Shown here: piece by piece, positions 1 through 35,452 of the stretch | Numbering within the stretch: the first letter of the stretch is position 1 | How the letters are laid out: every line of letters starts with the position of its first letter | Assembly (NCBI RefSeq): GCF_003334305.1 | Contig: NZ_QOWS01000033.1 | Length of the DNA: 35,452 nt | Source of the DNA: Escherichia coli | GTDB lineage: Bacteria > Pseudomonadota > Gammaproteobacteria > Enterobacterales > Enterobacteriaceae | Strand: one strand, 5' to 3' | Made by a program: the position numbers and the translations under genes | Notes under the pieces: generated by a model | The model's input: only the letters and a program-made list of their open reading frames with translations | Databases searched by the model: none | What the model was told of the DNA's origin: nothing

Positions 1-2
1 TT

Positions 3-497
3 GGTTTAGGAGAAGGCTCTGCATTACCGGTTGGGGTGCCTGTTCCGTGGCCTTCAGCCACTCCGCCAACAGGCTGGCTGAAATGCAATGGTGCGGCTTT
101 TTCTGCTGAAGAATACCCGGAACTGGCAAAGGCTTACCCGACCAATAAATTGCCTGATTTACGTGGTGAGTTTATTCGTGGCTGGGATGATGAACGTGGT
201 GTGGATAGTGGGCGAACTCTGCTTTCATCGCAAGGAGATGCTATTCGAAACATTACTGGCGGTTTTGGTCAGTTGCGCGTAAACAGCGAAATTAATGCAA
301 TTGTCGATGTTCAAAGTGTGAGTGGGGCTTTTTACGGAGGTACCTCAGTCCGGAATAACATCAATGTGTCTATGACATACGCTAATGACCGAAAAATCCG
401 ACAAGATGTTCACTTCTCGGCGGCAAATGTTGTTCCAACAGCAAATGAAAATCGTCCACGTAACATCGCCTTTAATTATATTGTGAGGGCCGCATGA
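3..497 (+). CDS. Tail fibre protein, C-terminal variable part (5'-truncated by window edge; constant part lies upstream)
   Basis: Frame is open from position 3; the translation (GLGEGSALPVGVPVPW...GWLKCNGAAFSAEEYPEL...) resembles phage tail-fibre tips; the stop overlaps the start of the next gene (ATGA at 494-497). Confidence 0.65.
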   Translation, partial: GLGEGSALPVGVPVPWPSATPPTGWLKCNGAAFSAEEYPELAKAYPTNKLPDLRGEFIRGWDDERGVDSGRTLLSSQGDAIRNITGGFGQLRVNSEINAIVDVQSVSGAFYGGTSVRNNINVSMTYANDRKIRQDVHFSAANVVPTANENRPRNIAFNYIVRAA

Positions 498-1102
498 TGA
501 ATAAAGCTGTATTAAATAGCAAACTCATTGCCATAAAAGCGGGAGACATTATCATTTATAATTATGATGGTGAAACGCGGGAATATATTTCTACATCAAC
601 TGAATATCTCGCTGTCGGCGTCGGTATCCCGGCATGTTCTTGTTTAGATGCTCCGGGCTCAAACAAAGCTGGTTATGCAATTTGTCGTTCTGTAGATTTA
701 AACTCATGGGAATATGTGCCAGACCATCGCGGTGAAGTTGTCTATAGTACCGAAACGGGAGATACCAAAGAAATCACAGCTCCGGGTGATTACCCTGAAA
801 ATACAACCATTATCGCCCCATTAACGCCATACGATAAATGGGATGGTGAGAAATGGGTGACCGATACTGAGGCACAGCATAGCGCCGCAGTAGACGCGGC
901 AGAAGCACAGCGTCAGTCACTGATTGATGCTGCAATGGCTTCCATCAGTCTGATTCAGCTGAAATTACAGGCCGGACGGAAGTTGATGCAGGCAGAAACA
1001 ACCCGGCTTAACGCCGTGCTGGATTACATTGACGCGGTGACGGCAACAGATACCAGCACCGCGCCTGATATTATTTGGCCTGTATTCCCTGAGACTGATT
1101 AA
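494..1102 (+). CDS. Tail fibre assembly chaperone (Tfa / P2 G-like)
   Basis: 202-aa ORF immediately after the tail-fibre gene with start/stop overlap; position and size fit a tail fibre assembly protein. Confidence 0.65.
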   Translation: MMNKAVLNSKLIAIKAGDIIIYNYDGETREYISTSTEYLAVGVGIPACSCLDAPGSNKAGYAICRSVDLNSWEYVPDHRGEVVYSTETGDTKEITAPGDYPENTTIIAPLTPYDKWDGEKWVTDTEAQHSAAVDAAEAQRQSLIDAAMASISLIQLKLQAGRKLMQAETTRLNAVLDYIDAVTATDTSTAPDIIWPVFPETD

Positions 1103-1292
1103 CCTCAATTAGTATTGGTTCGCCTTTCTCATTAATTGTTAGCTCCATGCCCTGAGGAATTTCTGTCATAGTAAAAAACCAGTTGTCCTCCGGTAATTCA
1201 ATAGCCCCGGTCACGTCATGAAGACCGGGGATTACTTCAGTCAAAGTAACTGGATTAAACAGGCGCACAATAAACCCTCCAGGAAAAAGCAT
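1071..1292 (-). CDS. Alternative (inverted-orientation) short tail fibre assembly protein
   Basis: Minus-strand ORF convergent with the plus-strand assembly gene, downstream of the minus-strand fibre cassette; start placed at an internal Met; arrangement mirrors Mu G-segment / e14 cassettes. Confidence 0.35.
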   Translation of the reverse strand: MLFPGGFIVRLFNPVTLTEVIPGLHDVTGAIELPEDNWFFTMTEIPQGMELTINEKGEPILIEVNQSQGIQAK

Positions 1293-1596
1293 TTGATGAT
1301 GGTCTGCCGTCGTACATCTGGCAGCGGGCATAAAAGCCGGTATTTGTTACCTGATCATCCACGATCATTGAAACATGAACATTATTAGGTGTGCTCTCGT
1401 AATCCGTTCTTATTCTTTCCGCGATACTGATAAAACGTGAAAGTTTAGGCAGTGCAATTGGGTAAACAACTTTAGCCAGTCCATTATCATTAGATCCACC
1501 GGTTCCAAATACTTCTATTGCACCGTCTGACCAGCGTATCCATGCACCATTGGCATTAGCTCCTCGCTGAATGACATATCTGGCTTCTCCCAAACC
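1255..1596 (-). CDS. Alternative tail-fibre C-terminal cassette, promoterless, expressed only after inversion
   Basis: Minus-strand frame encodes ...VGLGEARYVIQRGANANGAWIRW...; the VGLGE junction matches the GLGE junction at the window start; the Met codons at 1638 lie outside the inverted repeat and are probably incidental. Confidence 0.5.
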   Translation of the reverse strand, partial: GLGEARYVIQRGANANGAWIRWSDGAIEVFGTGGSNDNGLAKVVYPIALPKLSRFISIAERIRTDYESTPNNVHVSMIVDDQVTNTGFYARCQMYDGRPSSNAFSWRVYCAPV

Positions 1597-1610
1597 AACG
1601 TTTAAGAAAA
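1585..1610. repeat. Invertase crossover site (hix/gix-like), right end of invertible segment; partner half-site at 1-14
   Basis: 1585-1598 TTCTCCCAAACCAA is the reverse complement of window positions 1-14 (TTGGTTTAGGAGAA) with one mismatch; 1585-1610 has the form TTCTCCCAAACC-AA-CGTTTAAGAAAA, resembling the 12-2-12 Hin/Gin crossover sites. Confidence 0.55.
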
Positions 1611-1659
1611 TGCAGAGGTAACAGCTAACTGGCATCATCTCCGGTTTTTATTCAGGGGG

Positions 1660-2232
1660 ATGATCATGCTTATTGGCTATGTACGCGTGTCAACAAATGA
1701 CCAGAACACCGATTTGCAACGTAATGCACTGAACTGCGCGGGATGTGAGCAGATTTTTGAGGACAAAATCAGTGGCACTAAGTCCGACAGACCGGGGCTG
1801 AAAAAACTACTCAGGACACTATCGGCAGGAGACACGCTGGTTGTCTGGAAGCTGGACAGGTTGGGGCGCAGTATGCGGCATCTTGTTACGCTGATAGAAG
1901 AGTTGCGCCAGCGTGGTGTGAATTTCAGAAGCCTGACTGACAGTATTGATACCAGTACCCCAATGGGTCGTTTCTTTTTTCATGTCATGGGTGCCCTGGC
2001 TGAAATGGAACGCGAACTGATAGTTGAACGTACCAGGGCAGGGCTGGCTGCAGCTCGTGCCAAAGGCAGAGTAGGTGGACGCCGTCCTAAGTTGACCACC
2101 GAACAGTGGGCACAGATTGGGCGTTTACTCGAGGCCGGAGAATCAAGACAGCGTATTGCACTGATTTTTGATGTAGGCGTTTCTACCATTTATAGAAAAT
2201 TTCCGGCAAATAAGATCAATGAATCCCCCTGA
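1660..2232 (+). CDS. Serine DNA invertase (Pin/Gin/Hin/Cin family)
   Basis: N-terminus IGYVRVSTNDQ with the catalytic Ser context, a resolvase-type catalytic domain and a C-terminal HTH (GVSTIYRKF); lies directly beside the right crossover site. Confidence 0.85.
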   Translation: MIMLIGYVRVSTNDQNTDLQRNALNCAGCEQIFEDKISGTKSDRPGLKKLLRTLSAGDTLVVWKLDRLGRSMRHLVTLIEELRQRGVNFRSLTDSIDTSTPMGRFFFHVMGALAEMERELIVERTRAGLAAARAKGRVGGRRPKLTTEQWAQIGRLLEAGESRQRIALIFDVGVSTIYRKFPANKINESP

Positions 2233-2374
2233 ATCAGCATTATGTTGATTATCCCTGCAAGCAGACAAATACCGTTATTTTGTGTGAATAACGACACAAC
2301 TGCGCTTAGCTGTTTGTCAGGCACAATCACTTCAACATAGGGCGAAGCCTAATCCAATCAGGAGGTTCGCCACT

Positions 2375-3547
2375 ATGGCTCAGGATTACCACCACGGGGT
2401 GCGCGTTGTTGAAGTCAACGAAGGCACCCGATCTATTACCACGGTGAGCACCGCCATCGTGGGTATGGTCTGCACGGGCGATGATGCCGATGCAAAAATG
2501 TTTCCTCTTAATAAACCCGTGCTGATCACTGATGTGCTGACTGCCAGCGGTAAAGCGGGTGAGTCAGGTACTCTGGCCCGTTCGCTGGATGCCATCGCTG
2601 ACCAGGCAAAACCCGTGACCATTGTTGTGCGTGTGCCGCAGGGTGAAACGGAAGACGAAACCACGACCAATATCATCGGCGCAGTGACTGCTGAAGGTAA
2701 AAAAACAGGTATGAAAGCCCTGTTATCTGCCCAGTCACAGCTCGGCGTTAAACCGCGCATTCTCGGCGTGCCAGGCCACGACACCAAGGCGGTAGCTACT
2801 GAGTTGCTGAGCGTGGCGCAAAGCCTGCGTGGATTTGCTTACCTGTCAGCGTATGGCTGCAAGACAGTGCAGGAGGCGATCACTTACCGCGAAAACTTCA
2901 GCCAGCGCGAAGGGATGCTGATCTGGCCTGACTTTACTGGCTGGGACACGGTGCTGAATGCCGAAGCAACGGCATATGCCACCGCCCGTGCGCTTGGTCT
3001 GCGCGCCAAAATTGACGAGCAGACCGGATGGCACAAAAGCCTGTCCAACGTGGGCGTGAACGGTGTCACCGGAATTTCTGCAGATGTGTTCTGGGATCTG
3101 CAGGACCCGGCAACCGATGCAGGTCTGCTGAACCAGAACGACGTCACCACGCTTGTGCGTAAAGACGGTTTCCGCTTCTGGGGTTCCCGCTGCCTGAGTG
3201 ATGACCCGCTCTTTGCCTTCGAAAACTACACCCGCACGGCGCAGGTGCTGATGGACACGATGGCAGAAGCACACATGTGGGCGGTGGATAAACCGCTTAA
3301 CCCGTCGCTGGCCCGCGACATTATCGAAGGTATCCGCGCCAAAATGCGCAGCCTGGTCAGTCAGGGCTATCTCATTGGTGGTGATTGCTGGCTGGATGAG
3401 TCGGTGAACGACAAAGACACGCTGAAAGCCGGAAAACTCACCATCGACTACGACTACACGCCAGTGCCGCCACTTGAAAACCTGATGCTGCGTCAGCGCA
3501 TCACCGATCAGTACCTGGTGAATTTCGCCAGCCAGGTCAGCGCGTAA
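2375..3547 (+). CDS. Contractile tail sheath protein (P2 FI-like)
   Basis: 390-aa ORF first in the conserved FI-FII-E-T-U-D order; size and position fit the sheath. Confidence 0.8.
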
Positions 3548-3556
3548 GGGGACAAC

Positions 3557-4072
3557 ATGGCATTACCACGCAAATTAAAACACCTGAACCTGTTTAACGA
3601 CGGGAACAACTGGCAGGGGATCGTTGAGTCGCTGACGCTGCCGAAATTTACCCGCAAATATGAGAAGTATCGCGGCGGCGGAATGCCGGGTGCGGTGGAT
3701 GTGGATCTGGGGCTTGATGACAGTGCGCTGGACACAGAATTTTCCATTGGTGGTACTGAATTGCTGCTGTTTAAACAGATGGGTAAAGCCACGGTGGATG
3801 GCATCCAGCTGCGCTTTACCGGCTCTATTCAGCGTGACGATACCGGGGAAGTGCAGGCCGTGGAGCTTGTCGTGCGTGGACGTCACAAAGAAGTGGATTC
3901 CGGCGAGTGGAAGACGGGCGAAAGCAACACCACCAAAGTGACCAGTACCAACAGCTACGCGAAGCTGACCATCAATGGTGAGGTGCTCTATGAAGTGGAC
4001 CTTATCAACATGGTGGAAATTGTGGACGGTGTGGACCTGATGGAAGCGCACCGCAACGCCCTCGGCCTCTGA
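3557..4072 (+). CDS. Tail tube protein (P2 FII-like)
   Basis: 171-aa ORF directly after the sheath gene. Confidence 0.8.
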   Translation: MALPRKLKHLNLFNDGNNWQGIVESLTLPKFTRKYEKYRGGGMPGAVDVDLGLDDSALDTEFSIGGTELLLFKQMGKATVDGIQLRFTGSIQRDDTGEVQAVELVVRGRHKEVDSGEWKTGESNTTKVTSTNSYAKLTINGEVLYEVDLINMVEIVDGVDLMEAHRNALGL

Positions 4073-4126
4073 TATATCTGAACGGCGCGGGATACCGCGC
4101 CAGAACCCAATTGACAGGACAGCAAA

Positions 4127-4429
4127 ATGAGCGATAAGCAGACTGAAAAGACCATTCAACTGGATACCCCCATCAAGCGCGGTAAAACAGAAATCACCGA
4201 AATTGTGCTGCGTAAACCGCAGTCCGGTGCGCTACGCGGTACACGCCTGCAGGCCATTATGGATATGGATGTAAACGCGATGATGACCGTGATCCCCCGC
4301 ATCTCCAGTCCGGCACTGACTGCACAGGAAATTGCAGAGATGGACCCGGCAGATCTCACTGCCATGTCGGTTGAGGTTGTCACTTTTTTGTTGAAGAAGT
4401 CGGTGCTTGCCGGTTTACCGACAGCCTGA
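4127..4429 (+). CDS. Tail assembly chaperone E
   Basis: 100-aa ORF between tube and tape measure; contains the slippery run TTTTTTG near its 3' end. Confidence 0.75.
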   Translation: MSDKQTEKTIQLDTPIKRGKTEITEIVLRKPQSGALRGTRLQAIMDMDVNAMMTVIPRISSPALTAQEIAEMDPADLTAMSVEVVTFLLKKSVLAGLPTA

Positions 4430-4563
4430 CGGTTGACGATCTGGTGGCAGATATCGCCACCATTTTTCACTGGCCGCCATCCGTTACTGACGTTATGCCG
4501 CTGACCGAAGTGCTGGAATGGCGGTATAAAGCGATTCAGAGAAGCGGGGCCAACGATGAGTGA
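4127..4563 (+). CDS. Tail assembly chaperone E+E' made by a programmed -1 frameshift at TTTTTTG (4384-4390)
   Basis: The -1 frame after the slippery site stays open to a TGA at 4561-4563, encoding ...ADIATIFHWPPSVTDVMPLTEVLEWRYKAIQRSGANDE and overlapping the tape-measure ATG at 4556. Confidence 0.6.
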
Positions 4564-7500
4564 TAACAACCTGCGTCTGCAGGTCATTCTTAATGCGGTT
4601 GACAAGCTCACCCGCCCATTTCGATCTGCGCAGGCCAGTTCAAGAGAACTGGCTGCTGCTGTCAAAAAATCCCGCGATGCAATAAAGCAGCTTGATCAGG
4701 CCGGGAGCAGTCTGGACAGCTTCCGAAAGCTGCAGGCAGAAAATCAGAAATTAGGCGACAGGCTGAACTATGCCCGCCAGCGTGCAAATTTGCTCAGTCA
4801 GGAACTGGGAGCGATGGGGCCGCCTTCGCAACGTCAGGTTGTTGCTCTGGGCCGTCAACGGCTGGCTGTTCAGCGCCTGGAAGAACGCCAGAAAAAGCTG
4901 CAGCAGCAGACGGCGCTTGTGCGTGCTGAACTGTACCGGGCGGGAATTTCTGCGAAAGACGATGCGGGAGCAACTGCCCGTTTAGCCCGTGAAACATCAC
5001 GTTATAACCAGGAACTTTCGAAACAGGAGGCGCGGCTGAAGCGACTGGGGGAAGCTCAGCGCAGGATGAATGCAGCGCGTGCCAGTTATGCCCGTTCGCT
5101 GGAGGTGCGTGATCGTATTGCAGGTGCCGGAGCCACCACCACGGCTGCAGGGCTGGCAATGGGTGCGCCAGTGATGGCGGCAGTAAAAAGCTATACCAGC
5201 ATGGAAGATGCCATGAAAGGTGTGGCAAAGCAGGTCAATGGTCTGCGTGACGATAATGGCAACCGCACTGCACGTTTTTATGAAATGCAGGATGCCATCA
5301 AGGCTGCCAGCGAACAGTTGCCGATGGAAAACGGTGCGGTGGACTTCGCTGCACTGGTTGAAGGTGGTGCGCGCATGAACGTCGCAAACCCTGACGACAG
5401 CTGGGAAGATCAGAAACGTGACCTGCTGGCCTTCGCCAGTACGGCAGCAAAGGCGGCAACAGCCTTTGAGCTGCCAGCGGATGAACTGTCAGAAAGTCTG
5501 GGGAAAATCGCCCAGCTCTACAAAATCCCCACCCGCAATATTGAACAGCTCGGTGATGCGCTGAACTATCTGGATGATAACGCCATGTCGAAAGGGGCAG
5601 ACATCATTGATGTGATGCAACGTCTGGGCGGTGTGGCTGACCGTCTGGATTATCGTAAAGCGGCGGCGCTGGGTTCCACCTTCCTGACACTGGGCGCTGC
5701 GCCGGAGGTTGCAGCCAGTGCAGCAAACGCGATGGTGCGTGAATTGTCCATTGCCACCATGCAAAGCAAGAGTTTCTTTGAAGGGATGAATCTGCTGAAA
5801 CTCAATCCTGAAGTGATTGAAAAGCAGATGACGAAGGATGCGATGGGAACCATCCAGCGCGTGCTGGAGAAGGTAAACGCGCTGCCGCAGGACAAGCGCC
5901 TGTCTGCCATGACTATGTTGTTTGGTAAAGAGTTTGGCGATGACGCGGCGAAACTGGCAAACAACCTGCCGGAACTGCAGCGTCAGTTAAAACTGACAGC
6001 GGGCAATGATGCGCTTGGCTCCATGCAGAAAGAATCCGACATTAACAAGGATTCACTTTCTGCGCAGTGGTTGCTGGTCAAAACCGGAGCGCAGAACACC
6101 TTCAGCAGCCTGGGCGAAACGCTGCGCCAGCCGCTGATGGATATTCTGTACACGGTGAAAAGCGTCACGGGGGCGTTGCGTCGCTGGGTGGAAGCTAACC
6201 CGGAACTGACAGGCACACTGATGAAAGCATCGGCTGTTGTGGCTGCGGTTACCGTCGGCCTCGGCACCTTAGCGGTGGCGCTGGCTGCAGTGCTGGGGCC
6301 GCTGGCAGTGATCCGTCTGGGATTCTCTGTGTTGGGTATCAAAACGTTATCTTCCGTTACGGCAGCAGTAACTCGAACCAGCAGCGCGTTGTCCTGGCTG
6401 GCTGGCGCACCACTGGCACTGCTGCGACGCGGGCTTGCTTCATCGGGCAACGCCGCAGGTTTACTTACTGCGCCGTTGTCGTCTTTGCGCCGCACGGCAT
6501 CACTGACGGGAAATGTCCTGAAAACTGTAGCAGGTGCGCCGGTTGCACTTTTGCGGTCTGGATTATCCGGTTTACGTGCGGTTGCTGTGATGTTTATGAA
6601 TCCACTGGCAGCACTACGCGGCGGGCTGGCTGCCGCAGGCACGGTGCTGCGAGTACTGGCATCTGGTCCACTGGCGATGTTGCGCGTTGCCCTGTATGCC
6701 GTATCTGGTCTGTTAGGTGCTCTGCTCAGTCCGATAGGTCTTGTGGTTACTGCACTGGCGGGTGTGGCACTGGTTGTCTGGAAATACTGGCAACCCATCA
6801 CCGCATTTCTCGGTGGCGTGGTGGAAGGATTCAAAGCGGCGGCAGGTCCCATCAGTGCAGCGTTCGAACCGCTTAAGCCTGTGTTCCAGTGGATTGGTGA
6901 CAAAGTGCAGGCGCTGTGGGGCTGGTTTACTGATCTGCTGACGCCCGTTAAGTCGACTTCTGCCGAACTGCAGAGCGCAGCGGCAATGGGGCGACGATTC
7001 GGGGAGGCACTGGCGGAAGGGCTGAATATGGTCATGCATCCGCTGGACTCCCTGAAATCCGGCGTTTCCTGGTTGCTGGAGAAGCTCGGCATTATCAGTA
7101 AAGAGGCCGCAAAGGCAAAACTGCCGGAAAGCGTGACGCGTCAGCAACCTGCGACGGTGAATGCAGACGGTAAAGTGATGATGCCATCGGGTGGTTTTCC
7201 GTCATGGGGATATGGCTTTGCGGGGATGTATGACAGCGGCGGCTATATCCCGCGCGGGCAGTTTGGCATCGTCGGTGAAAACGGGCCGGAAATTGTTAAC
7301 GGCCCGGCAAATGTGACCAGCCGGAGAAATACAGCTGCACTGGCTGCCGTTGTTGCCGGAATGATGGGCGTTGCTGCCGCGCCTGCAGAGCTTCCACCGT
7401 TGCACCCTTTGGCACTTCCCGCGAAAGGCGGCGAAGCGATGGTGAGTCGTGCAGCCACTGTGCCGCCCGTTCAACGGATTGAGGCACCGATGCAGATCAT

Positions 7501-7633
7501 CATTCAGACGCAGCCAGGACAAAGTGCGCAGGATATTGCGCGGGAGGTGGCCCGCCAGCTTGATGAACGTGAACGCAGGCTGAAGGCAAAAGCCAGGAGT
7601 AACTACAGCGATCAGGGGGGATACGACGCATGA
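4556..7633 (+). CDS. Tail tape measure protein (P2 T-like)
   Basis: 1025-aa ORF with a coiled-coil-like N-terminal region, central hydrophobic Ala/Leu/Gly repeats and the canonical position after E/E'. Confidence 0.85.
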   Translation: MSDNNLRLQVILNAVDKLTRPFRSAQASSRELAAAVKKSRDAIKQLDQAGSSLDSFRKLQAENQKLGDRLNYARQRANLLSQELGAMGPPSQRQVVALGRQRLAVQRLEERQKKLQQQTALVRAELYRAGISAKDDAGATARLARETSRYNQELSKQEARLKRLGEAQRRMNAARASYARSLEVRDRIAGAGATTTAAGLAMGAPVMAAVKSYTSMEDAMKGVAKQVNGLRDDNGNRTARFYEMQDAIKAASEQLPMENGAVDFAALVEGGARMNVANPDDSWEDQKRDLLAFASTAAKAATAFELPADELSESLGKIAQLYKIPTRNIEQLGDALNYLDDNAMSKGADIIDVMQRLGGVADRLDYRKAAALGSTFLTLGAAPEVAASAANAMVRELSIATMQSKSFFEGMNLLKLNPEVIEKQMTKDAMGTIQRVLEKVNALPQDKRLSAMTMLFGKEFGDDAAKLANNLPELQRQLKLTAGNDALGSMQKESDINKDSLSAQWLLVKTGAQNTFSSLGETLRQPLMDILYTVKSVTGALRRWVEANPELTGTLMKASAVVAAVTVGLGTLAVALAAVLGPLAVIRLGFSVLGIKTLSSVTAAVTRTSSALSWLAGAPLALLRRGLASSGNAAGLLTAPLSSLRRTASLTGNVLKTVAGAPVALLRSGLSGLRAVAVMFMNPLAALRGGLAAAGTVLRVLASGPLAMLRVALYAVSGLLGALLSPIGLVVTALAGVALVVWKYWQPITAFLGGVVEGFKAAAGPISAAFEPLKPVFQWIGDKVQALWGWFTDLLTPVKSTSAELQSAAAMGRRFGEALAEGLNMVMHPLDSLKSGVSWLLEKLGIISKEAAKAKLPESVTRQQPATVNADGKVMMPSGGFPSWGYGFAGMYDSGGYIPRGQFGIVGENGPEIVNGPANVTSRRNTAALAAVVAGMMGVAAAPAELPPLHPLALPAKGGEAMVSRAATVPPVQRIEAPMQIIIQTQPGQSAQDIAREVARQLDERERRLKAKARSNYSDQGGYDA

Positions 7634-8115
7634 TGATGGTGCTGGGATTGTACGTGTTTATGCTGCGCACCGTGCCGTATCAGGAGCTGCAGTATCAACG
7701 CAGCTGGCGACATGCGGCAAACAGCCGGGTAAACCGACGTCCGTCCACGCAGTTTCTGGGACCGGACAACGACATGCTGACGCTTTCCGGTGTTCTTATG
7801 CCGGAGATAACAGGTGGCAGGCTGTCGTTGCTGGCACTGGAGCAGATGGCAGAACAGGGGAAAGCATGGCCCCTGATTGAAGGCAGCGGCACGATTTATG
7901 GCATGTATGTGATTGAGGGACTGAATCAGACTAAAACGGAGTTTTTCCGCGACGGTATGCCGCGCCGGATTGAGTTCACCCTGTCGCTCAAACGGGTGGA
8001 TGAATCCCTGTCCGATATGTTCGGTGATCTCAGTGCGCAACTGAATAATCTGCAGGAAACGGCAACGTCTGCCTTAAGCGATATCAGTAAAACGGTGGGA
8101 GGGCTGCTGTCGTGA
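7630..8115 (+). CDS. Tail protein U-like
   Basis: 161-aa ORF whose start overlaps the tape-measure stop; position matches P2 gene U. Confidence 0.75.
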   Translation: MMMVLGLYVFMLRTVPYQELQYQRSWRHAANSRVNRRPSTQFLGPDNDMLTLSGVLMPEITGGRLSLLALEQMAEQGKAWPLIEGSGTIYGMYVIEGLNQTKTEFFRDGMPRRIEFTLSLKRVDESLSDMFGDLSAQLNNLQETATSALSDISKTVGGLLS

Positions 8116-9212
8116 ATTTCAGCTCTGAACTGCTTAACAAAAGCAACAAAACTCCGGCATTCAGCATCAGTATTGAGGGCAGGGATATCACTACTGTGCT
8201 GGATAACCGCCTGATGAGTCTGACTCTGACGGACAATCGGGGCTTTGAAGCAGACCAGCTTGATCTGGAGCTGGACGATGCCGACGGGAAAATCGTGCTG
8301 CCGCGCCGTGGTGCGGTCATTACGCTGGCGCTGGGCTGGAAGGGGCAGCCGCTTTTCCCGAAAGGGGCATTCACGGTGGACGAGATTGAACACACTGGCG
8401 CACCGGACCGCCTGACTATCCGGGCGCGAAGTGCTGATTTTCGGGAAACGCTGAATACCCGCCGTGAAAAATCGTGGCACAAGACCACCATTGGGGAAGT
8501 GGTGAAGGAGATAGCCGCGCGGCACAAGCTGAAGATGGTACTGGGTAAAGACCTGTCGGATAAGCTCGTGGAGCATATAGACCAGACTAATGAGAGTGAC
8601 GGTAGTTTTCTGATGCGGCTGGCGCGCCAGTACGGTGCTATTGCGTCGGTGAAAAATGGCAATCTGTTATTCATCCGGCAGGGACAGGGCAAAAGTGCCA
8701 GCGGTAAACCACTGCCGGTGATCACTATCACACGTAAGGACGGCGACAGTCACCGCTTTACCCTGGCAGATCGCGGAGCCTATACGGGCATAATTGCCAG
8801 CTGGTTGCATACCCGCGAACCCGCGAAGAAAGAAAGCACCACGGTGAAGCGTAAGCGCAGGACTAAGAAGCAGAAGAAAGAGCCGGAAGCGAAGCAGGGC
8901 GATTACCTGGTGGGTACGGATGAAAACGTGCTGGTACTTAATCGCACTTATGCCAACCGGAGCAACGCTGAACGGGCAGCGAAAATGCAGTGGGAACGCC
9001 TGCAACGCGGCGTTGCGTCATTCTCGCTACAACTGGCGGAAGGGCGGGCAGATCTCTACACGGAAATGCCAGTGAAAGTCAGTGGCTTTAAACAGCCGAT
9101 AGATGATGCGGAATGGACCATTACGACTCTGACACATACCGTCAGCCCGGATAATGGTTTTACGACCAGTCTTGAGCTTGAAGTGAAGGTTGATGATCTC
9201 GAAATGGAATGA
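8112..9212 (+). CDS. Tail protein D-like (late tail gene)
   Basis: 366-aa ORF with a GTG start overlapping the U stop; position matches P2 gene D. Confidence 0.75.
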   Translation: MNFSSELLNKSNKTPAFSISIEGRDITTVLDNRLMSLTLTDNRGFEADQLDLELDDADGKIVLPRRGAVITLALGWKGQPLFPKGAFTVDEIEHTGAPDRLTIRARSADFRETLNTRREKSWHKTTIGEVVKEIAARHKLKMVLGKDLSDKLVEHIDQTNESDGSFLMRLARQYGAIASVKNGNLLFIRQGQGKSASGKPLPVITITRKDGDSHRFTLADRGAYTGIIASWLHTREPAKKESTTVKRKRRTKKQKKEPEAKQGDYLVGTDENVLVLNRTYANRSNAERAAKMQWERLQRGVASFSLQLAEGRADLYTEMPVKVSGFKQPIDDAEWTITTLTHTVSPDNGFTTSLELEVKVDDLEME

Positions 9213-9302
9213 TTCTTCACAATGGAGAACTTTTAAGTTTGAAAAATGGAATAATGCGATATCATTATTGTGAATTTAGCAAAAATGGGGAGAACTCGAA
9301 AA

Positions 9303-9521
9303 ATGATGATTTGCCCACTGTGTGGAAGTGCCGCCCATACTCGCAGCAGTTTTCAGGTATCTTCATTGACCAAAGAGCGTTACAACCAGTGCCAGAACAT
9401 TAACTGCAGCCATACTTTTGTTACCCATGAAACTTTTGTTCGTTCGATTGCAACGCCAAAAGAGTCAAATCCGGTTCAGCCGCATCCTCATAAATTTAAA
9501 CAGGTGGGTTTGCCGATTTAA
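9303..9521 (+). CDS. ogr: Ogr/Delta-type zinc-finger late transcription activator
   Basis: CPLCGSAAHTRSS...YNQCQNINCSHTF is a C4 zinc-finger pattern like P2 Ogr; start placed at the Met preceding CPLC, with a GGGAGA Shine-Dalgarno upstream. Confidence 0.75.
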   Translation: MMICPLCGSAAHTRSSFQVSSLTKERYNQCQNINCSHTFVTHETFVRSIATPKESNPVQPHPHKFKQVGLPI

Positions 9522-9585
9522 ATGGCGACATAACTACATGATTTAAAACTATACTTTTCTATAAGTTGAGGTTAAATTAACAATG

Positions 9586-9762
9586 CCTGACGTTAGCGGG
9601 GATTTATCCCCACTCCGTAGATATGTAGTTTGTCGCTTTGCGACTGCGGACCGATTACCTGATTGCCATGTAATCGGACGCCGACTTGTTAAGCTTTCTG
9701 GGCTAACTGGTTGTTATTTTTTATTTAGTTAGGGCCATGCGCTTGCGCTAAGAGACGTCAGG
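9586..9762 (+). ncRNA. Candidate structured non-coding RNA upstream of the reverse transcriptase (retron msr/msd-like or DRT-type ncRNA)
   Basis: Long-range inverted repeat CCTGACGTTAGCG (9586-9598) with CGCTA-AGAG-ACGTCAGG (9746-9762) enclosing hairpins at 9598-9611, 9632-9644 and 9651-9677; no convincing ORF inside. Confidence 0.4.
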
Positions 9763-9782
9763 TATCTATGGAGGAACAAGTT

Positions 9783-9956
9783 ATGGATACAAACGAACTT
9801 GGCTTAGTTAAGGCGCGTGTTGAACTGATCACCGCTATGCTCAAATGCGCAACCGCGTTTGTTGGCTTAGTTGGTGCGGTTTACGCCGTTCTTAACATGG
9901 CCTTCAACTACAACAATTTAACTCATGACAATAGAAGTTCAAAGGTGGGAAGATAA
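9783..9956 (+). CDS. Small hypothetical protein with one hydrophobic helix (possible small effector, or frameshifted RT N-terminus)
   Basis: Only open frame across 9768-9956; GGAGGA Shine-Dalgarno about 7 nt before the ATG at 9783; hydrophobic stretch AFVGLVGAVYAVLNMAF; overlaps the RT start by about 30 nt in another frame. Confidence 0.3.
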   Translation: MDTNELGLVKARVELITAMLKCATAFVGLVGAVYAVLNMAFNYNNLTHDNRSSKVGR

Positions 9957-10698
9957 ATTTGAGATTAAGCCCGGGGTTTGGGTTTATGTCCCAAGCGTTG
10001 AGGCACGTAAAGTCGGAGGGAAGATACTTCAGGCTGTCAGAAACAAGTGGATTCCGCCACTCTATTTTTACCATCTAAGAACTGGTGGGCATCTTAAAGC
10101 TGCCAGATTACACTTAAAAAGTGATTTTTTTGCCGTTGTTGATATTAAACAATTTTTTCAGTCAACGAGCCGTAGTCGTATCACCCGTGATCTAAAGAGC
10201 TACTTCACCTATTCTCAAGCGCGGGAAATCTCAACATTTTCAACTGTAAGAAACTTGTCCCATAGTCCACATAAGCATGTCCTCCCTTTTGGTTTTGTTC
10301 AATCTCCAATACTTGCAACCCTCTGCTTAGATAAAAGTTATTTTGGTAGCTTACTACGCCGATTGAACAAACATCATGATCTCAAGCTAAGTGTGTTTAT
10401 GGATGATGTGATCATCTCGTCAAACGATTTGGCCCAATTACAAGCGGCTTACGACGAAGCACTAGTGGCAATGCGTAAATCTGGTTATCAAGCCAACATG
10501 AGTAAAACTCAGGCACCATCGTCAAAGATTAGCGTGTTTAATTTAACTTTGAGTAAGGGAGTTATGAAAGTCACATCTCAGAAAATGAGTGACTTCCTGA
10601 TTGATTTCTATTCAAGCAATTATGAGCCGCACAGAATAGGGGTCAAAAACTACGTCGAAGCTGTTAATCCAGGGCAAGCGAAACTCTTTAAGTTGTAA
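9925..10698 (+). CDS. Compact reverse transcriptase (retron/Abi/DRT-like RT domain)
   Basis: RT motifs readable in the translation: fingers FEIKPGVWVYVPS, motif A VVDIKQFFQS, motif B LPFGFVQSPILATLCL, catalytic YxDD box FMDD; AT-rich with rare codons (AGA, ATA, CTA). Confidence 0.75.
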   Translation: MTIEVQRWEDKFEIKPGVWVYVPSVEARKVGGKILQAVRNKWIPPLYFYHLRTGGHLKAARLHLKSDFFAVVDIKQFFQSTSRSRITRDLKSYFTYSQAREISTFSTVRNLSHSPHKHVLPFGFVQSPILATLCLDKSYFGSLLRRLNKHHDLKLSVFMDDVIISSNDLAQLQAAYDEALVAMRKSGYQANMSKTQAPSSKISVFNLTLSKGVMKVTSQKMSDFLIDFYSSNYEPHRIGVKNYVEAVNPGQAKLFKL

Positions 10699-10806
10699 TT
10701 GCGATCGCATGTAGTAGCAACTGGGCTTGACTGAATGTCTGCCGCCATTTTGCCGCCACTACTAAAGAAAAAAGGGCTACGCTTTCACGTAACCCCTTGA
10801 TTTATT

Positions 10807-11169
10807 TGGTGGAGCTGGCGGGAGTTGAACCCGCGTCCGAAATTCCTACATCCTCGGTACTACATGCTTAGTCAGTCTTTACATTCGCTTGCCAGCTGCG
10901 GACGGACACGCCACTAACAAACTAGCCTGATTAAGTTTTAACGCTTCAACCCCAGGCAGGGCTTCCACGCGATCTCTTTTGGGTTTGACCTCTCTTGATC
11001 CCCGTCCTAAGAGCGGAGGCTAGGGAGAGAGGGCTCTAAGCAGGTTATTAAGCTGCTAAAGCGTAGTTTTCGTCGTTTGCGACTATTTTTTGCGGCTTTT
11101 TACGAGGCCAACCGCCCCTCGGCATGCACCTTGGGTTTCGCAAATCCCGTCGAATCCAGAATCAGCCCC
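10807..11169 (-). ncRNA. ssrA: tmRNA (SsrA)
   Basis: Reverse complement matches E. coli tmRNA from GGGGCTGATTCTGG (5' end at 11169) to GCTCCACCA (3' end at 10807), including the tag-coding region. Confidence 0.95.
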
Positions 11170-11383
11170 AATGTGTAAAGGTAAGTATACCAGATTTATG
11201 AGCGCCATGACCAGCCTCAATGGCGTTATCGTTAAAGATTTAGCACCCATGTAGCCTGATTTTTATTCGATTAAGCAATGGGATGGCAACATTTGTGTCG
11301 GATGTGATAGCCAATAAGATGTTCATTCGCGCCGCCGGAGAGGGAGGCGCGGTGAGGAACTGGTCAATAATTGGAGTGCAGGT

Positions 11384-11866
11384 TTAACGGTGGGCGTTTT
11401 TCATGATACGTGCTTTATCCACCTGCCATTCGCGTTCTTTGATATCTGAACGTTTATCGTGCTGTTTTTTACCTTTGGCGACGCCGATTTTCACTTTGCA
11501 CCAGGCATTTTTCCAGTACAGGGAGAGCGCCACTACGGTATAGCCTTCTCGATTGACGCGACCGTACAATGAGTCCAGTTCGCGTTGGTTGAGAAGTAAC
11601 TTGCGGGTACGGGTAGGATCGCACACCACATGCGTGGAGGCCACGGCCATTGGCGTGATGTTAGCGCCAAACAGAAATGCCTCTCCGTCACGCAGAAGGA
11701 CGTAGCTGTCGCTGATATTGGCTTTTCCTGCGCGCAGGGATTTAACCTCCCAGCCTTGCAGGGCAAGTCCCGCTTCGAACTCTTCTTCGATAAAGTATTC
11801 GTGACGGGCGCGCTTGTTAAGCGCGATGGTCGCTGAACCAGGTTTATGTGCTTTTTTCTTCGTCAT
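11384..11866 (-). CDS. smpB: SsrA-binding protein SmpB
   Basis: 160-aa translation is the recognisable SmpB sequence; lies directly upstream of ssrA on the same strand. Confidence 0.95.
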
Positions 11867-11997
11867 AAGCGTCGTGAATCATCGGTAATCTGAAATCGAA
11901 AACACCCCATATCAATCCTGCGGGGGACAAGGCTCTATCTTAGCATGAACCCGATGTTACCCAGCGCCGGGATAGCGTTTTTTTTACAGCAGGATAA

Positions 11998-12474
11998 ATG
12001 ATATTATTTGTTGGATTTTTGTTGATGGAAATTGTTATGCCTCAGATTAGCCGGACCGCACTGGTACCCTACAGCGCGGAGCAAATGTATCAGTTAGTGA
12101 ATGACGTTCAGTCTTATCCTCAGTTTTTGCCGGGTTGTACCGGAAGTCGGATTCTGGAGTCCACTCCTGGGCAGATGACTGCGGCGGTAGATGTCTCTAA
12201 GGCTGGGATCAGCAAAACGTTTACTACCCGCAACCAGTTGACCAGTAACCAAAGTATTCTTATGAATCTGGTGGATGGGCCGTTCAAGAAATTGATTGGT
12301 GGATGGAAGTTTACGCCGCTGAGCCAGGAGGCGTGTCGTATCGAGTTTCATCTCGACTTTGAGTTTACCAATAAGTTGATTGAACTCGCCTTTGGTCGCG
12401 TGTTTAAAGAGCTGGCGTCTAATATGGTCCAGGCTTTTACGGTTCGTGCGAAAGAGGTTTACAGTGCCAGGTAA
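11998..12474 (+). CDS. ratA: Ribosome association toxin RatA (YfjG, SRPBCC family)
   Basis: Conserved divergent neighbour of smpB; translation consistent with YfjG; true start may be an internal Met. Confidence 0.8.
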
Positions 12475-12754
12475 AATTGCCGTTGAGGTGGCTTATGCGC
12501 TACCTGAGAAGCAGTACCTGCAGCGCGTGACGCTGCAGGAGGGCGCGATGGTTGAAGAAGCTATTCGCGCCAGTGGCTTGCTGGAATTGCGTACCGATAT
12601 CGATTTAACTAAAAACAAAGTCGGCATTTACAGCCGTCCGGCAAAACTAAGCGATAGTGTGCATGATGGCGATCGGGTGGAGATTTATCGCCCTCTCATT
12701 GCCGATCCGAAAGAGCTTCGCAGGCAACGAGCAGAAAAATCAGCGAATAAATAA
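12464..12754 (+). CDS. ratB: RatB / YfjF (UPF0125 family)
   Basis: GTG start overlapping the ratA stop; 96 aa; conserved operon partner. Confidence 0.75.
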
Positions 12755-12761
12755 CAGACAG

Positions 12762-12790
12762 AAAAAAGGTGCTCATTGAGCACCTTTTTT
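12762..12790. terminator. Bidirectional rho-independent terminator between ratB and bamE
   Basis: AAAAAAGGTGCTCATTGAGCACCTTTTTT: GC stem flanked by an A-run and a T-run. Confidence 0.6.
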
Positions 12791-12815
12791 AACGTCTTTG
12801 AGAGCAACTTTATTA

Positions 12816-13157
12816 TTAGTTACCACTCAGCGCAGGTTTGTTATCAATATTGGTCAACACACCGCTACTGTTAAAGGTCAGCGTCAGCGTTTGCTGCGTT
12901 ACACCTTCATGACCTGGTTGCTGGCGGAAGACATAGAACCAGGTATTCGTACCAAATGGATCGGACATCAGCGGTGTACCCAATGCGTACGCAACTTGTT
13001 GTTGCGTCATGCCAACACGTATTTTGGATACGTCGTTAGCGGTCAGATAGTTCCCCTGGTTGATGTCAGGACGGTAAACCACTCGCTCCAGAGTGGAACA
13101 GCCTGCGGTCAACATCAATAGTACTGCTGCTGCAGCAGTCAGCGTTTTACAGCGCAT
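12816..13157 (-). CDS. bamE: Outer membrane protein assembly factor BamE (SmpA)
   Basis: 113-aa lipoprotein with signal peptide and lipobox (LTAGC); conserved position. Confidence 0.9.
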
Positions 13158-13305
13158 AGTGATTTGATTCCTTTTCGGGCCCGAGCAGTACGTGGCTCAT
13201 CTGTAATATGCCGATGATAATAGACCTTTCATCACTTTAAAACCTTTTGCTTTCCGGTCTTACGGCGTTTTGCTGTTTACTCTGACCGTGAAGCAGGAAA
13301 AAAGT

Positions 13306-14967
13306 TTACGCTGCAAGCAGTTCTTTCGCATTCGCCAGTGTATTACGTGTGACTTCACTGCCACCAAGCAGGCGCGCCAGCTCTTGTAACCGCGCTTTTT
13401 TATTCAGGGATTGCATATGCGTTTCTGTCATCGCACCATCGGTTTCTTTGCTGACAAAATAGTGTTGATGACCACATCCCGCGACTTGTGGCAGGTGGGT
13501 AACACACATCACCTGAGTTGATTCGCCGAGTTGACGCAGCAGTTTGCCGACAACTGCCGCTGTTGGACCGCTAATACCTACATCCACTTCATCAAAAATC
13601 AGTGCCGGGGTTTCCATTTTACGCGCCGTGATGACCTGGATTGCCAGTGCGATGCGGGACAATTCACCACCGGATGCGACTTTGGCAATAGGCTGCATTG
13701 GCTGACCTGGGTTGGTGGTTACCCGAAACTCAATACGATCGGCACCGTCAGCGCCCAGGTGATGCTCGTCAAATTTAACATCGATCGTAAACTGCCCATG
13801 CGGCATTGAGAGCGCATGCATACTGTCGGTGATCAGCTGTGCAAGTTCTTCTGCATATTGCTGGCGTTGTTGGTGTAATGCGCGCGCGATTTCCAGTGCC
13901 TGCTGATGATGTTTCGTTACCGCCAGCGCAAGCGTTTCTTGTGAGTCGGCCTGATCGTCCAGTTGCTGCTGTTCTTCCAGTAGCGACTGGTAATACTGTG
14001 GCAATGCCTCAGGGCTGACGTGATGTTTACGTGCCAGCGAAATCTGTTTTGAGATGCGCTGTTCAAGTTCAAATAGTCGGTTGGGATCGAGATCCAGACG
14101 ATCGCAGTAGTGGCGCAGTTCATCGCTGGCTTCAGCAATCTGGATGGTAGCTTCTTCCAGCATATCAAGTACGCCGGACAGTTTGCTGTCCATGCCAATC
14201 AATTCGCTCACCAGTTGTTTAGCCGTGTAAAGCTGACTTTGCAGGTTTGCGTCTTCACCGTCGGCCATTAATGCCAATGCATTCTGGCTGGTGGTCAGCA
14301 ATTGACCGCTGTTCGCCAGACGTTTGTACTCTTCGTCGATTTGTTCAAACTCTCCGGGCTGCGGATTAAATTCGTTAAGTTCTTTTAATTGGTATTGCAG
14401 CAGTTCCGCACGGGCGGCGCGTTCCTGACTTAACTGTTGATGATGCGCGAGGTCACGGCAGCTTTGATGCCACAACTGATAACGTGCGGTCATTTCCTGC
14501 AGTAGAGAGGTTTCATTGGCATAGCCATCAAGCAGGAATTTTTGGTGCTCAGGTTTGGTGAGTAATTGATGAGCGTGCTGACCATGGATCTGAATCAGCA
14601 ACTGACCCAGTTCGCGCAGTTGTGACAGAGGAACAGCTGTACCGTTGATGAAACCACGGGAGCGACCATCGCTGCTGATCACTCGACGAAGCAAACATTC
14701 ATGCCCGTCTTCAAGCTGATTTTCTTCCAGCCAGCGCAGAGCCGCTGGCGTATCTTTCAGAGAAAAACGGGCGCACAGGTCAGCGCGAGCAGCGCCGGTA
14801 CGCACCATGTCGGCTTCAGCGCGACCACCGAGACAAAGACCGAGGGCATCTATTGCAATAGATTTACCCGCGCCGGTCTCGCCAGTTATTACGGTCATGC
14901 CGCTATGAAAATCAATCTCAAGCTCACGAACGATAGCAAAGTTGCTGATGGTCAGTTGTGCCAACAT
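13306..14967 (-). CDS. recN: DNA repair protein RecN
   Basis: 553-aa SMC-like protein with an N-terminal Walker A (GETGAGKS) and LexA boxes upstream. Confidence 0.95.
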
Positions 14968-14995
14968 AGTCGTTTTCCTGTATGAAAAACCATTA

Positions 14996-15033
14996 CTGTT
15001 ATTGTGTACAGTATAAACTGGTTTTATATACAG
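14996..15033. promoter_or_regulatory. LexA (SOS) operators in the recN promoter region
   Basis: CTGT-N8-ACAG at 14996-15011 (CTGTTATTGTGTACAG) and CTGG-N8-ACAG at 15018-15033, directly upstream of recN on the minus strand. Confidence 0.6.
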
Positions 15034-15052
15034 TAAAGAGGCTGGCGTAAAA

Positions 15053-15931
15053 TTAGAATAATTTTTTTGACCAGCCGAGCTTGGTGCTTAATGTGTTGAA
15101 ATAACTGTAATCTTTCGGATGAATCAGATTCAGATGGTAATCACAGCGACGAATCAGGACATCTTCACCTTCCTGAATCGGCAGTGCTATCTGGCTGTCG
15201 CAACTGATTTCCAGGTCGTTACGGCGATGCGAAAAACGCAGACGGATCGTGCTGCTGCTGTTTATGACCAGTGGTCGTGCTGACAACGTATGCGGGAACA
15301 TGGGCACCAGGGTAATCGCATCCAGAGAGGGGGTCAGAATAGGACCGCCTGCAGAGAGGGAATAGGCGGTGGAGCCTGTTGGCGTCGAAATAATTAGTCC
15401 ATCAGATCGCTGAGAAAACGCAAAGATCTCGTCGATATACACTTCGAACTCAATCATATGCGCCACTTTGCCTGGATGAAGCACCACTTCATTTATCGCG
15501 GTGCTGATGCGTTTCTGGCAATCTTGCTGACAGACTTGCGCTTCCAGCAAAAAACGTTTCTCGCTGATGTAGTGGCCTTCCAGCACATCGGCTAACTGTT
15601 GCTGGGCGTTATCGGGGTCAAGGTCAGTCAAGAAACCCAGGTTGCCACGGTTGATTCCAATAACTTTAATATCGTAACGGGCGAGTGTGCGCGCCGCGCC
15701 CAGCATATTACCGTCGCCACCAACGACTACCGCGAGATCAGCTAGTTGCCCAATCTCCGCGAGCGTGCCAGTTTTCACATTCTTCAGTTGCAGTTCGTGA
15801 GCGATTTGTTGCTCAACGATGACCTCGTAACCTTTTGTGCACAGCCAGCGGTAGAGCATTTCATGTGTTGTCAGTGCAGTAGGGTGCCGTGGGTGTCCCA
15901 CAATGCCAATACACTTGAAATGATTATTCAT
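15053..15931 (-). CDS. nadK: NAD kinase
   Basis: 292-aa translation with the GGDG motif ([14 protein letters not shown]); conserved neighbour of recN and grpE. Confidence 0.9.
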
Positions 15932-15979
15932 TTTTCCGAGGTCCTTGTTGCGAAGATTGATGACAATGTGAGTGCTTCC

Positions 15980-16008
15980 CTTGAAACCCTGAAACTGATC
16001 CCCATAAT
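15980..16008 (+). promoter_or_regulatory. Sigma-32 heat-shock promoter of grpE
   Basis: CTTGAAA (15980-15986), 13-nt spacer, CCCCATAAT (16000-16008): a close match to the sigma-32 consensus. Confidence 0.6.
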
Positions 16009-16020
16009 AAGCGAAGTTAG

Positions 16021-16647
<627 letters not shown>

Positions 16648-16668
16648 TTTCTGTTTTCGTAATAATTC

Positions 16669-16700
16669 ACGGCCCTGCATGCGAATGCAGGGCCGTTTTC
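16669..16700 (+). terminator. Rho-independent terminator after grpE
   Basis: CGGCCCTGCA-TGCGAA-TGCAGGGCCG hairpin followed by TTTT. Confidence 0.6.
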
Positions 16701-16701
16701 G

Positions 16702-17964
16702 TTACTCCGCCACACTCTCGCGCAGCGGTTTCACAGGAAAAACTTTTACCTGCTTAATCATATTGTCCTGTACGTCGAGAATATCTATATCGTACTCGCC
16801 AATACGCACGCGGGTGCCTGCGACAGGGATCTCTTCCAGTGCCTCAAGAATGACGCCATTAACCGTGCGGGCATCATCTTCCGGTAGATGCCAGTTAAAG
16901 GCTTTGTTGATTTCCCGCACGTTGGCGGTGCCATCGATAATCACCGAACCGTCGTTTTGCGGCGTGACCTCTTCGGCAAGTGTTGGCGACATCGACGTAG
17001 TGAAATCGCCGACAATCTCTTCCAGAATATCTTCAACCGTCACCAGCCCCTGAATGTCGCCATACTCGTTGACGACCAGGCCGACTTTCTTTTTGTTGCG
17101 CTGAAACTTTACCAACTGCGTGCTGAGCGGCGTACCTTCCGGCACAAAATAGATCTCGTCCGCGGCGCGCAGCATGGTTTCTTTGGTGAACTCTTTTTTC
17201 TCCGACATCAACCGCCAGGCTTCACGTACTCGCAGCATACTGATGGCGTCGTCCAGCGAATCACGGTAGAGCACGATGCGCCCGTGAGGTGAGTGGGAGA
17301 GTTGGCGCAGAATCGATTTCCAGTCATCGTTGATATCAATACCGATAATTTCACTGCGCGGCACCATGATGTCATCAACGGTCATTTTTTCCAGATCGAG
17401 CACCGACAGCAGCATATCCTGATTGCGACGGGAAATTTGTGAGCGTGATTCGTGCACGATAGTGCGCAACTCTTCTTTGCTCAAAGAGCCGCTAACCACG
17501 ATATCGGTTTTGATACCCATCATGCGCATCAGCATACGGGTGATAGCATTCAGCAACCAGACCAGCGGCATCATCAAAATTTGCAGCGGAGCCAGCAGAA
17601 AACTACTCGGATAAGCGACTTTTTCCGGGTACAGCGCGGCAATGGTTTTCGGCAATACCTCAGCAAAAACCAGTACGACAAAAGTCAGCACACCAGTCGC
17701 AATTGCCACGCCCGCATCGCCGTACAAACGCATCCCAACAATAGTGCCGAGCGCGGAGGCAAGAATATTGACCAGGTTATTGCCGATTAACACCAGGCTT
17801 ATCAGGCGGTCTGGCTTACGCAGCAATTTTTCGACGCGTTTGGCCGAGCGATTACCCTGTTTCGCCATATGTCGCAGACGATAGCGGTTGAGGGTCATCA
17901 TTCCGGTTTCGGACCCGGAAAAATAGGCTGAAATGACCACCATGATGATCAGAATAATGATCAA
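16702..17964 (-). CDS. yfjD: CNNM/CorC-family inner membrane protein with CBS domains (YfjD)
   Basis: 420-aa translation with N-terminal transmembrane helices and CBS/CorC-type C-terminus; conserved position. Confidence 0.8.
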   Translation of the reverse strand: MIIILIIMVVISAYFSGSETGMMTLNRYRLRHMAKQGNRSAKRVEKLLRKPDRLISLVLIGNNLVNILASALGTIVGMRLYGDAGVAIATGVLTFVVLVFAEVLPKTIAALYPEKVAYPSSFLLAPLQILMMPLVWLLNAITRMLMRMMGIKTDIVVSGSLSKEELRTIVHESRSQISRRNQDMLLSVLDLEKMTVDDIMVPRSEIIGIDINDDWKSILRQLSHSPHGRIVLYRDSLDDAISMLRVREAWRLMSEKKEFTKETMLRAADEIYFVPEGTPLSTQLVKFQRNKKKVGLVVNEYGDIQGLVTVEDILEEIVGDFTTSMSPTLAEEVTPQNDGSVIIDGTANVREINKAFNWHLPEDDARTVNGVILEALEEIPVAGTRVRIGEYDIDILDVQDNMIKQVKVFPVKPLRESVAE

Positions 17965-18008
17965 CGTAGTAGTAGAAATGTGTTCCAGGGGAAACTCCTT
18001 TTCTGGGT

Positions 18009-18800
18009 TTAGCTGATTAACTGCTGGACAATTCGGCTGCCGAAGTAGGCCAGTGTCAGGATGACTGCACCCGCAACGTTAAACCAGACGACACGGCGTC
18101 CACGCCATCCTTCATGATAATGTCCCCACAGCAGCACAATATAGACAAACCACGCCACGATAGAGAGCACGGCCTTGTCGATATTTTCCATGCTAAATAA
18201 GTTGTGCATGTAGAACAGGCCAGTGCAAAGCGTGAGCGTTAGTAGCACCACGCCAATCTGCGTGATGTGGAACATTTTACGCTCGATACTCATCAATGGC
18301 GGCATTTCTTGGTTAAACGCCAGCTTCTTGTTCTTCAGTTGGTAATCAATCCACGCCAGTTGTAGCGCGTACAGGGCGGCAATTATCAGCGTGGCATAGG
18401 AAAAGAGCGATAAGCCAATGTGCACCAGCATCCCAGGCGTTGCTTCCAGATGGGTGATGTATTCATTGGGCATGAAGGTCGCCAGCGCCAGGTTGATAAG
18501 CGCAAAGGCATAGACAATGGGTAGCAGCAACCAGCCACGATTGCGAGAAGCCACAATGGTCATTACCGTACAGATCATCAAACTGACCAATGAACCAACG
18601 TTCAGCAGGCTGAGGTTTTGTCCGCTATCACCGTCGGGCAGGATGCGGGCTTCCAGAGCGATTGCGTGGCAGACCAGCGCAATGACCGCAGAAATAATAG
18701 CCATGCGCCGCCAGCCGCCGTTTTTTTGCAGCAGACCGGGAACAATCAGCGCAAGACTGACGGAGTAGGCGACAAGCGCGAGCAGAGCAAAAACGGGCAT
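18009..18800 (-). CDS. ypjD: Inner membrane protein YpjD (cytochrome c assembly-like family)
   Basis: Polytopic membrane protein divergent from ffh; start placed at the internal Met (MPVFALLALVAY...) giving about 263 aa; the longer ORF start is less likely. Confidence 0.75.
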   Translation of the reverse strand: MPVFALLALVAYSVSLALIVPGLLQKNGGWRRMAIISAVIALVCHAIALEARILPDGDSGQNLSLLNVGSLVSLMICTVMTIVASRNRGWLLLPIVYAFALINLALATFMPNEYITHLEATPGMLVHIGLSLFSYATLIIAALYALQLAWIDYQLKNKKLAFNQEMPPLMSIERKMFHITQIGVVLLTLTLCTGLFYMHNLFSMENIDKAVLSIVAWFVYIVLLWGHYHEGWRGRRVVWFNVAGAVILTLAYFGSRIVQQLIS

Positions 18801-18966
18801 AGTGATGTCGACAGTTTGAGCAATAAGAAAGAGAAGCAGTATAGCGTCAGGTGAACGCTGCTCCAACCGTTGCATAACAACAAAGACGCCTTCATGTTAT
18901 ACTGCGGCAAAATACTGATGATGTGTCGCGATTGCGGCCAACCGTTTCCACCCCAGGCGAGAGACA

Positions 18967-20328
18967 ATGTTTGATAATTTAACCGATCGTTTGTCGCGCA
19001 CGCTGCGCAATATCAGTGGCCGTGGACGCCTCACTGAAGACAACGTAAAAGATACGCTGCGCGAAGTGCGCATGGCGCTGCTGGAGGCGGACGTCGCTCT
19101 GCCGGTAGTGCGTGAGTTTATCAATCGCGTAAAAGAGAAAGCGGTTGGTCATGAAGTTAATAAGAGCCTGACGCCGGGGCAGGAGTTCGTCAAAATCGTC
19201 CGTAACGAACTGGTTGCGGCGATGGGCGAAGAGAACCAGACCCTGAACCTGGCGGCGCAACCGCCTGCGGTCGTGCTGATGGCGGGCCTGCAAGGTGCCG
19301 GTAAAACAACCAGCGTTGGTAAACTCGGTAAGTTCCTGCGCGAGAAGCACAAGAAGAAAGTACTGGTGGTTTCTGCCGACGTTTATCGCCCGGCGGCAAT
19401 CAAACAGCTTGAGACGCTGGCAGAGCAGGTGGGCGTTGATTTCTTCCCTTCTGATGTTGGTCAGAAGCCGGTAGATATCGTTAACGCGGCGCTGAAAGAA
19501 GCCAAACTGAAATTCTACGACGTGCTGCTGGTGGATACCGCTGGTCGTCTGCACGTTGACGAAGCGATGATGGACGAGATCAAACAAGTCCATGCGTCGA
19601 TTAACCCGGTTGAAACCCTGTTTGTGGTTGACGCCATGACCGGTCAGGATGCGGCCAATACGGCAAAAGCATTCAATGAAGCGTTACCGCTTACCGGCGT
19701 AGTGTTGACCAAAGTGGACGGCGATGCCCGCGGCGGTGCGGCGCTCTCTATTCGTCACATCACTGGCAAACCGATCAAGTTTCTCGGTGTTGGCGAGAAA
19801 ACTGAGGCGCTGGAGCCGTTCCATCCGGACCGCATCGCGTCGCGTATTCTCGGCATGGGCGACGTACTGTCGCTGATCGAAGATATCGAAAGCAAAGTTG
19901 ACCGCGCGCAGGCAGAGAAATTAGCCAGCAAGCTGAAAAAAGGCGACGGCTTCGATCTCAACGATTTTCTTGAGCAACTGCGCCAGATGAAAAATATGGG
20001 CGGCATGGCTAGCCTGATGGGCAAGCTGCCGGGCATGGGGCAGATCCCGGATAATGTTAAGTCGCAGATGGACGATAAAGTGCTGGTGCGTATGGAAGCC
20101 ATCATCAACTCGATGACGATGAAAGAGCGCGCTAAGCCAGAAATCATCAAAGGTTCGCGTAAGCGTCGTATCGCTGCCGGTTGCGGTATGCAGGTGCAGG
20201 ACGTGAACCGCCTTCTGAAGCAGTTCGACGACATGCAGCGCATGATGAAGAAAATGAAGAAAGGCGGAATGGCGAAGATGATGAGAAGCATGAAGGGTAT
20301 GATGCCCCCAGGCTTCCCTGGTCGCTAA
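18967..20328 (+). CDS. ffh: Signal recognition particle protein Ffh
   Basis: 453 aa with SRP54 GTPase motifs (GLQGAGKTT, DTAGR, TKVDGD) and a Met-rich C-terminal M domain. Confidence 0.95.
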   Translation: MFDNLTDRLSRTLRNISGRGRLTEDNVKDTLREVRMALLEADVALPVVREFINRVKEKAVGHEVNKSLTPGQEFVKIVRNELVAAMGEENQTLNLAAQPPAVVLMAGLQGAGKTTSVGKLGKFLREKHKKKVLVVSADVYRPAAIKQLETLAEQVGVDFFPSDVGQKPVDIVNAALKEAKLKFYDVLLVDTAGRLHVDEAMMDEIKQVHASINPVETLFVVDAMTGQDAANTAKAFNEALPLTGVVLTKVDGDARGGAALSIRHITGKPIKFLGVGEKTEALEPFHPDRIASRILGMGDVLSLIEDIESKVDRAQAEKLASKLKKGDGFDLNDFLEQLRQMKNMGGMASLMGKLPGMGQIPDNVKSQMDDKVLVRMEAIINSMTMKERAKPEIIKGSRKRRIAAGCGMQVQDVNRLLKQFDDMQRMMKKMKKGGMAKMMRSMKGMMPPGFPGR

Positions 20329-20498
20329 TCGGCCTGGCTTGTTTGCCATTTTGGCACCGGGATGTGCTCGTCATCCTCACGTACTGCGTGTACGCTCCGG
20401 TGACTGCGCGCACTCCGGCACCAAACTGGCTGCACCGCCGACGGCCTTTTACAGCAGAGTTAGCAACTGTTGATTGCAATTCCCGCAAAAATGAGTAA

Positions 20499-20825
<327 letters not shown>

Positions 20826-20843
20826 TCTGTCACGGTGGTCATG

Positions 20844-21392
20844 ATGAGCAAACAACTCACCGCGCAAGCACCTGTTGATCCCATCGTTTTGGGGAAAATG
20901 GGTTCGTCTTACGGTATTCGTGGGTGGCTCAGAGTGTTTTCTTCCACCGAAGACGCCGAAAGCATTTTTGACTATCAGCCCTGGTTTATCCAGAAGGCGG
21001 GTCAGTGGCAGCAAGTCCAGCTGGAAAGCTGGAAGCACCACAATCAGGACATGATCATCAAGCTGAAAGGCGTTGACGATCGTGATGCGGCGAACCTGCT
21101 GACGAATTGTGAAATTGTCGTGGATTCATCGCAGCTGCCTCAGCTTGAAGAGGGGGACTACTACTGGAAAGACCTGATGGGCTGCCAGGTAGTAACCACT
21201 GAAGGCTACGATCTCGGTAAAGTCGTCGATATGATGGAAACCGGATCTAATGACGTTCTCGTCATTAAGGCAAACCTGAAAGATGCGTTTGGTATCAAGG
21301 AACGTCTCGTACCGTTCCTCGATGGGCAGGTTATCAAGAAAGTCGATCTCACTACTCGTTCAATCGAAGTAGATTGGGATCCTGGTTTTTAA
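20844..21392 (+). CDS. rimM: Ribosome maturation factor RimM
   Basis: Operon position and translation; start placed at the MSKQL Met. Confidence 0.9.
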
Positions 21393-21422
21393 ACCACCGG
21401 ATAAACGGTAAAAGACGGCGCT

Positions 21423-22190
21423 ATGTGGATTGGCATAATTAGCCTGTTTCCTGAAATGTTCCGCGCAATTACCGATTACGGGGTAACTGGCCGGGCAGTT
21501 AAAAATGGCCTGCTGAGCATCCAGAGTTGGAGTCCTCGCGACTTCACGCATGACCGGCACCGTACCGTGGACGATCGTCCTTACGGCGGCGGACCGGGGA
21601 TGTTAATGATGGTGCAACCCTTGCGGGACGCCATTCATGCAGCAAAAGCCGCGGCGGGTGAAGGCGCAAAGGTGATTTATCTGTCACCACAGGGACGCAA
21701 GCTTGATCAAGCGGGCGTCAGCGAACTGGCAACGAATCAAAAATTGATTCTGGTGTGCGGTCGCTACGAAGGTATAGATGAGCGCGTGATCCAAACCGAA
21801 ATTGACGAAGAATGGTCAATCGGCGATTACGTTCTCAGTGGTGGTGAGTTACCAGCAATGACGCTGATTGACTCCGTTTCCCGGTTTATTCCGGGAGTAC
21901 TGGGACATGAAGCCTCGGCAACGGAAGATTCCTTTGCTGAAGGATTGCTGGATTGCCCGCACTATACGCGGCCTGAGGTGTTAGAAGGGATGGAAGTTCC
22001 GCCAGTGTTACTGTCGGGCAACCATGCCGAGATACGTCGCTGGCGTTTGAAACAGTCGCTGGGCCGTACCTGGCTTAGAAGACCTGAACTTCTGGAAAAC
22101 CTGGCTCTGACTGAAGAGCAAGCAAGGTTGCTGGCGGAGTTCAAAACGGAACACGCACAACAGCAACATAAACATGATGGGATGGCGTAA
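21423..22190 (+). CDS. trmD: tRNA (guanine37-N1)-methyltransferase TrmD
   Basis: 255-aa translation; operon position. Confidence 0.95.
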
Positions 22191-22228
22191 GCCCCCGAGA
22201 TATCAGTTTACCCAGGATAAGAGATTAA

Positions 22229-22579
<351 letters not shown>

Positions 22580-22607
22580 GATTTCGCTTAAGCGACATCC
22601 TGTTAAG

Positions 22608-22640
22608 AAGGGCTGGCCAATTGGCTGGCCCTTTTTTTAT
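22608..22640 (+). terminator. Rho-independent terminator after rplS
   Basis: GGGCTGGCCAATTGGCTGGCCC hairpin followed by TTTTTTT. Confidence 0.6.
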
Positions 22641-22655
22641 CTGTTTGCTCGTGTT

Positions 22656-23138
22656 TTAAGGGGTAGTAATCACCACTGCGACGCGGCGGTTCTCGGCGCG
22701 GCCCTGGGCGGTCTTGTTACTGGCTATGGGATATTTTTTTCCTAAACCCTGTGTGGTGAGATTGCTGCGTGGAATTTGTCCACCCATAGCCCATGCATCG
22801 GCCACGACATTCGCCCGTTTCAATGATAAGCCTTCGTTGTAACTGTCTTCACCATAGTTATCGGTGTGTCCATCCATACGGGCATGTGTTAGCCCTGTCG
22901 AGGCCAATTTGGCTGCCATGGTTTGGATCTGTTGCTGGCTTTCCGGGAGCAATTTGTAGTCATTTTTTGCGAACAGAATGGCATCTGATAAGCCCAGCGA
23001 CCAGTCGCCGGCGGATTCAGTAAATCCATAAGATTGCATAGCGGCGACTTGCTCAGGAGTAAACTTTCCCTGAGGGGACTGGCAGCCAGTCAGTATTAGT
23101 GAGGTGAAAATCAGGGGTGCTACCAGGTGCTTTATCAT
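22656..23138 (-). CDS. yfiB: OmpA-family lipoprotein YfiB
   Basis: Lipobox (LTGC) and OmpA-like C-terminus; last gene of the yfiR-yfiN-yfiB cluster. Confidence 0.85.
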   Translation of the reverse strand: MIKHLVAPLIFTSLILTGCQSPQGKFTPEQVAAMQSYGFTESAGDWSLGLSDAILFAKNDYKLLPESQQQIQTMAAKLASTGLTHARMDGHTDNYGEDSYNEGLSLKRANVVADAWAMGGQIPRSNLTTQGLGKKYPIASNKTAQGRAENRRVAVVITTP

Positions 23139-23153
23139 ATCGATATATCCTTG

Positions 23154-24380
23154 TTATCTCACCAGCTTTTCGGCACGCTGGTGTTTGGCCTGATACATAT
23201 TGTGATCGGCAAGCTCTTGTAATTTTTCCGCAGAGGCGTGCTCAATGGTCATCGCGTAACCAATGCTTAATGTCATGGTGGTCTGATGGCCATTATGAAG
23301 ATCAAACGGGAGATTAAAGATTTGTGTCAGTGCTGAGCATATCTGCTGCACTTCAGATTCTGACTGTACATCATAGAGCACCATAGCGAATTCATCGCCG
23401 CCCAGGCGGTATGCTTTATGTCGCAGCCCGCCAAATTCAGCTAACCGTTTTGCGATTTCAATCAAGACCCTATCGCCCGTCGCATGACCCCAGGTATCAT
23501 TGATGTATTTGAAATTATCGCCATCAAGAAATAGTAACGCCGACGTTTTTCGGGCATCGGAATTGTTCATCAACGTGTTGATGCCGCTACGAAACGCTGC
23601 GCGGTTAGCCAGCCCGGTTAATGGGTCATGTAGCGCGGTACGTAGAAGCTGCGCATTTTTAGCCTGTAAACGAAGCTGCCACTCTTCCATTTCATCCAGC
23701 AGACTGTTGAAGTCGAGAGCGAAGCGGTGAAACTCAGCGATACGTTCTTCCGAAACTCGTCGGGAAAAATTGCGGTTGGAACGCACATCATGTACGACAT
23801 CGGTGATATTTTTCAGTGCTTCCACCAGGCCATTGTGCAAATGGCGGGTGAGGGTAATTGCGATTCCTGATGCCAGCAGAATACAACCGGTCAGTACGGC
23901 GAGCGAAAACCAGATAAAATGGCTGATTGAACTGTCGCGAGCGGTTAAGCGTACTTCGCCAATGGTTTCGCCATTGTGACGAATCGGCTGAATGATGGGG
24001 GCAGGGAAGAGCCAGTGGCTTATGAAATTGCTGAAAGTATCGCCTGGATCCTTACGGGTGTAATGCCAGGATGCCAGAATATTTTGCTGCTTATCACGTA
24101 CTTCTGCAGTTGAAAATTGCCCTTGCTGGCCCAGCGCTGCCAGTGTTTCAGTTGCTGCAGGGCCATCGGCAAAAACGACAGCTGCTTCCAGACTGTAAGT
24201 CATTGTTGCTGCTGTCAGTGCCAGGTTTTTTTGCGCGTACTGTTTCAGGGTCAGCACCGAGGTCACGGAAAGCAGCAACCAGATCAGCATCATAGTGATA
24301 AATATGCTGGTCATACTGATGTTGCGTAATGCTCTTTTAAACGTGGGGCGCTTATTAAGAGAATTATCGTTATCCATCAT
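23154..24380 (-). CDS. dgcN: Diguanylate cyclase DgcN (YfiN), GGDEF domain
   Basis: N-terminal transmembrane/HAMP region and a C-terminal GGDEF-type domain (RLGGDEF). Confidence 0.85.
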
Positions 24381-24888
24381 TTTTCTTCCGTGCGAGCATT
24401 AAGACATCCGGGTTGACCTTTACACCGCTACGCGATAAGGCATCCAGGTTTACGGCAAATCTGACGTCATTATTGTGGATGATCAGACAAAAGGCGCTAC
24501 CAATAATGCACTCGGTATTTTGTTCGGCAATTAATAATAACGCCTTTGACGGATATTGTTCGGTTAATTCCATCTGGAATGTCGGTGACTCGTTGCCAAA
24601 ATAAAAACCATTGCAGCCTGAAATCATCGCCTCTTGTTGAGTGTGAATGATGACAGGCAGATAAGGCAAAGATGTCGCGGCATTCTCTTGTAGGGCGGTA
24701 CTAAAACGTGAAGATGAAAAGATACATAACTTTGGTGGCCCTGATAGCGCAGGCCAGCGGGTGTAACTGACAATACCGGAAACCATCATACGCACGTTTT
24801 TCGCAACGTCAGAAGGCTCCTGAGCGAGTATTGGTGCTCCCGTCAGCAGGAGAATCAGAAGTAAGAACAGTCGGTGAGAAAAACGCAT
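24370..24888 (-). CDS. yfiR: Periplasmic repressor of DgcN, YfiR
   Basis: 172 aa with a signal peptide; overlaps the start of yfiN. Confidence 0.8.
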
Positions 24889-25037
24889 TCAGGGATCCCC
24901 ACCATCTTCGCTCGAAATGCATCGATATTTTTTCAGAATGCTCATTAAAATATCATTTTTTCATGCGATCGTCATCAATGTGAGAAATAAAACACAATGA
25001 GTAAAATCTTATGTTTAATTTATTTGTGGGGTTTTAA

Positions 25038-25403
25038 TTAATTTAATCGTATTGTGCTGGCATTTTCATCAGCCCCTTTTTGCCATACTTCATGCAGTTG
25101 GCTGGCATTTTCAACATTGTTGCAGCTGGCAGGAAAGCTTTTACCGGAAAGTCCCCGGGCATAAGTAAAATCGGTCTGGCAAGTTTTCTTTTGTCCTTCG
25201 GCATATCCTTTAAGGTATAGACCGCGATCCGCCTGTGAATCGCTAAATGCATCGTCATCTTTTATGGCGCTGCCCGATATCGCATCTTCCATACCAACAT
25301 CATACCAGTCGGTGCTGGTCAAGGTTGGCGCGTGAGTATAAGGATCAATCTGACATCCGCTAACCAGTAAAGCCAACAAGGGGGCGATAAACTTTTTCAT
25401 CAT
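25038..25403 (-). CDS. yfiL: Lipoprotein YfiL
   Basis: Signal peptide with lipobox (LVSGC); start placed at the MMKKF Met. Confidence 0.65.
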   Translation of the reverse strand: MMKKFIAPLLALLVSGCQIDPYTHAPTLTSTDWYDVGMEDAISGSAIKDDDAFSDSQADRGLYLKGYAEGQKKTCQTDFTYARGLSGKSFPASCNNVENASQLHEVWQKGADENASTIRLN

Positions 25404-25448
25404 TTCTTTCTCCTTTTTCAAAGCATAGCGGATTGTTTTCAAAGGGAG

Positions 25449-25518
25449 TGTAAACTTATCTATACAGAAGTAAGGGTTGAAATCGCGACTAAATTGCCTG
25501 TGTAAATAAAAATGTACG
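25449..25518. promoter_or_regulatory. TyrR boxes in the aroF promoter region
   Basis: TGTAAA-N6-TATACA at 25449-25466 and TGTAAA-N6-TGTACG at 25501-25518 fit the TGTAAA-N6-TTTACA TyrR consensus, upstream of aroF. Confidence 0.45.
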
Positions 25519-25612
25519 AAATATGGATTGAAAACTTTACTTTATGTGTTATCGTTACGTCATCCTCGCTGAGGATCAACTATCGCAAACGAGCATAAAC
25601 AGGATCGCCATC

Positions 25613-26683
25613 ATGCAAAAAGACGCGCTGAATAACGTACATATTACCGACGAACAGGTTTTAATGACTCCGGAACAACTGAAGGCCGCTTTTCCATTGA
25701 GCCTGCAACAAGAAGCCCAGATTGCTGACTCGCGTAGAACCATTTCAGATATTATCGCCGGGCGCGATCCTCGTCTGCTGGTAGTATGTGGTCCTTGTTC
25801 CATTCATGATCCGGAAACTGCTCTGGAATATGCTCGTCGATTTAAAGCCCTTGCCGCAGAGGTCAGCGATAGCCTCTATCTGGTAATGCGCGTCTATTTT
25901 GAAAAACCCCGTACCACTGTCGGCTGGAAAGGGTTAATTAACGATCCCCATATGGATGGCTCTTTTGATGTAGAAGCCGGGCTGCAGATCGCGCGTAAAT
26001 TGCTGCTTGAGCTGGTGAATATGGGACTGCCACTGGCGACGGAAGCGTTAGATCCGAATAGCCCGCAATACCTGGGCGATCTGTTTAGCTGGTCAGCAAT
26101 TGGTGCTCGTACAACGGAATCGCAAACTCACCGTGAAATGGCCTCCGGGCTTTCCATGCCGGTTGGTTTTAAAAACGGCACCGACGGCAGTCTGGCAACA
26201 GCAATTAACGCTATGCGCGCCGCCGCCCAGCCGCACCGTTTTGTTGGCATTAACCAGGCAGGGCAGGTTGCGTTGCTACAAACTCAGGGGAATCCGGACG
26301 GGCATGTCATCCTGCGCGGTGGTAAAGCGCCGAACTATAGCCCTGCGGATGTTGCGCAATGTGAAAAAGAGATGGAACAGGCGGGACTGCGCCCGTCTCT
26401 GATGGTAGATTGCAGCCACGGTAATTCCAATAAAGATTATCGCCGTCAGCCTGCGGTGGCAGAATCCGTGGTTGCTCAAATCAAAGATGGCAATCGCTCA
26501 ATTATTGGTCTGATGATCGAAAGTAATATCCACGAGGGCAATCAGTCTTCCGAGCAACCGCGCAGTGAAATGAAATACGGTGTATCCGTAACCGATGCCT
26601 GCATTAGCTGGGAAATGACCGATGCCTTGCTGCGTGAAATTCATCAGGATCTGAACGGGCAGCTGACGGCTCGCGTGGCTTAA
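25613..26683 (+). CDS. aroF: Tyr-sensitive DAHP synthase AroF
   Basis: 356-aa translation from [11 protein letters not shown]...; followed by tyrA. Confidence 0.95.
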
Positions 26684-26693
26684 GAGGTTTATT

Positions 26694-27815
26694 ATGGTTG
26701 CTGAATTGACCGCATTACGCGATCAAATTGATGAAGTCGATAAAGCGCTGCTGAATTTATTAGCGAAGCGTCTGGAACTGGTTGCTGAAGTGGGCGAGGT
26801 GAAAAGCCGCTTTGGACTGCCTATTTATGTTCCGGAGCGCGAGGCATCTATGTTGGCCTCGCGTCGTGCAGAGGCGGAAGCTCTGGGTGTACCGCCAGAT
26901 CTGATTGAGGATGTTTTGCGTCGGATGATGCGTGAATCTTACTCCAGTGAAAACGACAAAGGATTTAAAACACTTTGTCCGTCACTGCGTCCGGTGGTTA
27001 TCGTCGGCGGTGGCGGTCAGATGGGACGCCTGTTCGAGAAGATGCTGACACTATCGGGTTATCAGGTGCGGATTCTGGAGCAACATGACTGGGATCGAGC
27101 GGCTGATATTGTTGCCGATGCCGGAATGGTGATTGTTAGTGTGCCAATCCACGTTACTGAGCAAGTTATCGGCAAATTACCGCCTTTACCGAAAGATTGT
27201 ATTCTGGTTGATCTGGCATCAGTGAAAAATGGACCATTACAGGCCATGCTGGCGGCGCACGATGGCCCGGTACTGGGGTTACACCCGATGTTCGGCCCGG
27301 ACAGCGGTAGCCTGGCAAAGCAAGTTGTGGTCTGGTGTGATGGACGTAAGCCGGAAGCATACCAATGGTTTCTGGAGCAAATTCAGGTCTGGGGCGCTCG
27401 GCTGCATCGTATTAGCGCTGTCGAGCACGATCAGAATATGGCGTTTATTCAGGCTCTGCGCCACTTTGCTACTTTTGCTTATGGGCTGCATCTGGCAGAA
27501 GAAAATGTTCAGCTTGAGCAACTTCTGGCGCTCTCTTCGCCGATTTACCGCCTTGAGCTGGCGATGGTCGGGCGACTGTTTGCTCAGGATCCGCAGCTTT
27601 ATGCCGACATTATTATGTCGTCAGAGCGTAATCTGGCGTTAATCAAACGTTACTATAAGCGTTTCGGCGAGGCGATTGAGTTGCTGGAGCAGGGCGATAA
27701 GCAGGCGTTTATTGACAGTTTCCGCAAGGTGGAGCACTGGTTCGGCGATTACGCACAGCGTTTTCAGAGTGAAAGCCGCGTGTTATTGCGTCAGGCGAAT
27801 GACAACCGCCAGTAA
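26694..27815 (+). CDS. tyrA: Bifunctional chorismate mutase / prephenate dehydrogenase TyrA
   Basis: 373-aa translation; operon with aroF. Confidence 0.95.
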
Positions 27816-27821
27816 TAATCC

Positions 27822-27852
27822 AGTGCCGGATGATTCACATCATCCGGCACCT
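27822..27852. terminator. Bidirectional terminator between convergent tyrA and pheA
   Basis: GTGCCGGATGA-TTCACATC-ATCCGGCAC palindrome with flanking T/A runs. Confidence 0.55.
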
Positions 27853-27857
27853 TTTCA

Positions 27858-29018
27858 TCAGGTTGGATCAACAGGCACTACGTTCTCACTTGGGTAACAG
27901 CCCAATACCTTCATTGAACGGGTAATTTCCCCTAACTCTTTCAATGCTTTTTGCATTTCCGCTGATTCAAGATTGGCCTGAATATCCAGATAAAACATCT
28001 CTTCCCATGGATTACCGTGAATCGGGCGTGATTCCAGACGGGTCATAATCAGATTGTGGTTGCGCAGCACCAGCAACGCTTCAACCAGCGCACCGGCTTG
28101 TTGCCCGGTCGCCATTAACAACGTCGTTTTCGCCGGAACCTGGTCAGACACGTTAATGGCTTTACGTGCCAACACCACAAATCGGGTGAAGTTTTGTTGC
28201 TGATTCGCTTCAATACGCTCCAGTACCTGCAAACCGTACAAAGTGCCGCCAGCTTCGCTTCCCAACGCAGCAACATGCGGTGATTTTGCCTGTGCAACCT
28301 TTTCCATTGCCGCAGACGTACTTTCGGTATATTCAATCTTCCAGTGAGGATAACGATTAAGGAATTTGCTGCATTGCTGGAATGGCTGCGGATGGCTGTA
28401 GACCGTATTAATGGTGGATAAATCAGTCGTGCCGGAGACCAACAAACAATGGTCGATAGTTAACGTCATCTCGCCAACAATCGACAAGCTGGTATGTTGC
28501 AGCAGATCGTAAACGTCGTTTATGGCACCGGAGCTGGTATTTTCAATCGGTACGACGGCATAGTCGGCCTGGCCGGTTTCCACCTGATTAAAAATATCGG
28601 CAAATTTGGCGCAGCCACTTTCAATGAATTGCTCAAAGTGACGGGCAGCATACTGGCGCGCCGCAAGATGGGAATAAGAACCTTTGGGGCCGAGAAAAGC
28701 GATGCGTGCTGAGTGCGGATTAATTTTATTGAGATGTTGCTGGAGCAAAGCCTGCTGAGTTAATACGGAATCTTCAATGATGAGCTGGAACAGGCGAGTA
28801 ATGTAATGGGCGTCCAGATGGTGCGCTTTACCGAGCGTAATTAATCTTTCCAGTAAATCGCGTTCACGATCAATATCTCGTACCGGGCGATGCGAGAGCA
28901 GTTTGGCTTTTCCTACCTCGACGGCCAATTCGCGCCGCTCTGCCAGTAATGCTAATAATTTTTCATCCAGCGCGCTGATTTTCTCTCGCAGCGCCAGTAA
29001 CGGGTTTTCCGATGTCAT
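27858..29018 (-). CDS. pheA: Bifunctional chorismate mutase / prephenate dehydratase PheA
   Basis: 386-aa translation; leader peptide and attenuator lie upstream. Confidence 0.95.
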
Positions 29019-29039
29019 AGTGTTGCCTTTTTGTTATCA

Positions 29040-29075
29040 ATAAAAAAGGCCCCCCGATTTGGGAGGCCTTATTGT
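29040..29075 (-). terminator. pheA attenuator terminator hairpin
   Basis: On the minus strand GGCCTCCC-AAATC-GGGGGGCC followed by a T-run, between pheL and pheA. Confidence 0.6.
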
Positions 29076-29116
29076 TCGTCTTCGCATTCTGTTTCACACG
29101 ACGAAACGCCTCCCAT

Positions 29117-29164
29117 TCAGGGGAAGGTAAAAAAGAATGCGAAGAAAAACGGTGTGTGTTTCAT
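29117..29164 (-). CDS. pheL: pheA leader peptide, 15 aa, Phe-rich ([15 protein letters not shown])
   Basis: Direct translation of the reverse complement gives seven Phe codons in 15. Confidence 0.85.
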   Translation of the reverse strand: [15 protein letters not shown]

Positions 29165-29267
29165 GTTTGTTTCCTTAAGTGACTTTAGTACAGTACCCGT
29201 ACTGTTTTCACGCTGTCAACAAAAAACGCGCCCGAAGGCGCGTTGGCGATACACTCAATATAAAGGA

Positions 29268-29663
<396 letters not shown>

Positions 29664-29879
29664 TCAAAATGTGTGATGGGAATCTCATAATTTTGTCACT
29701 TTTTGTCAACGAATCTTTTTTGTGAGAAATCGCAGGAAGAGGTGTTTTTTTACTTGAGGAATATCTCAAAGCGAGCCATATTTGATGAGATCGATAGTGA
29801 CTAAATCGCTTCAGTTTCACAACTAACAGAATAAAAAAACGGCAGCTCAAGGGCTGCCGTTTTGTATTTCAGGTTTCTG

Positions 29880-30617
29880 TTATGTATTGCTGCTGTTTGC
29901 GGCGATGATTTTCGCTACTTTTTCAGCTTGCGCATTCATCTGCATCTGACGGTATGCATTTTCCATCAGCGGCAGCGCATCACGCGTAGCCTGGGTATCC
30001 GGGTAGTCGCGCAACATTCCTTCTACGCGGTTAACGACGGCAACCCATGCGCCACGTTCTGTATAGTACTCGGCCACGGAGTATTCATATTTCGCCAGAC
30101 GATCTTTCAGGAATACCAGACGTTTGGTGGCATCGGTGGTGTACTGACTGTTTGGATAGCCGCGCACCAGTTTGGAAAAGTCACTAAACGCAGCTCGTGC
30201 ATGTTGAGGATCGCGATCGCTACGGTCAACGCCAAAGAACCCTTGCAGCGCACTGTCATCCAGCGCCATATTGGTCAGGCCACGCATGTACATGACATAA
30301 TCGATATTCGGATGGGTCGGGTTAAGGCGAATAAAACGATCGATGGCAGCCTGCGCTAACGGCAAATCGGCGTTTTTATAGTAGGCGTAGATGAGATCCA
30401 GCTGCACCTGCTGCGAATACGGACCAAACGGATAGCGATTATCTAACGCTTCCAGTTGCGTTATTGCCTGTCTCCAGTTACCGTCCTGCAGCTTTTGTTG
30501 TGCAGTCGCGTAAATTTCATTTGGCGGATTATCAGGTACTTCTTCCTTTGACCCCGAGCAACCCGCCAAAAACAGGCTTAGTGTGGCGGCTGCCACCAGA
30601 TATTTCATGCGCGTCAT
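29880..30617 (-). CDS. bamD: Outer membrane protein assembly factor BamD (YfiO)
   Basis: 245-aa TPR-like lipoprotein (LAGCSG lipobox); divergent from rluD. Confidence 0.9.
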
Positions 30618-30751
30618 GACGTTTTGACTTTCCTCAAAATGTAATACGGGAGATTCTCTGTTCCTGCTCCCGGTTAAGACCAGCTACAATAGCACACTAT
30701 ATTAAACGGCAAAGCCGTAAAACCCCAACGATAAACGAAGAAGCAGTATAT

Positions 30752-31732
30752 ATGGCACAACGAGTACAGCTCACTGCAACGGTGTCCGAAAACCAACTCG
30801 GTCAACGCTTAGATCAGGCTTTGGCCGAAATGTTCCCGGATTATTCACGTTCGCGAATAAAAGAATGGATCCTCGACCAGCGCGTGCTGGTAAACGGCAA
30901 AGTTTGTGATAAGCCGAAAGAAAAAGTATTGGGTGGCGAGCAGGTTGCCATCAACGCTGAGATTGAAGAAGAAGCGCGTTTTGAACCGCAGGATATCCCG
31001 CTGGATATCGTCTATGAAGATGAAGATATCATCGTCATTAATAAACCGCGCGACCTGGTGGTACATCCTGGCGCGGGTAACCCGGATGGCACGGTACTGA
31101 ATGCGTTGCTTCATTACTATCCGCCCATTGCCGATGTACCGCGTGCGGGCATCGTCCATCGTCTGGATAAAGACACCACTGGCCTGATGGTTGTGGCAAA
31201 AACTGTTCCGGCTCAGACGCGTTTAGTCGAATCTTTGCAAAGGCGTGAAATTACTCGTGAGTATGAAGCGGTGGCAATTGGTCATATGACTGCTGGCGGT
31301 ACAGTAGATGAACCAATCAGCCGCCACCCGACCAAACGTACTCACATGGCGGTGCATCCCATGGGCAAACCGGCGGTCACTCACTATCGCATCATGGAAC
31401 ACTTCCGTGTGCACACGCGTCTGCGGTTGCGTCTGGAGACTGGACGTACGCACCAGATCCGCGTGCATATGGCCCATATCACTCATCCGCTGGTGGGCGA
31501 TCCGGTTTATGGTGGCCGTCCGCGTCCGCCAAAAGGTGCTTCGGAAGCATTTATCTCCACGCTGCGTAAATTTGACCGCCAGGCGCTACATGCAACCATG
31601 TTGCGTCTTTATCACCCGATCTCCGGCATCGAAATGGAATGGCATGCGCCTATTCCACAAGATATGGTGGAGCTGATTGAGGTGATGCGCGCCGATTTCG
31701 AAGAGCATAAGGATGAAGTGGACTGGTTATGA
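30752..31732 (+). CDS. rluD: 23S rRNA pseudouridine synthase RluD
   Basis: 326 aa with an S4-like N-terminus and the RluA-family catalytic motif (HRLDKDTTGLMVVAK). Confidence 0.95.
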   Translation: MAQRVQLTATVSENQLGQRLDQALAEMFPDYSRSRIKEWILDQRVLVNGKVCDKPKEKVLGGEQVAINAEIEEEARFEPQDIPLDIVYEDEDIIVINKPRDLVVHPGAGNPDGTVLNALLHYYPPIADVPRAGIVHRLDKDTTGLMVVAKTVPAQTRLVESLQRREITREYEAVAIGHMTAGGTVDEPISRHPTKRTHMAVHPMGKPAVTHYRIMEHFRVHTRLRLRLETGRTHQIRVHMAHITHPLVGDPVYGGRPRPPKGASEAFISTLRKFDRQALHATMLRLYHPISGIEMEWHAPIPQDMVELIEVMRADFEEHKDEVDWL

Positions 31733-32460
31733 GTAAGCTGATTGTCCCGCAGTGGCCGCTGCCAAAAGGTGTTGCGGCCTGTAGCTCTACTCGTATCGGC
31801 GGCGTGAGCTTGCCCCCGTATGACTCACTCAACCTCGGTGCCCATTGTGGCGATAACCCGGATCACGTTGAGGAGAATCGCAAGCGACTTTTTGCTGCGG
31901 GCAATTTGCCTTCTAAACCGGTCTGGCTTGAGCAGGTACACGGCAAAGATGTGCTTAAGCTTACTGGCGAACCTTATGCCTCAAAACGAGCTGATGCCTC
32001 TTATAGCAATACGCCTGGCACGGTTTGCGCAGTGATGACTGCCGACTGCCTCCCTGTGCTGTTTTGCAATCGAGTGGGAACGGAAGTCGCCGCCGCTCAT
32101 GCTGGCTGGCGTGGACTGTGCGCAGGCGTGCTGGAAGAGACGGTTTCCTGTTTTGCTGATAATCCGGAAAATATTCTCGCCTGGTTAGGGCCGGCAATTG
32201 GTCCACGCGCGTTCGAAGTGGGGGTGGAGGTTCGCGAGGCGTTTATGGCAGTAGACGCTAAAGCAAGTGCAGCTTTCATTCAGCATGGTGATAAGTATCT
32301 GGCGGATATTTATCAGCTTGCCCGGCAGCGTCTGGCGAACGTGGGTGTTGAGCAAATTTTCGGCGGCGACCGTTGTACATATACGGAAAATGAGACTTTC
32401 TTCTCTTATCGTCGCGACAAGACCACCGGTCGTATGGCAAGTTTCATTTGGCTGATATAA
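31729..32460 (+). CDS. yfiH: YfiH / PgeF (purine nucleoside phosphorylase / laccase-domain protein)
   Basis: 243 aa; start overlaps the rluD stop; conserved position before clpB. Confidence 0.85.
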   Translation: MSKLIVPQWPLPKGVAACSSTRIGGVSLPPYDSLNLGAHCGDNPDHVEENRKRLFAAGNLPSKPVWLEQVHGKDVLKLTGEPYASKRADASYSNTPGTVCAVMTADCLPVLFCNRVGTEVAAAHAGWRGLCAGVLEETVSCFADNPENILAWLGPAIGPRAFEVGVEVREAFMAVDAKASAAFIQHGDKYLADIYQLARQRLANVGVEQIFGGDRCTYTENETFFSYRRDKTTGRMASFIWLI

Positions 32461-32522
32461 CCTAAAGAATCAAGACGATCCGGTACGCGTGATTTTCTTT
32501 TCACATTAATCTGGTCAATAAC

Positions 32523-32550
32523 CTTGAATAATTGAGGGATGACCTCATTT
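32523..32550 (+). promoter_or_regulatory. Sigma-32 heat-shock promoter of clpB
   Basis: CTTGAA (32523-32528), 14-nt spacer, CCTCATTT (32543-32550), resembling the sigma-32 -35/-10 consensus. Confidence 0.5.
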
Positions 32551-32589
32551 AATCTCCAGTAGCAACTTTGATCCGTTATGGGAGGAGTT

Positions 32590-35163
32590 ATGCGTCTGGA
32601 TCGTCTTACTAATAAATTCCAGCTTGCTCTTGCCGATGCCCAATCACTTGCACTCGGGCACGACAACCAATTTATCGAACCACTTCATTTAATGAGCGCC
32701 CTGCTGAATCAGGAAGGGGGTTCGGTTAGTCCTTTATTAACATCCGCTGGCATCAATGCTGGCCAGTTGCGCACAGATATCAATCAGGCATTAAATCGTT
32801 TACCGCAGGTTGAAGGTACTGGTGGTGATGTCCAGCCATCACAGGATCTGGTGCGCGTTCTTAATCTTTGCGACAAGCTGGCGCAAAAACGTGGTGATAA
32901 CTTTATCTCGTCAGAACTGTTCGTTCTGGCGGCACTTGAGTCTCGCGGCACGCTGGCCGACATCCTGAAAGCAGCAGGGGCGACCACCGCCAACATTACT
33001 CAAGCGATTGAACAAATGCGTGGAGGTGAAAGCGTGAACGATCAAGGTGCTGAAGACCAACGTCAGGCTTTGAAAAAATATACCATCGACCTTACCGAAC
33101 GAGCCGAACAGGGCAAACTCGATCCGGTGATTGGTCGTGATGAAGAAATTCGCCGTACCATTCAGGTGCTGCAACGTCGTACTAAAAATAACCCGGTACT
33201 GATTGGTGAACCCGGCGTCGGTAAAACTGCCATCGTTGAAGGTCTGGCGCAGCGTATTATCAACGGCGAAGTGCCGGAAGGATTGAAAGGCCGCCGCGTA
33301 CTGGCGCTGGATATGGGCGCGCTGGTGGCTGGGGCGAAATATCGCGGTGAGTTTGAAGAACGTTTAAAAGGCGTGCTTAACGATCTTGCCAAACAGGAAG
33401 GCAACGTCATCCTGTTTATCGACGAATTACATACCATGGTCGGCGCGGGTAAAGCCGATGGCGCAATGGACGCCGGAAACATGCTGAAACCGGCGCTGGC
33501 GCGTGGTGAATTGCACTGCGTAGGTGCCACGACGCTTGACGAATATCGCCAGTACATTGAAAAAGATGCTGCGCTGGAACGTCGTTTCCAGAAAGTGTTT
33601 GTTGCCGAGCCTTCCGTTGAAGATACCATTGCGATTCTGCGTGGCCTGAAAGAACGTTACGAATTGCACCACCATGTGCAAATTACTGACCCGGCAATTG
33701 TTGCAGCGGCGACGTTGTCTCATCGCTACATTGCTGACCGTCAGCTGCCGGATAAAGCCATCGACCTGATCGATGAAGCAGCATCCAGCATTCGTATGCA
33801 GATTGACTCAAAACCAGAAGAACTCGACCGACTCGATCGTCGTATCATCCAGCTCAAACTGGAACAACAGGCGTTAATGAAAGAGTCTGATGAAGCCAGT
33901 AAAAAACGCCTGGATATGCTCAACGAAGAACTGAGCGACAAAGAACGTCAGTACTCCGAGTTAGAAGAAGAGTGGAAAGCAGAGAAGGCATCGCTTTCTG
34001 GTACGCAGACCATTAAAGCGGAACTGGAACAGGCGAAAATCGCTATTGAACAGGCTCGCCGTGTGGGGGACCTGGCGCGGATGTCTGAACTGCAATACGG
34101 CAAAATCCCGGAACTGGAAAAGCAACTGGAAGCCGCAACGCAGCTCGAAGGCAAAACTATGCGTCTGTTGCGTAATAAAGTGACCGATGCCGAAATTGCT
34201 GAAGTGCTGGCGCGTTGGACGGGGATTCCGGTTTCTCGCATGATGGAAAGCGAGCGCGAAAAACTGCTGCGTATGGAACAAGAACTGCACCATCGCGTCA
34301 TTGGTCAGAACGAAGCGGTTGATGCGGTATCTAACGCTATTCGCCGTAGCCGTGCGGGGTTGGCGGATCCAAATCGCCCGATTGGTTCATTCCTGTTCCT
34401 CGGCCCAACGGGTGTGGGGAAAACTGAGCTTTGTAAGGCGCTGGCGAACTTTATGTTTGATAGCGACGAGGCGATGGTCCGTATCGATATGTCCGAGTTT
34501 ATGGAGAAACACTCGGTGTCTCGTCTGGTTGGTGCGCCTCCGGGATATGTCGGTTATGAAGAAGGTGGCTACCTGACCGAAGCTGTGCGTCGTCGTCCGT
34601 ATTCCGTCATCCTGCTGGATGAAGTGGAAAAAGCGCATCCGGATGTCTTCAACATTCTGTTGCAGGTACTGGATGATGGTCGTCTGACTGACGGGCAGGG
34701 GAGAACGGTCGACTTCCGTAATACGGTTGTCATTATGACCTCTAACCTCGGTTCCGATTTGATTCAGGAACGCTTCGGTGAACTGGATTATGCGCACATG
34801 AAAGAGCTGGTGCTCGGTGTGGTAAGCCATAACTTCCGTCCGGAATTCATTAACCGTATTGATGAAGTGGTGGTCTTCCATCCGCTGGGTGAACAGCACA
34901 TTGCCTCGATTGCGCAGATTCAGTTGAAACGTCTGTACAAACGTCTGGAAGAACGTGGTTATGAAATCCACATTTCTGACGAGGCGCTGAAACTGCTGAG
35001 CGAGAACGGTTACGATCCAGTCTATGGTGCACGTCCTTTGAAACGTGCTATCCAGCAGCAGATCGAAAACCCGCTGGCACAGCAAATACTGTCTGGTGAA
35101 TTGGTTCCGGGTAAAGTGATTCGCCTGGAAGTTAATGAAGACCGGATTGTCGCCGTCCAGTAA
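32590..35163 (+). CDS. clpB: Disaggregase chaperone ClpB (Hsp100)
   Basis: 857 aa from [10 protein letters not shown]; two AAA+ modules with Walker A motifs ([16 protein letters not shown]) and a middle coiled coil. Confidence 0.95.
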
Positions 35164-35167
35164 ATGA

Positions 35168-35197
35168 TAAAACGAGCCCTTCGGGGCTCGTTTTTGT
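35168..35197 (+). terminator. Rho-independent terminator after clpB
   Basis: AAACGAGCCC-TTCG-GGGCTCGTTTTT hairpin with a T-tract. Confidence 0.7.
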
Positions 35198-35278
35198 CTA
35201 TAAGTTAGACGGAAAAGACTATATTTAAGATGTTTTGCCTGAAAAATGAGCGAACGATAAAGTTTTTATATTTTTCGC

Positions 35279-35306
35279 TTGTCAGGCCGGAATAACTCCC
35301 TATAAT
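35279..35306 (+). promoter_or_regulatory. rRNA operon P1 promoter (-35 TTGTCA, 16-bp spacer, -10 TATAAT) with an AT-rich UP element upstream
   Basis: CTTGTCAGGCCGGAATAACTCCCTATAATGCGCCACC is the characteristic rrn P1 core; an AT-rich tract precedes it at about 35240-35278. Confidence 0.7.
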
Positions 35307-35397
35307 GCGCCACCACTGACACGGAACAACGGCAAACACGCCGCCGGGTCAGCGGGGTTCTCCTGAGAATTCCGGCAGAGAAAGCAAAAATAAATGC

Positions 35398-35425
35398 TTG
35401 ACTCTGTAGCGGGAAAGCGTATTAT
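35398..35425 (+). promoter_or_regulatory. rRNA operon P2 promoter (-35 TTGACT, -10 TATTAT)
   Basis: TTGACTCTGTAGCGGGAAAGCGTATTATGCACACCCCGCGCCGCTGAG matches the rrn P2 core; the rRNA gene itself lies beyond the window. Confidence 0.65.
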
Positions 35426-35452
35426 GCACACCCCGCGCCGCTGAGAAAAAGC

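Follow-up and report, generated by a model that had tools for sequence, protein, structure and literature searches.

In the window, which is the whole 35,452-nucleotide stretch of Escherichia coli DNA analysed (contig NZ_QOWS01000033.1), the late genes of a P2-type prophage precede ssrA. We annotated them with PHROG profiles and the RefSeq record of strain A7, the only genome matching positions 1–14000 at 100%:

1–497, plus strand: tail fibre gene H, 3' part, cut by the window start (phrog_523/3100, E 4e-68; 'phage tail protein' in A7)
497–1102, plus strand: tfa / P2 G, tail fibre assembly (phrog_105, E 3e-96; tfaE in A7)
1071–1635, minus strand: inverted alternative tfa and fibre-tip ORFs, 1071–1268 and 1255–1635 (A7 annotation; phrog_2557, E 4e-20)
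1666–2232, plus strand: Gin/Cin-type serine DNA invertase (phrog_125, E 7.8e-102)
2375–3547, plus strand: FI tail sheath (phrog_23, E 1.6e-146)
3557–4072, plus strand: FII tail tube (phrog_55, E 1.6e-69; major tail tube in A7)
4127–4563, plus strand: tail chaperones E (4127–4429) and E' (4444–4563) (A7 annotation, PHROG)
4556–7633, plus strand: T tape measure (phrog_28, E 4.5e-198)
7630–8115, plus strand: U tail protein (phrog_76, E 1.7e-83)
8112–9212, plus strand: D late control/tail protein (phrog_52, E 1.4e-175)
9303–9521, plus strand: ogr, Cys4 zinc-finger late activator (ogr/Delta-like zinc finger in A7; CxxC...CxxxxC motif)

By both sources, the first P2-type late gene of the window is the C-terminus of H', and the genes follow the late-operon synteny of the P2 family (H-G...FI-FII-E/E'-T-U-D, then ogr). 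The preliminary description had given the order fibre, Tfa, FI, FII, E/E', T, U, D, ogr (1–9521), with which RefSeq annotation and PHROG agree, but it omitted the invertase and the inverted fibre/tfa segments between tfa and FI. The E' frame is −1 relative to E and a slippery heptamer TTTTTTG lies at 4385–4391, as expected of the programmed −1 frameshift of the P2 family. The ORFs at 1071–1635 form an invertible tail-fibre segment, and the window diverged from its relatives at ~297 and ~1583. The invertase, of the Gin/Cin serine type (phrog_125), is not the prophage integrase; its homologue in phage Cartapus is annotated 'Mu Gin invertase homolog'. The window DNA was 95–98% identical to classified Peduoviridae records. 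Positions 1–10806 thus hold the right end, with the late genes, of a P2-family (Peduoviridae) prophage of the Fels-2/186-like kind at ssrA, and the prophage itself is already known biology.

To resolve the junction with the host gene, four att sequences were aligned: those of the window, of K-12, of the distal junction of strain C2 and of Cartapus attP. The junction comprises the following features:

10734–10806, minus strand: phage P' arm of the att junction, common to Cartapus attP and phage 500465-1
10798–10771, minus strand: intrinsic terminator directly after the ssrA 3' end, in the P' arm (terminator scan)
10807–10851, minus strand: att common core O, equal to the 3'-terminal 45 nt of ssrA (four-way alignment)
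10807–11169, minus strand: ssrA (tmRNA), intact, tag ANDENYALAA (ARAGORN; Rfam 295.8 bits)

Since the tmRNA occupies 10807–11169 on the minus strand, its 3' end is at 10807, and the ogr stop codon lies 1285 bp from it, in line with the ~1.3 kb given earlier. The core had been expected in the 108-bp spacer 10699–10806; the alignment places it instead inside ssrA, at 10807–10851. Cartapus attP was 95.8% identical over 10734–10851. A second copy of the 45-nt core was found in C2 (L004 7996–8040), with 0 expected by chance from shuffles, and the alignment established the direct repeat of the tmRNA target and the exchanged arms (BOP' and POB'), both copies being present in C2 and BOP' only in A7. 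The phage integrated when a tyrosine integrase recombined its attP (P-O-P') with these terminal 45 nt of ssrA, and the window junction is B-O-P'. An identical ssrA 3' end (10807–10851) was retained and a phage-borne terminator gained from the P' arm (10734–10806).

ORF and profile searches found no integrase between ogr and ssrA, as had been stated before; the only supported ORFs there encode a 57-aa product and a 257-aa reverse transcriptase (RT). The P2 prophage map has int distal to ogr, and the expectation that int lies at the opposite prophage end holds in C2, which carries an intact copy of the prophage with ogr, small protein (SP) and RT proteins identical to those of the window. The C2 integrase is ~35 kb from the ogr end and adjoins the second copy of the ssrA 3' end, and int, the immunity region (CI/Apl-type), cox/apl, the B/A replication genes and two att junctions are all present. 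Intact copies have int, CI, cox/apl and their replication genes ~35 kb off, at the P-O-B' junction. The suggested upstream search was borne out in part in A7: head, lysis and tail genes continue upstream of the window, while no second core, int or replication/lysogeny (early) genes were found in the 43 kb of the A7 record. The sibling strain A28 likewise has no early region, no int and no partner att. Of the observations named as refuting a P2-type prophage, lack of the partner att was seen and lack of other P2-type genes was not. Neither A7 nor A28 has the full set of int, immunity, cox/apl, B/A and two att sites. The prophage copy is read as a non-excisable late-gene remnant that retains all head, lysis and tail genes plus ogr. 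Homology between A7 and C2 ends at an IS3 within a DUF4145 gene, and an IS3-associated deletion probably removed everything past the portal-proximal hotspot in the window-matching genome; the A7 early region could in principle have been relocated elsewhere in the genome instead. The window matches A7 at 100% and may come from that strain.

The content of the 1.3 kb interval had been left undescribed, and we found that it holds a retron-like RT cassette with these features:

9434–10733, plus strand: variable cargo cassette, ogr to P' arm (blastn breakpoints 9433 and 10734 against Cartapus and 500465-1)
9583–9775, plus strand: retron-like ncRNA (fold z-score, alignment, covariation, covariance model)
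9583–9594, plus strand: a1 repeat
9594–9596, plus strand: invariant UAG, candidate priming G at 9596
9598–9611, plus strand: hairpin after UAG
9613–9624, plus strand: anti-SD segment
9632–9644, plus strand: GUCGC hairpin
9651–9677, plus strand: variable long hairpin (msd-like)
9739–9748, plus strand: GCGC hairpin
9754–9765, plus strand: a2 repeat
9770–9774, plus strand: Shine-Dalgarno (SD) GGAGG
9783–9956, plus strand: SP, 57-aa hydrophobic small protein, putative membrane toxin/effector
9925–10698, plus strand: RT, 257 aa, FMDD catalytic motif, retron-like (Pfam RVT_1, E 2.4e-21)

The cassette therefore consists of a structured RNA, a 57-aa hydrophobic peptide and a 257-aa RT. The point at which Cartapus and 500465-1 cease to be homologous is 9433, so that the final 88 nt of ogr lie inside the swapped cassette, and both phages carry a 160-aa gene in this slot in place of the RT cassette. 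The GC content was 39–45% in the cassette versus 53–60% in the tail genes. A survey of 5426 complete E. coli genomes found the cassette in 28 and the P' arm in 771. The RT-SP module was found in many non-prophage contexts, and no other conserved neighbour (ORF of at least 70 aa within 4 kb) was detected at 49 loci. The cassette is probably an exchangeable two-gene retron-like system with a probable role in anti-phage defence.

The RT is predicted to be of the retron lineage, with modest scores. A PDB profile search returned retron RTs as the top matches (E ~1e-11), and with an AlphaFold2 model (pLDDT 94.4) all of the top 18 Foldseek PDB matches were retron RTs (TM 0.69–0.77), which established the fold. 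The best PADLOC match of the window RT was the retron RT_VI model (63 bits). Across the family, typed retron RT models scored 43–78 bits with no type consistently best; RT_VI led in 4 of the 11 members tested, the others being led by I-B, II-A, IX or a CRISPR-associated RT model. The family comprises ~280 clusters at E ≤ 1e-30, its best matches listed being mostly ~245–265 aa, and its own profile gave its members 213–376 bits among the matches listed. The retron motif pair NAxxH plus VTG was absent: GGH(V/L)xAxxxH is only NAxxH-like, and the 'VTG' position carries an invariant 'VFN'.

An ORF of 41–63 aa just upstream of or overlapping the RT start was kept in nearly every locus, and alpha-, beta- and gammaproteobacteria alike have a conserved small hydrophobic ORF beside the RT. 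In the window, as among the loci listed, the stop codon of SP either overlaps the RT start or lies right against it. The SP family ends in a C-terminal ..NY motif with an invariant Y and a near-invariant N, and the Kyte-Doolittle peak of the window SP was 1.94 (19-residue window).

Upstream of SP, the ncRNA of ~190 nt (fold z-score −4.2) is arranged as in retrons: inverted repeats a1 and a2 close it, a conserved G comes immediately 3' of a1, and the T-A-G is invariant in all 27 aligned sequences. RNAalifold on this alignment revealed compensatory changes at 7 of 8 a1/a2 pairs; 95.8% of cells were paired compared to 29–41% with the partners slid, and covariation was 0.391 versus 0.202, with none of 500 shuffles as high. 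Cognate helices scored above non-cognate ones for both a1/a2 (7.96 vs 5.11) and anti-SD/SD (8.06 vs 5.44), and compensatory changes were present in the anti-SD/SD helix as well. The covariance model found one match per RT locus and no other match in 1.25 Mb. As the a1/a2 and anti-SD/SD helices cross, with a 4-nt overlap in the window, they may be alternative rather than simultaneous. The 7-nt sequence TTAGTTA is directly repeated, with one copy in the msd-like region and the other early in the SP coding sequence; a direct-repeat test across the family was not significant.

Taken together, we consider an ssrA-integrated P2-family late-gene remnant carrying a retron-like cargo cassette, acting as follows, to be the best explanation (probability about 0.8). 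In the resting state, the RNA fold would silence SP translation by pairing the anti-SD with the SP Shine-Dalgarno sequence. On infection by another phage, the msd-like segment would be reverse-transcribed, or its cDNA would accumulate, opening the SD helix; the membrane-active peptide would then be made and the infected cell would stop growing (abortive infection). If true, the lysogen population would be shielded, and the prophage with it. The analysis shows the anatomy, the att structure, the truncation in A7 and A28, the RNA covariation, the RT fold and the conserved synteny; the cDNA synthesis, peptide toxicity, trigger and defence role in this scheme are inferred.

The cassette might be a true Type VI retron, orthologous to Eco12/Vpa2-type systems, that lost or never needed the helix-turn-helix (HTH) gene, and hence an already described system; we regard this as possible, though doubtful. 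Among the PADLOC models RT_VI ranks first or nearly so, and at ~255 aa the family comes near the 279 positions of that model, but 43–78 bits is far under the 213–376 of the family profile, and RT_I-B, II-A and IX sometimes score higher. The order ncRNA, SP, RT with a sequestered RBS fits, and at the sequence level a hydrophobic helical SP on a structured transcript is present as in Type VI. None of the loci inspected had an HTH ORF separating SP from RT, which counts against this assignment, while ~22% of the original Type VI set likewise lacks one. The placement of TTAGTTA agrees with that described for Type VI hyRNAs, against which stands the non-significant test across the family, and the I39/F43/F45 spacing of the Vpa2 SP would fit the [LIF]-x3-F-x-[YF] motif of the family by our reading.

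It is improbable that the cassette, although real, serves prophage maintenance or lysis control, as an addiction-type toxin or an RT-regulated holin-like peptide, rather than defence. A small hydrophobic peptide whose translation is tightly controlled, kept in two strains on a prophage unable to excise, would suit such a role, whereas the many non-prophage contexts without conserved neighbours, the location in an exchangeable slot of low GC, as is typical for defence cargo of phages, and the defence function of the closest characterised systems argue against it. We give as little chance to a possibly complete prophage with its att core in 10699–10806, a distal int and an unremarkable ogr–ssrA interval. 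The late gene order, the lack of int at the ssrA end and the far-end int of the intact relative C2 agree with it, but the core lies within ssrA, the spacer consists of P' arm and terminator, the 100%-matching A7 lacks int, early genes and a partner att, and the interval encodes a conserved RT, a small ORF and an ncRNA. An RT from another retroelement is very improbable, be it a diversity-generating retroelement (DGR) that acts on the nearby tail fibre, a group II intron in decay or an RT of the Abi/DRT type: the host phage has variable tail fibres, PMC9122126, citing Odegrip 2006, places Abi-P2-type RTs in P2-like phages, and DRT9, G2L4, group II and DGR RTs appear lower down in the fold search, but the DGR RT ranks only 28 there behind 18 retron RTs, no TR/VR-type direct repeat occurs in 1–11200, Rfam gave neither an intron nor another match, UG/DRT models reach at most 54 bits and are never best, and the upstream RNA bears the retron-type a1/a2 and UAG.

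In its backbone, the late-gene remnant resembles P2 in the order H-G-(slot)-FI-FII-E/E'-T-U-D-ogr-att and the −1 frameshift for E', and differs in that P2 integrates elsewhere than ssrA, has Z/fun where the window prophage has the invertase switch, and has a C-type immunity region where the C2 prophage has a CI/Apl-type one. The documented defence hotspot of P2 is gpA-gpQ, not ogr-att (Rousset 2022). Fels-2 and SopEPhi are ssrA users (PMC3448106); together with Cartapus (Elveevirus) and 500465-1 (Wadgaonvirus), they are P2-family phages that match the window in late gene order including the invertase, in the P' arm and in the 45-nt ssrA core, with int, CI and cox across attP from the late genes. 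The window copy differs from the Fels-2/Cartapus type by lacking the int/early half and, at the ogr-attP position, by carrying the RT cassette where Cartapus and 500465-1 have an 'exonuclease/ligase-like' gene. The K-12 site is occupied by a different element, as noted previously, namely the cryptic prophage CP4-57, which also targets the ssrA 3' end but is unrelated and has intA directly adjoining ssrA. Past its P2-like prophage, C2 carries a CP4-57-like integrase island in tandem.

Among retrons, Ec86/Eco1 shares the RT fold (TM 0.73 to 7v9x). The Ec86 sequence is ...CCCUUAGCGAG..., its branching G being that of UAG, and the window counterpart of its a1-UAG reads ...GACGUUAGCGGG.... As in canonical retrons, the UAG directly follows the a1/a2 stem repeat, and conserved msr-like hairpins precede a variable msd-like hairpin. 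The window RT is ~60 aa shorter at the N-terminus and has VFN for VTG, and the cassette effector would be a tiny peptide under RNA-level control, whereas theirs is a separate enzyme held inactive by msDNA. A defence role has been demonstrated for the Type VI retrons Vpa2, Eco12 and Sen3, and in Retron-Vpa2 a toxic SP is translationally repressed and relieved by msDNA, as shown experimentally (10.1101/2025.10.22.683967). By their descriptions, these three share with the cassette a compact RT, a structured ncRNA that ends in inverted repeats and a small hydrophobic SP whose RBS is sequestered and which the ncRNA transcript also encodes, SP toxicity being putative here. The cassette differs in that its SP abuts or overlaps the RT with no Cro/C1-type HTH gene, and its a1/a2 stem closes upstream of the SP start, while the distal repeat of Vpa2 and Sen3 lies beyond the SP coding region. 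The cassette thus resembles Type VI retrons, yet has no HTH gene and no strong match to a typed model.

Positions 1-14000 of the window were 100% identical over their full length to a single complete genome, that of E. coli A7 (NZ_CP028767.1), and the sibling strain A28 matched at 100% from position 297 onward. The remainder (14001-35452) was core chromosome, present in all 5426 genomes, and contained the pheA leader (29040-29165) and the RyfD sRNA (32471-32609), both ordinary core-genome features detected with Rfam. The late genes read in the preliminary description agreed with the A7 RefSeq annotation and PHROG profiles, and the interval between ogr and ssrA contained no integrase, as had been stated there.

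Features of the prophage part and its ssrA junction (H' to ogr according to A7 RefSeq annotation and PHROG profiles)
1-497, H' (tail fibre, C-terminal part)
497-1102, tfa
2375-3547, FI
3557-4072, FII
4127-4429, E
4444-4563, E'
4556-7633, T
7630-8115, U
8112-9212, D
9303-9521, ogr
9783-9956, SP, small ORF of 57 aa with a hydrophobic core and a conserved C-terminal ..NY motif
9925-10698, reverse transcriptase (RT) of 257 aa with an FMDD catalytic motif (Pfam RVT_1, E 2.4e-21)
10807-11169, minus strand, intact ssrA (tmRNA; ARAGORN and Rfam, 295.8 bits; tag ANDENYALAA)
11384-11866, smpB, behind ssrA

A P2-type TTTTTTG slippery site (4385-4391) joins E to E'. Two features between tfa and FI had been overlooked, a Gin-type invertase at 1666-2232 and, at 1071-1635, alternative fibre/tfa segments in inverted orientation; the invertase and the inverted fibre-tip/tfa ORFs (1071-2232) fill the Z/fun slot of P2. 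Related genomes part from the window at ~297 and ~1583, a sequence pattern compatible with a host-range segment that can be inverted or exchanged, and the crossover sites of the invertase had weak candidates only, near 277-302 and 1628-1653.

A P2-like prophage at ssrA is known biology and a routine call, ssrA being established as the target of the P2-like phages Fels-2 and SopEPhi (PMC3448106); the att position and the completeness of the element are corrected here. Since ssrA lies on the minus strand, its 3' end is at 10807, toward lower coordinates. We aligned four att sequences, namely the window junction, the K-12 ssrA/CP4-57 junction, the distal junction of C2 (a strain with an intact relative of the prophage) and attP of the P2-family phage Cartapus (Elveevirus). 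The results showed that 45 nt, ATGTAGGAATTTCGGACGCGGGTTCAACTCCCGCCAGCTCCACCA, were exactly common to all four and corresponded to the last 45 nt of ssrA (10807-10851). Upstream of this core (O), the window resembled K-12 (bacterial B arm), and downstream it resembled Cartapus attP (phage P' arm), while the C2 distal junction had the opposite arrangement, P-O-B'. Shared 45 nt with exchanged flanks are what integration predicts, and the att core is thus located within ssrA, outside the 108-bp spacer where it had been expected. The conserved part of that spacer (10734-10806) is the P' arm, which was present in 771 of the 5426 complete E. coli genomes; a terminator scan revealed an intrinsic terminator in it on the ssrA strand (10798-10771), which substitutes for the native ssrA terminator. 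With the core at the ssrA 3' end, prophage boundaries at tRNA/tmRNA genes belong inside the gene.

The same phage is held by C2, with ogr, small-ORF and RT proteins identical to those of the window. The C2 element runs from ssrA through the RT-containing cassette, ogr and the late genes up to the portal gene, continues with a DUF4145 gene, dinI, gpA, dam, fil, cII, cox/apl, CI and int, and is followed by two cargo genes, the 45-nt repeat and a CP4-57-like integrase island. This gene order confirmed, for the intact phage, the earlier proposal that int lies at the far end of the prophage map. Homology between A7 and C2 ended at an IS3 within the DUF4145 gene, beyond which the next 18 kb of A7 consisted of unrelated island genes, and in A28 the same phage was likewise cut at IS3, just past the portal-proximal hotspot. 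When A7 was searched for a partner att with 32- and 18-nt ssrA 3'-end patterns, mismatches allowed, only ssrA itself was matched. The single ssrA end in A7 and the loss of homology at IS3 in both strains indicate, at the level of sequence, that the element of the A7/A28 lineage is a late-gene-only remnant of ~24 kb, which would not be excisable by its own integrase; in principle, the early region of A7 could have been relocated elsewhere in the genome instead of deleted, and the window could derive from a genome other than those sampled. Judging from P2/P4 biology, a late-gene-only remnant could still serve P4-like satellites as a source of capsids, tails and lysis functions.

Outside the window, a degenerate "core remnant plus P' arm" in A7 (record L001, 36825-36914) was rejected as the partner att because its architecture was wrong. 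This segment shows 93.5% identity to the P' arm, has a frameshifted DUF5507 gene and a fragment of an invertase as neighbours in the vicinity of tRNA-Ile, and was probably left behind by an older P2-like prophage. In A28 (record L085, 1-21100, also outside the window), the island past the truncated prophage is tandemly duplicated and contains a 1283-aa ORF, a 248-aa ORF, an HTH gene, a GTPase fragment and IS3 copies.

Whereas the prophage itself is routine, its cargo, a compact RT family with a covarying RNA, is the interesting part. Homology of the window to Cartapus and to 500465-1, a P2-family phage of the genus Wadgaonvirus, was lost at 9433, within the 3'-terminal part of ogr, and restarted at 10734; in both phages, this position is occupied by a 160-aa gene on the opposite strand. 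The swap starts inside ogr, so that its final 88 nt (9434-9521, ~29 codons) go with the cargo and not with the phage backbone. The GC content was 39-45% in the cassette interval compared to 53-60% in the tail genes, and the window version of the cassette was found in only 28 of the 5426 complete E. coli genomes scanned. In 13 prophage records from K. pneumoniae (e.g. OK490395.1), the cassette (9522-10806) showed 99.6% identity, while the remaining shared DNA of these records, in the late region, was ~95.7% identical, which suggests a recent exchange of the cassette between E. coli and K. pneumoniae. S. Typhi STY2879, described as a 257-aa RT with 99% similarity, serves as a LAMP diagnostic target (PMC4409374), and this Salmonella Typhi paper was the sole match of a literature search on the RT accession. 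P2-type T-U-D genes also preceded the module in Klebsiella michiganensis, Halomonas and Salinicola. Cargo is thus exchangeable in the slot between ogr and attP, which is distinct from the catalogued gpA-gpQ hotspot. A second variable slot was observed between attP and int, with two hypothetical genes in C2 (L004, 8154-10529) and a RES-domain gene in Cartapus (L002, 14714-15919).

The RT family comprised ~280 clusters (50% identity) at E <= 1e-30 and extended over alpha-, beta- and gammaproteobacteria, including E. coli and K. pneumoniae prophages and S. Typhi (STY2879); among the matches listed, homologues across Proteobacteria were mostly ~245-265 aa long. In PADLOC, typed retron RT models matched the family best, yet at only 43-78 bits, with RT_VI as the top model for 4 of the 11 members tested and RT_I-B, II-A, IX or CRISPR-associated RT for the others; current typed retron RT models do not capture this family. 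Retron RTs ranked first among solved structures in a family-profile search and accounted for the top 18 Foldseek matches (TM 0.69-0.77) of the AF2 model of the RT (pLDDT 94.4). The position aligned with "VTG" of Ec86, however, is a family-invariant "VFN". A single frameshifted RT of ~314 aa, uniting the 57-aa and 257-aa ORFs, was rejected on the basis of the family RT length (~250-260 aa) and the separate conservation of the small ORF. An RT of the Abi or UG/DRT type was likewise rejected, as typed RT-model scores and the fold search lent it no support, and so was a group II intron remnant, which these two analyses and Rfam failed to support. A DGR was excluded because a TR/VR pair was absent from 1-11200.

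Folding of 9583-9775 was more stable than that of shuffled sequence (z = -4.2). In an alignment of 27 loci, the ncRNA began with a1 and an invariant T-A-G and continued through a first hairpin, a pyrimidine-rich segment, a GUCAC/GUGAC hairpin, a variable hairpin, GUUGGUU and CAUGCGC-loop-GCGCUAGG to a2, which was followed by a Shine-Dalgarno (SD) sequence and AUG. The canonical retron priming arrangement is likewise an a1/a2 stem followed by UAG; Ec86 reads ...CCCUUAGCGAG..., and its branching G lies in this UAG. In the named structure, 95.8% of cells were paired compared to 29-41% with partners slid, and the covariation score (0.391 vs 0.202) was reached by 0 of 500 shuffles. The a1/a2 helix showed compensatory changes in 7 of 8 pairs (RNAalifold) and scored higher for cognate (7.96) than for non-cognate partners (5.11). 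A second helix, in which the pyrimidine-rich segment would pair with the SD region, behaved similarly (cognate: 8.06; non-cognate: 5.44), and its sequence differed by lineage (CUCCGUAGAU/AUCUAUGGAG, CCUCAUC/GAUGAGG, CCUCUAUU/AAUAGAGG, UACCCAUCC/GGAUGGGUA). Since the two helices cross, they would either coexist as a pseudoknot or represent alternative conformers. The covariation support is strong for a predicted retron-type priming stem and a predicted SD-sequestering helix alike. A covariance model of the aligned loci gave one match per RT locus at 37 loci, non-seed members included, and in 1.25 Mb no match outside RT loci and none in phages without the cassette; no Rfam family matched the ncRNA, even at E <= 10.

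An ORF of 41-63 aa lay just upstream of, or overlapped, the RT start in nearly all loci. Across 49 loci, no conserved gene of at least 70 aa was found near the RT besides SP, and no HTH gene was found between SP and RT. No obvious SD sequence precedes the RT start codon (9925), which lies in a 32-nt overlap with the small ORF; RT translation may be coupled to that of the peptide which the RT is proposed to control. The 7-nt sequence TTAGTTA is directly repeated, with one copy close to the 3' end of the msd-like region (9725-9731) and the other at codons 8-9 of the small ORF (9805-9811). Repeats of this kind have been described for Type VI hybrid RNAs (hyRNAs), and their cDNA could base-pair with the downstream copy; family-wide, repeats between the msd-like region and the early SP coding sequence were not distinguishable from non-cognate pairs (5.62 vs 5.29).

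Because the cassette has no HTH gene, control would have to rest on the RNA and the RT. The RT would copy an msd-like segment, starting just 5' of a2; upon infection by another phage, cDNA synthesis or accumulation would open the SD helix, and the peptide, once made, would halt the cell. Our tentative reading, to which we assign a probability of roughly one in three (0.35), is that the cassette represents an untyped, distinct two-gene retron class (ncRNA, ~50-aa peptide and ~255-aa RT, lacking an HTH or any further protein partner), in which the toxin is silenced by the SD-hiding helix alone and reverse transcription is the switch. If true, it would be a minimal "reverse-transcription-gated riboregulator"; should the proposed working hold, it would offer the simplest natural system for testing the gating of toxin translation by cDNA synthesis, as well as a small, portable RT/ncRNA pair.

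In gene order and hidden ribosome-binding site, the cassette resembles Type VI retrons. In the Type VI retron Vpa2, the toxic small protein is encoded on a "hybrid RNA" and translationally repressed, and msDNA accumulation releases it (10.1101/2025.10.22.683967), whereas in Sen3 the toxic small protein is neutralised by an HTH antitoxin. The two Type VI retrons studied rely on an HTH protein and the cassette does not encode one, Vpa2 and Eco12 being compared here from their descriptions. The family may be either a divergent offshoot of Type VI or a type of its own. We infer that the cassette is retron-like and would work in the manner of Type VI, from which it departs in one defining feature, the HTH protein.

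Follow-up and report, generated by a model that had tools for sequence, protein, structure and literature searches.

A tail-fibre locus with the layout of a Pin/Gin/Hin-type inversion switch in a P2-like prophage of Escherichia coli

Genes and Features of the Locus

The window (the whole stretch of 35,452 nucleotides that was analysed) has its source in the chromosome of E. coli A7 (NZ_CP028767.1, locus L001), and it opens within tail-fibre gene H, on the first of the two central bases of the left crossover site. By the annotation of the source genome, the host element is a P2-like prophage integrated at, or abutting, ssrA, and its late genes run in the Peduoviridae-type order V-W-J-I-H-G … FI-FII-E-E'-T-U-D-ogr. 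The fibre has a P2-type N-terminus (Pfam Phage_tail_fib), Tail_P2_I is also matched by Pfam at the prophage, and the tail and lysis region appears complete. The motif TGT-N12-ACA (Ogr box), sought 5' of the sheath gene, shows no enrichment within the window. The element is a P2-like, Fels-2-type prophage of E. coli, and Fels-2 is integrated at ssrA as well. The features at the fibre locus are listed here by window position unless L001 is given.

L001 5989-6000, immediately left of the window: left crossover site, outer half TTCTCACATACC, recovered from the source genome
1-14, no strand: left crossover site, inner part, made up of the core TT (1-2) and the inner half-site GGTTTAGGAGAA
1-497, plus strand: variable C-terminal part of the expressed fibre H (…LGLGE-GSALPVG…, Collar domain), stop codon at 495-497
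497-1102, plus strand: tail fibre assembly protein Tfa (tfaE in the annotation) that pairs with the expressed collar tip; matches phrog_105 (tail fiber assembly, 3e-96), Caudo_TAP_N and Caudo_TAP
1071-1268, minus strand: 65-aa ORF, placed where the silent cassette would have its tfa gene, its start overlapping the stop of the alternative tip
1255-1598, minus strand: silent alternative tip of 113 aa (GLGE-ARYVIQRG…CAPV-stop), promoterless in the window orientation
1585-1610, no strand: right crossover site TTCTCCCAAACC-AA-CGTTTAAGAAAA, core AA at 1597-1598
1666-2232, plus strand: Pin/Gin-family serine DNA invertase of 188 aa, catalytic Ser9 in MLIGYVRVSTNDQ
1688-1750, no strand: candidate recombinational enhancer inside the invertase gene, with Fis-like 15-mers TGTCAACAAATGACC (1688-1702) and GCGCGGGATGTGAGC (1736-1750)

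The segment between the sites consists of two convergent cassettes, each a fibre tip with its accessory gene; the constant N-terminus of the fibre lies outside, and both fusions are in frame. The constant part comprises 349 codons (L001 4953-6000, left of the window), and fibre H matches Phage_tail_fib at residues 1-150, Collar at 361-408 and the tail protein profile phrog_327 (1.5e-214). The silent tip has a weak match to Gp53-like_C (E=0.14), matches phrog_2557 at 2e-15 and shares 61% identity with the C-terminal end of a Xenorhabdus fibre of 455 aa. The two tips (Collar versus Gp53-like) are unrelated in sequence, and both cassettes are genuine fibre C-termini, present on full-length fibres elsewhere. 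An earlier note on this DNA, made from the sequence alone, had placed an alternative tip on the minus strand, facing the plus-strand pair. That reading stands; its spelling of the junction as VGLGE holds only in the unfused ORF, since the residue at the fusion is L (…YLGLGE…). The annotated ORF of 126/127 aa for this tip, reaching 1635/1638, is an artefactual extension.

Crossover Sites and Invertase

The two 26-bp sites are both laid out as 12-2-12, are inverted relative to each other and have the same core dinucleotide (TT/AA). Positions 1-14 (TTGGTTTAGGAGAA) and the reverse complement of 1585-1598 (TTGGTTTGGGAGAA) are, as had been claimed, copies one base apart; the single mismatch of the arm repeats is A versus G at position 8, which is variable in the consensus. 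The 14-nt arm has two matches in the window and no others, against 0.02 expected from shuffles. The Hin/Gin layout proposed for 1585-1610 is borne out by its match to the 26-bp consensus TTCTCNNAAACCNNGGTTTNNGAGAA, the single one in the window at three or fewer mismatches, where the chance expectation is none; the same scan recovered exactly the known gix (Mu) and pix (e14) pairs. The left site has this layout too. Reassembled as TTCTCACATACC-TT-GGTTTAGGAGAA (L001 5989-6014), it agrees with the consensus at 19 of the 20 specified positions. The earlier note had named a left half-site that failed to complete a symmetric site as a ground for refuting the switch, and the recovered flank, which does complete it, answers this objection in favour of the switch. 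Comparison with pix and gix, two of the sites whose alignment the note had suggested as a check, puts the right site a single base away from the pix site of e14 and reveals a half-site consensus shared with gix. No third crossover site, as in a multi-inversion, shufflon-like locus, was found in site scans of the window and the locus. The right site starts 81 bp 5' of the invertase ATG, a distance fixed in almost all of 80 related IMG/VR loci, and the same site pair flanks very diverse cassettes in 60 of these 80 related viral contigs.

The invertase shares 87% identity with PinE and 76% with Gin, and it matches the Gin structure (PDB 3UJ3) at 3e-93, its Ser9 aligning with the mutated S9A position of that structure. 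Pfam assigns Resolvase to residues 3-135 (4e-53) and HTH_7 to residues 138-181 (3e-15), and the protein matches the DNA invertase profile phrog_125 (5e-101). Its assignment to the Pin/Gin family was therefore correct in the earlier note; the start placed 50 bp past the site (1660) was not, as homology to Gin and PinE puts the ATG at 1666 (MLIGYVRVS...), 55 bp past the site. The ORF is intact and 98%–100% identical to its counterparts in dozens of relatives. A simple sigma-70 scan detected no promoter for the gene and no excess of sigma-70-like sites.

The candidate enhancer is a motif-level prediction. Against the degenerate Fis consensus GNNYRNNWNNYRNNC, the 15-mer at 1688-1702 agrees at six of seven specified positions and lacks the consensus 5' G, and that at 1736-1750 agrees at all seven. 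Their centres are 48 bp apart, the spacing of enhancer Fis sites, and the first centre lies ~97 bp from that of the right site. In alignments with pinE of e14 and gin of Mu, both 15-mers keep the positions of the motif in matching columns. Synonymous diversity in the invertase gene is lowest at codons 1–15 and 26–35, and the 5' ends of genes often score low for other reasons. The placement of the two 15-mers agrees with the geometry of the Hin enhancer (PMC3798978). Inversion systems of the Din family (Hin/Gin/Cin/Pin) need Fis and negative supercoiling, produce inversions and no deletions, and have their enhancer ~100 bp from the adjacent crossover site. Taken as predicted sites, they are consistent with a recombinational enhancer, and we infer that inversion would depend on Fis.

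The Small Protein of the Silent Cassette

The earlier note had called the product of the 65-aa ORF a short alternative assembly protein. It has no detectable homology to Tfa/Caudo_TAP proteins, and that label rested on position. Searches of Pfam, NCBIfam and PADLOC-independent searches returned no match, and its AlphaFold model (pLDDT 74, pTM 0.35) resembles no PDB entry significantly, the top Foldseek hit being to WW domains at an E-value of 0.7. The ORF instead belongs to a family of conserved, uncharacterised small proteins of 57–91 aa: 123 homologues were found down to ~60% identity, nearly all within this length range, and conservation spans genera, with the position after the same tip type kept in Xenorhabdus. 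The idea of a truncated Tfa arises because the ORF matches positions 1–66 alone of the 145-position profile phrog_5400. We reject it, as the homologues are nearly all short and the Tfa of phage 500465-1 (147 aa) is not similar to the ORF; agreement with Tfa 3' ends is limited to the last few codons, where the ORF overlaps the convergent tfa gene.

Both Orientations in Related Genomes

When the segment is flipped in silico at the core, the reading frame is kept and the resulting fibre has 463 aa (...LGLGE|ARYV...). Exactly this predicted fusion is encoded on 12 public contigs; among the matches listed (6), five have the flipped gene order, three of these with the invertase. A near-identical prophage in E. 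coli OkiPb01678 is flipped and contains both predicted junctions, at 100% and 99.8% identity (left GGTTTG, right …CCTAAACC). There the A/G marker of the inner half-sites has moved between the sites and the outer half-sites are unchanged, which confines the exchange to the 7 bp TTGGTTT that contain the core. The breakpoint is thus resolved to 7 bp rather than to 2 bp, and strand exchange at the core itself is judged by comparative evidence. The chromosomes of two chicken isolates, DG342-2 and DG341-1, are both 5,067,659 bp long; the flanks are 100% identical, and a clean inversion of the segment is what distinguishes the two. Among complete genomes the two orientations are roughly balanced (42 versus 34). 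The swap of the fibre C-terminus at the GLGE junction that the earlier note had predicted is thus found in relatives, in both orientations and with the fused protein present verbatim.

Several draft contigs end at the crossover sites, so assemblers evidently struggle at this locus, and one might ask if the database orientations are assembly errors or the product of RecA-dependent recombination between short inverted repeats. We give this next to no weight. Both orientations occur in closed, complete genomes; the identical arms are 15 bp only, too short for efficient RecA recombination; and the breakpoints coincide with a Hin/Gin-type site adjoining a dedicated invertase. Inversion has also been verified at homologous e14 and P2-like loci, by PCR for e14 (PMC4272514, PMC12529663), the two orientations co-existing in e14 and in EPEC P2-like prophages with PCR support for the former (PMC4272514).

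A second reading accepts the architecture and denies it any present activity: in A7 the segment would no longer invert, with the invertase unexpressed or the asymmetry of the sites impairing synapsis, and the alternative cassette would be a silent fossil. The outcome of the promoter scan 5' of the invertase and the lack of a canonical Tfa in the silent cassette would fit such a relic. It is nonetheless improbable, given an invertase that is intact and nearly invariant among relatives, the exchange of the same A/G site pair in OkiPb01678, the 12 contigs with the exact flipped A7-type fibre, the clonal DG isolates that differ in orientation and a small ORF conserved across genera. From these relatives we infer that the segment probably also flips in the A7 lysogen itself.

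Proposed Mechanism and Function

The locus is very likely a site-specific inversion switch of the Pin/Gin/Hin type (Din family) in the tail-fibre region of an ssrA-integrated P2-like prophage. Dimers of the 188-aa serine invertase would bind the two 26-bp sites, the left one inside gene H at the LGLGE codons and the right one non-coding, 55–81 bp 5' of the invertase ATG. The enzyme would then cut the central TT/AA dinucleotide and invert the ~1.6-kb segment by subunit rotation, probably with help from Fis at the candidate enhancer, which falls within the first ~90 bp of the gene for the enzyme. In the window orientation the 349-residue shaft ends in the Collar-domain tip and is followed by the canonical Tfa chaperone; in the flipped orientation it ends in the 113-residue Gp53-like tip and is followed by the 65-aa accessory protein. 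Expression would be limited to the cassette that faces the late operon, so that a population of lysogens could release virions with two receptor specificities. As the tips are unrelated in sequence, different receptor specificities are likely, and the swap probably changes host range. The flipped state might assemble its fibres less well, since its cassette has no recognisable Tfa.

The small ORF may offer another view of that cassette. We tentatively suggest, and would not be surprised to be wrong, that it represents a family of minimal fibre accessory proteins or chaperones with ~55 conserved residues, unrelated to Caudo_TAP Tfa, always located after Gp53-like tips with a stop overlap, and present in P2-like phages and tailocins across the Enterobacterales. 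If so, the two orientations would differ in the mechanism by which the fibre matures as well as in the receptor-binding tip.

A role on the host side has a precedent in e14, where inversion of the P segment at the same inverted repeats, by PinQ or PinE, yields StfE2, a chimera that inhibits T2 adsorption (PMC12529663). By analogy, the A7 switch would flip and the fibre-derived protein of one orientation would block adsorption of other phages, with virion host range not its main role. We consider this quite unlikely, slightly more so than a relic: the prophage appears complete in its tail and lysis region, its fibre gene is part of a late operon, which lysogens normally do not express, both cassettes encode true fibre C-termini known from full-length fibres, and the silent tip in the window orientation has no stfE-like N-terminal partner. 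Such a role would in any case be compatible with a host-range function.

If the locus is such a switch, the fibre gene and the silent tip, now annotated as a "hypothetical protein", together make up one phase-variable gene, each being half of it, and assemblies may break or differ here with no real difference between strains. It would be a further case of host-range bet-hedging at the conserved LGLGE junction, which doubles as a point of cassette exchange: in related loci many different tips lie behind the same sites and invertase.

Comparison with Known Systems

The earlier note was right that switches of this kind are known from Mu (G), P1 (C) and e14 (P); the Min system of p15B is of the same type. 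The note also called such a switch absent from canonical P2; among P2-like prophages it is not unusual, as Fels-2, EPEC P2-like prophages, phage 500465-1 and hundreds of IMG/VR contigs carry it; a P2-like prophage switch of this type is already known and ordinary. Just the conserved 65-aa partner of the Gp53-like tip is possibly a new element of the locus. The closest phage record is Escherichia phage 500465-1 (Wadgaonvirus, Peduoviridae), with 94% identity over 75% of the query. It shares the gene order, an annotated DNA invertase and the site pair, and differs in its own unrelated silent cassette, a 131-aa tip with a 147-aa Caudo_TAP Tfa that has no similarity to the alternative tip or the 65-aa ORF of the window.

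Compared by description, fin of Fels-2 (Salmonella) and the EPEC E2348/69 loci likewise have an invertase and an invertible fibre C-terminus between G/tfa and the sheath gene, and the Fels-2 fibre gene beside fin inverts (PMC7953296). Again by description, the cassette contents differ, and one of the EPEC loci can take four arrangements with its three repeats, versus two sites and two states here.

The G segment of Mu, with its gix sites and sis enhancer, resembles the A7 locus in its invertase (Gin, 76% identical, 3UJ3 match 3e-93), its 26-bp sites with a common half-site consensus and the alignment columns of the candidate Fis 15-mers, and the logic is that of S/U versus S'/U'. Unlike the A7 sites, with their AA/TT core, gix has a GA/TC core; the G segment is ~3 kb, both Mu cassettes contain a canonical Tfa, and Mu is a transposable myovirus rather than P2-like.

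The e14 P segment of E. coli K-12 is similar in several respects. PinE is 87% identical to the A7 invertase, a single base separates the right site from the right pix site of e14, and the inner arm in the window is identical to the e14 inverted repeat (the experimentally used repeats are TTGGTTTGGGAGAAGG and CCTTCTCCCAAACCAA; PMC12529663). The order is also the same, with a constant stf part, convergent tip and tfa cassettes and then pin, and fusion occurs at the same LGLGE junction. In contrast to e14, which is lambdoid, defective and truncated in its fibre gene, the A7 prophage has a fibre H of P2 type that is full-length, and its P2-like tail operon appears complete; where e14 has TfaP or TfaE, the alternative cassette here has the 65-aa non-Tfa ORF.

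Source of the Window and Its Gene Setting

Over its first 2.7 kb the window matches the chromosome of E. coli A7 (NZ_CP028767.1, reverse strand) at 100% identity. RefSeq annotates the matching A7 stretch (3,560,000–3,596,100) as the arm of a P2-like prophage, a reverse-transcriptase gene, ssrA, and host genes up to clpB; the prophage arm carries part of the fibre gene H, tfa, two "hypothetical" ORFs, a recombinase, sheath, tube, tape measure, U, D, and ogr. The window therefore starts inside H. We took a left flank of 6 kb from A7 (locus L001, whose position 6001 corresponds to window position 1). Rfam searches at the gathering threshold found the following; the prophage attachment site is marked by the tmRNA gene.

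RNA features in the window (Rfam, gathering threshold)
10807–11169 (-), tmRNA (ssrA)
29040–29165 (-), pheA leader
32471–32609 (+), RyfD sRNA

Between ogr (9303–9521) and the prophage end at ssrA lies a candidate retron moron (9583–10698, +).

Parts of the candidate retron
Part 1: structured intergenic region of ~180 nt, closing inverted repeat ATGCCTGACGT / ACGTCAGGTAT, MFE -67.7 kcal/mol, z = -3.3
Part 2: 9783–9956 (+), hydrophobic ORF, 57 aa
Part 3: 9925–10698 (+), reverse transcriptase, 257 aa

The best matches of its reverse transcriptase are PADLOC RT_VI (6.6e-18) and NCBIfam retron_St85_RT (3.5e-13, far under its cut-off); an Rfam search of the candidate gave no match. A TGT-N12-ACA dyad (TGTGTGAATAACGACACA, 2281–2298, +) lies 77 bp ahead of the ATG of the sheath gene and is similar to the Ogr/Delta activator box found in P2 late promoters; across the window this pattern is no commoner than chance (8 found, 9 expected).

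Crossover Sites and Invertase

As the earlier note had it, positions 1–14 (TTGGTTTAGGAGAA) and the reverse complement of 1585–1598 (TTGGTTTGGGAGAA) differ at one base; no further match of this kind occurs in the 35 kb, where 0.02 are expected. The right site (1585–1610), proposed to be of Hin/Gin type, is the single window match to the 26-bp consensus at three or fewer mismatches (0 of 100 shuffles matched). The same scoring scan of Mu and e14 recovered their known gix and pix pairs and nothing else, and aligning the sites with these places the right site one base away from that of e14 (TTCTCCCAAACCAACGTTTATGAAAA). The first base of the left core is window position 1, and the outer half beyond the window edge, which the earlier note had marked for checking, was recovered from the A7 flank as TTCTCACATACC, giving a full site.

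Complete crossover sites
Left: TTCTCACATACC / TT / GGTTTAGGAGAA
Right: TTCTCCCAAACC / AA / CGTTTAAGAAAA

Together they make up the region's longest inverted repeat, and their cores are reverse complements, the condition that inversion requires.

The neighboring gene is a Pin/Gin-family invertase, as had been claimed: its 188-aa product shares 87% identity with PinE and 76% with Gin, carries Resolvase and HTH_7 domains, and matches solved Gin structures at 3e-93, with Ser9 aligned to the S9A position of 3UJ3. When the product is aligned with Gin and PinE, its start shifts from 1660 to the ATG at 1666 (ORF 1666–2232). Its 5' part contains two candidate Fis sites, scored against a degenerate consensus (GNNYRNNWNNYRNNC) that reportedly goes back to Hübner and Arber in 1989 and Finkel and Johnson in 1992.

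Candidate Fis 15-mers
1688–1702, TGTCAACAAATGACC, 6 of 7 specified consensus positions
1736–1750, GCGCGGGATGTGAGC, 7 of 7 specified consensus positions

The 15-mers are 48 bp apart centre to centre, the first centred ~97 bp from the right-site centre, with ATTTG and TAATG between them. In the Hin enhancer, two 15-bp Fis sites lie ~100 bp from hixL, and the DNA between them contains the AT-rich segments ATTTA and TAATG (PMC3798978). In alignments with e14 pinE and Mu gin, the motif-defining bases of both 15-mers are conserved column for column; several unspecified positions of the second differ. Synonymous codon diversity among 63 distinct invertase genes is lowest in codons 1–15 (0.08–0.15) and 26–35 (0.13), against ~0.2–0.4 elsewhere, a dip to be read with the caveat that these sequences are related and that the 5' ends of genes are also under other constraints. 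These patterns are consistent with a candidate enhancer embedded in the 5' part of the gene.

Alternative Fibre Tips

The full expressed H protein has 514 aa (Phage_tail_fib 1–150, Collar domain 361–408). On the plus strand the remainder of H is followed by a canonical Tfa (phrog_105, 3e-96; Caudo_TAP). The minus strand carries a 113-aa tip that begins GLGEARYV and matches phrog_2557 and, weakly, Gp53-like_C (E=0.14), followed by a 65-aa ORF whose GTG start overlaps the stop codon of the tip. Flipping L001 6001–7598 in silico yields an in-frame 463-aa fibre (…LTYLGLGE/ARYVIQRG…), bearing out the proposed swap of the fibre C-terminus at GLGE.

RefSeq lists the silent tip (1255–1638, -) as a separate "hypothetical protein" of 126 aa (WP_097344035.1). 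The first ~13 residues of this protein derive from the crossover site and non-coding DNA, and it is really a promoterless C-terminal cassette of a phase-variable fibre gene.

Both Orientations Occur in Nature

We built both junctions expected from core inversion and searched them against complete E. coli genomes. Strain OkiPb01678 has both flipped junctions, each in a single piece (100% and 99.8% identity). Its alignment with A7 runs through flank (98.97% identity), inverted segment (99.875%), and flank (98.6%). An A/G marker distinguishes the inner half-sites: left GGTTTAGGAGAA and right TTCTCCCAAACC in A7, left GGTTTGGGAGAA and right TTCTCCTAAACC in OkiPb01678. The marker has moved while the outer halves are the same; therefore the exchange took place inside TTGGTTT, which includes the core dinucleotide. 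Four chicken isolates share a chromosome length of exactly 5,067,659 bp: DG342-2, DG343-1, and DG351-2 have the window orientation, and DG341-1 is flipped. Between DG342-2 and DG341-1 the segment is cleanly inverted between 100% identical flanks (2,015 and 1,802 nt). This second natural experiment points the same way.

The 463-aa fusion with the constant part of A7 itself occurs verbatim on 12 public contigs (NCBI, JGI, ENA, Logan). Five of the six such contigs shown have the predicted order (fibre, 65-aa ORF, convergent Caudo_TAP and Collar tip); three of these five also include the invertase, and the other two stop just before it. On the sixth (L094), the 65-aa ORF is followed by unrelated non-phage genes. 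The two orientations are about equally common among complete genomes: the window arrangement is covered to 80% or more in 42, and the flipped left junction is covered in 34. Near-identical prophages thus occur in both orientations, and the switch is almost certainly active.

Like the window, several independent draft or viral contigs begin or end at the sites or a few bases from them (L030, site at 1–14; L048, 7–32; L049, 2–27; L095 and L096, at their 3' ends). The pattern suggests a tendency of assemblies to break at such switches, possibly through coexistence of both orientations in the reads.

Cassette Exchange

Part of the switch region is matched by 2,951 E. coli records, and an IMG/VR scan found at least 600 relatives of the invertase, from which 80 loci (L009–L088) were kept. 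The right site begins 81 bp upstream of the invertase ATG in almost all 80, and in 60 a TT-core site is followed by an AA-core site 1.1–4.1 kb downstream. Cassettes are highly diverse, both tips differing from the window's two in 45 of these 60 loci, and the window's tip types are found in expressed as well as silent slots of related loci. The exact 514-aa ON-state fibre of A7 also stands beside other silent cassettes (L097, L099, L100), which consist of a 147-aa Caudo_TAP Tfa and other Gp53-like tips. Judging from these loci, cassettes are evidently swapped freely while the invertase and site pair in front of them stay conserved; the LGLGE junction is thus both crossover site and cassette-exchange boundary.

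A Conserved Small Protein

Homologues of the 65-aa ORF (1071–1268, -), down to ~60% identity, extend across Enterobacterales, with members in Enterobacter, Salmonella, Citrobacter, Hafnia, Xenorhabdus, and Erwinia. Almost all have 57–91 aa with a common core of ~55 residues, and on that ground its reading as a Tfa fragment was rejected. Pfam and NCBIfam searches gave no match; an AlphaFold model (pLDDT 74) is a small beta structure with no significant neighbour in a PDB search. Family members are consistently downstream of Gp53-like fibre tips. In Xenorhabdus khoisanae the homologue overlaps and directly follows a 455-aa P2-type fibre, whose last 107 residues share 61% identity with the alternative tip of the window. 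Of the earlier description as a "short alternative assembly protein", the place after the tip is conserved, but the protein is no fragment of Tfa; from that position we infer that it may be an assembly or accessory factor. This conserved partner of the Gp53-like tip is the only modestly new item here.

Comparison with Known Switches

The element is a typical Pin-type tail-fibre inversion switch. It agrees with the Din family of invertases in its enzyme, its inverted site pair, and exchange at the core as judged from genome comparisons, and with the fibre-switch class of Mu G, P1 C, and e14 P in its convergent, in-frame cassettes. The earlier note had remarked that canonical P2 lacks such a switch; none is known from the canonical P2 map, but switches are common among P2 relatives. 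Phage 500465-1 (Peduoviridae) has the same layout as the window, with a DNA invertase annotated. In Fels-2, the fibre gene adjoining fin inverts (PMC7953296). Orientations coexist by read-mapping in e14 and two P2-like prophages of EPEC E2348/69, and PCR confirmation of inversion has been described for e14 (PMC4272514). PinE and PinQ use inverted repeats in e14, TTGGTTTGGGAGAAGG / CCTTCTCCCAAACCAA (PMC12529663), whose sequence is the same as that of the window switch arms. Such a switch is already known, including in P2-like prophages.

Follow-up and report, generated by a model that had tools for sequence, protein, structure and literature searches.

A 65-residue protein encoded on the minus strand of an invertible tail fiber segment in Escherichia coli is, with a probability that we put at roughly 70%, the normal and selected partner of the alternative fiber tip S'v. 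By homology and structure prediction, it would consist of the N-terminal domain of a tail fiber assembly (Tfa) protein alone and most likely acts as a minimal chaperone or remains on the tip as a cap. The protein is currently labeled 'hypothetical protein' in RefSeq (WP_001440573.1), 'uncharacterized' in UniProt and 'unknown function' in phrog_5400. Invertible fiber switches in P2-like E. coli prophages are already known (PMC4272514), as is the two-domain Tfa. What is new is a widespread and selected Tfa family without the C-terminal domain, annotated as hypothetical. Our literature search found the switches and the two-domain model, and no report on Tfa proteins devoid of the C-terminal domain.

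The window, that is, the whole 35,452-nucleotide stretch of DNA that was analyzed (contig NZ_QOWS01000033.1), carries a P2-like E. coli prophage integrated beside ssrA. It starts inside the tail fiber gene, at the left crossover point of the invertible segment. Upstream bases and gene order were read from an identical genome, E. coli A7 (NZ_CP028767, locus L001). The prophage genes are arranged in the order baseplate V-W-J-I, fiber, Tfa, two minus-strand 'hypothetical proteins', recombinase, sheath, tube, E/E', tape measure, U, D and ogr. At the prophage end, between ogr and ssrA, positions 9925-10698 (+) encode a 257-aa protein with a reverse transcriptase domain, preceded by a small 57-aa ORF. 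In PADLOC, the retron-type RT_VI model matches it best (E 7e-18), and the gene is probably defense cargo in a P2 hotspot.

Two matching 26-bp crossover sites, with no further sites, identify the locus as a Mu-G/P1-C-type (Gin/Cin-type) invertible tail fiber segment of about 1.6 kb. The sites are visible in the window as a 15-nt inverted repeat (1-15 and 1584-1598, 93% complementary). The left site begins 12 bp 5' of the window and reads TTCTCACATACC-TT-GGTTTAGGAGAA in the identical genome; its right half occupies 1-15. The right site (1583-1608) reads TTCTCCCAAACC-AA-CGTTTAAGAAAA, or TTTTCTTAAACG-TT-GGTTTGGGAGAA when reverse-complemented. Read directly against each other in the latter orientation, the two sites are identical at 19 of 26 positions, the central dinucleotide included. 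A half-site search for extra crossover sites, which would allow a nested inversion joining the short gene to the other Tfa's C-terminal domain, returned the two outer sites only, with the remaining matches at chance level. The adjacent gene at 1660-2232 (+) encodes a 190-aa serine DNA invertase of the Gin/Cin/Pin/Hin type (phrog_125 DNA invertase, E 8e-102; 'recombinase family protein' in RefSeq).

The segment contains two convergent cassettes. On the plus strand, Sv (1-497), a variable C-terminal fiber tip of the P2 gene H type, is in the expressed orientation (phrog_523 tail collar fiber, E 4e-68). It is joined to the constant part 5' of the window, and the whole fiber has 514 aa ('phage tail protein' in RefSeq, 1953-3497 in L001). 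The full-length, TfaE-like assembly protein is encoded at 494-1102 (+) and matches phrog_105 (E 3e-96). It has 202 aa when read from 494, and 201 aa from the second ATG at 497, the start chosen by RefSeq. Caudo_TAP (PF02413) covers its residues 79-200 (E 3e-30). An 11-bp inverted repeat (1012-1022 and 1053-1063, 91% complementary, 30-nt loop) is located within the end of this gene that encodes the C-terminal domain, near the convergent overlap of the two partner genes. On the minus strand, the silent alternative tip S'v occupies 1255-1595. It matches the C-terminal end of phrog_2557 (E 5e-21) and, weakly, Gp53-like_C (PF21882; E 0.0088, 17 bits, model positions 2-80 of 84). S'v comprises about 109 aa after the GLGE motif encoded by the crossover site, and inversion would give a fiber of 463-469 aa.

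The short partner gene lies at 1071-1268 (-). The sequence-only reading, which was made from the DNA letters and their open reading frames, had described a minus-strand ORF of at most 86 aa at 1071-1331 next to a 202-aa plus-strand protein. The ORF list and RefSeq confirm these coordinates and lengths, and the maximal ORF has 86 aa. It had also placed the likely start about 74 residues from the stop, which needs correction. The likely start is a GTG at 1268, giving 65 aa, and not the ATG at 1331 (86 aa) or the ATG at 1292 (73 aa). A GGAGG Shine-Dalgarno sequence is found 7 nt 5' of this GTG, and RefSeq annotates the same interval, 1071-1268. Homologues open with MRLFNP... at an ATG or GTG codon equivalent to 1268, ATG in many of them. 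In three homologues a stop codon is located one residue 5' of this codon. The stop of the S'v tip is at 1255-1257, and the GTG start gives a 14-nt overlap of tip and short gene, as expected from the overlap with the end of the tip that had been noticed earlier. The start region is located inside the last codons of the fiber, which encode WRVYCAPV and the stop. At its 3' end, the short gene (final 10 codons and stop) runs antisense to the closing 32 nt of the plus-strand Tfa gene (1071-1102).

Structural and profile analyses indicated that the short protein is related to one half of Tfa. An AlphaFold2 model, built from a 39-sequence alignment, predicts a small β domain of the Tfa N-terminal type at residues 1-56 (pLDDT 90) and a disordered tail at residues 57-65, which is specified by the strand opposite the final codons of the plus-strand Tfa. 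The ORF ends these 9 residues past the β domain, and the conserved C-terminal helical (DUF4376-like) domain is absent. In a Foldseek search of AFDB50, short uncharacterized homologues were listed first, followed almost exclusively by proteins of 100-190 aa named 'tail fiber assembly protein' or DUF4376. These align over their N-terminal 55-65 residues, with TM scores of 0.6-0.73. Searches of the 65-aa protein gave no match to Pfam Caudo_TAP (PF02413) at E<=10 and none to NCBIfam models, and no relatives were detected among solved structures, including by Foldseek-PDB.

Several distant homologues contain both domains. The N-terminus of the 131-aa P0098 (residues 1-50) shares 45% identity with the short protein over 51 aligned positions (BLASTP, E 1e-15), and Caudo_TAP matches P0098 over residues 12-131 (E 4e-20). 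Among phages outside the P2-like group, the closest relative is the 128-aa gene_1 product of Cronobacter phage JK004. Its residues 1-57 align with the short protein at 34% identity, and its residues 60-127 form a canonical Tfa C-terminal domain (phrog_188, 3792, 136 and 105). P0086, P0087 and P0106 combine the same two domains. A profile search of 1.8 billion representatives yielded 41 proteins in two size classes, 53-85 aa and about 103-154 aa. The longer class adds a C-terminal region, and its clearest members (125-147 aa) end in ...W..Y......VD....P.I.WP...P. A profile that includes the C-terminal domains of the long relatives finds Mu TfaU (5yvq) at its C-terminus (E 9e-5). The long relatives are preceded by a homologous tip (NANGWYEIYSDG...), and 1 nt separates the two genes. 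The C-terminal domain is found only in such distant relatives, which are about 25-45% identical in the N-terminal domain. According to two papers, the variable Tfa N-terminal domain binds the fiber tip and the conserved C-terminal helical domain mediates multimerization (PMC9608196 and PMC7882524, citing North et al., 2019). Homology and the fold match to Tfa N-terminal domains, together with these published roles, suggest that the 65-aa protein is a stand-alone Tfa N-terminal β domain, by homology the tip-binding half.

Two other profile results were set aside. The short protein matches phrog_5400 at profile positions 1-66 of 145, which could be taken as a sign of truncation. We rejected this interpretation because the extra positions do not correspond to the Tfa C-terminal domain; the JK004 protein, which has that domain, matches profile positions 1-62 only. 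Matches to giant proteins (P0099, 1709 aa, 8 matched stretches) are spurious and come from unrelated repetitive surface proteins.

Shortness is a property of the whole family. Homologues of the short protein number in the hundreds. The 81 database homologues have 47-90 aa, except for one frameshift-riddled metagenomic read of 128 aa. The well-populated clusters, from Escherichia, Salmonella and Enterobacter, have 61, 65 or 73 aa, depending on the start called. A complete ORF of 59-69 aa from the conserved start is found in 48 of 50 IMG/VR viral loci (58-98% identical); the remaining two are truncated, one at a contig end and one by disruption. Of 5,426 complete E. coli genomes, 116 contain the cassette. 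Over a 55-codon core, dN/dS has a median of 0.13 and a maximum of 0.38, with synonymous sites near saturation (pS 0.65-0.88) and pN of about 0.2. Column entropy at codon positions 1, 2 and 3 is 0.58, 0.40 and 1.30 bits, respectively, and each of the five other frames contains stops in nearly every homologue sequence. The short gene is real, conserved and under purifying selection, and is not a chance ORF. In a separate set of records (H13-H16, H55 and H56, labeled DH5alpha, B-766, HBUT-L, hubt-sl and KO11FL), the short gene seems to be interrupted at its 5' end by an IS3-family element. The protein of these interrupted copies (P0059, 62 aa) begins MCHY..., and the cassette match spans query positions 172-530 only.

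The short gene is also tightly associated with one type of tip. In the loci examined, it is always located directly behind an S'v-type tip ending in ...FSWRVYxAPV, and the fiber stop lies 11 nt past the start of the short gene (a 14-nt overlap) in 22 of 25 loci. More than 20 loci have the S'v tip joined to a fiber of 390-474 aa, with the short gene next in line, and about 15 have the tip in the silent orientation. In E. coli JX21CE33 (L059), the identical 65-aa protein is encoded behind a 463-aa fiber, and the cassette is flipped relative to the window. Both orientations of the segment occur in natural genomes. The JX21CE33 invertase gene (769-1322 in L059) is annotated as frameshifted, and therefore its segment is probably locked in the S'v orientation. 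The divergence of tips and that of their partners show a moderate correlation (Pearson r 0.45), which simple linkage could explain.

Some relatives possess the short gene as the sole partner. L036 and L051 have the order J, I, fiber with an S'v-type tip, short gene (61-69 aa) and sheath, and contain neither an invertase nor another Tfa. Their sheath, tube and baseplate genes closely resemble those of the window. The short gene in these loci fills the slot of P2 gene G, between fiber and sheath, and L033, L035, L037 and L050 have a similar arrangement. In L039, a 73-codon vestige is all that is left of the Tfa in the other cassette, and S'v and the short gene are kept. Another group of loci (L021-L026, L030 and L031, at about 4200-4440) has an opposite cassette without a Tfa gene. 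A 22-residue C-terminal vestige overlaps the end of the short ORF there, the convergent fiber tip ends in ...GGDGAPGIVIVEEYA, and the short gene is intact.

The origin of the short form may be recorded in two of the loci. Directly 3' of the short ORF, on the same strand and in another frame, L042 (4181-4260) and L039 (4187-4270) contain a vestige of the C-terminal end of Tfa. In L042 the plus strand encodes ...ALAVSTASSAPDINWPTPPEE followed by a stop (tblastn E 0.001), and the minus strand encodes ALEAVDTASASDIEWLNYPE followed by a stop. In both loci the region is an imperfect palindrome, with both strands encoding Tfa C-terminal ends, and looks like a deletion scar where two convergent Tfa genes met. 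The vestiges suggest an old deletion of the C-terminal domain, by which the short form would have arisen from a two-domain Tfa where two inverted, conserved 3' ends were joined. We infer that the palindrome drove this loss. In the window, no remnant of a C-terminal domain is found 3' of the short ORF; the DNA there is the antisense of the plus-strand Tfa. Since the domain occurs only in distant relatives, any loss appears, by sequence comparison, to be ancient and family-wide and not a defect of this copy.

Two further loci show other arrangements of tips and partners. In the metagenomic L058 (398-1228), a 131-aa Tfa with the same N-terminal domain and a 144-aa Caudo_TAP gene converge and abut without a spacer (793/794). 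This is the symmetric arrangement that the earlier reading had expected. In phage JK004 (93.8 kb; L004, 1987-4387), a 417-aa fiber with its own tip is followed on the same strand by a tip-only ORF, gene_2 (119 aa), and then by the 128-aa Tfa. Gene_2 starts at a crossover-like motif, LGE, and no invertase was seen within the 5 kb examined. The tip-only ORF and Tfa could serve as a spare cassette or belong to a switch with several segments.

We propose the following mechanism. As sequenced, the constant part of the fiber is joined to the Sv tip and has the full-length 201/202-aa Tfa behind it. The adjacent serine invertase would flip the segment of about 1.6 kb between the two 26-bp sites, which would join the constant part to the 109-aa S'v tip and bring the 65-aa gene directly behind it. 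Because the Shine-Dalgarno sequence and the GTG are located inside the last codons of the fiber, we propose that the short gene is translated by coupling to the fiber gene after inversion. The S'v tip is predicted to be a β-sandwich, weakly similar to gp53-type tips. Its 65-aa partner would bind the tip, serving as a minimal chaperone or remaining there as a cap, and the tip would trimerize without help from a Tfa C-terminal domain. We also modeled three copies each of tip and short protein with AlphaFold2. This linker-fused 3:3 model, a single chain computed from a 12-row paired alignment, did not yield a confident complex (mean pLDDT 59, pTM 0.54) and speaks neither for nor against binding. 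In it, the S'v β-sandwich reached a pLDDT of 75-88, and the short domains 40-60.

The sequence-only reading had proposed two explanations for the asymmetry, a naturally short chaperone that works with the short tip and a decayed second orientation. Much of the former is upheld: the shortness is family-wide, the gene is under purifying selection and strictly syntenic with the tip, and it is the only gene after the fiber in non-invertible relatives. The chaperone role is the part that we infer. The latter, in which the ORF would be a non-functional remnant of a full-length Tfa and the S'v cassette dead, is highly improbable. Some observations do point toward it. Distant relatives carry the C-terminal domain, the out-of-frame vestiges in L042 and L039 indicate that a deletion probably happened once, and residues 57-65, disordered in the model, are simply read from the strand opposite the final codons of the other Tfa. 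However, the ORF is intact and of constant length despite saturated synonymous sites, and the median dN/dS of 0.13 indicates selection. The S'v orientation was found expressed in many genomes, and phages that lack an invertase have no partner other than the short gene. In L039, decay has struck the other cassette and spared S'v and the short gene. Decay of this copy had been expected to appear as a frameshift or deletion against full-length homologues; no close homologue is full-length, and no frameshift is found here. Comparison of the C-terminal assembly domain, suggested as a check of the short ORF, gave the reverse outcome: it is the variable N-terminal domain that is kept, and the conserved C-terminal domain is wholly absent.

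Two more explanations accept a functional gene. The short protein might require a C-terminal domain supplied in trans, either by the 202-aa Tfa or by the Tfa of another prophage. The two partner genes are neighbors, and an E. coli genome often contains multiple Tfa genes; with a 2.3-kb query that also spans the Tfa and invertase genes, at least partial matches were obtained in half of the complete genomes. We nevertheless regard this as quite unlikely, slightly less so than decay. With the segment in the S'v orientation, the fiber transcript runs antisense to the other Tfa. Non-invertible relatives contain no other Tfa in the tail module, and in L021-L026 the other Tfa is the 22-residue vestige while the short gene is intact. 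A less remote alternative, to which we assign a minor share of the probability, is that the protein is not a folding chaperone but a structural accessory on the mature fiber, shaping receptor recognition or protecting the tip. Mu TfaU, which stays bound, and T2/T6 gp38 are known examples of such tip-associated behavior. The short protein keeps the tip-contacting Tfa domain alone and is devoid of the assembly-driving domain, and the conservation and synteny fit an accessory as well as a chaperone. Two papers also report that Mu Tfa remains on the virion (PMC9608196, PMC7882524). On the other hand, the protein is acidic and very small, and the evidence does not distinguish the accessory from the chaperone reading; one does not preclude the other. 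Trimerization is credited to the C-terminal domain, and a protein that lacks it may fall outside the classical definition of a chaperone. Our preferred reading, a normal partner of the S'v tip that is either a minimal chaperone or a retained cap, accommodates both roles.

A selected family with the tip-binding domain alone would mean that at least one class of tips manages without the Tfa C-terminal domain. The short gene offers a simple test of whether this conserved domain is needed. More tentatively, and we consider the full proposal doubtful, the C-terminal domain could be dispensable for a lectin-like class of tips. A stand-alone tip-binding domain of 56 residues would then be enough, as a minimal chaperone or host-recognition cap, and the loss would have been driven by instability of the palindrome at the convergent Tfa 3' ends within the invertible segment. 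Our analysis gives a putative function to a gene labeled hypothetical, uncharacterized or unknown, and indicates that an asymmetric invertible cassette should not be annotated as decayed. For the engineering of fibers and tailocins, swapping in the S'v tip would need only a 200-nt partner gene.

The locus is organized like other invertible fiber segments. Mu G, P1 C and e14 P, which are served by Gin, Cin and Pin, have the same adjoining serine invertase and two 26-bp inverted sites in the fiber frame. They also have two convergent cassettes of tip plus partner, and both orientations are found in nature. The partners differ. Mu's two partner proteins are similar in size, about 175 and 177 aa, whereas those described here have 201/202 and 65 aa, and their convergent 3' ends overlap by 32 nt.

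The short gene is located directly behind the fiber gene, like the genes of Tfa proteins (Mu U/U', P2 G, lambda Tfa and e14 TfaE; PF02413, DUF4376). Compact Tfa proteins of 125-150 aa have an N-terminal β domain that is homologous to the short protein and has the same predicted fold. The pairing of the short protein with one tip type is also as expected of the variable fiber-binding domain. However, Tfa proteins have 125-200 aa and contain the conserved C-terminal helical domain, whereas the short protein has 65 aa, is without that domain and matches no Pfam or NCBIfam model. The closest two-domain counterparts are JK004 gene_1 (128 aa), P0086, P0087 and P0098, with N-terminal domains 34-45% identical to the short protein. 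JK004 gene_1 and its relatives follow a homologous tip (NANGxW..SDG motif), and their tip and partner genes are tightly juxtaposed, as in the window. Unlike the short protein, they keep the canonical C-terminal domain (phrog_188/3792, PF02413). In the structure of Pam3 gp25 in complex with the fiber gp24, the N-terminal β-sandwich 'tentacle' of gp25 binds the fiber tip and the C-terminal helical bundle trimerizes (PMC9608196). No sequence or Foldseek-PDB similarity was detected between gp25 and the short protein. Pam3 gp25 has both domains, and the short protein would represent half of that modular plan.

What the first reader, a model, noticed from the sequence alone, without database searches (positions are those of the whole stretch)
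4384..4563. Conserved -1 programmed frameshift in the tail chaperone genes E/E'
The heptamer TTTTTTG lies at 4384-4390 near the end of E. The -1 frame from that point stays open for about 58 codons and terminates at a TGA (4561-4563) that overlaps the tape-measure ATG. This is the expected arrangement for P2 E/E' and the analogous lambda G/GT, and it supports a functional tail-assembly module.
Basis: partly seen in the sequence, partly recalled or inferred. Interest (0 to 1): 0.3.

Follow-up and report, generated by a model that had tools for sequence, protein, structure and literature searches.

The report
P2-type tail chaperone E/E' frameshift
This is the well-known ribosomal "slip-back-one-base" site that P2-like phages use to make a short and a long version of their tail-assembly chaperone; it is real and conserved here, and it is ordinary rather than new.

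Summary
TTTTTTG lies at 4384-4390 in the register T_TTT_TTG of gene E (4127-4429). This is 12 codons before E's stop. The -1 frame opens 3 codons upstream of the heptamer and runs 57 codons past it to TGA 4561-4563. That stop lies 8 nt inside the tape-measure gene T (ATG 4556).

The heptamer by itself is not rare (12 in the window, 11 expected). The case rests on position and homology:
- The predicted 145-aa fusion matches Pfam Phage_TAC_7 (E part) and Phage_P2_GpE (-1 part), both at about 4e-18.
- It aligns without gaps to the P2 E+E' fusion deduced here, straight through the slip site (49% identity, E = 3e-51).
- All 14 Peduoviridae loci examined have E and E' in a -1 relation. All carry an in-register X_XXY_YYZ heptamer at the homologous position. 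Eleven have T6G or T7; three have CCCTTTC, AAATTTT or GGGAAAG.
- The 18 conserved -1-frame codons after the heptamer contain no start codon. This argues against the stand-alone 39-aa "GpE family" CDS that RefSeq annotates.

No conserved stimulatory RNA structure was found. The same DNA occurs in 998 of 5,426 complete E. coli genomes.

Verdict: an already known mechanism, correctly read. Low interest.

The parts
4127..4429 (+). Gene E: zero-frame tail assembly chaperone, 100 aa, AGGA ribosome-binding site 7 nt upstream of the ATG
   Evidence: ORF list and translation. Pfam PF10109 Phage_TAC_7 on residues 9-88, 3.8e-18. PHROG 103 'tail protein', 4.4e-44. RefSeq names it 'phage tail assembly protein'.
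4384..4390 (+). Slippery heptamer T_TTT_TTG: P-site TTT, A-site TTG in the zero frame
   Evidence: Sequence and register. Homologous in-register heptamer in all 14 related loci. 76 of 77 near-identical IMG/VR loci keep TTTTTTG and one has TTTTTTA.
4390..4563 (+). E' : the -1 frame extension, 57 sense codons plus TGA, reached only by the slip
   Evidence: Translation. Pfam PF06528 Phage_P2_GpE, 4.2e-18. PHROG 1756 and 6416. Substitutions against RE2010 and ST11-VIM1phi8.4 fall mainly on position 3 of the -1 frame: 11/18 and 13/19, binomial p = 0.014 and 0.002.
4127..4563 (+). E+E' fusion product, 145 aa: 4127-4390 joined to 4390-4563, with base 4390 read twice
   Evidence: Ungapped BLASTP to the P2 E+E' fusion deduced, 49% identity, E = 3e-51, continuous through the junction. 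Multiple alignment of 15 fusions.
4444..4563 (+). The 39-aa 'GpE family phage tail protein' CDS as annotated in RefSeq, starting at GTG 4444. Judged an annotation artefact of the unannotated frameshift.
   Evidence: Annotations. There is no ATG, GTG or TTG in the -1 frame between 4375 and 4443 and no Shine-Dalgarno sequence before 4444. The equivalent codon is GCC, GTT or ATT in RS-AB1, Kp4845-1 and MhaA1.
4556..7633 (+). Gene T: tail tape measure protein, 1025 aa. Its first 8 nt overlap the end of E'.
   Evidence: PHROG 28, 4.5e-198. TIGR01760, 1.3e-92.
3557..4072 (+). Gene FII: major tail tube protein, immediately upstream of E
   Evidence: TIGR01611 tail_tube equivalog, 167.8 bits against a cut-off of 102.75.
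4373..4376 (+). Shine-Dalgarno-like GAGG 7 nt upstream of the heptamer. A candidate stimulator, unproven.
   Evidence: (G/A)AGG at the same spacing in 9 of 15 sequences (the window plus 14 loci). It is always encoded by Glu/Lys-Val codons, so protein constraint can explain it.
4399..4421 (+). Weak hairpin GTCGGT/ACCGAC starting 8 nt after the heptamer. A candidate stimulator, unproven.
   Evidence: Fold z = -0.95, not significant. No consensus structure across 11 loci. Weak in 5 enterobacterial loci, -4 kcal/mol.

Best explanation
This is the programmed -1 ribosomal frameshift of the P2-type tail assembly chaperone genes E and E'.

Most ribosomes translate E (4127-4429) to its own stop and make the 100-aa gpE. 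A minority pause with tRNA-Phe on TTT (4385-4387) in the P site and tRNA-Leu on TTG (4388-4390) in the A site. Both tRNAs slip back one base onto TTT TTT (4384-4389). Translation then resumes at GTT (4390) in the -1 frame and continues for 57 codons to TGA 4561-4563. The result is the 145-aa E+E' protein.

By analogy with P2 and lambda G/GT, the shared E part binds the tape measure protein encoded by the next gene (T). The -1 encoded E' part engages the tail tube. A small, fixed fraction of the fusion therefore nucleates tube polymerisation around the tape measure, and neither protein ends up in the virion.

Shown here: the anatomy, the homology of both parts, and the conservation of the signal. 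Inferred: that slipping happens in this element, its frequency, and the protein interactions.

U_UUU_UUG is not among the high-efficiency motifs in E. coli, and no conserved stimulator was found. A low frameshift rate is therefore expected, as this kind of chaperone pair requires.
For: - Register T_TTT_TTG in the zero frame of E. It is the only in-register heptamer in the 52-nt two-frame overlap.
- Pfam Phage_TAC_7 (residues 9-88) plus Phage_P2_GpE (107-143) on the fusion. PHROG 1756 covers residues 85-145, right up to the slip site.
- Ungapped 49% identity to the P2 E+E' fusion deduced here, across the junction, E = 3e-51.
- The 18 -1-frame codons between the heptamer and the first possible start codon (GTG 4444) are 10/18 identical to P2.
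- All 14 related loci, drawn from at least 11 Peduoviridae genera, show a -1 relation. Ten have T_TTT_TTG, Smp131 has T7, and three have CCCTTTC, AAATTTT or GGGAAAG at the homologous spot.
- The zero-frame tail after the heptamer varies from 5 to 20 codons and is not conserved. The -1 extension is 52-71 codons and is conserved.
- tblastn of the fusion finds 419 phage records. 386 cover at least 80% of the query; of the 50 rows listed, the 47 that cover both parts do so as two pieces and the last three match E only.
- Differences from RE2010 and ST11-VIM1phi8.4 concentrate on codon position 3 of the -1 frame downstream of E's stop.
- Gene order is tube-E-E'-tape measure, with an 8-nt E'/T overlap as in P2.
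- Literature: P2 E' lacks a ribosome-binding site and is expressed as E+E' by a -1 shift at T6G (Christie 2002, as summarised in PMC3931495). [quoted passage not shown] Heptamers ending in UUG are poorer shifters in E. coli than those ending in UUY (PMC4066793).
Against: - Nothing here measures frameshifting. No protein or ribosome-profiling data exist for this element.
- The heptamer alone is no rarer than chance.
- No significant or conserved downstream structure was found. The upstream GAGG can be explained by amino-acid conservation. The signal therefore lacks a demonstrable stimulator.
- The primary paper on P2 could not be read. Its content is cited second-hand.
Confidence: 0.93

Rival explanations
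1. E' is an independent small gene. A 39-aa protein is initiated at GTG 4444 in the -1 frame, as annotated by PGAP/RefSeq ('GpE family phage tail protein'), and no frameshift is needed.
For: RefSeq and several GenBank records annotate exactly this CDS. The Pfam model PF06528 is only 37 positions long and matches residues 107-143, which is from that GTG onward.
Against: - There is no Shine-Dalgarno sequence in the 15 nt before 4444 (gacggttgacgatct).
- The -1 frame is conserved at the protein level for the 18 codons upstream of that GTG, starting at the heptamer. PHROG 1756 extends to the slip site.
- The codon at this position is not a start codon in RS-AB1 (GCC), Kp4845-1 (GTT) or MhaA1 (ATT).
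- In P2, E' is reported to lack a ribosome-binding site and to be made as E+E'.
Confidence: 0.03
2. The frame change is made at the RNA level. RNA polymerase stutters on the T6 run and adds one extra U, so a fraction of mRNAs encode E+E' in a single frame (transcriptional slippage).
For: The site is a homopolymer run, T6 here and T7 in Smp131. One inserted U would give the same -1 frame product (sequence logic).
Against: - By established knowledge, productive transcriptional slippage in bacteria needs runs of about 8-9 or more A or T. Six is short.
- In three related loci the homologous site is a non-homopolymeric tandem-slippage heptamer (CCCTTTC, AAATTTT, GGGAAAG). These cannot support polymerase stuttering but fit two-tRNA re-pairing.
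- The run is always held in the X_XXY_YYZ codon register, which matters only to the ribosome.
Confidence: 0.03
3. Coincidence or relic. The heptamer and the open -1 frame are not used, and only gpE is functional.
For: TTTTTTG occurs at chance frequency in the window. U_UUU_UUG is not a high-efficiency motif in E. coli.
Against: - The -1 ORF is conserved as protein across Enterobacteriaceae, Burkholderia, Ralstonia, Pseudomonas, Stenotrophomonas, Mannheimia and Acidovorax phages.
- The substitution pattern is codon-position biased.
- The heptamer is kept in 76 of 77 close relatives. The one change is to another slippery heptamer, TTTTTTA.
Confidence: 0.01

Closest known systems
Bacteriophage P2 genes E and E+E' (FETUD tail operon; Christie, Temple, Bartlett, Goodwin 2002, J Bacteriol 184:6522)
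   Same: - Same slippery heptamer T_TTT_TTG in the same codon register.
- Same -1 direction and same 57-codon extension.
- Same 8-nt overlap of E' with the start of T (ATGAGTGA here, ATGAGTAA in P2).
- Same place between tube gene FII and tape measure T.
- 49% identity over 139 aa with no gaps.
   Different: - The zero-frame tail after the slip is 12 codons here against 6 in P2. E is 100 aa against 91 aa.
- The tape measure is longer here: 1025 aa, against 815 codons for the annotated P2 T CDS.
- The phage belongs to a different genus. The nearest record is Wadgaonvirus 500465-1 at 99.7% identity.
Escherichia phage 500465-1 (NC_049342) / Klebsiella phage KP12, and the equivalent prophage in E. 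coli
   Same: 99.7-100% identical DNA over FII-E-E'-T. The E region is present in 998 of 5,426 complete E. coli genomes.
   Different: Nothing of substance. In those records the frameshift is not annotated, and E' is entered as a separate 39-aa CDS.
Phage lambda G / GT tail assembly chaperones, and the conserved tail-gene frameshift of Xu, Hendrix and Duda 2004
   Same: - Two overlapping ORFs just upstream of the tape measure gene, joined by a low-frequency -1 slip near the end of the first.
- The fusion is longer than the zero-frame product.
- The proposed role is to couple the tape measure to tube polymerisation.
   Different: - Different slippery sequence: G_GGA_AAG in lambda, from my own knowledge.
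- No reported sequence similarity.
- Lambda has a non-contractile tail, whereas this is a contractile-tail phage with a sheath gene.
E. coli dnaX and IS911/IS3 -1 frameshift signals
   Same: A tandem-slippage heptamer. The upstream Shine-Dalgarno-like element and downstream hairpin found here are possible counterparts of their stimulators.
   Different: In dnaX and the IS elements the stimulators are strong and proven. Here neither is statistically supported or conserved across the family.

Membership tests
P2-type E / E+E' tail assembly chaperone pair (Peduoviridae) | The zero-frame product belongs to the gpE tail-assembly-chaperone family | tested here: met
   Pfam PF10109 Phage_TAC_7, 3.8e-18, residues 9-88. 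PHROG 103, 4.4e-44.
P2-type E / E+E' tail assembly chaperone pair (Peduoviridae) | The -1 frame extension is homologous to P2 E' | tested here: met
   Pfam PF06528 Phage_P2_GpE, 4.2e-18. PHROG 1756, 4.7e-23. 35/60 identical to the P2 -1 frame.
P2-type E / E+E' tail assembly chaperone pair (Peduoviridae) | A slippery X_XXY_YYZ heptamer (T6G in P2) in the zero-frame register, inside the stretch where both frames are open | tested here: met
   T_TTT_TTG at 4384-4390, with both frames open over 4375-4426.
P2-type E / E+E' tail assembly chaperone pair (Peduoviridae) | E' has no ribosome-binding site or start of its own that could account for the conserved -1 coding sequence | tested here: met
   No ATG, GTG or TTG in the -1 frame from 4375 to 4443, and no Shine-Dalgarno sequence before GTG 4444. 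-1 frame conservation starts at the heptamer.
P2-type E / E+E' tail assembly chaperone pair (Peduoviridae) | Located between the tail tube gene (FII) and the tape measure gene (T), with E' overlapping the start of T | tested here: met
   TIGR01611 tube protein at 3557-4072 and TIGR01760 tape measure at 4556-7633. 8-nt overlap.
P2-type E / E+E' tail assembly chaperone pair (Peduoviridae) | The fusion protein is actually made by frameshifting and is required for tail assembly | not testable with these tools
   Needs protein analysis or genetics. Shown for P2 only (Christie 2002, via PMC3931495).
Lambda G/GT-type conserved tail-gene frameshift (Xu, Hendrix, Duda 2004) | [quoted passage not shown] | tested here: met
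Lambda G/GT-type conserved tail-gene frameshift (Xu, Hendrix, Duda 2004) | Low, fixed ratio of fusion to short product (about 1:30 in lambda) | not testable with these tools
   The only support is indirect: U_UUU_UUG is outside the high-efficiency motif set in E. coli.
Transcriptional slippage site | A long homopolymeric A or T run (about 8-9 nt or more), with no dependence on codon register | tested here: not met
   The run is 6 T. The register is fixed. The homologous sites in three loci are not homopolymers.
dnaX/IS-type stimulated -1 frameshift signal | A conserved stimulator: an internal Shine-Dalgarno sequence upstream and/or a stable hairpin or pseudoknot 5-9 nt downstream | tested here: inconclusive
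   GAGG 7 nt upstream occurs in 9 of 15 sequences but is codon-explained. The hairpin 8 nt downstream has z = -0.95. No consensus structure was found.

The most novel reading that the evidence does not exclude
In this Wadgaonvirus/Felsduovirus-type lineage, the intrinsically weak U_UUU_UUG site may be tuned by lineage-specific stimulators. The candidates are the internal Shine-Dalgarno-like GAGG 7 nt upstream (4373-4376) and the 6-bp hairpin 8 nt downstream (4399-4421). If so, the E:E+E' ratio differs from that of P2 and is matched to the longer, 1025-aa tape measure.
Probability: 0.15. Interest if true: 0.2.

Novelty: already known. Interest (0 to 1): 0.08.

Why it matters
It matters mainly for annotation. 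The frameshift shows that the tail-assembly module of this prophage is intact and P2-like. It also shows that the 39-aa 'GpE family phage tail protein' CDS found in the RefSeq annotations inspected here is better described as the C-terminal part of a 145-aa E+E' frameshift product; the same DNA is in about a thousand complete E. coli genomes, and all ten listed hits carry that CDS. It adds nothing new to the biology of frameshifting or tail assembly.

Tried and rejected
- **Primary paper.** Reading Christie et al. 2002 by DOI and by PMC id failed because it is not held. I used the summary in PMC3931495 instead.
- **Solved structures.** The fusion has no sequence relative in the PDB at E <= 1. 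No structure prediction was run because it would not bear on the question.
- **NCBIfam.** No model hits E or E+E'.
- **Downstream stimulator.** 60-nt folds in 15 sequences (the window plus 14 loci) give z-scores from -2.05 to +1.18 with no trend. RNAalifold on 11 loci predicts no pairs. On 5 enterobacterial loci it gives only -4 kcal/mol. Rejected as a conserved feature.
- **Terminator-like hairpin at 4442-4462 inside E'**. 78.6% of cells pair across 14 loci, against 76.1% in shuffles (110 of 500 shuffles are as high). Rejected as a by-product of the palindromic Ala-Asp-Ile-Ala codons.
- **IMG/VR scan with the E protein.** It returned 80 loci that are all 100% identical in E. These were useless for diversity. 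The third-position bias in their E region is circular, so only the E' part and the heptamer counts were used.
- **Possible T-U fusion at G_GGG_GGA 7615-7621**. Rejected: in P2 the same place is an intergenic GGAGG Shine-Dalgarno sequence for U.

Full report
**Observation.** The window reads ...GTC ACT TTT TTG TTG AAG... in the frame of the ORF 4127-4429. TTTTTTG therefore occupies 4384-4390 in the register T_TTT_TTG, 12 codons before that ORF's TGA. The -1 frame has a stop at 4372-4374. It is then open from 4375 to 4560 and ends at TGA 4561-4563. This gives 57 sense codons after the slip, or 59 counted from 4384. The next gene starts at ATG 4556, so the sequence is ATGAGTGA. The stop lies 3 nt after the ATG and E' overlaps the next ORF by 8 nt. 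It does not sit on the ATG itself, which is the only imprecision in the finding.

**Is it more than chance?** The heptamer alone is not. There are 12 copies in the window against 11.0 +/- 3.0 in dinucleotide shuffles. There are 10 in-register X_XXY_YYZ heptamers in 3,025 codons of the 10 ORFs scanned (eight prophage tail genes, the invertase and the RT), against about 12 expected. The context is what is special:
- It is the only in-register heptamer within the 52-nt stretch where both frames are open.
- Of the 10 in-register heptamers, only two give a -1 product longer than the zero-frame product. The other is a G-run that turns out to be the ribosome-binding site of gene U.

**What the two frames encode.** The zero-frame product (100 aa) matches PHROG 103 (4.4e-44). 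The predicted 145-aa fusion matches Pfam Phage_TAC_7 over residues 9-88 (3.8e-18) and Phage_P2_GpE over residues 107-143 (4.2e-18). PHROG 1756 covers residues 85-145, right up to the slip site. The neighbours are:
- tail sheath, 2375-3547;
- tail tube, 3557-4072 (TIGR01611, above its curated cut-off);
- tape measure, 4556-7633 (TIGR01760);
- homologues of P2 U and D.

RefSeq gives the same gene order for an identical E. coli prophage.

**Comparison with relatives.** The FII-E-T DNA is 99.7% identical to Escherichia phage 500465-1 (Wadgaonvirus) and Klebsiella phage KP12. The E/E' stretch is present in 998 of 5,426 complete E. coli genomes. tblastn of the fusion finds 419 phage records. 386 cover at least 80% of the query. 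Of the 50 listed rows, the 47 that cover both parts do so as two pieces, meaning two frames; the last three match the E part only.

I fetched 14 loci from at least 11 Peduoviridae genera. For each I located the best E-like and E'-like open frames. The results were:
- In all 14, E' is in the -1 frame relative to E.
- Ten carry T_TTT_TTG in register at the homologous position. These include P2, KS5, SW9, phiE202, RS-AB1, a Pseudomonas phage and Acica.
- Smp131 has T7.
- The three most divergent have other tandem-slippage heptamers: CCCTTTC in Kp4845-1, AAATTTT in 520873 and GGGAAAG in phiMhaA1.
- The zero-frame tail after the heptamer varies from 5 to 20 codons and is not conserved.
- The -1 extension is 52-71 codons and carries the conserved motif (D/E)D..AD(I/V)A..F.W.P.....L.E...WR..A..RSG.

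The window fusion aligns to the P2 fusion (deduced from the P2 record) without a gap, straight through the junction: 68/139 identities, E = 3e-51. From the heptamer onward the -1 frames are 35/60 identical. The other two frames give 20/59 and 23/59 and contain stops. Against RE2010 and ST11-VIM1phi8.4, nucleotide differences downstream of E's stop fall on position 3 of the -1 frame in 11/18 and 13/19 cases (binomial p = 0.014 and 0.002). Among 77 near-identical IMG/VR loci, 76 keep TTTTTTG and one has TTTTTTA, which is also slippery and is synonymous in E.

**Mechanism.** The best-supported explanation is tandem -1 slippage. tRNA-Phe on UUU (P site) and tRNA-Leu on UUG (A site) re-pair on UUU UUU, after which GUU (4390) is read. 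Three points come from the literature:
- For P2, E' lacks a ribosome-binding site, reaches back into E in the -1 frame, and is expressed as E+E' through a T6G slippery sequence. The arrangement is conserved among P2-like phages and is analogous to lambda G/GT (Christie et al. 2002, as summarised in PMC3931495). The primary paper is not in the library.
- In lambda, G and the G part of GT bind the tape measure, the T part binds the tube subunit, and a 30:1 ratio is crucial (PMC5009743).
[quoted passage not shown] Heterogeneous codons such as UUG are poorer, and U_UUU_UUG is not in the high-efficiency set (PMC4066793). This fits a need for only a little fusion protein.

The homology and anatomy are shown here. 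The slipping itself, its rate and the protein contacts are inferred.

**Stimulators.** I looked for stimulators and found nothing convincing.
- A hairpin (GTCGGT 4399-4404 pairing with ACCGAC 4416-4421) begins 8 nt after the heptamer. Its fold z-score is -0.95. Across the 15 sequences z ranges from -2.05 to +1.18.
- RNAalifold predicts no pairs across 11 loci. It gives a weak -4 kcal/mol consensus in 5 enterobacterial loci.
- A Shine-Dalgarno-like (G/A)AGG lies 7 nt upstream in 9 of 15 sequences. It is always a Glu/Lys-Val codon pair, so protein constraint suffices to explain it.

**Rivals.**
1. *Independent initiation at GTG 4444*, as annotated by RefSeq and several GenBank records. Several points count against it.
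   - There is no Shine-Dalgarno sequence before 4444.
   - There is no start codon anywhere in the -1 frame from 4375 to 4443.
   - The 18 codons upstream of that GTG are conserved at the protein level, 10/18 identical to P2.
   - The equivalent codon is not a start codon in RS-AB1, Kp4845-1 or MhaA1.
2. *Transcriptional slippage on T6.* The run is short, it is fixed in codon register, and it is replaced by non-homopolymeric heptamers in three relatives.
3. *Coincidence.* This is excluded by the conservation data.

**Comparison with the known, and verdict.** Every sequence-level defining feature of the P2 E/E+E' system was tested and met. Only protein-level proof is untestable here. This is a correct recognition of an already known recoding signal in a very common E. 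coli prophage. Its practical value is for annotation: the 39-aa 'GpE family' CDS should be a ribosomal-slippage join giving a 145-aa E+E'.

**Context.** The window holds only the right-hand part of the prophage, from the tail fibre to an ogr-like gene. This abuts ssrA (tmRNA, 10807-11169, minus strand) and is followed by host chromosome.

Noticed in passing
window 9925-10698 (+): A 257-aa reverse-transcriptase-domain ORF lies between the ogr-like gene and ssrA, at the prophage end. It hits Pfam RVT_1 at 2.4e-21, and its best PADLOC hit is retron RT_VI at 6.6e-18. This cargo is rare. At least 80% of 9200-10810 is found in only 21 of 5,426 complete E. coli genomes, against 998 for the E/E' region. 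No msr/msd-type RNA was found by Rfam at E <= 1 in 9200-11300. It is a possible retron-like anti-phage cargo with an unidentified non-coding RNA and effector.
   Followed up: partly
window 10807-11169 (-): The tmRNA gene ssrA (tag ANDENYALAA) has its 3' end facing the prophage. The P2-like element is therefore apparently integrated at ssrA. The att repeats were not mapped.
   Followed up: partly
window 1255-1638 (-) and 1660-2232 (+): A tail-fibre C-terminal fragment lies in inverted orientation next to a serine DNA invertase (PHROG 125, 7.8e-102), just after the tail-fibre and fibre-assembly genes (36-1102). This looks like an invertible host-range segment of the Mu G / P1 C type. It sits where P2 itself has the Z/fun locus; that position is from my own memory of P2 and was not checked here.
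   Followed up: no
window 4442-4462 (+): An intrinsic-terminator-like hairpin (TGGTGGC-AGATATC-GCCACCA followed by TTTTT) lies inside E', 51 nt after the heptamer. Similar pairing exists in many relatives: 78.6% of cells pair. This is not above column shuffles (76.1%; 110 of 500 shuffles as high). It is probably a by-product of the palindromic Ala-Asp-Ile-Ala codons.
   Followed up: yes
window 7615-7621 (+): G_GGG_GGA is in register three codons before the stop of T, and its -1 frame is the frame of gene U (7630-8115). A slip there would fuse T to U. In P2 the same position is an intergenic GGAGG ahead of U, and RE2010 has a G7 run. The G-run is therefore most simply U's ribosome-binding site.
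   Followed up: partly
window 4084-4101 (+): A GC-rich 7-bp hairpin (GGCGCGG-GATA-CCGCGCC) without a T-tail lies in the 54-nt spacer between the tube gene FII and E. It was seen by eye and not analysed.
   Followed up: no
window 3557-4072 (+); L001 501-1016: PHROG phrog_55 labels the tail tube protein 'head closure', and RefSeq NC_049342 repeats this label. NCBIfam TIGR01611 (167.8 bits, cut-off 102.75) and other records call it the major tail tube protein. This is an annotation error that propagates.
   Followed up: yes
window 4444-4563 (+); L095 6845-6964: RefSeq/PGAP and several GenBank records enter E' as a stand-alone 39-aa 'GpE family phage tail protein' with no ribosomal-slippage join. 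The frameshift product is therefore missing from the annotation in the records inspected, and the ten listed hits show the same CDS; the DNA itself is in about 1,000 complete E. coli genomes.
   Followed up: yes
one of IMG/VR loci L015-L094 (position equivalent to window 4390): One of 77 near-identical relatives has TTTTTTA instead of TTTTTTG. The change is synonymous in E (Leu), gives Val to Ile in E', and the heptamer is still slippery.
   Followed up: no
window 29040-29165 (-) and 32471-32609 (+): Host-chromosome RNA elements lie beyond the prophage: the Phe leader (RF01859, 132 bits) and the RyfD sRNA (RF02768, 125 bits). They are ordinary.
   Followed up: no

Follow-up and report, generated by a model that had tools for sequence, protein, structure and literature searches.

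A tandem 21/22-residue repeat of occasionally changing copy number in the tape measure protein of a P2-like Escherichia coli prophage

The tape measure protein (TMP) of a P2-like prophage in Escherichia coli was found to contain a true tandem protein repeat, whole units of which are occasionally gained or lost between related prophages. The array comprises five consecutive units at aa 619–725 (nt 6410–6730), with lengths of 21/22/21/22/21 aa and the consensus P-L-A-x-L-R-x-G-L-x-x-x-G. Sequence comparison places it between two conserved and strongly hydrophobic helices, where it makes up a linker whose length varies. The window analyzed is a stretch of 35,452 nt (contig NZ_QOWS01000033.1), to which all nucleotide positions refer. 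The best explanation, to which we give slightly better than even chances, is an old, amplified, proline-started helical unit of 21/22 residues with a spacer or amphipathic role, whose copies are gained and lost through slippage or unequal exchange.

The array lies in a gene at 4556–7633 (+) encoding a gpT-type (P2) protein of 1025 aa. Its initial identification as a tape measure protein gene was borne out by domain and family matches and by P2 tail-gene synteny. TIGR01760 matched aa 200–567 (E = 1.3e-92; 310.6 bits vs a cut-off of 28.8), PF10145 matched aa 246–457 (E = 2e-18), and phrog_28 matched with E = 4.5e-198. A RefSeq record that is 100% identical to positions 6150–6950 of the window carries the same 3,078-nt gene, annotated as "phage tail tape measure protein". 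The gene order at the locus is sheath, tube, PF10109 chaperone, GpE ORF, TMP, gpU, gpD, and ogr, and a P2-type slippery site, TTTTTTG, is located at 4385–4391, upstream of the TMP gene. The TMP gene occupies the expected position, directly 3′ of the frameshifted gpE/E+E′ chaperone pair and 5′ of gpU/gpD/ogr. The prophage is P2-like (Peduoviridae, Wadgaonvirus-type).

All five repeat strings quoted in the preliminary description were recovered from the translation of 4556–7633 (+), and the span given there, 6400–6720, was roughly correct, its 3′ end falling 10 nt short of the end of the array at 6730. On the + strand, unit 1 (PLALLRRGLASSGNAAGLLTA, 21 aa, from aa 619) occupies 6410–6472, unit 2 (PLSSLRRTASLTGNVLKTVAGA, 22 aa, from aa 640) 6473–6538, and unit 3 (PVALLRSGLSGLRAVAVMFMN, 21 aa, from aa 662) 6539–6601. 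Unit 4 (PLAALRGGLAAAGTVLRVLASG, 22 aa, from aa 683), the one most often gained or lost by relatives, occupies 6602–6667 (+) and is followed at 6668–6730 (+) by the strongly hydrophobic unit 5 (PLAMLRVALYAVSGLLGALLS, 21 aa, aa 705–725), which is conserved even where relatives have no units 1–4. Upstream of the array, a 37-aa segment that we call unit 0 (aa 582–618; 6299–6409, +) begins with a sixth copy of the motif, PLAVIRLGFSVLG, the remainder being spacer. Downstream, the second conserved hydrophobic helix, which can also be described as a degenerate unit 6 (PIGLVVTALAGVALVVWKYWQ, 21 aa, from aa 726; 6731–6793, +), is followed by a proline-started 18-aa unit (PITAFLGGVVEGFKAAAG, from aa 747; 6794–6847, +) that is conserved across P2-like TMPs.

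The statistical analysis of the protein supported the claim of a tandem repeat. The first 13 residues of units 1–5 had a mean pairwise BLOSUM62 score of 24.7, compared with −1.4 ± 2.0 (maximum 7.2) for composition-preserving shuffles of aa 560–800 in which the best register was taken for every shuffle (z ~13). In a leave-one-out profile, the five units scored 21.5–32, and the unit 0 head at aa 582 scored 19.2, above the 95% level of the null; the scores at aa 829 (15.2) and aa 726 (12.6) were not significant individually. The autocorrelation of the protein peaked at lags 43 and 64, above every shuffle, and at lag 86, above the 95% level. Lag 43 was the strongest and suggested a two-unit (43-aa) super-repeat; this was rejected, since pairwise identities did not favor i/i+2 pairs, and the peak follows from the constant sum 21 + 22.

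At the DNA level, the repeat was much fainter. Tandem Repeats Finder, run over 4500–7700 with a minimum score of 30, detected no repeat, because the units are too diverged in DNA (25–59% identity between units). A DNA repeat search found only short unit heads in common, CCACTGGC...CTGCG, and the DNA autocorrelation exceeded a codon-shuffle null at lags 129 and 192 only. The expectation of a periodicity that is not merely compositional was therefore upheld for the protein, and the weak DNA periodicity is its shadow. Among positions with the same amino acid in two units, 33 codons were identical vs 31.5 expected from codon usage, and we reject a recent origin of the units of this allele by duplication or gene conversion. 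The repeat is old, and the DNA similarity between its units is only what their common amino acids impose. The absence of a Tandem Repeats Finder match and the low inter-unit DNA identity could also be read as meaning that there is no true repeat and that the pattern is a by-product of hydrophobic, low-complexity composition. We regard this reading as already refuted and give it next to no credence, since same-composition, register-optimized shuffles never approached the observed score, Pro, Leu, Leu-Arg, and Gly are conserved at specific positions of the units, and natural indels follow unit boundaries.

The curated TMP core domain does not include the array, which is bounded on both sides by segments whose Kyte–Doolittle values exceed 2.3. 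The 19-residue mean exceeded 1.6 at aa 553–594 (maximum 2.38) and aa 702–746 (maximum 2.42), and units 1–4 remained below this threshold (maximum ~1.2–1.57), with hydrophobic moments of 0.24–0.40 and two to three Arg/Lys each. The first segment contains conserved helix 1 (GTLMKASAVVAAVTVGLGTLAVALAAVLG, aa 553–581; 6212–6298, +), which is also found in the gpT of the P2 relative L-413C and in SEN4, KL3, and ST340phi10.2. The motif that follows helix 1 is likewise conserved in distant P2-like TMPs (PMALVRLSF, PLAIVRFSM, PMAVLRVSA). Helix 2 is 95% identical among homologues, and its WKYWxPI motif aligns to the TMP chain PDB 8kea_G and to L-413C gpT. Between the equivalent helices there are 36 aa in L-413C gpT, ~60 aa in SEN4, and ~200 aa in KL3. 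The array itself is Arg-rich and rich in Leu, Ala, Gly, Ser, and small-residue motifs; Asp/Glu are absent from aa 553–756 as a whole, where there are ~15 Arg/Lys.

Sequence and profile searches of the PDB yielded no solved structure spanning this part of any TMP. The matches, all weak, were to the TMP chains 9j1k_J and 8kea_G and fell within the conserved helix-2/WKYW region, and in the monocin TMP structure residues 573–622 alone are resolved. An AlphaFold2 model of aa 520–860, built from a 13-sequence alignment, was all-helical but unusable (pLDDT 37, pTM 0.20).

Comparison with related prophages confirmed that the array is a site of variation, as had been proposed, and that the variants are rare: 4-, 6-, 2-, and 0-unit alleles and half-unit alleles all map there. 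Indels of ≥5 aa among 120 close homologues cluster in aa 582–733, and proteins 85–98% identical to the query differ by +22, −22, −64, and +11 aa. In L001 (1047 aa), unit 4 is duplicated (66 nt, 65/66 nt identical), giving six units, and in L003 and L010 (1003 aa) it is lost, leaving four. The −64 aa allele has lost three units, P0054 carries an 11-aa duplication inside unit 4 (+11 aa), and a half-unit (11-aa) change is also present in P0038. Unit 2 is absent from P0117 and P0119, and P0012 and P0014 lack all 37 aa of unit 0. The first codons (CCA/CCT) are interchanged between the 6-unit and 4-unit alleles, the pattern that reciprocal products of an exchange within CTGGCG would show. A 4-unit allele occurs as an intact CDS in a finished genome, where the tube and chaperone proteins are identical to those of the 5-unit prophage (identical accessions), and alleles with 0–2 units are present as open reading frames; some rare variants may belong to defective prophages. 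In 1053-aa relatives, an unrelated acidic, hydrophilic cassette of nearly equal length stands in place of the array, a replacement that, by its sequence, keeps length and not chemistry.

The five-copy form is nevertheless overwhelmingly dominant, whole units being gained or lost only occasionally. Junction 41-mers searched in 5,426 complete E. coli genomes gave 583 normal junctions, 1 deletion, and 0 duplications, counts that are lower bounds because megablast requires near-exact matches. In a search of phage records, every full-length match listed covers the same 3,078 nt. Nearly all of the largest protein clusters have a length of 1025 aa, which is maintained across Escherichia, Salmonella, Klebsiella, and Cronobacter. 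Each unit is conserved individually as an orthologue down to ~50% identity (P0179, P0173). A search with the array alone against 1.84 billion cluster representatives gave 46 matches, mostly fragments of the same family, and no distant family with a larger array. That five units predominate suggests either selection acting on the length of the linker or of the TMP, or that gains and losses are infrequent.

A repeat of this sort is ordinary for tape measure proteins. Known TMP repeats are tandem units of 11 aa (also 11-11-18 or a 44-aa block) marked by Trp or Phe (Belcaid et al. 2011, PMC3271669; TP901-1, Mahony et al. 2016, PMC5099701). The array resembles them in having in-frame tandem units inside a TMP, orthologous units more similar than paralogous ones, and copy numbers that change by duplication and loss between related prophages; its unit is also ~2 × 11 aa, with 11-aa half-unit changes in two relatives. 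However, its period is 21/22 aa and is marked by Pro-Leu...Leu-Arg...Gly rather than by aromatics, it is situated in the hydrophobic inter-helix linker of a P2-type myophage TMP rather than in a siphophage soluble ruler, and it has just five copies, a number that is strongly conserved. The [FW]-x10-[FW] periodicity of the Belcaid 2011 class was not found in the array, and lag 11 was absent from the autocorrelation peaks.

For TP901-1 Tm1–6, the transmembrane segment and amphipathic bundle of T4 gp29, lambda gpH, and T5 pb2, membrane interaction during genome delivery has been proposed or shown. The region described here is likewise a predicted cluster of hydrophobic helices in the C-terminal half flanked by amphipathic helices. 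None of those regions has been described as a variable-copy sequence repeat, in contrast to the array, and in this protein a transmembrane-like level of hydrophobicity is confined to the two flanking segments. L-413C gpT (815 aa), from a Yersinia phage closely related to P2, shares the gene position (FI-FII-E/E+E′-T-U-D-ogr), the TP901-type core, and the succession of helix 1, linker, P-helix 2 (..WKYW/RKYWE), PxxAFxGGVVEGxKAA, and PLK-PxFxWxGxKxQxxWxWF, with low overall identity (~35% over ~30% of the length). It differs in its single 36-aa linker, compared with a 37-aa unit plus five 21/22-aa units here.

In the origin that we favor, the unit appears to have arisen from the motif conserved downstream of hydrophobic helix 1 in P2-type TMPs. 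At 6–9-nt microhomologies between equivalent unit positions, such as CC(A/T)CTGGCG at the unit heads, slippage or unequal exchange would then produce the gains and losses of whole units (22 or 64 aa) and half units (11 aa). The array would function as a spacer that adds to tail length and/or as an amphipathic helix module beside membrane-inserting segments. In the assembled tail, five Arg-bearing, acid-free amphipathic helices would lie within an elongated TMP bundle inside the tube and add to the ruler length by at most ~3 nm per unit; after ejection, the units may adjoin or cover the pair of putatively membrane-inserting helices that would contribute to the DNA conduit. A link between unit number and tail length is expected by analogy with published work in other phages. 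In TP901-1, deletion of TMP repeats or hydrophobic regions shortens tails proportionally (PMC5099701), and in P2-like Burkholderia phages, TMPs of 842, 920, and 1075 aa accompany tails of 140, 150, and 160 nm (PMC3091744). The Burkholderia data give a slope of ~0.09 nm per aa, less than a straight helix would give, and linker residues may therefore add little length; one unit (~3 nm as a straight helix) is also shorter than one tube ring (~4 nm), so a change of one unit may leave the tail unchanged. Electron microscopy of the relative MLG42 was rejected as a tail-length datum, its 234-nm tail being accompanied by a 128-nm head, which makes the scale doubtful.

Three other functional readings were weighed against this origin. 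The array might be primarily membrane-active, with units of ~21 residues acting as spanning or interfacial helices that build an inner-membrane DNA channel after ejection and with any effect on tail length incidental. The unit length fits a bilayer span, the Leu-, Ala-, Gly-, and Ser-rich units with small-residue motifs lack acidic residues, the flanks are strongly hydrophobic, and channel formation by the T4 and lambda TMPs reportedly involves predicted transmembrane segments with amphipathic helices on their flanks. We nonetheless consider this reading unlikely: units 1–4 fall under the transmembrane threshold and carry several charges each, a 36-aa linker suffices for L-413C gpT, 0–2-unit alleles occur as open reading frames, and the second hydrophobic region is dispensable in TP901-1 (PMC5099701). 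Common relatives also carry the acidic, hydrophilic cassette instead, which argues against a sequence-specific membrane role of units 1–4. Alternatively, the array might be a neutral, harmless expandable linker, with five units dominating through common descent and infrequent mutation, not through selection. In favor of this, Peduoviridae TMPs differ greatly in both the length and the sequence of the linker, no other part of the C-terminal half is as weakly conserved as the array (83% identity vs 94–95% in its neighbors), and the lineage is narrow, as the 46 cluster representatives indicate. Such neutrality appears quite improbable, given that individual units persist as orthologues to ~50% identity, that 1025 aa is kept across four genera although unit-changing events demonstrably occur, and that the alternative cassette is nearly equal in length.

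By analogy with other TMPs, the units might also be periodic docking sites for the chaperones gpE/gpE+E′, which would cover the TMP's hydrophobic part while the tail is assembled, in copies set by unit number. The chaperone genes with their slippery site lie immediately upstream, and published work ties hydrophobic or periodic TMP segments to chaperone binding (PMC5099701, PMC3271669). The published periodic markers are, however, aromatic residues every 11 aa, and the array has no Trp and one Phe; moreover, identical-accession chaperones serve 5-unit and 4-unit TMPs, and very similar ones presumably serve the cassette-replaced TMPs. Docking is thus, in our judgment, very unlikely. A bolder variant of the spacer idea, which we hold to be highly doubtful, is a vernier in which one tube ring would be matched by a single unit, or by a 43-aa pair folded into a helical hairpin, via contacts of Arg with the acidic lumen; after ejection, the units would stack in the wall of a trans-envelope conduit, and the 4-/6-unit alleles and the cassette swap would be adaptive to host envelopes. 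If this were true, the number of units would adjust the lengths of tail and conduit together.

Tape measure proteins are the standard textbook example of a molecular ruler. According to recent work, they also help to form the conduit through which DNA crosses the cell envelope, and their central hydrophobic parts remain structurally unseen. The relatives described above provide a natural allelic series of 0, 2, 4, 5, and 6 units, together with a hydrophilic replacement of near-equal length, in otherwise closely related P2-like tails. With this series, any contribution of the hydrophobic linker to tail length, and any requirement for it in genome delivery, could be probed.

A spurious antisense ORF of 369 aa (5983–7092, −) overlies the hydrophobic region, within a stop-free run at 5985–7143 (1,158 nt, covering aa 477–862), and antisense ORFs matched no family in PHROGs. 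The repeat block had been named as the source of such ORFs, and it does contribute ~28% of the run. Stops in the antisense frame require sense Tyr, His, or Gln codons, which number 3.4 per 100 aa here vs 8.9 elsewhere, and the long ORF results from their scarcity across the whole hydrophobic region, a matter of composition over a much longer stretch than the repeats.

The tape measure protein (TMP) gene occupies 4556–7633 on the plus strand of the window and encodes a protein of 1025 aa, which matched TIGR01760 (tape_meas_TP901; 310.6 bits, aa 200–567), PF10145, and phrog_28. The five repeat strings quoted in the preliminary description were all present, exactly, in this translation. The units open with prolines at aa 619, 640, 662, 683, and 705 (nt 6410, 6473, 6539, 6602, and 6668), their lengths alternate as 21/22/21/22/21 aa, and unit 5 ends at nt 6730; additional proline-started segments begin at aa 582, 726, 747, and 765. 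The first 13 residues of the five units had a mean pairwise BLOSUM62 score of 24.7, whereas composition-preserving shuffles of aa 560–800, each taken in its best register, scored −1.4 ± 2.0 with a maximum of 7.2. The array (units 1–5, aa 619–725) is therefore a true repeat, and a compositional artefact was rejected. The protein autocorrelation peaked at lags of 43, 64, and 86, and a leave-one-out profile recovered all five units (scores of 21.5–32) as well as PLAVIRLGFSVLG, which heads the segment at aa 582 (score of 19.2).

At the DNA level, a repeat search returned only short unit heads in common, for example, CCACTGGC...CTGCG. The nucleotide periodicity that a true repeat might display was detected in part: two lags alone, 129 and 192 nt, had autocorrelation above the codon-shuffle null, and Tandem Repeats Finder reported no repeat. 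At positions with the same amino acid in two units, 33 identical codons were observed, compared with 31.5 predicted by codon usage. A recent DNA tandem repeat was rejected. A protein signal far beyond chance combined with a weak DNA signal marks the array as an old, protein-level repeat.

The array lies outside every curated domain model. The TMPs of Peduoviridae share a scaffold in which hydrophobic helix 1, ending in ...AVLG-P, is followed by a linker and then by hydrophobic helix 2, a P-started segment of 21 aa that ends in WKYWQ/RKYWE; 3′ of helix 2 are an 18-aa unit, PxxAFxGGVVEGxKAA, and then PLK-PxFxWxGxKxQxxWxWF. Among P2-type TMPs, the linker measures 36 aa in gpT of the Yersinia phage L-413C (a P2 relative, standing here for P2 gpT), about 60 aa in SEN4, and about 200 aa in KL3, whereas that of the TMP studied here comprises the 37-aa unit 0 (aa 582–618) plus units 1–4(5). 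The motif directly after helix 1 is kept in distant relatives (PMALVRLSF, PLAIVRFSM, and PMAVLRVSA) and looks like the seed from which the unit may have been amplified.

Hydrophobic, transmembrane-like regions are already known in TMPs. Here, the Kyte–Doolittle 19-residue mean peaked at 2.38 (aa 553–594) and 2.42 (aa 702–746), marking two strongly hydrophobic segments. Units 1–4, located between them, are moderately hydrophobic (means of 0.26–1.11), with hydrophobic moments of 0.24–0.40 and two or three Arg/Lys per unit. About 15 Arg/Lys and zero Asp/Glu were counted in the 204 residues of aa 553–756 (window 6212–6823), an extreme charge asymmetry that spans both hydrophobic helices and the array. 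No solved structure covering the linker/array region was found, and the AlphaFold2 monomer of aa 520–860 had a pLDDT of 37.

Variation was surveyed in the 120 best database homologues, with the region laid out unit by unit. Their length classes included 1025, 1023, 1021, 1003, 1047, 1053, and 1139 aa, and internal indels of at least 5 aa were concentrated in aa 582–733. Whole units were both gained and lost, bearing out the suggestion that repeat number varies between related prophages. Unit 4 is duplicated exactly in P0002 (1047 aa) and lost in P0010 (1003 aa), unit 2 is lost in P0117 (999 aa), and a hybrid of units 1/4 shortens P0040 and P0120 (961 aa) by 64 aa, or three units. Other homologues lack 75 aa (P0038, 950 aa), the 37-aa unit 0 (P0012, 988 aa), or almost the entire array (P0056, 924 aa), and P0054 (1036 aa) carries an 11-aa internal duplication. 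At the DNA level, the duplicated unit 4 copies of the six-unit allele L001 are identical at 65 of 66 nt, and the second opens with CCA, the codon that starts unit 5. In the four-unit allele L003, the hybrid unit opens with CCT, the codon that starts unit 4 in that allele's lineage. These swapped codons are the pattern expected if the alleles were reciprocal products of unequal exchange or of slippage inside the CTGGCG that the units have in common. E. coli MFDS1016424, whose genome is finished, has a four-unit allele as an intact 3,012-nt CDS; its prophage lies at ssrA, a different site from that of the ybjL-side five-unit prophage, and the two prophages have identical tube and chaperone protein accessions.

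A different exchange was found in the 1053-aa type (P0059–P0063, P0085–P0094, P0186, P0189, and P0198), which is common (54–87 contigs). In these homologues, of which P0060 is typical, an unrelated hydrophilic, acidic cassette (...GGGDDDGGGILDAFRDGALDKIKE...) replaces units 0–4 at window ~6310–6670 (TMP aa ~586–704) and is almost as long as the replaced part, and the protein outside it is about 85 to 90% identical. Judged from these sequences, the 1053-aa type is a mosaic cassette exchange inside TMP.

Variants in unit number are rare. Every full-length match listed in the phage-record search had 3,078 nt, as in the query, and of 60 E. coli genome matches sampled evenly, 57 were colinear over 801 nt. 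In 5,426 complete genomes, 41-mers spanning the unit 4–unit 5 junction, whose counts are lower bounds, identified the normal form in 583 genomes, the deletion in 1, and the duplication in 0. The large 90% clusters (9,661 and 1,625 members) consist almost entirely of 1025-aa proteins and cover Escherichia, Salmonella, Klebsiella, and Cronobacter. The more distant relatives P0173 and P0179, whose arrays are about 50% identical, keep the units one for one, and a search with the array alone gave only 46 matches among 1.84 billion cluster representatives. The array is thus lineage specific and old, with a unit number that is normally fixed at five.

The best-supported reading, offered only as a proposal, is that the array could act as a helical spacer that makes the TMP bundle inside the tube lumen longer and could flank or shield two putative membrane-inserting helices. 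This reading is supported by the cassette swap, which keeps length but not chemistry. It is also supported by TP901-1, in which deletion of TMP repeats or hydrophobic regions shortened the tail (PMC5099701), and by P2-like Burkholderia phages, in which TMPs of 842, 920, and 1075 aa accompany tails of 140, 150, and 160 nm (PMC3091744). The Burkholderia slope is about 0.09 nm per aa, less than the 0.15 nm that each residue of a straight helix would add, so long linkers may fold back on themselves and contribute only in part. Electron microscopy of the related phage MLG42 is of doubtful scale.

Recent work has assigned channel formation to T4 and lambda TMPs with a predicted transmembrane segment beside amphipathic helices, which makes a membrane-related role plausible. 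A sequence-specific membrane role for units 1–4 is opposed by their sub-threshold hydrophobicity, the short linker of L-413C gpT, and the existence of a common acidic replacement cassette. Chaperone-docking sites, a neutral linker, and a pure channel module stand as rival readings to the spacer and shielding proposal.

Known TMP tandem repeats of variable copy number are 11-aa Trp/Phe-marked units and 44-aa blocks (PMC3271669; TP901-1, PMC5099701). The array differs from these in its 21/22-aa period, its Pro, Leu-Arg, and Gly markers without Trp, its position in the linker between the helices of a P2-type myophage TMP, and its near-fixed copy number; no description of it was found in a limited literature search. 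It is of low general interest, with some practical value as an allelic series, since the alleles form a natural series for asking whether the hydrophobic TMP linker counts towards tail length.

The repeat block had also been held responsible for long antisense ORFs. The repeats contribute to these but are not their cause: the 369-aa antisense ORF (5983–7092, minus strand), which had no PHROG match, is part of a stop-free run of 1,158 nt (5985–7143) spanning aa 477–862. Stops in this frame require sense Tyr (TAY) or His/Gln (CAN) codons, and these residues number 3.4 per 100 aa in aa 477–862 versus 8.9 elsewhere.

A second, larger site of length variation in the TMP gene is the C-terminal module at window 7118–7375 (aa ~855–940; KLPE...(F/Y)AGMYDxGGYIPRGQFGIVGENGPEIVNGPANVTSRRNTAALAAVVAGMMG), which takes part in a 114-aa tandem duplication in the 1139-aa relatives (P0001, P0015–P0032, and others). 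Its core (aa 885–926) is 60 to 70% identical to many unrelated siphophage TMPs. The 1107-aa forms replace the normal ending with a unique, unrelated extension after ...SDQG, suggestive of a frameshift or of read-through beyond the usual stop. P0033, P0183, and P0200 are frameshifted within or near the array (within it in P0033 and P0183) and out-of-frame across units 3–5, reflecting either a repeat region prone to frameshift errors or decay, or sequencing errors in the assemblies.

In the E. coli 13E0767 chromosome record, which matched window 6150–6950 at 100%, the same 3,078-nt TMP gene belongs to a P2-like prophage whose genes run sheath, tube, tail assembly chaperone, GpE ORF, TMP, gpU-like, gpD, and ogr, followed by host ybjL; other contigs have the same tail-gene order around TMP. 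The nearest named phage was Escherichia phage 500465-1 (Peduoviridae, Wadgaonvirus; 99%). The P2 slippery heptamer TTTTTTG (4385–4391) is located close to the end of the PF10109 chaperone gene (100 aa; ORF 4127–4429), followed by a GpE-family ORF (4444–4563) that overlaps the TMP start, an arrangement as expected for a predicted E/E+E′ programmed −1 frameshift. The right end of the prophage is at window ~9521–9757, where ogr (about 9303–9521) directly precedes host ybjL (about 9757–11442, minus strand); beyond this, up to 35452, the window consists of ordinary E. coli chromosome (grxA, nfsA, rimK, potFGHI, artJMQIP...). Window 1–2232, immediately upstream of the sheath gene, has tail-fibre assembly ORFs in opposite orientations beside a 190-aa recombinase-family gene (1660–2232) and resembles an invertible tail-fibre segment of the kind that switches host range.

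Follow-up and report, generated by a model that had tools for sequence, protein, structure and literature searches.

The window, the whole 35,452-nt stretch of Escherichia coli DNA that we analysed, contains the end of a P2-like prophage integrated at ssrA. The last gene of its GC-rich morphogenetic block is gene D (late control/tail; 8112–9212, plus strand; GC 0.542, GC3 0.616), recognized as an open reading frame (ORF) and through the RefSeq annotation of the identical region of E. coli C2. Next on the same strand lies ogr (9303–9521), encoding a zinc-finger late-gene activator (NCBIfam PRK09678, 90 bits; PHROG 603). Three further plus-strand features follow: a structured non-coding RNA predicted to be a retron msr-msd (9581–9766), the gene for a 57-residue small hydrophobic protein, SP (9783–9956; annotated as WP_000380485.1), and the gene for a short, retron-type reverse transcriptase (RT) of 257 residues (9925–10698). 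An att-proximal phage arm (10734–10806) then leads to ssrA (10807–11169, minus strand), the tmRNA gene that is the integration target (ARAGORN; Rfam tmRNA, 295.8 bits). The attR core (10807–10851, minus strand) comprises the last 45 nt at the 3' end of ssrA and has a duplicate at attL. This attL copy, identical over 45 bp, lies at the other prophage end in E. coli C2 (L092 5996–6040), where it adjoins a CP4-57-type integrase gene as well as the native terminator of ssrA. Prophage-free genomes align only from about 10802–10807 onward, and a hairpin with a T-run, found by the terminator scan on the minus strand at 10798–10771, is a predicted ssrA terminator supplied by the phage. The att-proximal arm, 99.3% shared with E. 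coli 573, carries at 10739–10758 a GCCGCCATTTTGCCGCCA motif that is possibly an integrase arm site; E. coli C2 has this motif near attL, and Klebsiella phage 4LV2017 has it after ogr.

A sequence-only reading of this DNA had described the region from 9210 to about 10700 as AT-richer than the GC-rich tail genes, with an RT gene using codons rare in the host, and had proposed sliding-window GC content, codon indices and a comparison with related P2-like prophages at ssrA as checks. The composition was as described. The GC content of 9210–10806 is 0.416, against 0.559 in the tail genes (2375–9212) and 0.50 in the host part (11170–35452). In the sliding-window analysis this was essentially the lowest-GC 1.6-kb interval in the window; 0.27% of the sliding windows were equally low, and all of these overlap it. 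Maximum likelihood placed a left change point at 9151 (GC 0.569 to 0.415, log-likelihood gain 51.5), about 60 nt upstream of the gene D stop codon, and a right change point at 10701 (0.412 to 0.49), 3 nt past the RT stop codon.

Codon usage was computed on the ORFs of the window, as the coordinates of E. coli C2 are shifted past approximately 16 kb by an indel. AGA (5), ATA (4), CTA (5) and TTA (6) together account for 20 of the 257 RT codons (7.8%). The corresponding figures are 27 of 2213 codons (1.2%) in the tail genes and 26 of 1359 (1.9%) in six host genes, so that the difference from the flanking prophage genes is significant (Fisher p = 8e-9), as is that from the host genes (p = 6e-6). 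GC3 is 0.389 in RT, 0.61 in the tail genes and 0.53 in the host genes. With local host genes as the reference set, a CAI-like index was 0.54 for both RT and SP and 0.65–0.76 for every other gene. RT thus combines the lowest GC content of the region (0.406) with its most atypical codon use, and the cargo departs from the prophage backbone in composition and codon use. The four rare codons are all absent from ogr, whose index of 0.75 is host-like, despite a GC content of 0.443.

The compositional break had also been taken to mark a separately acquired island extending from ogr to ssrA. Its coincidence with the end of the morphogenetic block holds, the left change point falling in the last 60 nt of gene D, but the break at about 9151–9210 is not the cargo boundary, because ogr and the last 73 nt before ssrA are shared with relatives. 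The segment 8703–9487 is found at 97–99% identity in over 1,700 E. coli genomes and in phage 4LV2017, all of them devoid of the cassette. ogr itself is common to cassette-less relatives at 98–99% up to 9487, and only its last 34 nt diverge. Homology with 4LV2017 stops at 9487, and homology with E. coli 573, which has a P2-like prophage with other cargo at ssrA, picks up at 10734. These limits delineate a variable cargo slot from the ogr stop codon to the conserved att-proximal arm (approximately 9522–10733), ending 73 nt short of the 45-bp att core in ssrA. The cargo is about 1.2 kb long and includes a retron-like unit of about 1.1 kb (9581–10698). The proposal of separate acquisition therefore holds for a cargo at about 9522–10733, next to the att site, and not for ogr or the last 73 nt, which are shared backbone.

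The uniform GC content of the block, 0.41–0.44 from ogr through the intergenic RNA region and SP to RT, and a change point that precedes ogr would both fit the co-acquisition of 9210–10806, ogr included, as one island. We consider this highly unlikely. The near-identity of ogr among the cassette-less E. coli genomes and in 4LV2017, its host-like codon use free of rare codons, the equal AT-richness of other ogr alleles beside different cargo, and the restriction of the Klebsiella michiganensis homologue to 9585–10698 all speak against it. In cassette-less relatives ogr is just as AT-rich (0.46 vs 0.54–0.55 for gene D). On these alignments ogr belongs to the phage backbone rather than to the cargo. 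The AT-rich block is two-layered: a backbone consisting of ogr and the att arm, AT-rich in every relative, plus the 1.2-kb cargo.

A second GC dip of like depth is found at 24250–25750 (GC 0.42–0.44), where the core genes yfiR and dgcN and a lipoprotein gene are located. Because yfiR and dgcN, core genes in the same window, are equally AT-rich, low GC alone is weak evidence of acquisition. Moreover, in 34 of 35 loci the homologous retron-like unit is AT-richer than the DNA on either side of it, and the flanking GC of these hosts spans 38% to 71%. The low GC therefore does not simply betray a single donor genome, and the pattern suggests that AT-richness is an intrinsic bias of the unit. One could accordingly ascribe the break solely to phage regulatory and att-arm DNA being AT-rich by nature, with nothing foreign involved, and the AT-rich ogr and att arm in all relatives, the host genes at 24250–25750 and the bias of the unit across unrelated hosts would agree with this. 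We find it very unlikely, as prophages that are otherwise collinear may have the 1.2-kb block, lack it or carry something else in its place, and as the block is also found in other genomic contexts and is an outlier in codon index.

This polymorphism was looked for among the relatives, in line with the comparison that had been proposed, and was observed. Of the 237–307 E. coli genomes with such a prophage at ssrA, 21–28 have the retron-like cassette, and in 171 E. coli genomes an unrelated 160-residue ORF adjoins ssrA in the slot of the cassette. In 4LV2017 the slot is empty, with merely 73 nt from ogr to attR, and some relatives elsewhere likewise have nothing at this position. Strain NMBU-W12E19 harbours a natural copy of the cassette that is disrupted by IS421. 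Near-identical cassettes occur in Klebsiella prophages (99.4%) and in Salmonella Typhi CT18 (98.6%), where STY2879 is the RT gene of the same cassette. The K. michiganensis homology (81%) is confined to 9585–10698, and that unit is also located downstream of ogr, in another P2-like prophage, which occupies a site other than ssrA. The retron-like unit is further found outside prophages, for example beside umuDC in K. pneumoniae. These alignments indicate that the unit moves as a block, and they prove separate acquisition better than composition does. We regard it as very probable that the cargo is limited to about 9522–10733 and is retron-like in anatomy.

The label of RT given in the sequence-only reading was correct: the protein matches Pfam RVT_1 (2.4e-21), carries the catalytic motif F158-M159-D160-D161, and has retron RTs as its top PDB matches, the best being Ec86 (4e-13, residues 60–297). 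Four PADLOC retron models (RT_VI, I-B, IX and II-A) scored it at 48–63 bits. The top model, RT_VI, gave 63 bits over model positions 49–242 of 279 only, near the scores of the other types. No curated retron model reached its cut-off, NCBIfam retron_St85_RT giving 49.5 bits against 235. The RT family comprises 282 clusters at 50% identity, all of about 250–260 residues. A literature search with the RT and SP accessions found only Typhi LAMP papers. The earlier reading had overlooked two parts of the retron-like system, its RNA gene and its small ORF.

The RNA was identified by a covariance model (R1), by its fold and by homology. R1 matches the window once (60.6 bits, E = 1e-11). Among the RT-family loci it matches 45, of which 16 had not been used to train it, and every match lies just 5' of SP-RT. 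The RNA fold has a z score of −3.4, and the homology with K. michiganensis begins at 9585, near the RNA start. The RNA is closed by an inverted repeat, whose 5' arm a1 (9583–9594, plus strand) pairs with the 3' arm a2 (9754–9765, plus strand). The a1/a2 repeat is present in 30 loci with a spacing of 125–190 nt, and compensatory changes occur in six of its seven pairs (30–46 loci). The a1/a2 cells were paired at 97.9–98.8%, compared with 23–43% in slid controls, and none of 500 shuffles matched the observed value. We relied on covariation instead of minimum free energy, as the fold of the 469-nt RNA plus SP differs in long-range structure from that of 269 nt.

Directly 3' of a1 lie A9595-G9596, and this AG is invariant in 30 sequences (alignment A2). 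In Ec86, A-G likewise stands right after the a1/a2 helix arm, in the branch context 'UUAGC'. G9596 is the predicted branching, or priming, G. A conserved hairpin, CAUGCGC-loop-GCGCUA(A/G)G (9744–9753 region), directly precedes a2, and the ribosome-binding site of SP, GGAGG, directly follows it. The only 20-nt, 70% complementary repeat in the window is 9602–9621/9939–9958. Duplex energies between the msr and the 3' region of SP did not differ from those of shuffles in 28 loci, no conserved long-range pairing was found, and we therefore treat this repeat as probably due to chance.

An RT from outside the retrons, either of the Abi-P2/DRT type that acts in defence without a templating RNA or a remnant of a group II intron, might be considered, as the RT is unusually short and P2-like phages carry Abi-P2-type RTs in their other hotspot (Odegrip 2006, as cited in PMC9122126 and PMC3091744). 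The scores for such enzymes are far below those of the retron models: 33 bits for UG33, 17.6 bits for Drt3a (cut-off 200) and 23 bits for the group II maturase TIGR04416 (cut-off 300). An Rfam scan of 9100–11300 at E ≤ 1 returned the tmRNA only, with no retron or intron RNA family. Together with the adjacent RNA, whose covarying a1/a2 and invariant AG are a retron hallmark, this makes a non-retron RT extremely unlikely.

SP contains an invariant N42-Y43 (LNMAFNY), and the end of its ORF shares 32 nt with the beginning of RT. An ORF of 40–65 residues with an N-Y end overlapping the RT start was found in nearly all loci from Gamma- to Alphaproteobacteria, about 60 loci in total (alignment A3). 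No match to SP was obtained in PADLOC, NCBIfam or PHROGs. By analogy, SP is predicted to be a toxic effector. A similarity in spacing between I39/F43/F45 of the Vpa2 SP and L37/F41/Y43 here was dropped, since the K15 register does not fit the Vibrio members of the family.

The trio of RNA, SP and RT recurs across the Proteobacteria, and the sequences point to a compact retron-like module (a structured RNA, a 57-residue protein and a short RT), so far unnamed. The type VI retrons (Retron-Vpa2, Retron-Eco12 and Retron-Sen3; Mestre 2020 clade 3) have the same order of RNA, small hydrophobic protein and short RT, an RNA closed by inverted repeats, and an SP ribosome-binding site abutting the RNA structure. 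They differ in having a Cro/C1 HTH protein of 91–110 residues, encoded ahead of the RT or overlapping it, whereas the cassette family has no HTH in about 60 loci, be it between SP and RT or close by. The direct overlap of SP with the RT start leaves no room for an HTH ORF, and no conserved HTH was found among neighbouring genes with Pfam calls at the cassette loci. About 22% of the type VI retron entries are also without HTH. The named type VI SP clusters are of 75–79 residues, in contrast to the 40–65 residues with an N-Y motif here, and in type VI an inverted repeat of the hybrid RNA extends around the coding region of SP, whereas the a1/a2 helix closes before it. Type VI retrons with the RNA-SP-HTH-RT layout are anti-phage systems in which SP is the toxin (10.1101/2025.10.22.683967; 10.64898/2026.04.27.721009), and the HTH of Retron-Sen3 is required for viability. 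Retron-Eco12, which we compared with the cassette by description only, is described as a type VI operon with an HTH gene (Zhang 2025).

Among the canonical retrons, Retron-Eco1 (Ec86) provides the closest solved RT, and its RNA is upstream of the RT, as here. In contrast to Ec86, the RT here lacks about 50–60 N-terminal residues and a tiny hydrophobic putative effector is placed between RNA and RT; the RT also scores below the cut-off of every curated retron family. With regard to the location, P2-like phages and P4-like satellites possess hotspots of anti-phage cargo, variable slots that hold differing AT-rich cargo including retrons (Rousset et al. 2022, PMC9122126; Odegrip 2006), similar to the slot described here. 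The published P2 hotspot is the Z/fun-tin locus, whereas our slot is terminal in the prophage, with ogr on one side and the att arm on the other; ogr is not mentioned by Rousset et al. The Burkholderia P2-like phage KS5 (gp44/gp45; PMC3091744) also has a retron-class RT as an accessory gene. Its RT is of 339 residues and forms a type VI-like HTH-RT pair with a regulator of 107 residues, beside the portal gene and not by ogr/att. A tentative reading, in which we have clearly less than even confidence, places the cassette in a widespread, uncharacterised retron lineage of about 280 clusters at 50% identity, found from Gamma- to Alphaproteobacteria, distinct from the 13 described types and HTH-less. 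Such a lineage would feature an msr-msd RNA of about 150–190 nt, an N-Y SP of 40–65 residues and an RT of about 255 residues. With no antitoxin, control of SP as a tiny membrane-active toxin would fall to the RT-RNA/DNA complex alone. In E. coli, Klebsiella and Salmonella Typhi the lineage would be carried by P2-like phages in their ogr-att slot.

The best overall explanation of the locus, to which we assign a probability of roughly 70%, is a prophage backbone with a retron-like cargo in the ogr-att slot that has an anti-phage role. The composition, the limits of the cargo, its presence or absence in relatives, the att core, the conserved RT and small ORF, and the covarying helix with its invariant AG are all directly supported by the sequences; DNA synthesis, toxicity of SP, the trigger and the anti-phage function are features that we infer by analogy. 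The 1.2-kb cargo has entered the slot that separates ogr from the putative integrase arm sites in a P2-like prophage at ssrA. Transcription of the cassette would proceed rightward, possibly jointly with ogr. The 257-residue RT would bind the folded RNA, its ends closed by the a1/a2 helix, prime on the 2'-OH of the invariant G9596 just after a1, and copy the RNA from the conserved GCGC hairpin beside a2 into a small single-stranded DNA. SP, the presumed toxic effector, would be kept silent by the RT-RNA/DNA complex or by RNA structure around the ribosome-binding site after a2; in a cassette that encodes no HTH antitoxin, one of these would have to take on the silencing. Phage infection would upset the RNA/DNA complex and free SP, and the infection would be aborted, protecting the lysogen population and hence the prophage. 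We rate this defence mechanism, as described, slightly better than even.

The same components might instead serve as an addiction module that stabilizes the prophage, or as a weapon or regulator of the phage in its lytic cycle, rather than in defence of the lysogen. A toxic SP with an RNA/RT antidote would act as an addiction module. The cassette is also directly downstream of the late activator gene ogr. No terminator was predicted between ogr and the cassette, and the promoter scan found no sigma-70-like site between ogr and a1; the cassette may therefore be expressed with the late genes. We nevertheless judge such a role unlikely, as all experimentally tested retrons of such a layout act in defence and the unit also resides outside prophages, as in the case next to umuDC.

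The compositional break itself is textbook behaviour of prophage cargo. A practical consequence concerns STY2879, which is in use as a 'Typhi-specific' LAMP target: how specific this assay is must be viewed in the light of the almost identical copies that occur in Klebsiella prophages and in E. coli (98.6% across the cassette). If confirmed, the very compact (about 1.1 kb), HTH-less retron relative could be a small scaffold for retron-based DNA production, and would allow the translational and post-translational control models of type VI retrons to be tested in a system without an antitoxin. The ogr-att junction, likewise if confirmed, would represent a second cargo slot of P2-like phages beside Z/fun-tin, and thus a new place to mine for defence genes.

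The window comes from the E. coli chromosome, and strain C2 matches it at 100% identity across the region under study (9210-10806). Positions 1-10806 hold the right end of a P2-like prophage, with tail fibre and tail genes followed by D (8112-9212), ogr (9303-9521), 246 nt of intergenic sequence, an ORF for a small protein (SP, 57 residues; 9783-9956) and a reverse transcriptase gene (RT, 257 residues; 9925-10698). The prophage end adjoins ssrA (10807-11169, minus strand), beyond which lie smpB, ratA and further core host genes. At the start of the window, the tail-fibre-assembly and DNA-invertase region (1-2300; GC 0.42-0.49) is also AT-richer than the tail genes. It contains a recombinase (1660-2232) and tail fibre assembly genes in opposite orientations, and resembles an invertible module for host range.

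Concerning composition, the sequence-only reading had described an AT-rich break at about 9210-10700 and an RT using the host-rare codons AGA, ATA, CTA and TTA, and both were borne out. The GC content of 9210-10806 was 0.416, against 0.559 in the tail genes and 0.50 in the host part, and sliding windows placed it as essentially the lowest-GC 1.6-kb interval in the window. Likelihood change points were found at 9151 (0.569 to 0.415) and 10701 (0.412 to 0.49). The four codons made up 20 of the 257 RT codons, compared with 27 of 2213 in the tail genes (Fisher p = 8e-9) and 26 of 1359 in six host genes (p = 6e-6). GC3 was 0.389 in RT, 0.61 in the tail genes and 0.53 in the host genes. On a codon index referenced to the local host genes, RT and SP were outliers (both 0.54) among genes otherwise at 0.65-0.76, ogr included (0.75). 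A second dip at 24250-25750 (0.42-0.44) was rejected as an island: yfiR and dgcN/yfiN, both core genes of the chromosome, lie there together with a lipoprotein gene. Since these core genes dip to a similar depth, composition alone is suggestive of acquisition, not decisive. In 34 of 35 loci, the cassette-type unit had a lower GC than its flanks (mean -8.4 points); the low GC therefore belongs to the element family and does not mark a single donor.

We then compared the region with relatives. The end of D and ogr (8703-9487) are 97-99% identical in 4LV2017, a Klebsiella phage without the cassette, and in >1,700 E. coli genomes, with divergence beyond. In 4LV2017, only 73 nt separate ogr from attR. 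The P2-like prophage that E. coli 573 carries at ssrA differs in its ogr allele and has, on the opposite strand, an unrelated ORF of 160 residues; its homology to the window picks up again at 10734. ogr is AT-rich in relatives without the cassette as well (0.46; D, 0.54-0.55). The acquired island had been proposed to reach from ogr to ssrA. Cargo next to the attachment site stood, but the comparison with relatives shows that ogr and the last 73 nt before ssrA are backbone, which confines the cargo to approximately 9522-10733. Compared with cassette-less phages, ogr is 99% identical except in its last 34 nt (9488-9521, about 11 C-terminal residues), and because of this divergence the cargo exchange seems to have recombined inside the ogr 3' end.

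The last 45 nt of ssrA at its 3' end (10807-10851) form the att core, of which strain C2 has a second copy at the opposite end of the prophage, next to the native terminator of ssrA. A substitute terminator hairpin for ssrA is provided by the phage arm, whose motif GCCGCCATTTTGCCGCCA recurs near att in relatives. Just inside the arm, TGCCGCCATTTTGCCGCCAC (10739-10758) is found directly after ogr in 4LV2017 and also near attL in strain C2. This motif is a candidate arm-type site for integrase binding, and such a role would account for the insertion of cargo on its left. On this prophage's attL side in C2 (L092, outside the window), the attL core is separated from the integrase gene by two hypothetical genes of 397 and 375 residues (L092 6154-8529), neither with a PADLOC match. 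Copies of the GCCGCCA-type arm motif occur at L092 6128-6153 and 7410-7435, and the interval is possibly a second slot for cargo, at the opposite end of the prophage.

The sequence-only reading had also raised the question of which P2-like prophages at ssrA carry the cassette. An attR junction of this type was present in 237-307 of 5,426 complete E. coli genomes, and the intact cassette in 21 (28 counting interrupted copies). In 171 E. coli genomes, the 160-residue ORF adjoins ssrA in its place. This hypothetical protein (E. coli 573, L004 2324-2806; also L093 and L094; opposite strand, GC 0.42) is the commonest alternative cargo of the ogr-attR slot, occurring in 706 genomes in total, and its sole database match was a weak one to PADLOC PDC-S48 (3.6e-7). 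In one of the interrupted copies, that of E. coli NMBU-W12E19 (L095), IS421 (IS4-family) disrupts the first hairpin of the RNA gene at the equivalent of 9599-9610, a segment found on either side of the element; this cassette is a naturally occurring knock-out allele. Beyond E. coli, 13 Klebsiella prophage records have the cassette at 99.4% identity. In Salmonella Typhi CT18 (L097), cassette and adjacent ssrA are 98.6% identical over window 9489-11216, and the RT orthologue is STY2879.

RT matched RVT_1 (2.4e-21), and its best PADLOC match was RT_VI (63 bits). Against the PDB, the best match was Ec86 (4e-13, residues 60-297) and the top 13 were all retron RTs; no cut-off was reached among curated family models. 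The RT family (E <= 1e-30; ~250-260 residues) comprised 282 clusters at 50% identity from Gamma-, Beta-, Zeta- and Alphaproteobacteria. Nearly every locus has a 40-65-residue ORF whose end overlaps the RT start, encoding a basic N-terminus, a ~30-residue hydrophobic helix and an invariant Asn-Tyr. An HTH gene between or beside SP and RT was not found in any locus examined. A very common K. pneumoniae homologue adjoining umuDC (P0036; loci L085-L088; 45% identical) is annotated as a single 302-residue protein, called as one because SP and RT share a frame with no stop between them; either the two are fused or the start was mis-called.

Upstream of the SP ORF lies a conserved non-coding element bounded by an inverted repeat, a1/a2 (9583-9594 and 9754-9765; span 125-190 nt in 30 loci). 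In conserved order, a1 is followed by an invariant A-G, a first hairpin, a second hairpin of the form GUCAC-nnn-GUGAU, a long hairpin that varies, GUUGGUU and a hairpin CAUGCGC-loop-GCGCUAGG; a2 and a ribosome-binding site come last. In a plain MAFFT alignment, 6 of 7 a1/a2 pairs showed compensatory changes, 97.9% of a1/a2 cells paired against 23-43% with the partners slid, and none of 500 shuffles reached the observed covariation. A covariance model built from these sequences gave an alignment whose pair counts agreed. It matched the window once (9581-9766) and also 45 loci, 16 of them unseen in building, in each case on the same strand as RT and just ahead of SP. In its anatomy the element corresponds to a retron msr-msd, and G9596 is its candidate priming residue. 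A 20-nt inverted repeat (9602-9621/9939-9958; 70% complementary) also links the first hairpin to the SP stop/RT start; no equivalent pairing was conserved in 28 other loci.

In K. michiganensis, homology is restricted to 9585-10698 (81%), from a1 to the RT stop; the block again follows ogr, but the P2-like prophage is another one and sits at a site other than ssrA. Gene D likewise precedes distant members in Salinicola and Halomonas, and most family members are elsewhere, such as beside umuDC in K. pneumoniae. These positions indicate that the RNA-SP-RT unit is mobile as a block.

The best-supported reading, by analogy with type VI retrons, is that the cassette is a prophage-borne, retron-like abortive-infection module. 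RT would copy part of the RNA into single-stranded DNA, priming at G9596, and SP would be a toxic effector released upon infection; DNA synthesis, SP toxicity, trigger and defence are all presumed from this analogy. Type VI retrons have the layout RNA-SP-HTH-RT, with SP as the toxin (10.1101/2025.10.22.683967; 10.64898/2026.04.27.721009). In contrast, the cassette has no HTH, no conserved repeat was found to enclose the SP coding region, its SP is shorter with a motif of its own, and its RT scores weakly on RT_VI. About 22% of 'type VI' entries in Mestre 2020 are without HTH, and the family is possibly among them.

AT-rich cargo beside att and retrons within P2/P4-type elements are already known (PMC9122126, PMC3091744). 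In the literature and databases searched, we found no description of the ogr-att slot as a cargo site or of the SP-RT-RNA family, and no identification of STY2879 as a retron-like RT. STY2879 serves as a 'Typhi-specific' target in LAMP diagnostics (PMC4409374, PMC12942956). Taking into account that the Typhi contig is 98.6% identical to the E. coli window and the Klebsiella prophage cassettes 99.4%, cross-reaction of this assay with E. coli or Klebsiella copies is conceivable.

Follow-up and report, generated by a model that had tools for sequence, protein, structure and literature searches.

A compact retron-like module occupies the end of a P2-like prophage in Escherichia coli. [quoted passage not shown] By analogy with Type VI retrons, we somewhat favor a reading in which this retron-like two-gene cargo is an RNA-locked toxin switch that would be opened by reverse transcription. 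The module was analyzed in a 35,452-nucleotide stretch of E. coli DNA (the window; contig NZ_QOWS01000033.1), to which all coordinates refer. A preliminary description of the window had proposed a module of a retron- or defense-type RT, an ncRNA, and a small ORF in an accessory position of a prophage. The analysis supports this proposal, in which the anti-phage role is a matter of analogy.

The module lies between ogr and ssrA. The ogr gene (9303–9521, plus strand) encodes the late transcription activator and is the last P2-type gene of the prophage (NCBIfam NF007241, 1.5e-25; RefSeq, identical locus). The ssrA gene (10807–11169, minus strand; ARAGORN; Rfam 295.8 bits) encodes tmRNA, and its 3′ end is the prophage attachment site. 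The island previously noted between ogr and the tmRNA 3′ end is present and measures 1.28 kb. A -10-like hexamer, TAAATT (9573–9578, plus strand), is located 5 nt upstream of the ncRNA repeat a1. A TA...T element occupies the same -10-like position in 26 aligned relatives, several of which display a full TTGAC-17-TATAAT promoter. A simple consensus scan detected no strong plus-strand sigma-70 site in the window. The hexamer is a weak candidate for the module promoter: it is weak by consensus in the window and is proposed from the relatives only. At the other end, a G+C-rich hairpin flanked by A/T runs (10771–10798) was detected on the minus strand as the ssrA terminator. It probably terminates the module as well, as its symmetric flanks suggest use on the plus strand.

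In the related E. coli P2-like prophages that were examined, ogr directly adjoins the attachment site without any cargo, which argues that the module was inserted at the end of the prophage and does not occupy an established hotspot. The earlier mention of a prophage variable locus needs correction on this point. The prophage-end location was found in E. coli, Klebsiella, and Serratia, and some members of the RT family are located outside prophages. No recognizable defense island was found around the Klebsiella copy; an RT neighboring this copy is of the group II intron type, and the other neighbors have no PADLOC match.

The RT gene (9925–10698, plus strand) encodes a complete enzyme. The protein matches Pfam RVT_1 at 2.4e-21. 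The motifs quoted in the preliminary description are all present, namely VVDIKQFFQS at residues 71–80, LPFGFVQSPILATLCL at 120–135, and the FMDD box at 158–161, and the family shows no variation at the catalytic residues D73, D160, and D161. Relatives at E ≤ 1e-30 form ~290 representative clusters (50% identity) across Proteobacteria. Nearly all of them are 245–280 aa long and match end-to-end, which rules out the possibility, raised earlier, that the RT is a truncated piece of a longer gene. The PDB entries that match best in sequence all belong to retron RTs, among them Kva2 (3.5e-13) and Ec86 (7e-12 over nearly the full length). For the AlphaFold model of the RT (pLDDT 96.4), the top 16 Foldseek matches are likewise all retron RTs, with TM scores of 0.65–0.76; the scores of group II RTs are near these values. 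Judged by sequence and predicted fold, the RT is nearest to retron RTs. The VTG triplet (RT7) of retron RTs is absent. The aligned residues are V-F-N, of which F205 and N206 are invariant in 96 sequences. At region X (NAxxH), H63 is invariant and aligns with the His of NNATPH in Ec86, and A59 is nearly invariant; the Asn varies.

The ncRNA spans 9584–9764 on the plus strand. The non-coding stretch had been described as structured, and its folding energy bears this out (−75.3 kcal/mol, z = −4.64, with 0 of 200 shuffles as good). Covariation in the ncRNA was tested by block HMMs, RNAalifold, and duplex-energy permutation tests. The two ends of the ncRNA are inverted repeats, a1 (TGCCTGACGT, 9584–9593) and a2 (ACGTCAGGTA, 9755–9764), which pair to form helix P1. 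Compensatory changes were found in seven of the eight P1 pairs, and 92% of the a1/a2 cells were paired versus 25–42% in slid controls; the observed score was matched in 0 of 500 shuffles. Directly after a1 comes a conserved UAG(G/C), whose A12 and G13 are invariant in a 25-sequence alignment. The G of this motif (9596) is a candidate branching (priming) guanosine, which by analogy would correspond to the priming G of retron msr. It is followed by an msr-like hairpin 1 (GGGGAUUUAUCCCC, 9598–9611), found at the same place in relatives but with a different sequence in each, and by a conserved hairpin 2 (9632–9644). Hairpin 2 has the form GUCGC-UUU-GCGAC in the window and GUCAC-UAU-GUGAU in most relatives, and one of its pairs varies between AU (21 sequences) and GC (4 sequences). 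The central part of the RNA (9651–9713) consists of variable, msd-like stem-loops. One or two such stem-loops are present in 25/25 relatives, and this region, 34–101 nt long, is conserved in neither sequence nor length. Toward the 3′ end, the alignment of relatives reveals a conserved 3′ block (9724–9740), whose distance to the RT downstream is constant in 44 of 47 gamma/beta loci, and a near-invariant GCGC-loop-GCGC hairpin (9739–9748).

Alpha-proteobacterial members, whose RNA was aligned separately, display the same design of a1/a2 repeats and candidate priming G; sequence HMMs of the ncRNA blocks found no match in them. A search of 9200–11300 against Rfam at E ≤ 10 returned tmRNA only, with no retron msr, intron, or other RNA family. 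In its covarying a1/a2 repeats and the conserved UAG(G/C) that follows, the ncRNA is retron-like at the level of sequence.

Two further helices connect the ncRNA to the coding region downstream. In helix P2, an anti-Shine-Dalgarno strand (9612–9623, plus strand) pairs with the Shine-Dalgarno (SD) region of SP (9762–9774, plus strand; GGAGG at 9770–9774), and 8–13 bp of this pairing can be formed in 25/25 loci. Cognate P2 duplexes have a mean energy of −15.0 kcal/mol versus −9.9 kcal/mol for non-cognate ones, a value reached in 0 of 20000 permutations. In alpha-proteobacterial members, P2 was not demonstrated (p = 0.21). Helix P3 joins the 3′ block of the ncRNA to a complementary stretch of the SP gene, the codons N-M-A-F-N-Y. 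The P3 target (ACAUGGCCUUCAACUA, 9895–9910, plus strand) lies 14 nt before the RT start codon, and the last of these codons encode an invariant Asn-Tyr. Cognate P3 duplexes reach −21.2 kcal/mol versus −17.3 kcal/mol for non-cognate ones (0 of 20000 permutations), and P3 is part of the minimum-energy fold of 9583–9960. In alpha-proteobacteria, P3 covaries across subgroups with clear compensatory blocks (p = 0.001). The 5′ part of the SP ORF gave no signal of covariation with the ncRNA (p = 0.94). The P2 3′ strand has 3 nt in common with a2 in the window, and across loci the gap between the two ranges from −5 to +5 nt; the energies of P1 and P2 are similar. Because their nucleotides are adjacent or overlapping, P1 and P2 cannot both be complete at the same time. 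By covariation, P1, P2, and P3 are three mutually crossing helices that join the ncRNA and the mRNA.

SP (9783–9956, plus strand; RefSeq WP_000380485.1) is a 57-aa protein predicted to form one long hydrophobic helix, with an invariant Asn42-Tyr43. The preliminary description correctly recognized a small hydrophobic ORF at this place but started it at 9768; the likely start is the ATG at 9783, preceded by the GGAGG, and RefSeq has the same start. AlphaFold predicts a helix over residues 3–52, with pLDDT > 90 for residues 11–40, and the hydrophobicity maximum is at least 1.6 in 29 of 46 members. No match to SP was found in Pfam (precomputed), PADLOC, NCBIfam, or PHROGs. Of 80 loci, at least 52 have a conserved SP ORF that ends inside the RT start region, and SP is the only conserved neighbor gene across the whole set. 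The two genes are closely coupled. In the window, the first 32 nt of the RT gene lie within the SP ORF, and no SD serves the RT gene itself; among the 52 loci, 39 likewise show no SD at the RT start, and in every one this start overlaps SP. In-frame SP-RT fusions have arisen in two independent cases, in Klebsiella and in Serratia. A fusion of this kind suits a subunit or membrane anchor equally well, a point against the toxin-switch reading. SP is a third component of the module beside the RT and the ncRNA, with a putative role as the effector.

How might such a module work? Type VI retrons offer a precedent, in which a small hydrophobic SP, encoded inside the retron RNA, is a toxin whose translation is derepressed by reverse transcription (bioRxiv 10.1101/2025.10.22.683967). 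[quoted passage not shown] In the toxin-switch reading of the present module, a single transcript would start at ~9584 and contain the msr/msd-type RNA, then the SP gene, and then the RT gene. In the resting state, P2 and P3 would hold SP untranslated. The RT would be kept low too, because it overlaps SP and lacks its own SD. Once the RT engages the RNA, a1:a2 would form, and cDNA synthesis would be primed from the 2′-OH of G9596. Copying would proceed through 9754 to ~9724, making the 3′ block the first-copied stretch. P2 and P3 would be displaced or destroyed, and SP would be translated. As a hydrophobic single-helix peptide, SP may then damage the membrane and abort phage infection, and, with RT translation coupled to that of SP, positive feedback would result. 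By analogy with Type VI, the trigger could be stabilization of the cDNA upon the appearance of phage recombination proteins or RecBCD inhibitors. If the RT is translated only along with SP, a fully closed lock would yield no RT with which to open it, and therefore a leak must be assumed. A bolder proposal, which we hold only tentatively, is that the module represents an undescribed class of retron-like immune switch. Its template would be antisense to its own effector/RT mRNA, with P3 over the Asn-Tyr codons and the RT start and P2 masking the effector SD, and its two genes would provide self-amplifying abortive infection free of an antitoxin. Once reverse transcription had copied a few dozen nucleotides, translation of a membrane toxin and of more RT would be irreversibly unlocked.

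Could the module instead belong to a known system? The PADLOC retron-type models score the RT at 40–68 bits, with no consistent best type among family members. The top PADLOC match for the RT of the window is RT_VI (63 bits; five relatives score 42–52 bits). This match, a similar RNA logic, and a gene order that equals the ncRNA-SP-(HTH)-RT of Type VI except for the HTH would all fit a Type VI retron that became degenerate or streamlined and no longer has the HTH gene, which is also missing in ~22% of Type VI entries. Such an origin is very improbable, however. A Vpa2-like Type VI RT scores 338 bits on RT_VI and 100–138 bits on the models of other types. In other members of the present family, the best model is II-A, I-B, or the Cas RT. 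In hhalign, the RT family and the Type VI RT have 19% identity at E = 3e-8, which is no better than the comparison with Ec86. The Type VI RT retains NAxxH and VTG, where the module family has VFN. A profile of 46 SPs (clusters 2760, 3272, and 3897 left out) is unlike the Vpa2 and Sen3 SPs, with an hhalign probability of 0.1%, and the conserved ncRNA blocks of the family are absent from Vpa2 loci. An HTH gene is missing not at this locus alone, where no ORF lies between SP and RT, but in all 80 loci; as a positive control, HTH_VI scores 107.6 bits on the Vpa2 HTH. Six family accessions were sought in the published Type VI/IV/V RT tree file, and none was present. Two narrower ideas were also set aside. 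Homology of SP to the Vpa2 SP, prompted by an FN[YF] resemblance, was dropped at the same hhalign probability of 0.1%. Identity with Retron-Eco12 is unlikely, as the Type VI operon described there has an HTH, a comparison made with the description and not the sequence. Still less credible, and largely refuted, is that the module is a remnant or part of a non-defense retroelement such as a group II intron, a diversity-generating retroelement, or a CRISPR-associated RT. Weak generic matches (59 bits for the Cas-associated RT model, 23 bits for TIGR04416) and the similar TM scores of group II RTs are consistent with this idea. The TIGR04416 score lies far below the cut-off of 300, and the RT shows no clustering with RTs of group II introns; such clustering would, according to the preliminary description, have refuted its proposal. 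Rfam found no intron in the region searched, direct repeats of at least 25 nt (template/variable) are missing from 7000–11300, the RT has neither a maturase nor an endonuclease domain, and cas genes are absent from its surroundings. Moreover, members of the family are uniformly ~255 aa and have their own conserved ncRNA and SP. Scores on UG/Abi/DRT models are about 24–38 bits (UG33 33, UG17 38, Drt8 25), with no significant Drt2 match and 17.6 bits on NCBIfam Drt3a versus a cut-off of 200. The RT fits no PADLOC retron, DRT, or Abi model and no NCBIfam model, and on these sequence comparisons the module fits none of the 13 described retron types. The full-length RT probably belongs to an uncharacterized, minimal lineage, as suggested earlier.

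The role of SP is a separate question. SP may serve the RT as a structural subunit or as a membrane anchor, in which case the helices would only autoregulate SP-RT synthesis, and the cDNA or an outside effector would act. We consider this unlikely, though it is the most serious of the competing accounts. It would explain why SP and RT have been fused twice in nature, with the Klebsiella form very common, and the obligate overlap of the two genes suggests production in fixed proportion. The SD lock governs the RT itself in the fused forms, and because the RT is shorter than Ec86 at both ends, a partner helix could complete it. Fusion is no argument against an effector role, however, since effectors fused to the RT are frequent among retrons, as in the single-gene RT-Toprim, RT-TIR, and RT-protease retron models of PADLOC. 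Small hydrophobic single-helix peptides under a tight translational lock are typical toxins, and the loci contain no other conserved gene as a possible effector. A toxin-like SP could also serve mainly in prophage addiction, as in type I toxin-antitoxin systems of the hok kind, with the RT modulating the lock and defense being at most a side effect. In hok/sok-type systems, the mRNA of a small hydrophobic peptide is kept untranslatable by base-pairing that hides its ribosome-binding site, and the SD-sequestering long-range helices of the module recall this logic. The location at the very end of prophages would also suit addiction. This account is quite improbable, as no separate antisense RNA gene is evident, the family is found outside prophages too, and an RT with an intact active site, superfluous for simple addiction, is kept across ~290 clusters. 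The module differs from type I systems in that its lock acts in cis, in the same transcript, with a co-encoded RT; no trans antisense RNA was found.

The closest parallels in working are with the Type VI retrons (Vpa2, Eco12, Sen3). Both have the order of structured msr/msd-type RNA, small hydrophobic helical protein, and RT, both place the small-protein ORF within the structured transcript (a "hybrid RNA"), both appear to combine a sequestered RBS with pairing between the ncRNA and SP coding sequence, and both reside on mobile elements. This is a likeness of working and not of membership. The module lacks the Cro/C1-type HTH (cluster 2_1), its RT falls outside the Type VI clade by HMM score and has VFN for VTG, its SP has no detectable homology to theirs, and its ncRNA blocks are unrelated. 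Its SP and RT genes overlap and are sometimes fused, and its predicted lock helix pairs the template with SP codons beside the RT start. Canonical retrons such as Ec86 (Retron-Eco1, type II-A) are the best relatives of the module RT in sequence and structure. They share with the module the terminal a1/a2 repeats, a conserved G after a1, msr hairpins, a non-conserved msd stem-loop, and the region X His. In contrast to Ec86, the module RT is ~60 residues shorter, has VFN for VTG, and keeps NAxxH in part. The module also has a short msd stem-loop and no separate enzymatic effector, and its RNA is continuous with the effector mRNA. In the canonical retron model, an msDNA-RT complex restrains a protein toxin, unlike in the module. 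Type IV retrons (Retron-Eco6/Ec48) resemble the module in having a membrane-type effector whose gene adjoins or overlaps that of the RT, but their effector gene follows that of the RT, and its product, with two transmembrane helices, is far larger than SP. RT_IV is not among the better model matches for the module family.

DRT2 and other UG/Abi RTs with an ncRNA also combine an RT with an upstream structured template ncRNA. The template region of the module is short and variable, which argues against a repeat-generating template as in DRT2. The RT mentioned in the preliminary description as reported from a variable locus is Orf570 of P2-EC30, an Abi-P2-type RT that is accessory cargo of a P2-like prophage and is reported to inhibit T5 (Odegrip 2006). 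It is a different RT from the present one: as reported, it is a much larger single protein (~570 aa by its name) with no known ncRNA partner.

A near-identical or identical locus is present in 28 of 5426 complete E. coli genomes, and all tested S. Typhi carry the module, as STY2879. The Klebsiella form accounts for 7802 index blocks and thousands of K. pneumoniae assemblies. STY2879 serves as a "Typhi-specific" diagnostic target, and the published primers match the present E. coli sequence. Literature searches, with subscription-only papers outside their reach, found no paper on this RT family.

If the toxin-switch reading is right, defense-system finders and the 13-type retron classification miss a proteobacterial lineage of ~290 clusters that is present in major pathogens, including the tested S. 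Typhi and K. pneumoniae, and in some E. coli. With a 255-aa RT, a ~180-nt RNA, and a ~50-aa peptide, no smaller retron-like system would be known, and the module would offer a very simple setting for the idea, developed for Type VI retrons, that reverse transcription switches on the translation of a toxin. Retron-based genome editing may also benefit from so compact an RT whose RNA partner is defined. The covarying P1, P2, and P3 make the idea of a translation switch directly testable by compensatory mutants.

The window holds the right end of a P2-like prophage that has the 3' end of ssrA as its integration site. Gene D (late control, 8112-9212) is followed by ogr, which ends at 9521, and the tmRNA gene (ssrA, 10807-11169, minus strand) and then smpB lie on the other side of a 1.28-kb interval. 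The preliminary description placed a non-coding RNA (ncRNA), a small ORF, and a reverse transcriptase (RT) gene between ogr and ssrA, and all three are present in this 1.28-kb island. The non-coding region is indeed structured, with a fold of -75.3 kcal/mol (z = -4.64 relative to shuffled sequence). The small hydrophobic protein (SP, 57 aa, 9783-9956) most likely starts at the ATG at 9783, judging from the GGAGG ahead of it at 9770-9774, and RefSeq annotates an identical 57-aa protein. The 257-aa RT (9925-10698) matches Pfam RVT_1 (2.4e-21) and carries the expected FMDD catalytic box; residues D73, D160, and D161 are invariant across the family. Between the RT gene and ssrA, which converge, is a G+C-rich hairpin (10771-10798) bordered by A-runs on one flank and T-runs on the opposite flank; it is probably the terminator of both genes. 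Of 5426 complete E. coli genomes, 28 carry the same locus.

In related E. coli prophages, the junction between ogr and the attachment site is usually empty. In the two P2-like prophages inspected, both located at ybjL (L085, L086), ogr abuts the attachment site, and no cargo is present. Because the junction of such relatives lacks cargo, the module is an insertion at the prophage end. A closely related ogr was matched in 1153 E. coli genomes, and in most of them the match to the window breaks off within the 3' end of ogr. RTs sharing at least 90% identity with the window RT are abundant in Klebsiella pneumoniae, where two variants occur on 963 and 318 contigs, and one is carried by S. Typhi CT18. 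The RT gene lies at the extreme prophage end in 13 Klebsiella prophage records. Likewise, a homologous SP-RT pair in Serratia ends a different P2/HP1-like prophage, adjoining ybjL.

The RT belongs to a family of compact proteins. A word-indexed search returned 72 RT clusters, nearly all of 244-270 aa, and 291 clusters at E <= 1e-30 came from an exhaustive profile search against 1.84 billion representatives. Almost all of the top 150 of these were 245-280 aa long and matched end-to-end without an additional enzymatic domain. A scan of one genome per species identified 101 RT loci, which come from gamma-, beta-, and alpha-proteobacteria plus a small number of other groups; in the best 80 of these, on which the neighbourhood analyses rest, RT ORFs were typically 244-290 aa. 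Most family members have YMDD in place of the FMDD of the window RT. The uniform length, the end-to-end matches, and the invariant D73, D160, and D161 rule out that the RT is a fragment or a pseudogene.

The small ORF travels with the RT gene. In at least 52 of the best 80 of the 101 loci, an ORF of 39-65 aa overlapped the start of the RT gene, ending 4-74 nt into it. These small proteins share a basic N-terminus (typically MKK), a hydrophobic helix, and an invariant Asn-Tyr; hydrophobicity reaches a transmembrane-like level in most of them, and AlphaFold predicts one long helix in SP (residues 3-52). SP had no match in PADLOC, NCBIfam, PHROGs, or Pfam, and all 67 clusters retrieved by its profile were annotated as hypothetical. 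An all-against-all comparison of flanking ORFs in the 80 loci revealed no other conserved neighbour gene and, specifically, no HTH gene (Type VI retrons have one of the Cro/C1 type); integrases recurred in ~10 loci.

Which known RTs does this family resemble? When solved structures were searched with the RT profile, the best sequence matches were all retron RTs: Kva2 (3.5e-13), Ec86 (7e-12, residues 11-248 aligned to 60-296), and then Eco8, Ec78, Ec67, and Ec83. Group II intron, Cas-associated, and viral RTs scored 1e-4 or worse. An AlphaFold model of the RT (pLDDT 96.4) gave a similar picture, as the top 16 Foldseek matches in the PDB were retron RTs (TM 0.65-0.76), ranking above G2L4, group II, DRT9, and DGR RTs. 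Nevertheless, by its model scores the RT family fits no described retron type. On PADLOC models, the window RT scored 63 bits for RT_VI, 59 for a generic Cas RT, and 52-55 for RT_I-B, and six other family RTs scored 42-68 bits with a varying top model (II-A, I-B, or Cas RT). For calibration, a Vpa2-like Type VI retron was recovered via the published Vpa2 SP sequence; its RT reached 338 bits on RT_VI and 100-138 bits when scored against the other retron types, and its HTH protein scored 107.6 bits on HTH_VI. The family profile aligned to this Type VI RT with 19% identity (E = 3e-8). The window RT fell far below every cut-off of the NCBIfam retron, DRT, and group II models. The earlier suggestion of an uncharacterised lineage was supported by scores in the 40-68-bit range on PADLOC and below NCBIfam cut-offs, and the proposed check against family models showed no clustering with group II intron RTs. 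In the Ec86 alignment, the invariant H63 of the family falls on the His of NNATPH, and an invariant V-F-N occupies the position of the retron V-T-G. In contrast, both motifs, NAxxH and VTG, are retained in the Vpa2-like RT. In two independent Vibrio parahaemolyticus assemblies (L082 3523-3545 and L083), the reading frame of this RT is interrupted by an in-frame stop seven codons past its apparent start (MAKRIH*KTPH...), which could reflect a downstream start, recoding, or a shared mutation.

The ncRNA design was derived from an alignment of 26 gamma/beta loci, and its layout is shared with retron msr/msd RNA. In the window, a -10-like element (9573-9578) precedes strand a1 (9584-9593), an invariant UAG(G/C) (9594-9597, G at 9596), hairpin 1 (9598-9611), a C/U-rich anti-SD strand (9612-9623), conserved hairpin 2 (9632-9644), and a variable region (9651-9713) that forms one or two stem-loops in every case. 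These are followed by a conserved 3' block (9724-9740), a near-invariant GCGC hairpin (9739-9748), strand a2 (9755-9764), the SD region (9762-9774), and the SP start codon (9783). RNAalifold unaided finds a1/a2, hairpin 2, and the GCGC hairpin. The a1/a2 helix (P1) shows compensatory changes in 7 of 8 pairs, 92% of its cells are paired as against 25-42% with the partners slid, and none of 500 shuffles matched its covariation. Block HMMs found the 3' block in 44 of 47 gamma/beta loci, in single copy on the RT strand 84-225 nt upstream of RT, and did not find it in Vpa2 loci. Alpha-proteobacterial members have the same layout with a different sequence. Several relatives (L006, L009, L012, L017, L020) carry a second CCUC-like motif within the presumed template, just upstream of a GUUGGUU block; it is a direct repeat of the anti-SD core whose cDNA would mimic the SD, and it is absent from the window's own ncRNA.

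Two further helices tie the ncRNA to the mRNA. P2 consists of 8-13 contiguous bp between the anti-SD strand and the SD region in 25 of 25 sequences, and its flanking nucleotides covary (e.g., CUCCGUAG/CUAUGGAG, UCCUCAUCA/UGAUGAGGA, CCUUAUCAA/UUGAUAAGG). Its mean duplex energy was -15.0 kcal/mol for cognate versus -9.9 kcal/mol for non-cognate strands (0 of 20000 permutations as low). In P3, the 3' block pairs with the stretch of SP that encodes (N)-M-A-F-N-Y, which precedes the RT start by 10-30 nt. The cognate energy of P3 was -21.2 versus -17.3 kcal/mol (0 of 20000 permutations), and the helix is present in the minimum-energy fold of 9583-9960. In alpha-proteobacterial SPs with KVVNY, EVTNY, or GATNY, the ncRNA block is altered to match (p = 0.001), pairing GUCGUCAACUA with UAGUUGACGAC, GUCACCAACUA with UGGUUGGUGAU, and GCCACUAACUA with UAGUUAGUGGU; the P3 target of one alpha subgroup even includes the ATG of the RT. 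P1, P2, and P3 cross mutually. The 3' strand of P2 begins -5 to +5 nt from the end of a2 (median 3), sharing 3 nt with a2 in the window, and P1 and P2 have similar energies. P1 and P2 are best read as alternative structures, since a linker of this length is too short to bridge a 7-11-bp helix in a pseudoknot.

Translational coupling of SP and RT is suggested by the RT start, which overlaps the SP ORF in every case and has no Shine-Dalgarno sequence in 39 of 52 loci. There are also two independent, natural in-frame SP-RT fusions. In the Klebsiella fusion (302 aa; L088 6001-6909), which is very widespread (7802 index blocks), SP ending in ...NIVPNY reads directly into RT, and the full ncRNA and SD lock are kept upstream. 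It lies beside umuDC-like and SRAP genes, with no recognisable defence island. The Klebsiella island beside the fusion gene holds two unrelated RTs together: a 494-aa group II intron-type RT (L087 2078-3559; 235 bits on the PADLOC generic RT model, plus homing-endonuclease models) is inserted next to the umuDC-like genes, 2.4 kb from the retron-like RT. The Serratia proteamaculans fusion (P0019, 309 aa) has the same build with a different SP.

Type VI retrons offer the closest worked example for the module's likely mode of action. The hybrid RNA of Retron-Vpa2 combines msr-msd with a translationally repressed small hydrophobic toxin, whose derepression requires phage-induced msDNA (bioRxiv 10.1101/2025.10.22.683967). 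In Retron-Sen3, the basal stem sequesters the RBS of SP, and the ncRNA is joined to the SP coding region by a conserved long-range pairing (bioRxiv 10.64898/2026.04.27.721009). By analogy, in the resting state P2 would hide the SD, P3 would occupy the first-copied template and the SP/RT junction, and output of SP and RT would be low. RT engaging the ncRNA would allow a1:a2 to form at the expense of P2, and priming from G9596 with copying from 9754 to ~9724 would remove P3. With P2 and P3 gone, SP would be translated, along with more RT through coupling, and SP would cause cell death or arrest. Alternatively, SP may be no toxin but instead serve the RT as a subunit or anchor; the natural SP-RT fusions and the lack of an antitoxin gene in the module leave room for this role.

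The module resembles Type VI retrons in its proposed working but differs from them in RT clade, HTH, and SP (the SP profile showed no homology to the SPs of Vpa2 and Sen3), and its RT lacks the VTG signature of retrons generally. It is classed as a retron-like system outside the 13 retron types, set apart by HMM scores, motifs, and gene content. PADLOC-DB 2.0 (2023), NCBIfam 20 (2026), Rfam 15, and PHROGs contain no specific model for the RT, SP, or ncRNA. No paper on the biology of the RT family was found in the openly searchable literature; the only papers there that name the gene concern diagnostics, in which the S. Typhi orthologue STY2879 serves as the target, and they call its function unexplored. 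Of the published "S. Typhi-specific" STY2879 LAMP/PCR primers (PMC4409374), seven match the window with 0 mismatches and the eighth with 1, at 9925-9945, 10244-10285, 10308-10330, 10352-10374, 10392-10433, and 10678-10698. Because the primers match E. coli and the gene is common in K. pneumoniae, the STY2879 target is not Typhi-specific and could cross-react.

What the first reader, a model, noticed from the sequence alone, without database searches (positions are those of the whole stretch)
9586..9762. Retron-like architecture of the upstream ncRNA: long-range a1/a2-type inverted repeat and internal hairpins
CCTGACGTTAGCG (9586-9598) pairs with CGCTA-AGAG-ACGTCAGG (9746-9762), closing a ~175-nt region. 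Inside are clean hairpins: GGGGA-TTTA-TCCCC (9598-9611), GTCGC-TTT-GCGAC (9632-9644) and CCGATTAC-11 nt-GTAATCGG (9651-9677). The left repeat is followed by TTAGCG, resembling the context of the priming guanosine just 3' of a1 in retron msr (my recollection of Ec86). A T-rich tract (9711-9727) precedes the right arm. This is what a retron msr-msd or a DRT template/scaffold RNA would look like, but I have not folded it computationally.
Basis: seen in the sequence. Interest (0 to 1): 0.7.

Follow-up and report, generated by a model that had tools for sequence, protein, structure and literature searches.

The report
Retron-like leader RNA of SP–RT operon
A conserved folded RNA in a Klebsiella prophage sits in front of a tiny hydrophobic-protein gene and an unusually small reverse transcriptase gene; it is laid out like the template RNA of a retron (a bacterial anti-virus system) and can also hide the tiny gene's ribosome-binding site, and the three-part cassette appears to be an undescribed relative of known retrons.

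Summary
Every repeat and hairpin is at the stated coordinates. The long-range inverted repeat (P1: 9586-9592 with 9756-9762) is kept by compensatory changes in 44 homologous loci from gamma- and beta-proteobacteria and a few other lineages.

The element always lies on the + strand, directly upstream of a conserved 40-60 aa hydrophobic ORF (SP, here 9783-9956). SP overlaps a compact ~255-aa reverse transcriptase (9925-10698).

It buries the SP Shine-Dalgarno. It crosses P1, so the two cannot be nested, and they are about isoenergetic.

The predicted RT fold matches solved retron RTs best. However, the RT scores only 40-78 bits on every PADLOC retron RT model, against 260 bits for a genuine type VI RT. 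It has VFN where retrons have VTG, and no HTH gene accompanies it.

Best reading: a retron-like msr-msd/leader "hybrid" RNA of a two-gene SP-RT cassette. The cassette is closest in logic to type VI retrons but outside the described types, and is carried as cargo at the ogr/att end of a P2-like prophage.

Reverse transcription, the priming G, SP toxicity and defence are all inferred, not shown.

The parts
9548..9582 (+). Putative promoter region. The -10-like hexamer TAAATT/TTAAAT lies about 6 nt upstream of the 5' arm. It is weak in the window.
   Evidence: A -10-like hexamer lies 5-7 nt upstream of the 5' arm in most relatives. A promoter match of at least 9 of 12 occurs in 14/44 loci against 1/127 control windows. 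The window scores only 7/12, and the consensus scan found no + strand site.
9586..9592 (+). P1 5' arm (a2-type repeat), CCTGACG. Extendable to 9583-9593 in the window.
   Evidence: It pairs with 9756-9762. 7/8 pairs show changes on both sides across 43 distinct sequences. RNAalifold recovers it on a structure-blind alignment. Cognate versus permuted arms: -13.7 versus -7.9 kcal/mol, 0/20000 permutations.
9594..9596 (+). UAG directly after the 5' arm. G9596 is the candidate priming (branching) guanosine.
   Evidence: T15 A16 G17 are invariant in the 27-sequence MAFFT alignment and present in the rows displayed from the CM hits. It is UAA in four alpha-proteobacterial loci. The role of the G is inferred by analogy with retron msr (review PMC8632793).
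9598..9611 (+). P2 hairpin (GGGGA-TTTA-TCCCC). The loop and sequence vary; the position is conserved.
   Evidence: Present in the minimum-free-energy fold. Helix 2: 87.9% of cells paired, 4/6 pairs with changes on both sides and many G-U pairs, which argues for the + strand.
9613..9624 (+). P3 5' strand (anti-Shine-Dalgarno), CTCCGTAGATAT.
   Evidence: It pairs with 9762-9773. It always lies between P2 and P4. 9/9 pairs show changes on both sides on a register-fitted alignment of 30 loci. Cognate versus permuted: -12.4 versus -7.6 kcal/mol, 0/20000.
9632..9644 (+). P4 hairpin, GTCGC-TTT-GCGAC. The family consensus is GTCAC-NNN-GTGAY.
   Evidence: Nearly invariant in the family. The window and L001 carry a compensated A-U to G-C change; RNAalifold counts AU:23, GC:3.
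9645..9723 (+). P5 variable region. It holds the CCGATTAC/GTAATCGG hairpin (9651-9677) and a second hairpin. It is the candidate msd template.
   Evidence: The region between P4 and P6, which contains P5 and the GTTGGTT motif, is 53-84 nt in most relatives. It is not alignable in sequence but forms hairpins. Its role as template is inferred.
9724..9733 (+). TTTAGTTAGG, the window's form of the conserved single-stranded GTTGGTT motif.
   Evidence: Conserved columns.
9738..9749 (+). P6 mini-hairpin within the invariant TGCGC-TT-GCGCT.
   Evidence: Invariant in 27/27 sequences. Helix 5 is 100% paired.
9756..9762 (+). P1 3' arm (a1-type repeat), CGTCAGG. Extendable to 9755-9765.
   Evidence: Same evidence as for the 5' arm.
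9762..9773 (+). P3 3' strand, GTATCTATGGAG. It contains the SP Shine-Dalgarno (GGAGG, 9770-9774) and overlaps the extended P1 3' arm by 4 nt.
   Evidence: The 3' end of this strand lies 7-12 nt before the SP start codon in most loci.
9783..9956 (+). SP: a 57-aa small protein with a charged N-terminal stretch, a long hydrophobic helix and a conserved x-N-Y motif (..VLNMAFNY..). It is the presumed effector or toxin.
   Evidence: An ORF of this kind lies immediately upstream of the RT in 43/44 loci with the RNA. It is 39-97 aa, usually 40-60, and abuts or overlaps the RT match in most loci. It has no match in PADLOC, NCBIfam or PHROGs.
9925..10698 (+). Compact reverse transcriptase, 257 aa, catalytic FMDD. 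It overlaps SP by 32 nt.
   Evidence: Pfam RVT_1, E = 2.4e-21. AF2 model pLDDT 95. The top 17 PDB fold matches are all retron RTs. The family forms 158 clusters at E<=1e-30, nearly all 245-265 aa.

Best explanation
Window ~9583-9785 (+ strand) is the structured 5' leader of a three-part cassette: RNA, then a 57-aa hydrophobic small protein (SP), then a 257-aa reverse transcriptase. The cassette is carried as cargo between ogr and the att site of a P2-like Klebsiella prophage inserted at ssrA.

The RNA is laid out like a retron msr-msd. A terminal a1/a2-type stem (P1) is followed directly by a UAG that is invariant in the 27-locus alignment. Then come conserved small hairpins (P2, P4, P6) and a variable hairpin region (P5).

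**Inferred mechanism.**
- The RT binds this RNA.
- It uses the 2'-OH of the G next to P1 (G9596) as primer.
- It copies the segment just upstream of the 3' arm (P6, then P5) into a short msDNA-like single-stranded DNA.

**The second helix.** P3 pairs an anti-SD strand (9613-9624) with the SP Shine-Dalgarno (9762-9773).
- P1 and P3 cross, in the order P1a-P3a-P1b-P3b.
- Their 3' strands are contiguous or overlapping.
- The two constrained folds are about equal in energy.

So the leader most likely toggles between two states. In one the SD is hidden and the priming stem is open. In the other the priming stem is formed and the SD is exposed. This would couple reverse transcription to translation of SP.

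By analogy with type VI retrons, SP would be the toxic effector of an abortive-infection defence.

**Shown here.**
- Conservation of the RNA and covariation of P1, P2 and P3.
- Obligatory linkage of the RNA to SP-RT.
- A retron-type RT fold.
- Absence of an HTH gene.

**Inferred.**
- The transcript and its ends.
- cDNA synthesis and the identity of the priming G.
- The switch behaviour.
- SP toxicity and the defence function.
For: **The RNA family.**
- The covariance model built without the window hits 9581-9794 (+), E = 3.6e-7.
- It hits 44 loci, always just upstream of SP-RT.

**P1.**
- 7/8 pairs have changes on both sides.
- 94.7% of all structure cells pair, against 23-45% for slid partners.
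- RNAalifold recovers P1 on a structure-blind MAFFT alignment.

**P3.**
- 9/9 pairs have changes on both sides.
- Alignment-free cognate versus permuted duplex energies give z = -11.9 for P1 and z = -11.2 for P3, each 0/20000.

**Two states.**
- E(P3 state) - E(P1 state) = +0.7 +/- 3.1 kcal/mol over 37 loci.
- In the window the values are -68.2 versus -68.5 kcal/mol.
- The P1b-to-P3b linker is 0-5 nt, and -4 nt (an overlap) in the window.

**Strand.** G-U pairs are frequent in P1 and P2, which supports the + strand.

**Promoter.** A -10-like box lies 5-7 nt before P1a in most loci.

**RT.**
- RVT_1 domain.
- The best HMMs are retron RT models.
- The AF2 model (pLDDT 95) has solved retron RTs as its top 17 PDB matches; Ec86 7v9x gives E = 1.7e-15, TMq 0.73.

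**SP.** It is conserved and overlaps the RT.

**Precedent.**
- In type VI Retron-Vpa2 the msr-msd and a translationally repressed toxic SP share one 'hybrid' RNA, and msDNA is needed for SP translation (10.1101/2025.10.22.683967).
Against: - There is no transcript, msDNA or phenotype data for this family.
- The RT scores only 40-78 bits on any retron RT HMM, with no clear best type.
- It has (V/A)FN where retron RTs have the VTG signature.
- The candidate priming G is A in four alpha-proteobacterial relatives, and no single G is universal.
- The RT has no visible SD of its own and starts inside SP. RT synthesis may therefore depend on the same SD that P3 hides, which complicates a simple 'msDNA first, toxin second' order (sequence).
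- The promoter match in the window is weak.
- Simultaneous P1+P3 pseudoknot formation cannot be excluded by computation.
- The P3 register was fitted per sequence.
Confidence: 0.6

Rival explanations
1. The RNA is only a cis-acting translational regulator of the SP-RT operon, working by fold-back inhibition as in type I toxin mRNAs such as hok. It is not reverse-transcribed. The RT acts on another substrate, or without a template.
For: - P3 hides the SD in nearly all loci.
- The two folds are isoenergetic.
- The RT lacks the VTG motif and scores poorly on retron HMMs.
- The G after P1 is not universal.
Against: - A plain SD-masking leader does not need the other conserved features: an a1/a2-type stem with an adjacent invariant UAG, the invariant TGCGC..GCGCT and GTCAC..GTGAY hairpins, and a variable long hairpin in the retron msd position.
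- The RT fold is closest to template-copying retron RTs.
Confidence: 0.2
2. The RNA is a DRT-type scaffold or template. Either it supports DRT2-like rolling-circle copying into a concatemer that encodes a new ORF, or it supports DRT9-like homopolymer synthesis. In either case it does not make a branched msDNA.
For: - The ncRNA lies upstream of a single small RT.
- DRT9 RTs appear among the fold matches (rank 19 and later).
- One + frame is open for 48 codons in the window.
Against: - Open frames are no longer than in shuffled sequence in 37 loci. Only 4/37 inter-arm regions stay open when circularised.
- UG/DRT HMMs score below the retron HMMs: UG33 33 bits, UG17 45 bits, Drt3a 43 bits.
- Retron RTs outrank DRT9 and G2L4 in the fold search.
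- The template boundaries are unknown, so the ORF test is crude.
Confidence: 0.1
3. It is an ordinary type VI retron that has lost its HTH gene.
For: - The gene order ncRNA-SP-RT matches, and the RBS is sequestered.
- RT_VI is the top PADLOC model for the window RT.
- About 22% of catalogued type VI entries lack the HTH gene.
Against: - A genuine type VI RT (phage KS5 gp44) scores 260 bits on RT_VI, and its neighbour scores 117 bits on HTH_VI. The window RT scores 63 bits and is 24% identical to gp44 over 169 aa.
- For other family members RT_VI is not even the best model.
- No HTH gene is present in any of the 44 loci.
- The SP is shorter than type VI SPs, 40-60 aa against 75-79 aa.
- The RNA model finds nothing in the KS5 locus.
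- Six accessions sampled from the family are absent from the published type IV/V/VI RT tree (a weak test).
Confidence: 0.07
4. The inverted repeat is a prophage att or terminator sequence, or a chance palindrome unrelated to the RT.
For: It lies between ogr and the prophage end, and the minus strand folds as well as the plus strand.
Against: - The att core is elsewhere, at ~10734-10806, where it matches the attP regions of other P2-like phages.
- The element travels with SP-RT in non-prophage contexts across several bacterial classes.
- Its stems covary.
Confidence: 0.01

Closest known systems
Type VI retrons (Retron-Vpa2 'hybrid RNA', Retron-Sen3, Retron-Eco12; bioRxiv 10.1101/2025.10.22.683967 and 10.64898/2026.04.27.721009)
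   Same: - The order is structured RNA, then small-protein gene, then RT, on one strand.
- The small protein's RBS is sequestered in the RNA structure.
- The small protein has a hydrophobic C-terminal part.
- Terminal inverted repeats resemble a1/a2.
- A genuine type VI example is also prophage-borne, in a P2-like phage (KS5).
   Different: - There is no Cro/C1 HTH gene.
- The RT is ~255 aa, against 339 aa for KS5 gp44 and a 279-position RT_VI model.
- It scores 63 bits on the RT_VI model against 260 bits for KS5 gp44, and has VFN instead of VTG.
- The SP is 40-60 aa with an x-NY motif, not the 75-79 aa three-helix proteins.
- The a1/a2 stem closes the RNA upstream of SP, rather than wrapping around the SP coding region.
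- SD masking is by a helix that competes with a1/a2.
- The RNA model does not hit a type VI locus.
Canonical retron msr-msd (e.g. Retron-Eco1/Ec86)
   Same: - The ncRNA lies directly upstream of the RT on the same strand.
- It has a terminal inverted repeat, with a UAG-type guanosine right after the 5' arm.
- Small hairpins come first, followed by a longer variable hairpin.
- The RT fold is closest to Ec86 RT (7v9x).
   Different: - The RNA continues into an effector ORF.
- The RT lacks the VTG motif and scores low on all retron HMMs.
- An extra SD-masking helix crosses the a1/a2 stem.
- No Rfam family matches.
- msDNA has not been demonstrated.
Type IV retron (Retron-Eco6/Ec48) with a 2TM effector
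   Same: A retron RT is coupled to a small membrane-type effector.
   Different: Here the effector is a single short hydrophobic peptide encoded upstream within the RNA leader. The RT clade is different. These points rest on the Mestre 2020 descriptions; no sequence comparison was made.
Fold-back translational control of type I toxin mRNAs (hok/sok family). This comparison rests on my own knowledge and was not tested.
   Same: A small hydrophobic toxin-like ORF has its SD masked by a long-range pairing in its own mRNA. Alternative folds decide whether it is translated.
   Different: There is no antisense RNA partner here. The masking strand sits inside an RT-associated, retron-like RNA.

Membership tests
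Retron (general) | RT of the retron lineage by fold and sequence | tested here: inconclusive
   Fold: the top 17 PDB matches are retron RTs, TMq 0.69-0.77. Sequence: the best HMMs are retron models but reach only 40-78 bits, with no consistent type. No phylogeny was run.
Retron (general) | 'VTG' signature in RT motif 7 (review PMC8632793) | tested here: not met
   The family has (V/A)FN at the equivalent place. F205 and N206 are invariant in 32 sequences. KS5 gp44 has VTG. MAFFT did not place the two motifs in the same columns, so the equivalence was judged by eye.
Retron (general) | ncRNA next to the RT, on the same strand, closed by inverted repeats a1/a2 | tested here: met
   P1 is 9586-9592 with 9756-9762. 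7/8 pairs have changes on both sides. The element is always upstream of the RT on its strand.
Retron (general) | Conserved branching guanosine at the end of the 5' repeat | tested here: inconclusive
   UAG (9594-9596) is invariant in the 27-sequence alignment and present in the displayed CM-hit rows. Four alpha-proteobacterial relatives have UAA, and no single G is shared by all.
Retron (general) | Production of msDNA joined to RNA by a 2'-5' bond | not testable with these tools
   Needs nucleic-acid extraction, RNase and debranching treatment, and sequencing.
Retron (general) | Associated effector gene (tripartite system) | tested here: inconclusive
   A conserved SP ORF is always adjacent. 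Its toxicity and its role as effector were not tested.
Type VI retron | RT belonging to the type VI clade | tested here: not met
   The PADLOC RT_VI model gives 63 bits for the window RT and 260 bits for KS5 gp44. The two RTs are 24% identical.
Type VI retron | Cro/C1-type HTH protein between SP and RT (present in ~78% of entries) | tested here: not met
   SP abuts or overlaps the RT in most loci, and no HTH ORF is seen in any of the 44 loci. The positive control, KS5 gp45, scores 117 bits on HTH_VI.
Type VI retron | SP encoded within or after the structured RNA, with its RBS sequestered | tested here: met
   P3 covers the SD. Compare.
Type VI retron | The same ncRNA family | tested here: not met
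   Model R1 gives no hit above 5.7 bits in the KS5 type VI locus. Only one locus was tested.
DRT2 (UG2) | Template whose head-to-tail repeat keeps a reading frame open | tested here: not met
   Open runs equal those in shuffled sequence in 37 loci. 4/37 stay open when circularised. Template boundaries are unknown.
UG/DRT reverse transcriptases | RT matching a UG/DRT model | tested here: not met
   The best UG/DRT hits are UG33 at 33 bits, UG17 at 45 bits and Drt3a at 43 bits, all below the retron models.
Any Rfam family | Match to a curated covariance model | tested here: not met
   In 9000-12000 at E<=1 the only matches are to tmRNA and permuted-tmRNA models, all at 10629-11182; nothing falls in 9586-9762.

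The most novel reading that the evidence does not exclude
This is a new retron type, a two-gene SP-RT cassette with its own RT clade. In it the priming stem (a1/a2) and the helix that hides the toxin's ribosome-binding site are mutually exclusive. The RNA is then a bistable switch: adopting the reverse-transcription-competent fold, or being reverse-transcribed, directly licenses translation of the toxin. That would give a minimal, protein-regulator-free version of the 'msDNA turns the toxin on' logic reported for type VI retrons.
Probability: 0.35. Interest if true: 0.8.

Novelty: new variant of a known kind. Interest (0 to 1): 0.62.

Why it matters
- **A possible further retron type.** If confirmed, it would have the smallest RT of the class (~255 aa) and no accessory regulator.
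- **Missed by current tools.** The PADLOC retron and DRT models give it only weak, ambiguous scores, so such tools probably miss or misfile it.
- **Common in clinical species.** Two cluster members of the window's own RT cluster are on record on 963 and 318 contigs, most of them from Klebsiella. Close copies are on record from Salmonella Typhi CT18 and E. coli.
- **A testable mechanism.** The competing P1 and P3 helices offer a concrete physical link between reverse transcription and toxin translation. The type VI retron papers leave that link open.
- **Engineering.** A compact RT with a ~180-nt RNA may also interest retron-based genome-editing work.

Tried and rejected
1. **A second covariance model, R2, with P3 as a nested helix.** It kept the sequence-based register and mis-paired P3. 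It also missed the window. I replaced it with alignment-free duplex tests and a register-fitted mini-alignment.
2. **The simple sigma-70 scan.** It found no + strand promoter in the window. A family-wide positional analysis was more informative.
3. **Sequences of Retron-Vpa2, Eco12 and Sen3.** They are not in the held text or supplements. I used phage KS5 gp44/gp45 as a genuine type VI control instead.
4. **Looking up family accessions in the published type IV/V/VI RT tree.** None of the six was found. The test is weak, because trees use representative sequences.
5. **The DRT2 endless-ORF idea.** Negative.
6. **Rfam.** Nothing in the region.
7. **Eight literature searches for this SP-RT family.** No description was found. 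This covers the held library only.
8. **SP family searches in PADLOC, NCBIfam and PHROGs.** No match.
9. **The att-site or terminator reading.** Rejected.

Full report
**Setting**

The window's left third is the end of a P2-like prophage.
- Tail genes occupy 7630-9212, and an Ogr-type regulator occupies 9303-9521 (PHROG matches).
- The stretch 9522-10804 is 99.6% identical to the ends of Klebsiella phage records Kp4845-2 and others.
- The last ~70 nt (10734-10806) match the attP regions of other P2-like phages.
- This stretch abuts ssrA (tmRNA, 10807-11169, minus strand) and smpB.

The finding lies in the cargo segment between ogr and att. That segment holds two ORFs on the + strand. One is a 62/57-aa ORF (9768/9783-9956). 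The other is a 257-aa reverse transcriptase (9925-10698; Pfam RVT_1, E = 2.4e-21).

**Checking the observation**

The three hairpins appear in the minimum-free-energy fold, which has z = -3.2. The minus strand folds about as well (z = -3.8). Single-sequence folding therefore cannot settle the strand or the significance, and comparative evidence was needed.

**Relatives**

The RT has 72 close-to-moderate homologues, all about 255 aa. An exhaustive phmmer search of 1.84 billion representatives gave 158 clusters at E<=1e-30 and only 519 at E<=1e-3, nearly all 245-265 aa. This is a discrete family of compact RTs.

A scan of one genome per species returned 80 loci. They come from gamma-, beta- and alpha-proteobacteria and a few other lineages. 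Two features recur.
- In nearly every locus a 40-60 aa ORF ends at or inside the RT start. It has a charged N-terminus, a long hydrophobic helix and a conserved x-N-Y motif.
- No HTH gene or any other gene intervenes.

Upstream of that ORF, sequences anchored on an invariant TGCGC-N2-4-GCGCT motif show the same layout as the window.

**The RNA family**

A structure-blind MAFFT alignment of 27 loci has these invariant features:
- the UAG that follows the 5' arm (window 9594-9596);
- the TGCGC..GCGCT motif (window 9738-9749).

RNAalifold recovers the long-range stem on this alignment with compensatory changes.

I built a covariance model from 17 beta/gamma loci, leaving the window out.
- It finds the window at 9581-9794 (+), at 28.4 bits and E = 3.6e-7.
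- It finds 44 of 81 sources, always directly upstream of SP-RT.

On that alignment:
- 94.7% of cells pair, against 23-45% for slid partners;
- P1 has 7/8 pairs with changes on both sides, and P2 has 4/6;
- P4 and P6 are almost invariant;
- G-U pairs are frequent, which argues for the + strand.

The window's P4 (GTCGC/GCGAC) is a compensated version of the family's GTCAC/GTGAC.

Alpha-proteobacterial loci were not reached by the model. By eye they show a diverged version of the same plan.

A -10-like hexamer sits 5-7 nt upstream of the 5' arm in most loci. Strong promoter matches occur in 14/44 loci against 1/127 control windows. This suggests the transcript starts at the 5' arm, as in retron msr. 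The window's own match is weak.

Between P2 and P4 lies a 9-12 nt strand (window CTCCGTAGATAT, 9613-9624). It is complementary to the strand immediately after the 3' arm of P1 (GTATCTATGGAG, 9762-9773). That second strand contains the SP Shine-Dalgarno (GGAGG, 9770-9774; SP start ATG at 9783).

This P3 helix is present in almost all loci with very different sequences.
- Alignment-free tests give cognate versus permuted partner energies of -12.4 versus -7.6 kcal/mol, with 0/20000 permutations as good. For P1 the values are -13.7 versus -7.9.
- On a 30-locus mini-alignment, P3 has 9/9 and P1 has 7/8 pairs with changes on both sides. In all, 92.5% of cells pair, against 36-48% when slid and 0/500 shuffles. 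The P3 register there was fitted per sequence.

The strand order is P1a-P3a-P1b-P3b, so the two helices cross.
- The 3' strands are separated by 0-5 nt, and overlap by 4 nt in the window.
- P2 fills the gap between P1a and P3a with almost no linker.
- Constrained folds are isoenergetic: the difference is +0.7 +/- 3.1 kcal/mol over 37 loci, and -68.2 versus -68.5 kcal/mol in the window.

I read this as two alternative states. A compact pseudoknot cannot be excluded by computation.

**What kind of RT**

All nine family members tested, and the window RT, score 40-78 bits on several PADLOC retron RT models (VI, I-B, II-A, IX). No model wins consistently, and UG/DRT models score lower.

As a positive control I used Burkholderia phage KS5, described in PMC3091744.
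- Its gp44 scores 260 bits on RT_VI.
- Its gp45 scores 117 bits on HTH_VI.
- gp44 is only 24% identical to the window RT over 169 aa.

The retron VTG signature (PMC8632793) is (V/A)FN in this family.

The AF2 model (pLDDT 95) has solved retron RTs as its 17 best PDB matches (Ec86, Ec83, Eco7/Ec78, Eco8, Eco2). G2L4, DRT9 and group II intron RTs rank below them.

So by fold the enzyme is nearest to retron RTs. By sequence it lies outside every described retron type.

**Comparison with the literature**

Type VI retrons are ncRNA-SP-HTH-RT.
- In Retron-Vpa2 the msr-msd and a translationally repressed toxic SP share one hybrid RNA, and msDNA accumulation is needed for SP translation.
- In Retron-Sen3 the SP RBS lies in the basal stem, but control is post-translational, through the HTH antitoxin.

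The present cassette shares the 'RNA plus masked SP plus RT' logic. It differs in these ways:
- it lacks the HTH gene;
- it has a different RT clade;
- its SP is shorter, 40-60 aa against 75-79 aa;
- its RNA family is different.

Eight full-text searches found no description of it. That is absence from the held library only.

**Mechanism proposed**

Shown:
- a conserved RNA with covarying P1, P2 and P3;
- obligatory linkage of the RNA to SP-RT;
- a retron-type RT fold.

Inferred:
- the RT primes from the G next to P1 and copies the P6-to-P5 segment into a short ssDNA;
- P3 keeps SP untranslated;
- forming P1, or acting on the RNA as template, frees the SD;
- SP is the toxic effector of an abortive-infection defence carried by the prophage.

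Open points:
- The RT start lies inside SP without its own SD, so the order of events is unclear.
- The candidate priming G is not universal.

**Rivals**

- A pure translational leader with no reverse transcription: 0.2.
- A DRT-type template or scaffold: 0.1. The endless-ORF test was negative.
- A degenerate type VI retron: 0.07.
- An att site, a terminator or chance: 0.01.

**Verdict**

The feature is best filed as a new variant of the retron kind, and decisive experiments are available.

Noticed in passing
window 10734-11169 (and 10629-10867): The prophage is inserted at the 3' end of ssrA. The tmRNA gene is at 10807-11169 (minus strand), and a ~70-nt att core (10734-10806) is shared with Fels-2, SopE-phi and other P2-like phages. 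A terminator-like hairpin at 10798-10771 (minus strand), just past the tmRNA 3' end, lies on the phage side of the junction.
   Followed up: partly
window 9925-9956: The RT start codon lies 32 nt inside the SP ORF and has no recognisable Shine-Dalgarno. RT translation may therefore be coupled to SP translation, and so gated by the same P3 helix.
   Followed up: no
window 9593-9598 and 9748-9753; L005, L014 and others: A short direct repeat, UAGG(C) (UUAGC / CUAAG in the window), sits just inside both arms of P1. When P1 forms, the two copies face each other at the presumed priming site. In L005 the repeat is UAGGCAC in both places.
   Followed up: no
L044, L047, L066, L067 (alpha-proteobacteria): These loci carry a diverged version of the RNA (GGCGAUAAC ... 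CUCUCAGUUGACG ... GGUUGCCGG ... GGAGG-AUG). The otherwise invariant UAG is UAA. This questions which nucleotide primes.
   Followed up: partly
L081 (Burkholderia phage KS5, GU911303, 35144-36443): The genes annotated only as 'reverse transcriptase' (gp44) and 'transcriptional regulator' (gp45) are a textbook type VI retron RT plus HTH pair: 260 and 117 bits on the PADLOC models. A candidate SP ORF lies upstream.
   Followed up: partly
L001, L035, L036: The same SP-RT cassette sits next to a P2 gpD-type tail gene in Klebsiella michiganensis, Halomonas and Salinicola (in L036 the gpD match lies about 1.7 kb upstream). The gpD/ogr-att end of P2-like prophages may therefore be a recurrent cargo site for it. 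Most other loci are in different contexts.
   Followed up: partly
protein cluster of P0001: The cluster of the window's RT (grouped at 90% identity) includes members seen on hundreds of contigs, most of them from Klebsiella (two members on 963 and 318 contigs). It also holds records from Salmonella Typhi CT18 and E. coli. Many records are truncated fragments of 71-193 aa.
   Followed up: no
window 25392-25469 (minus strand): There is a weak second hit of RNA model R1 (13.8 bits, E = 0.006) far from any RT. It is probably noise.
   Followed up: no
window 9586-9729 (+ frame 0): A 48-codon stop-free stretch runs through the RNA. It is not longer than expected from shuffles and is not conserved in relatives.
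   Followed up: yes
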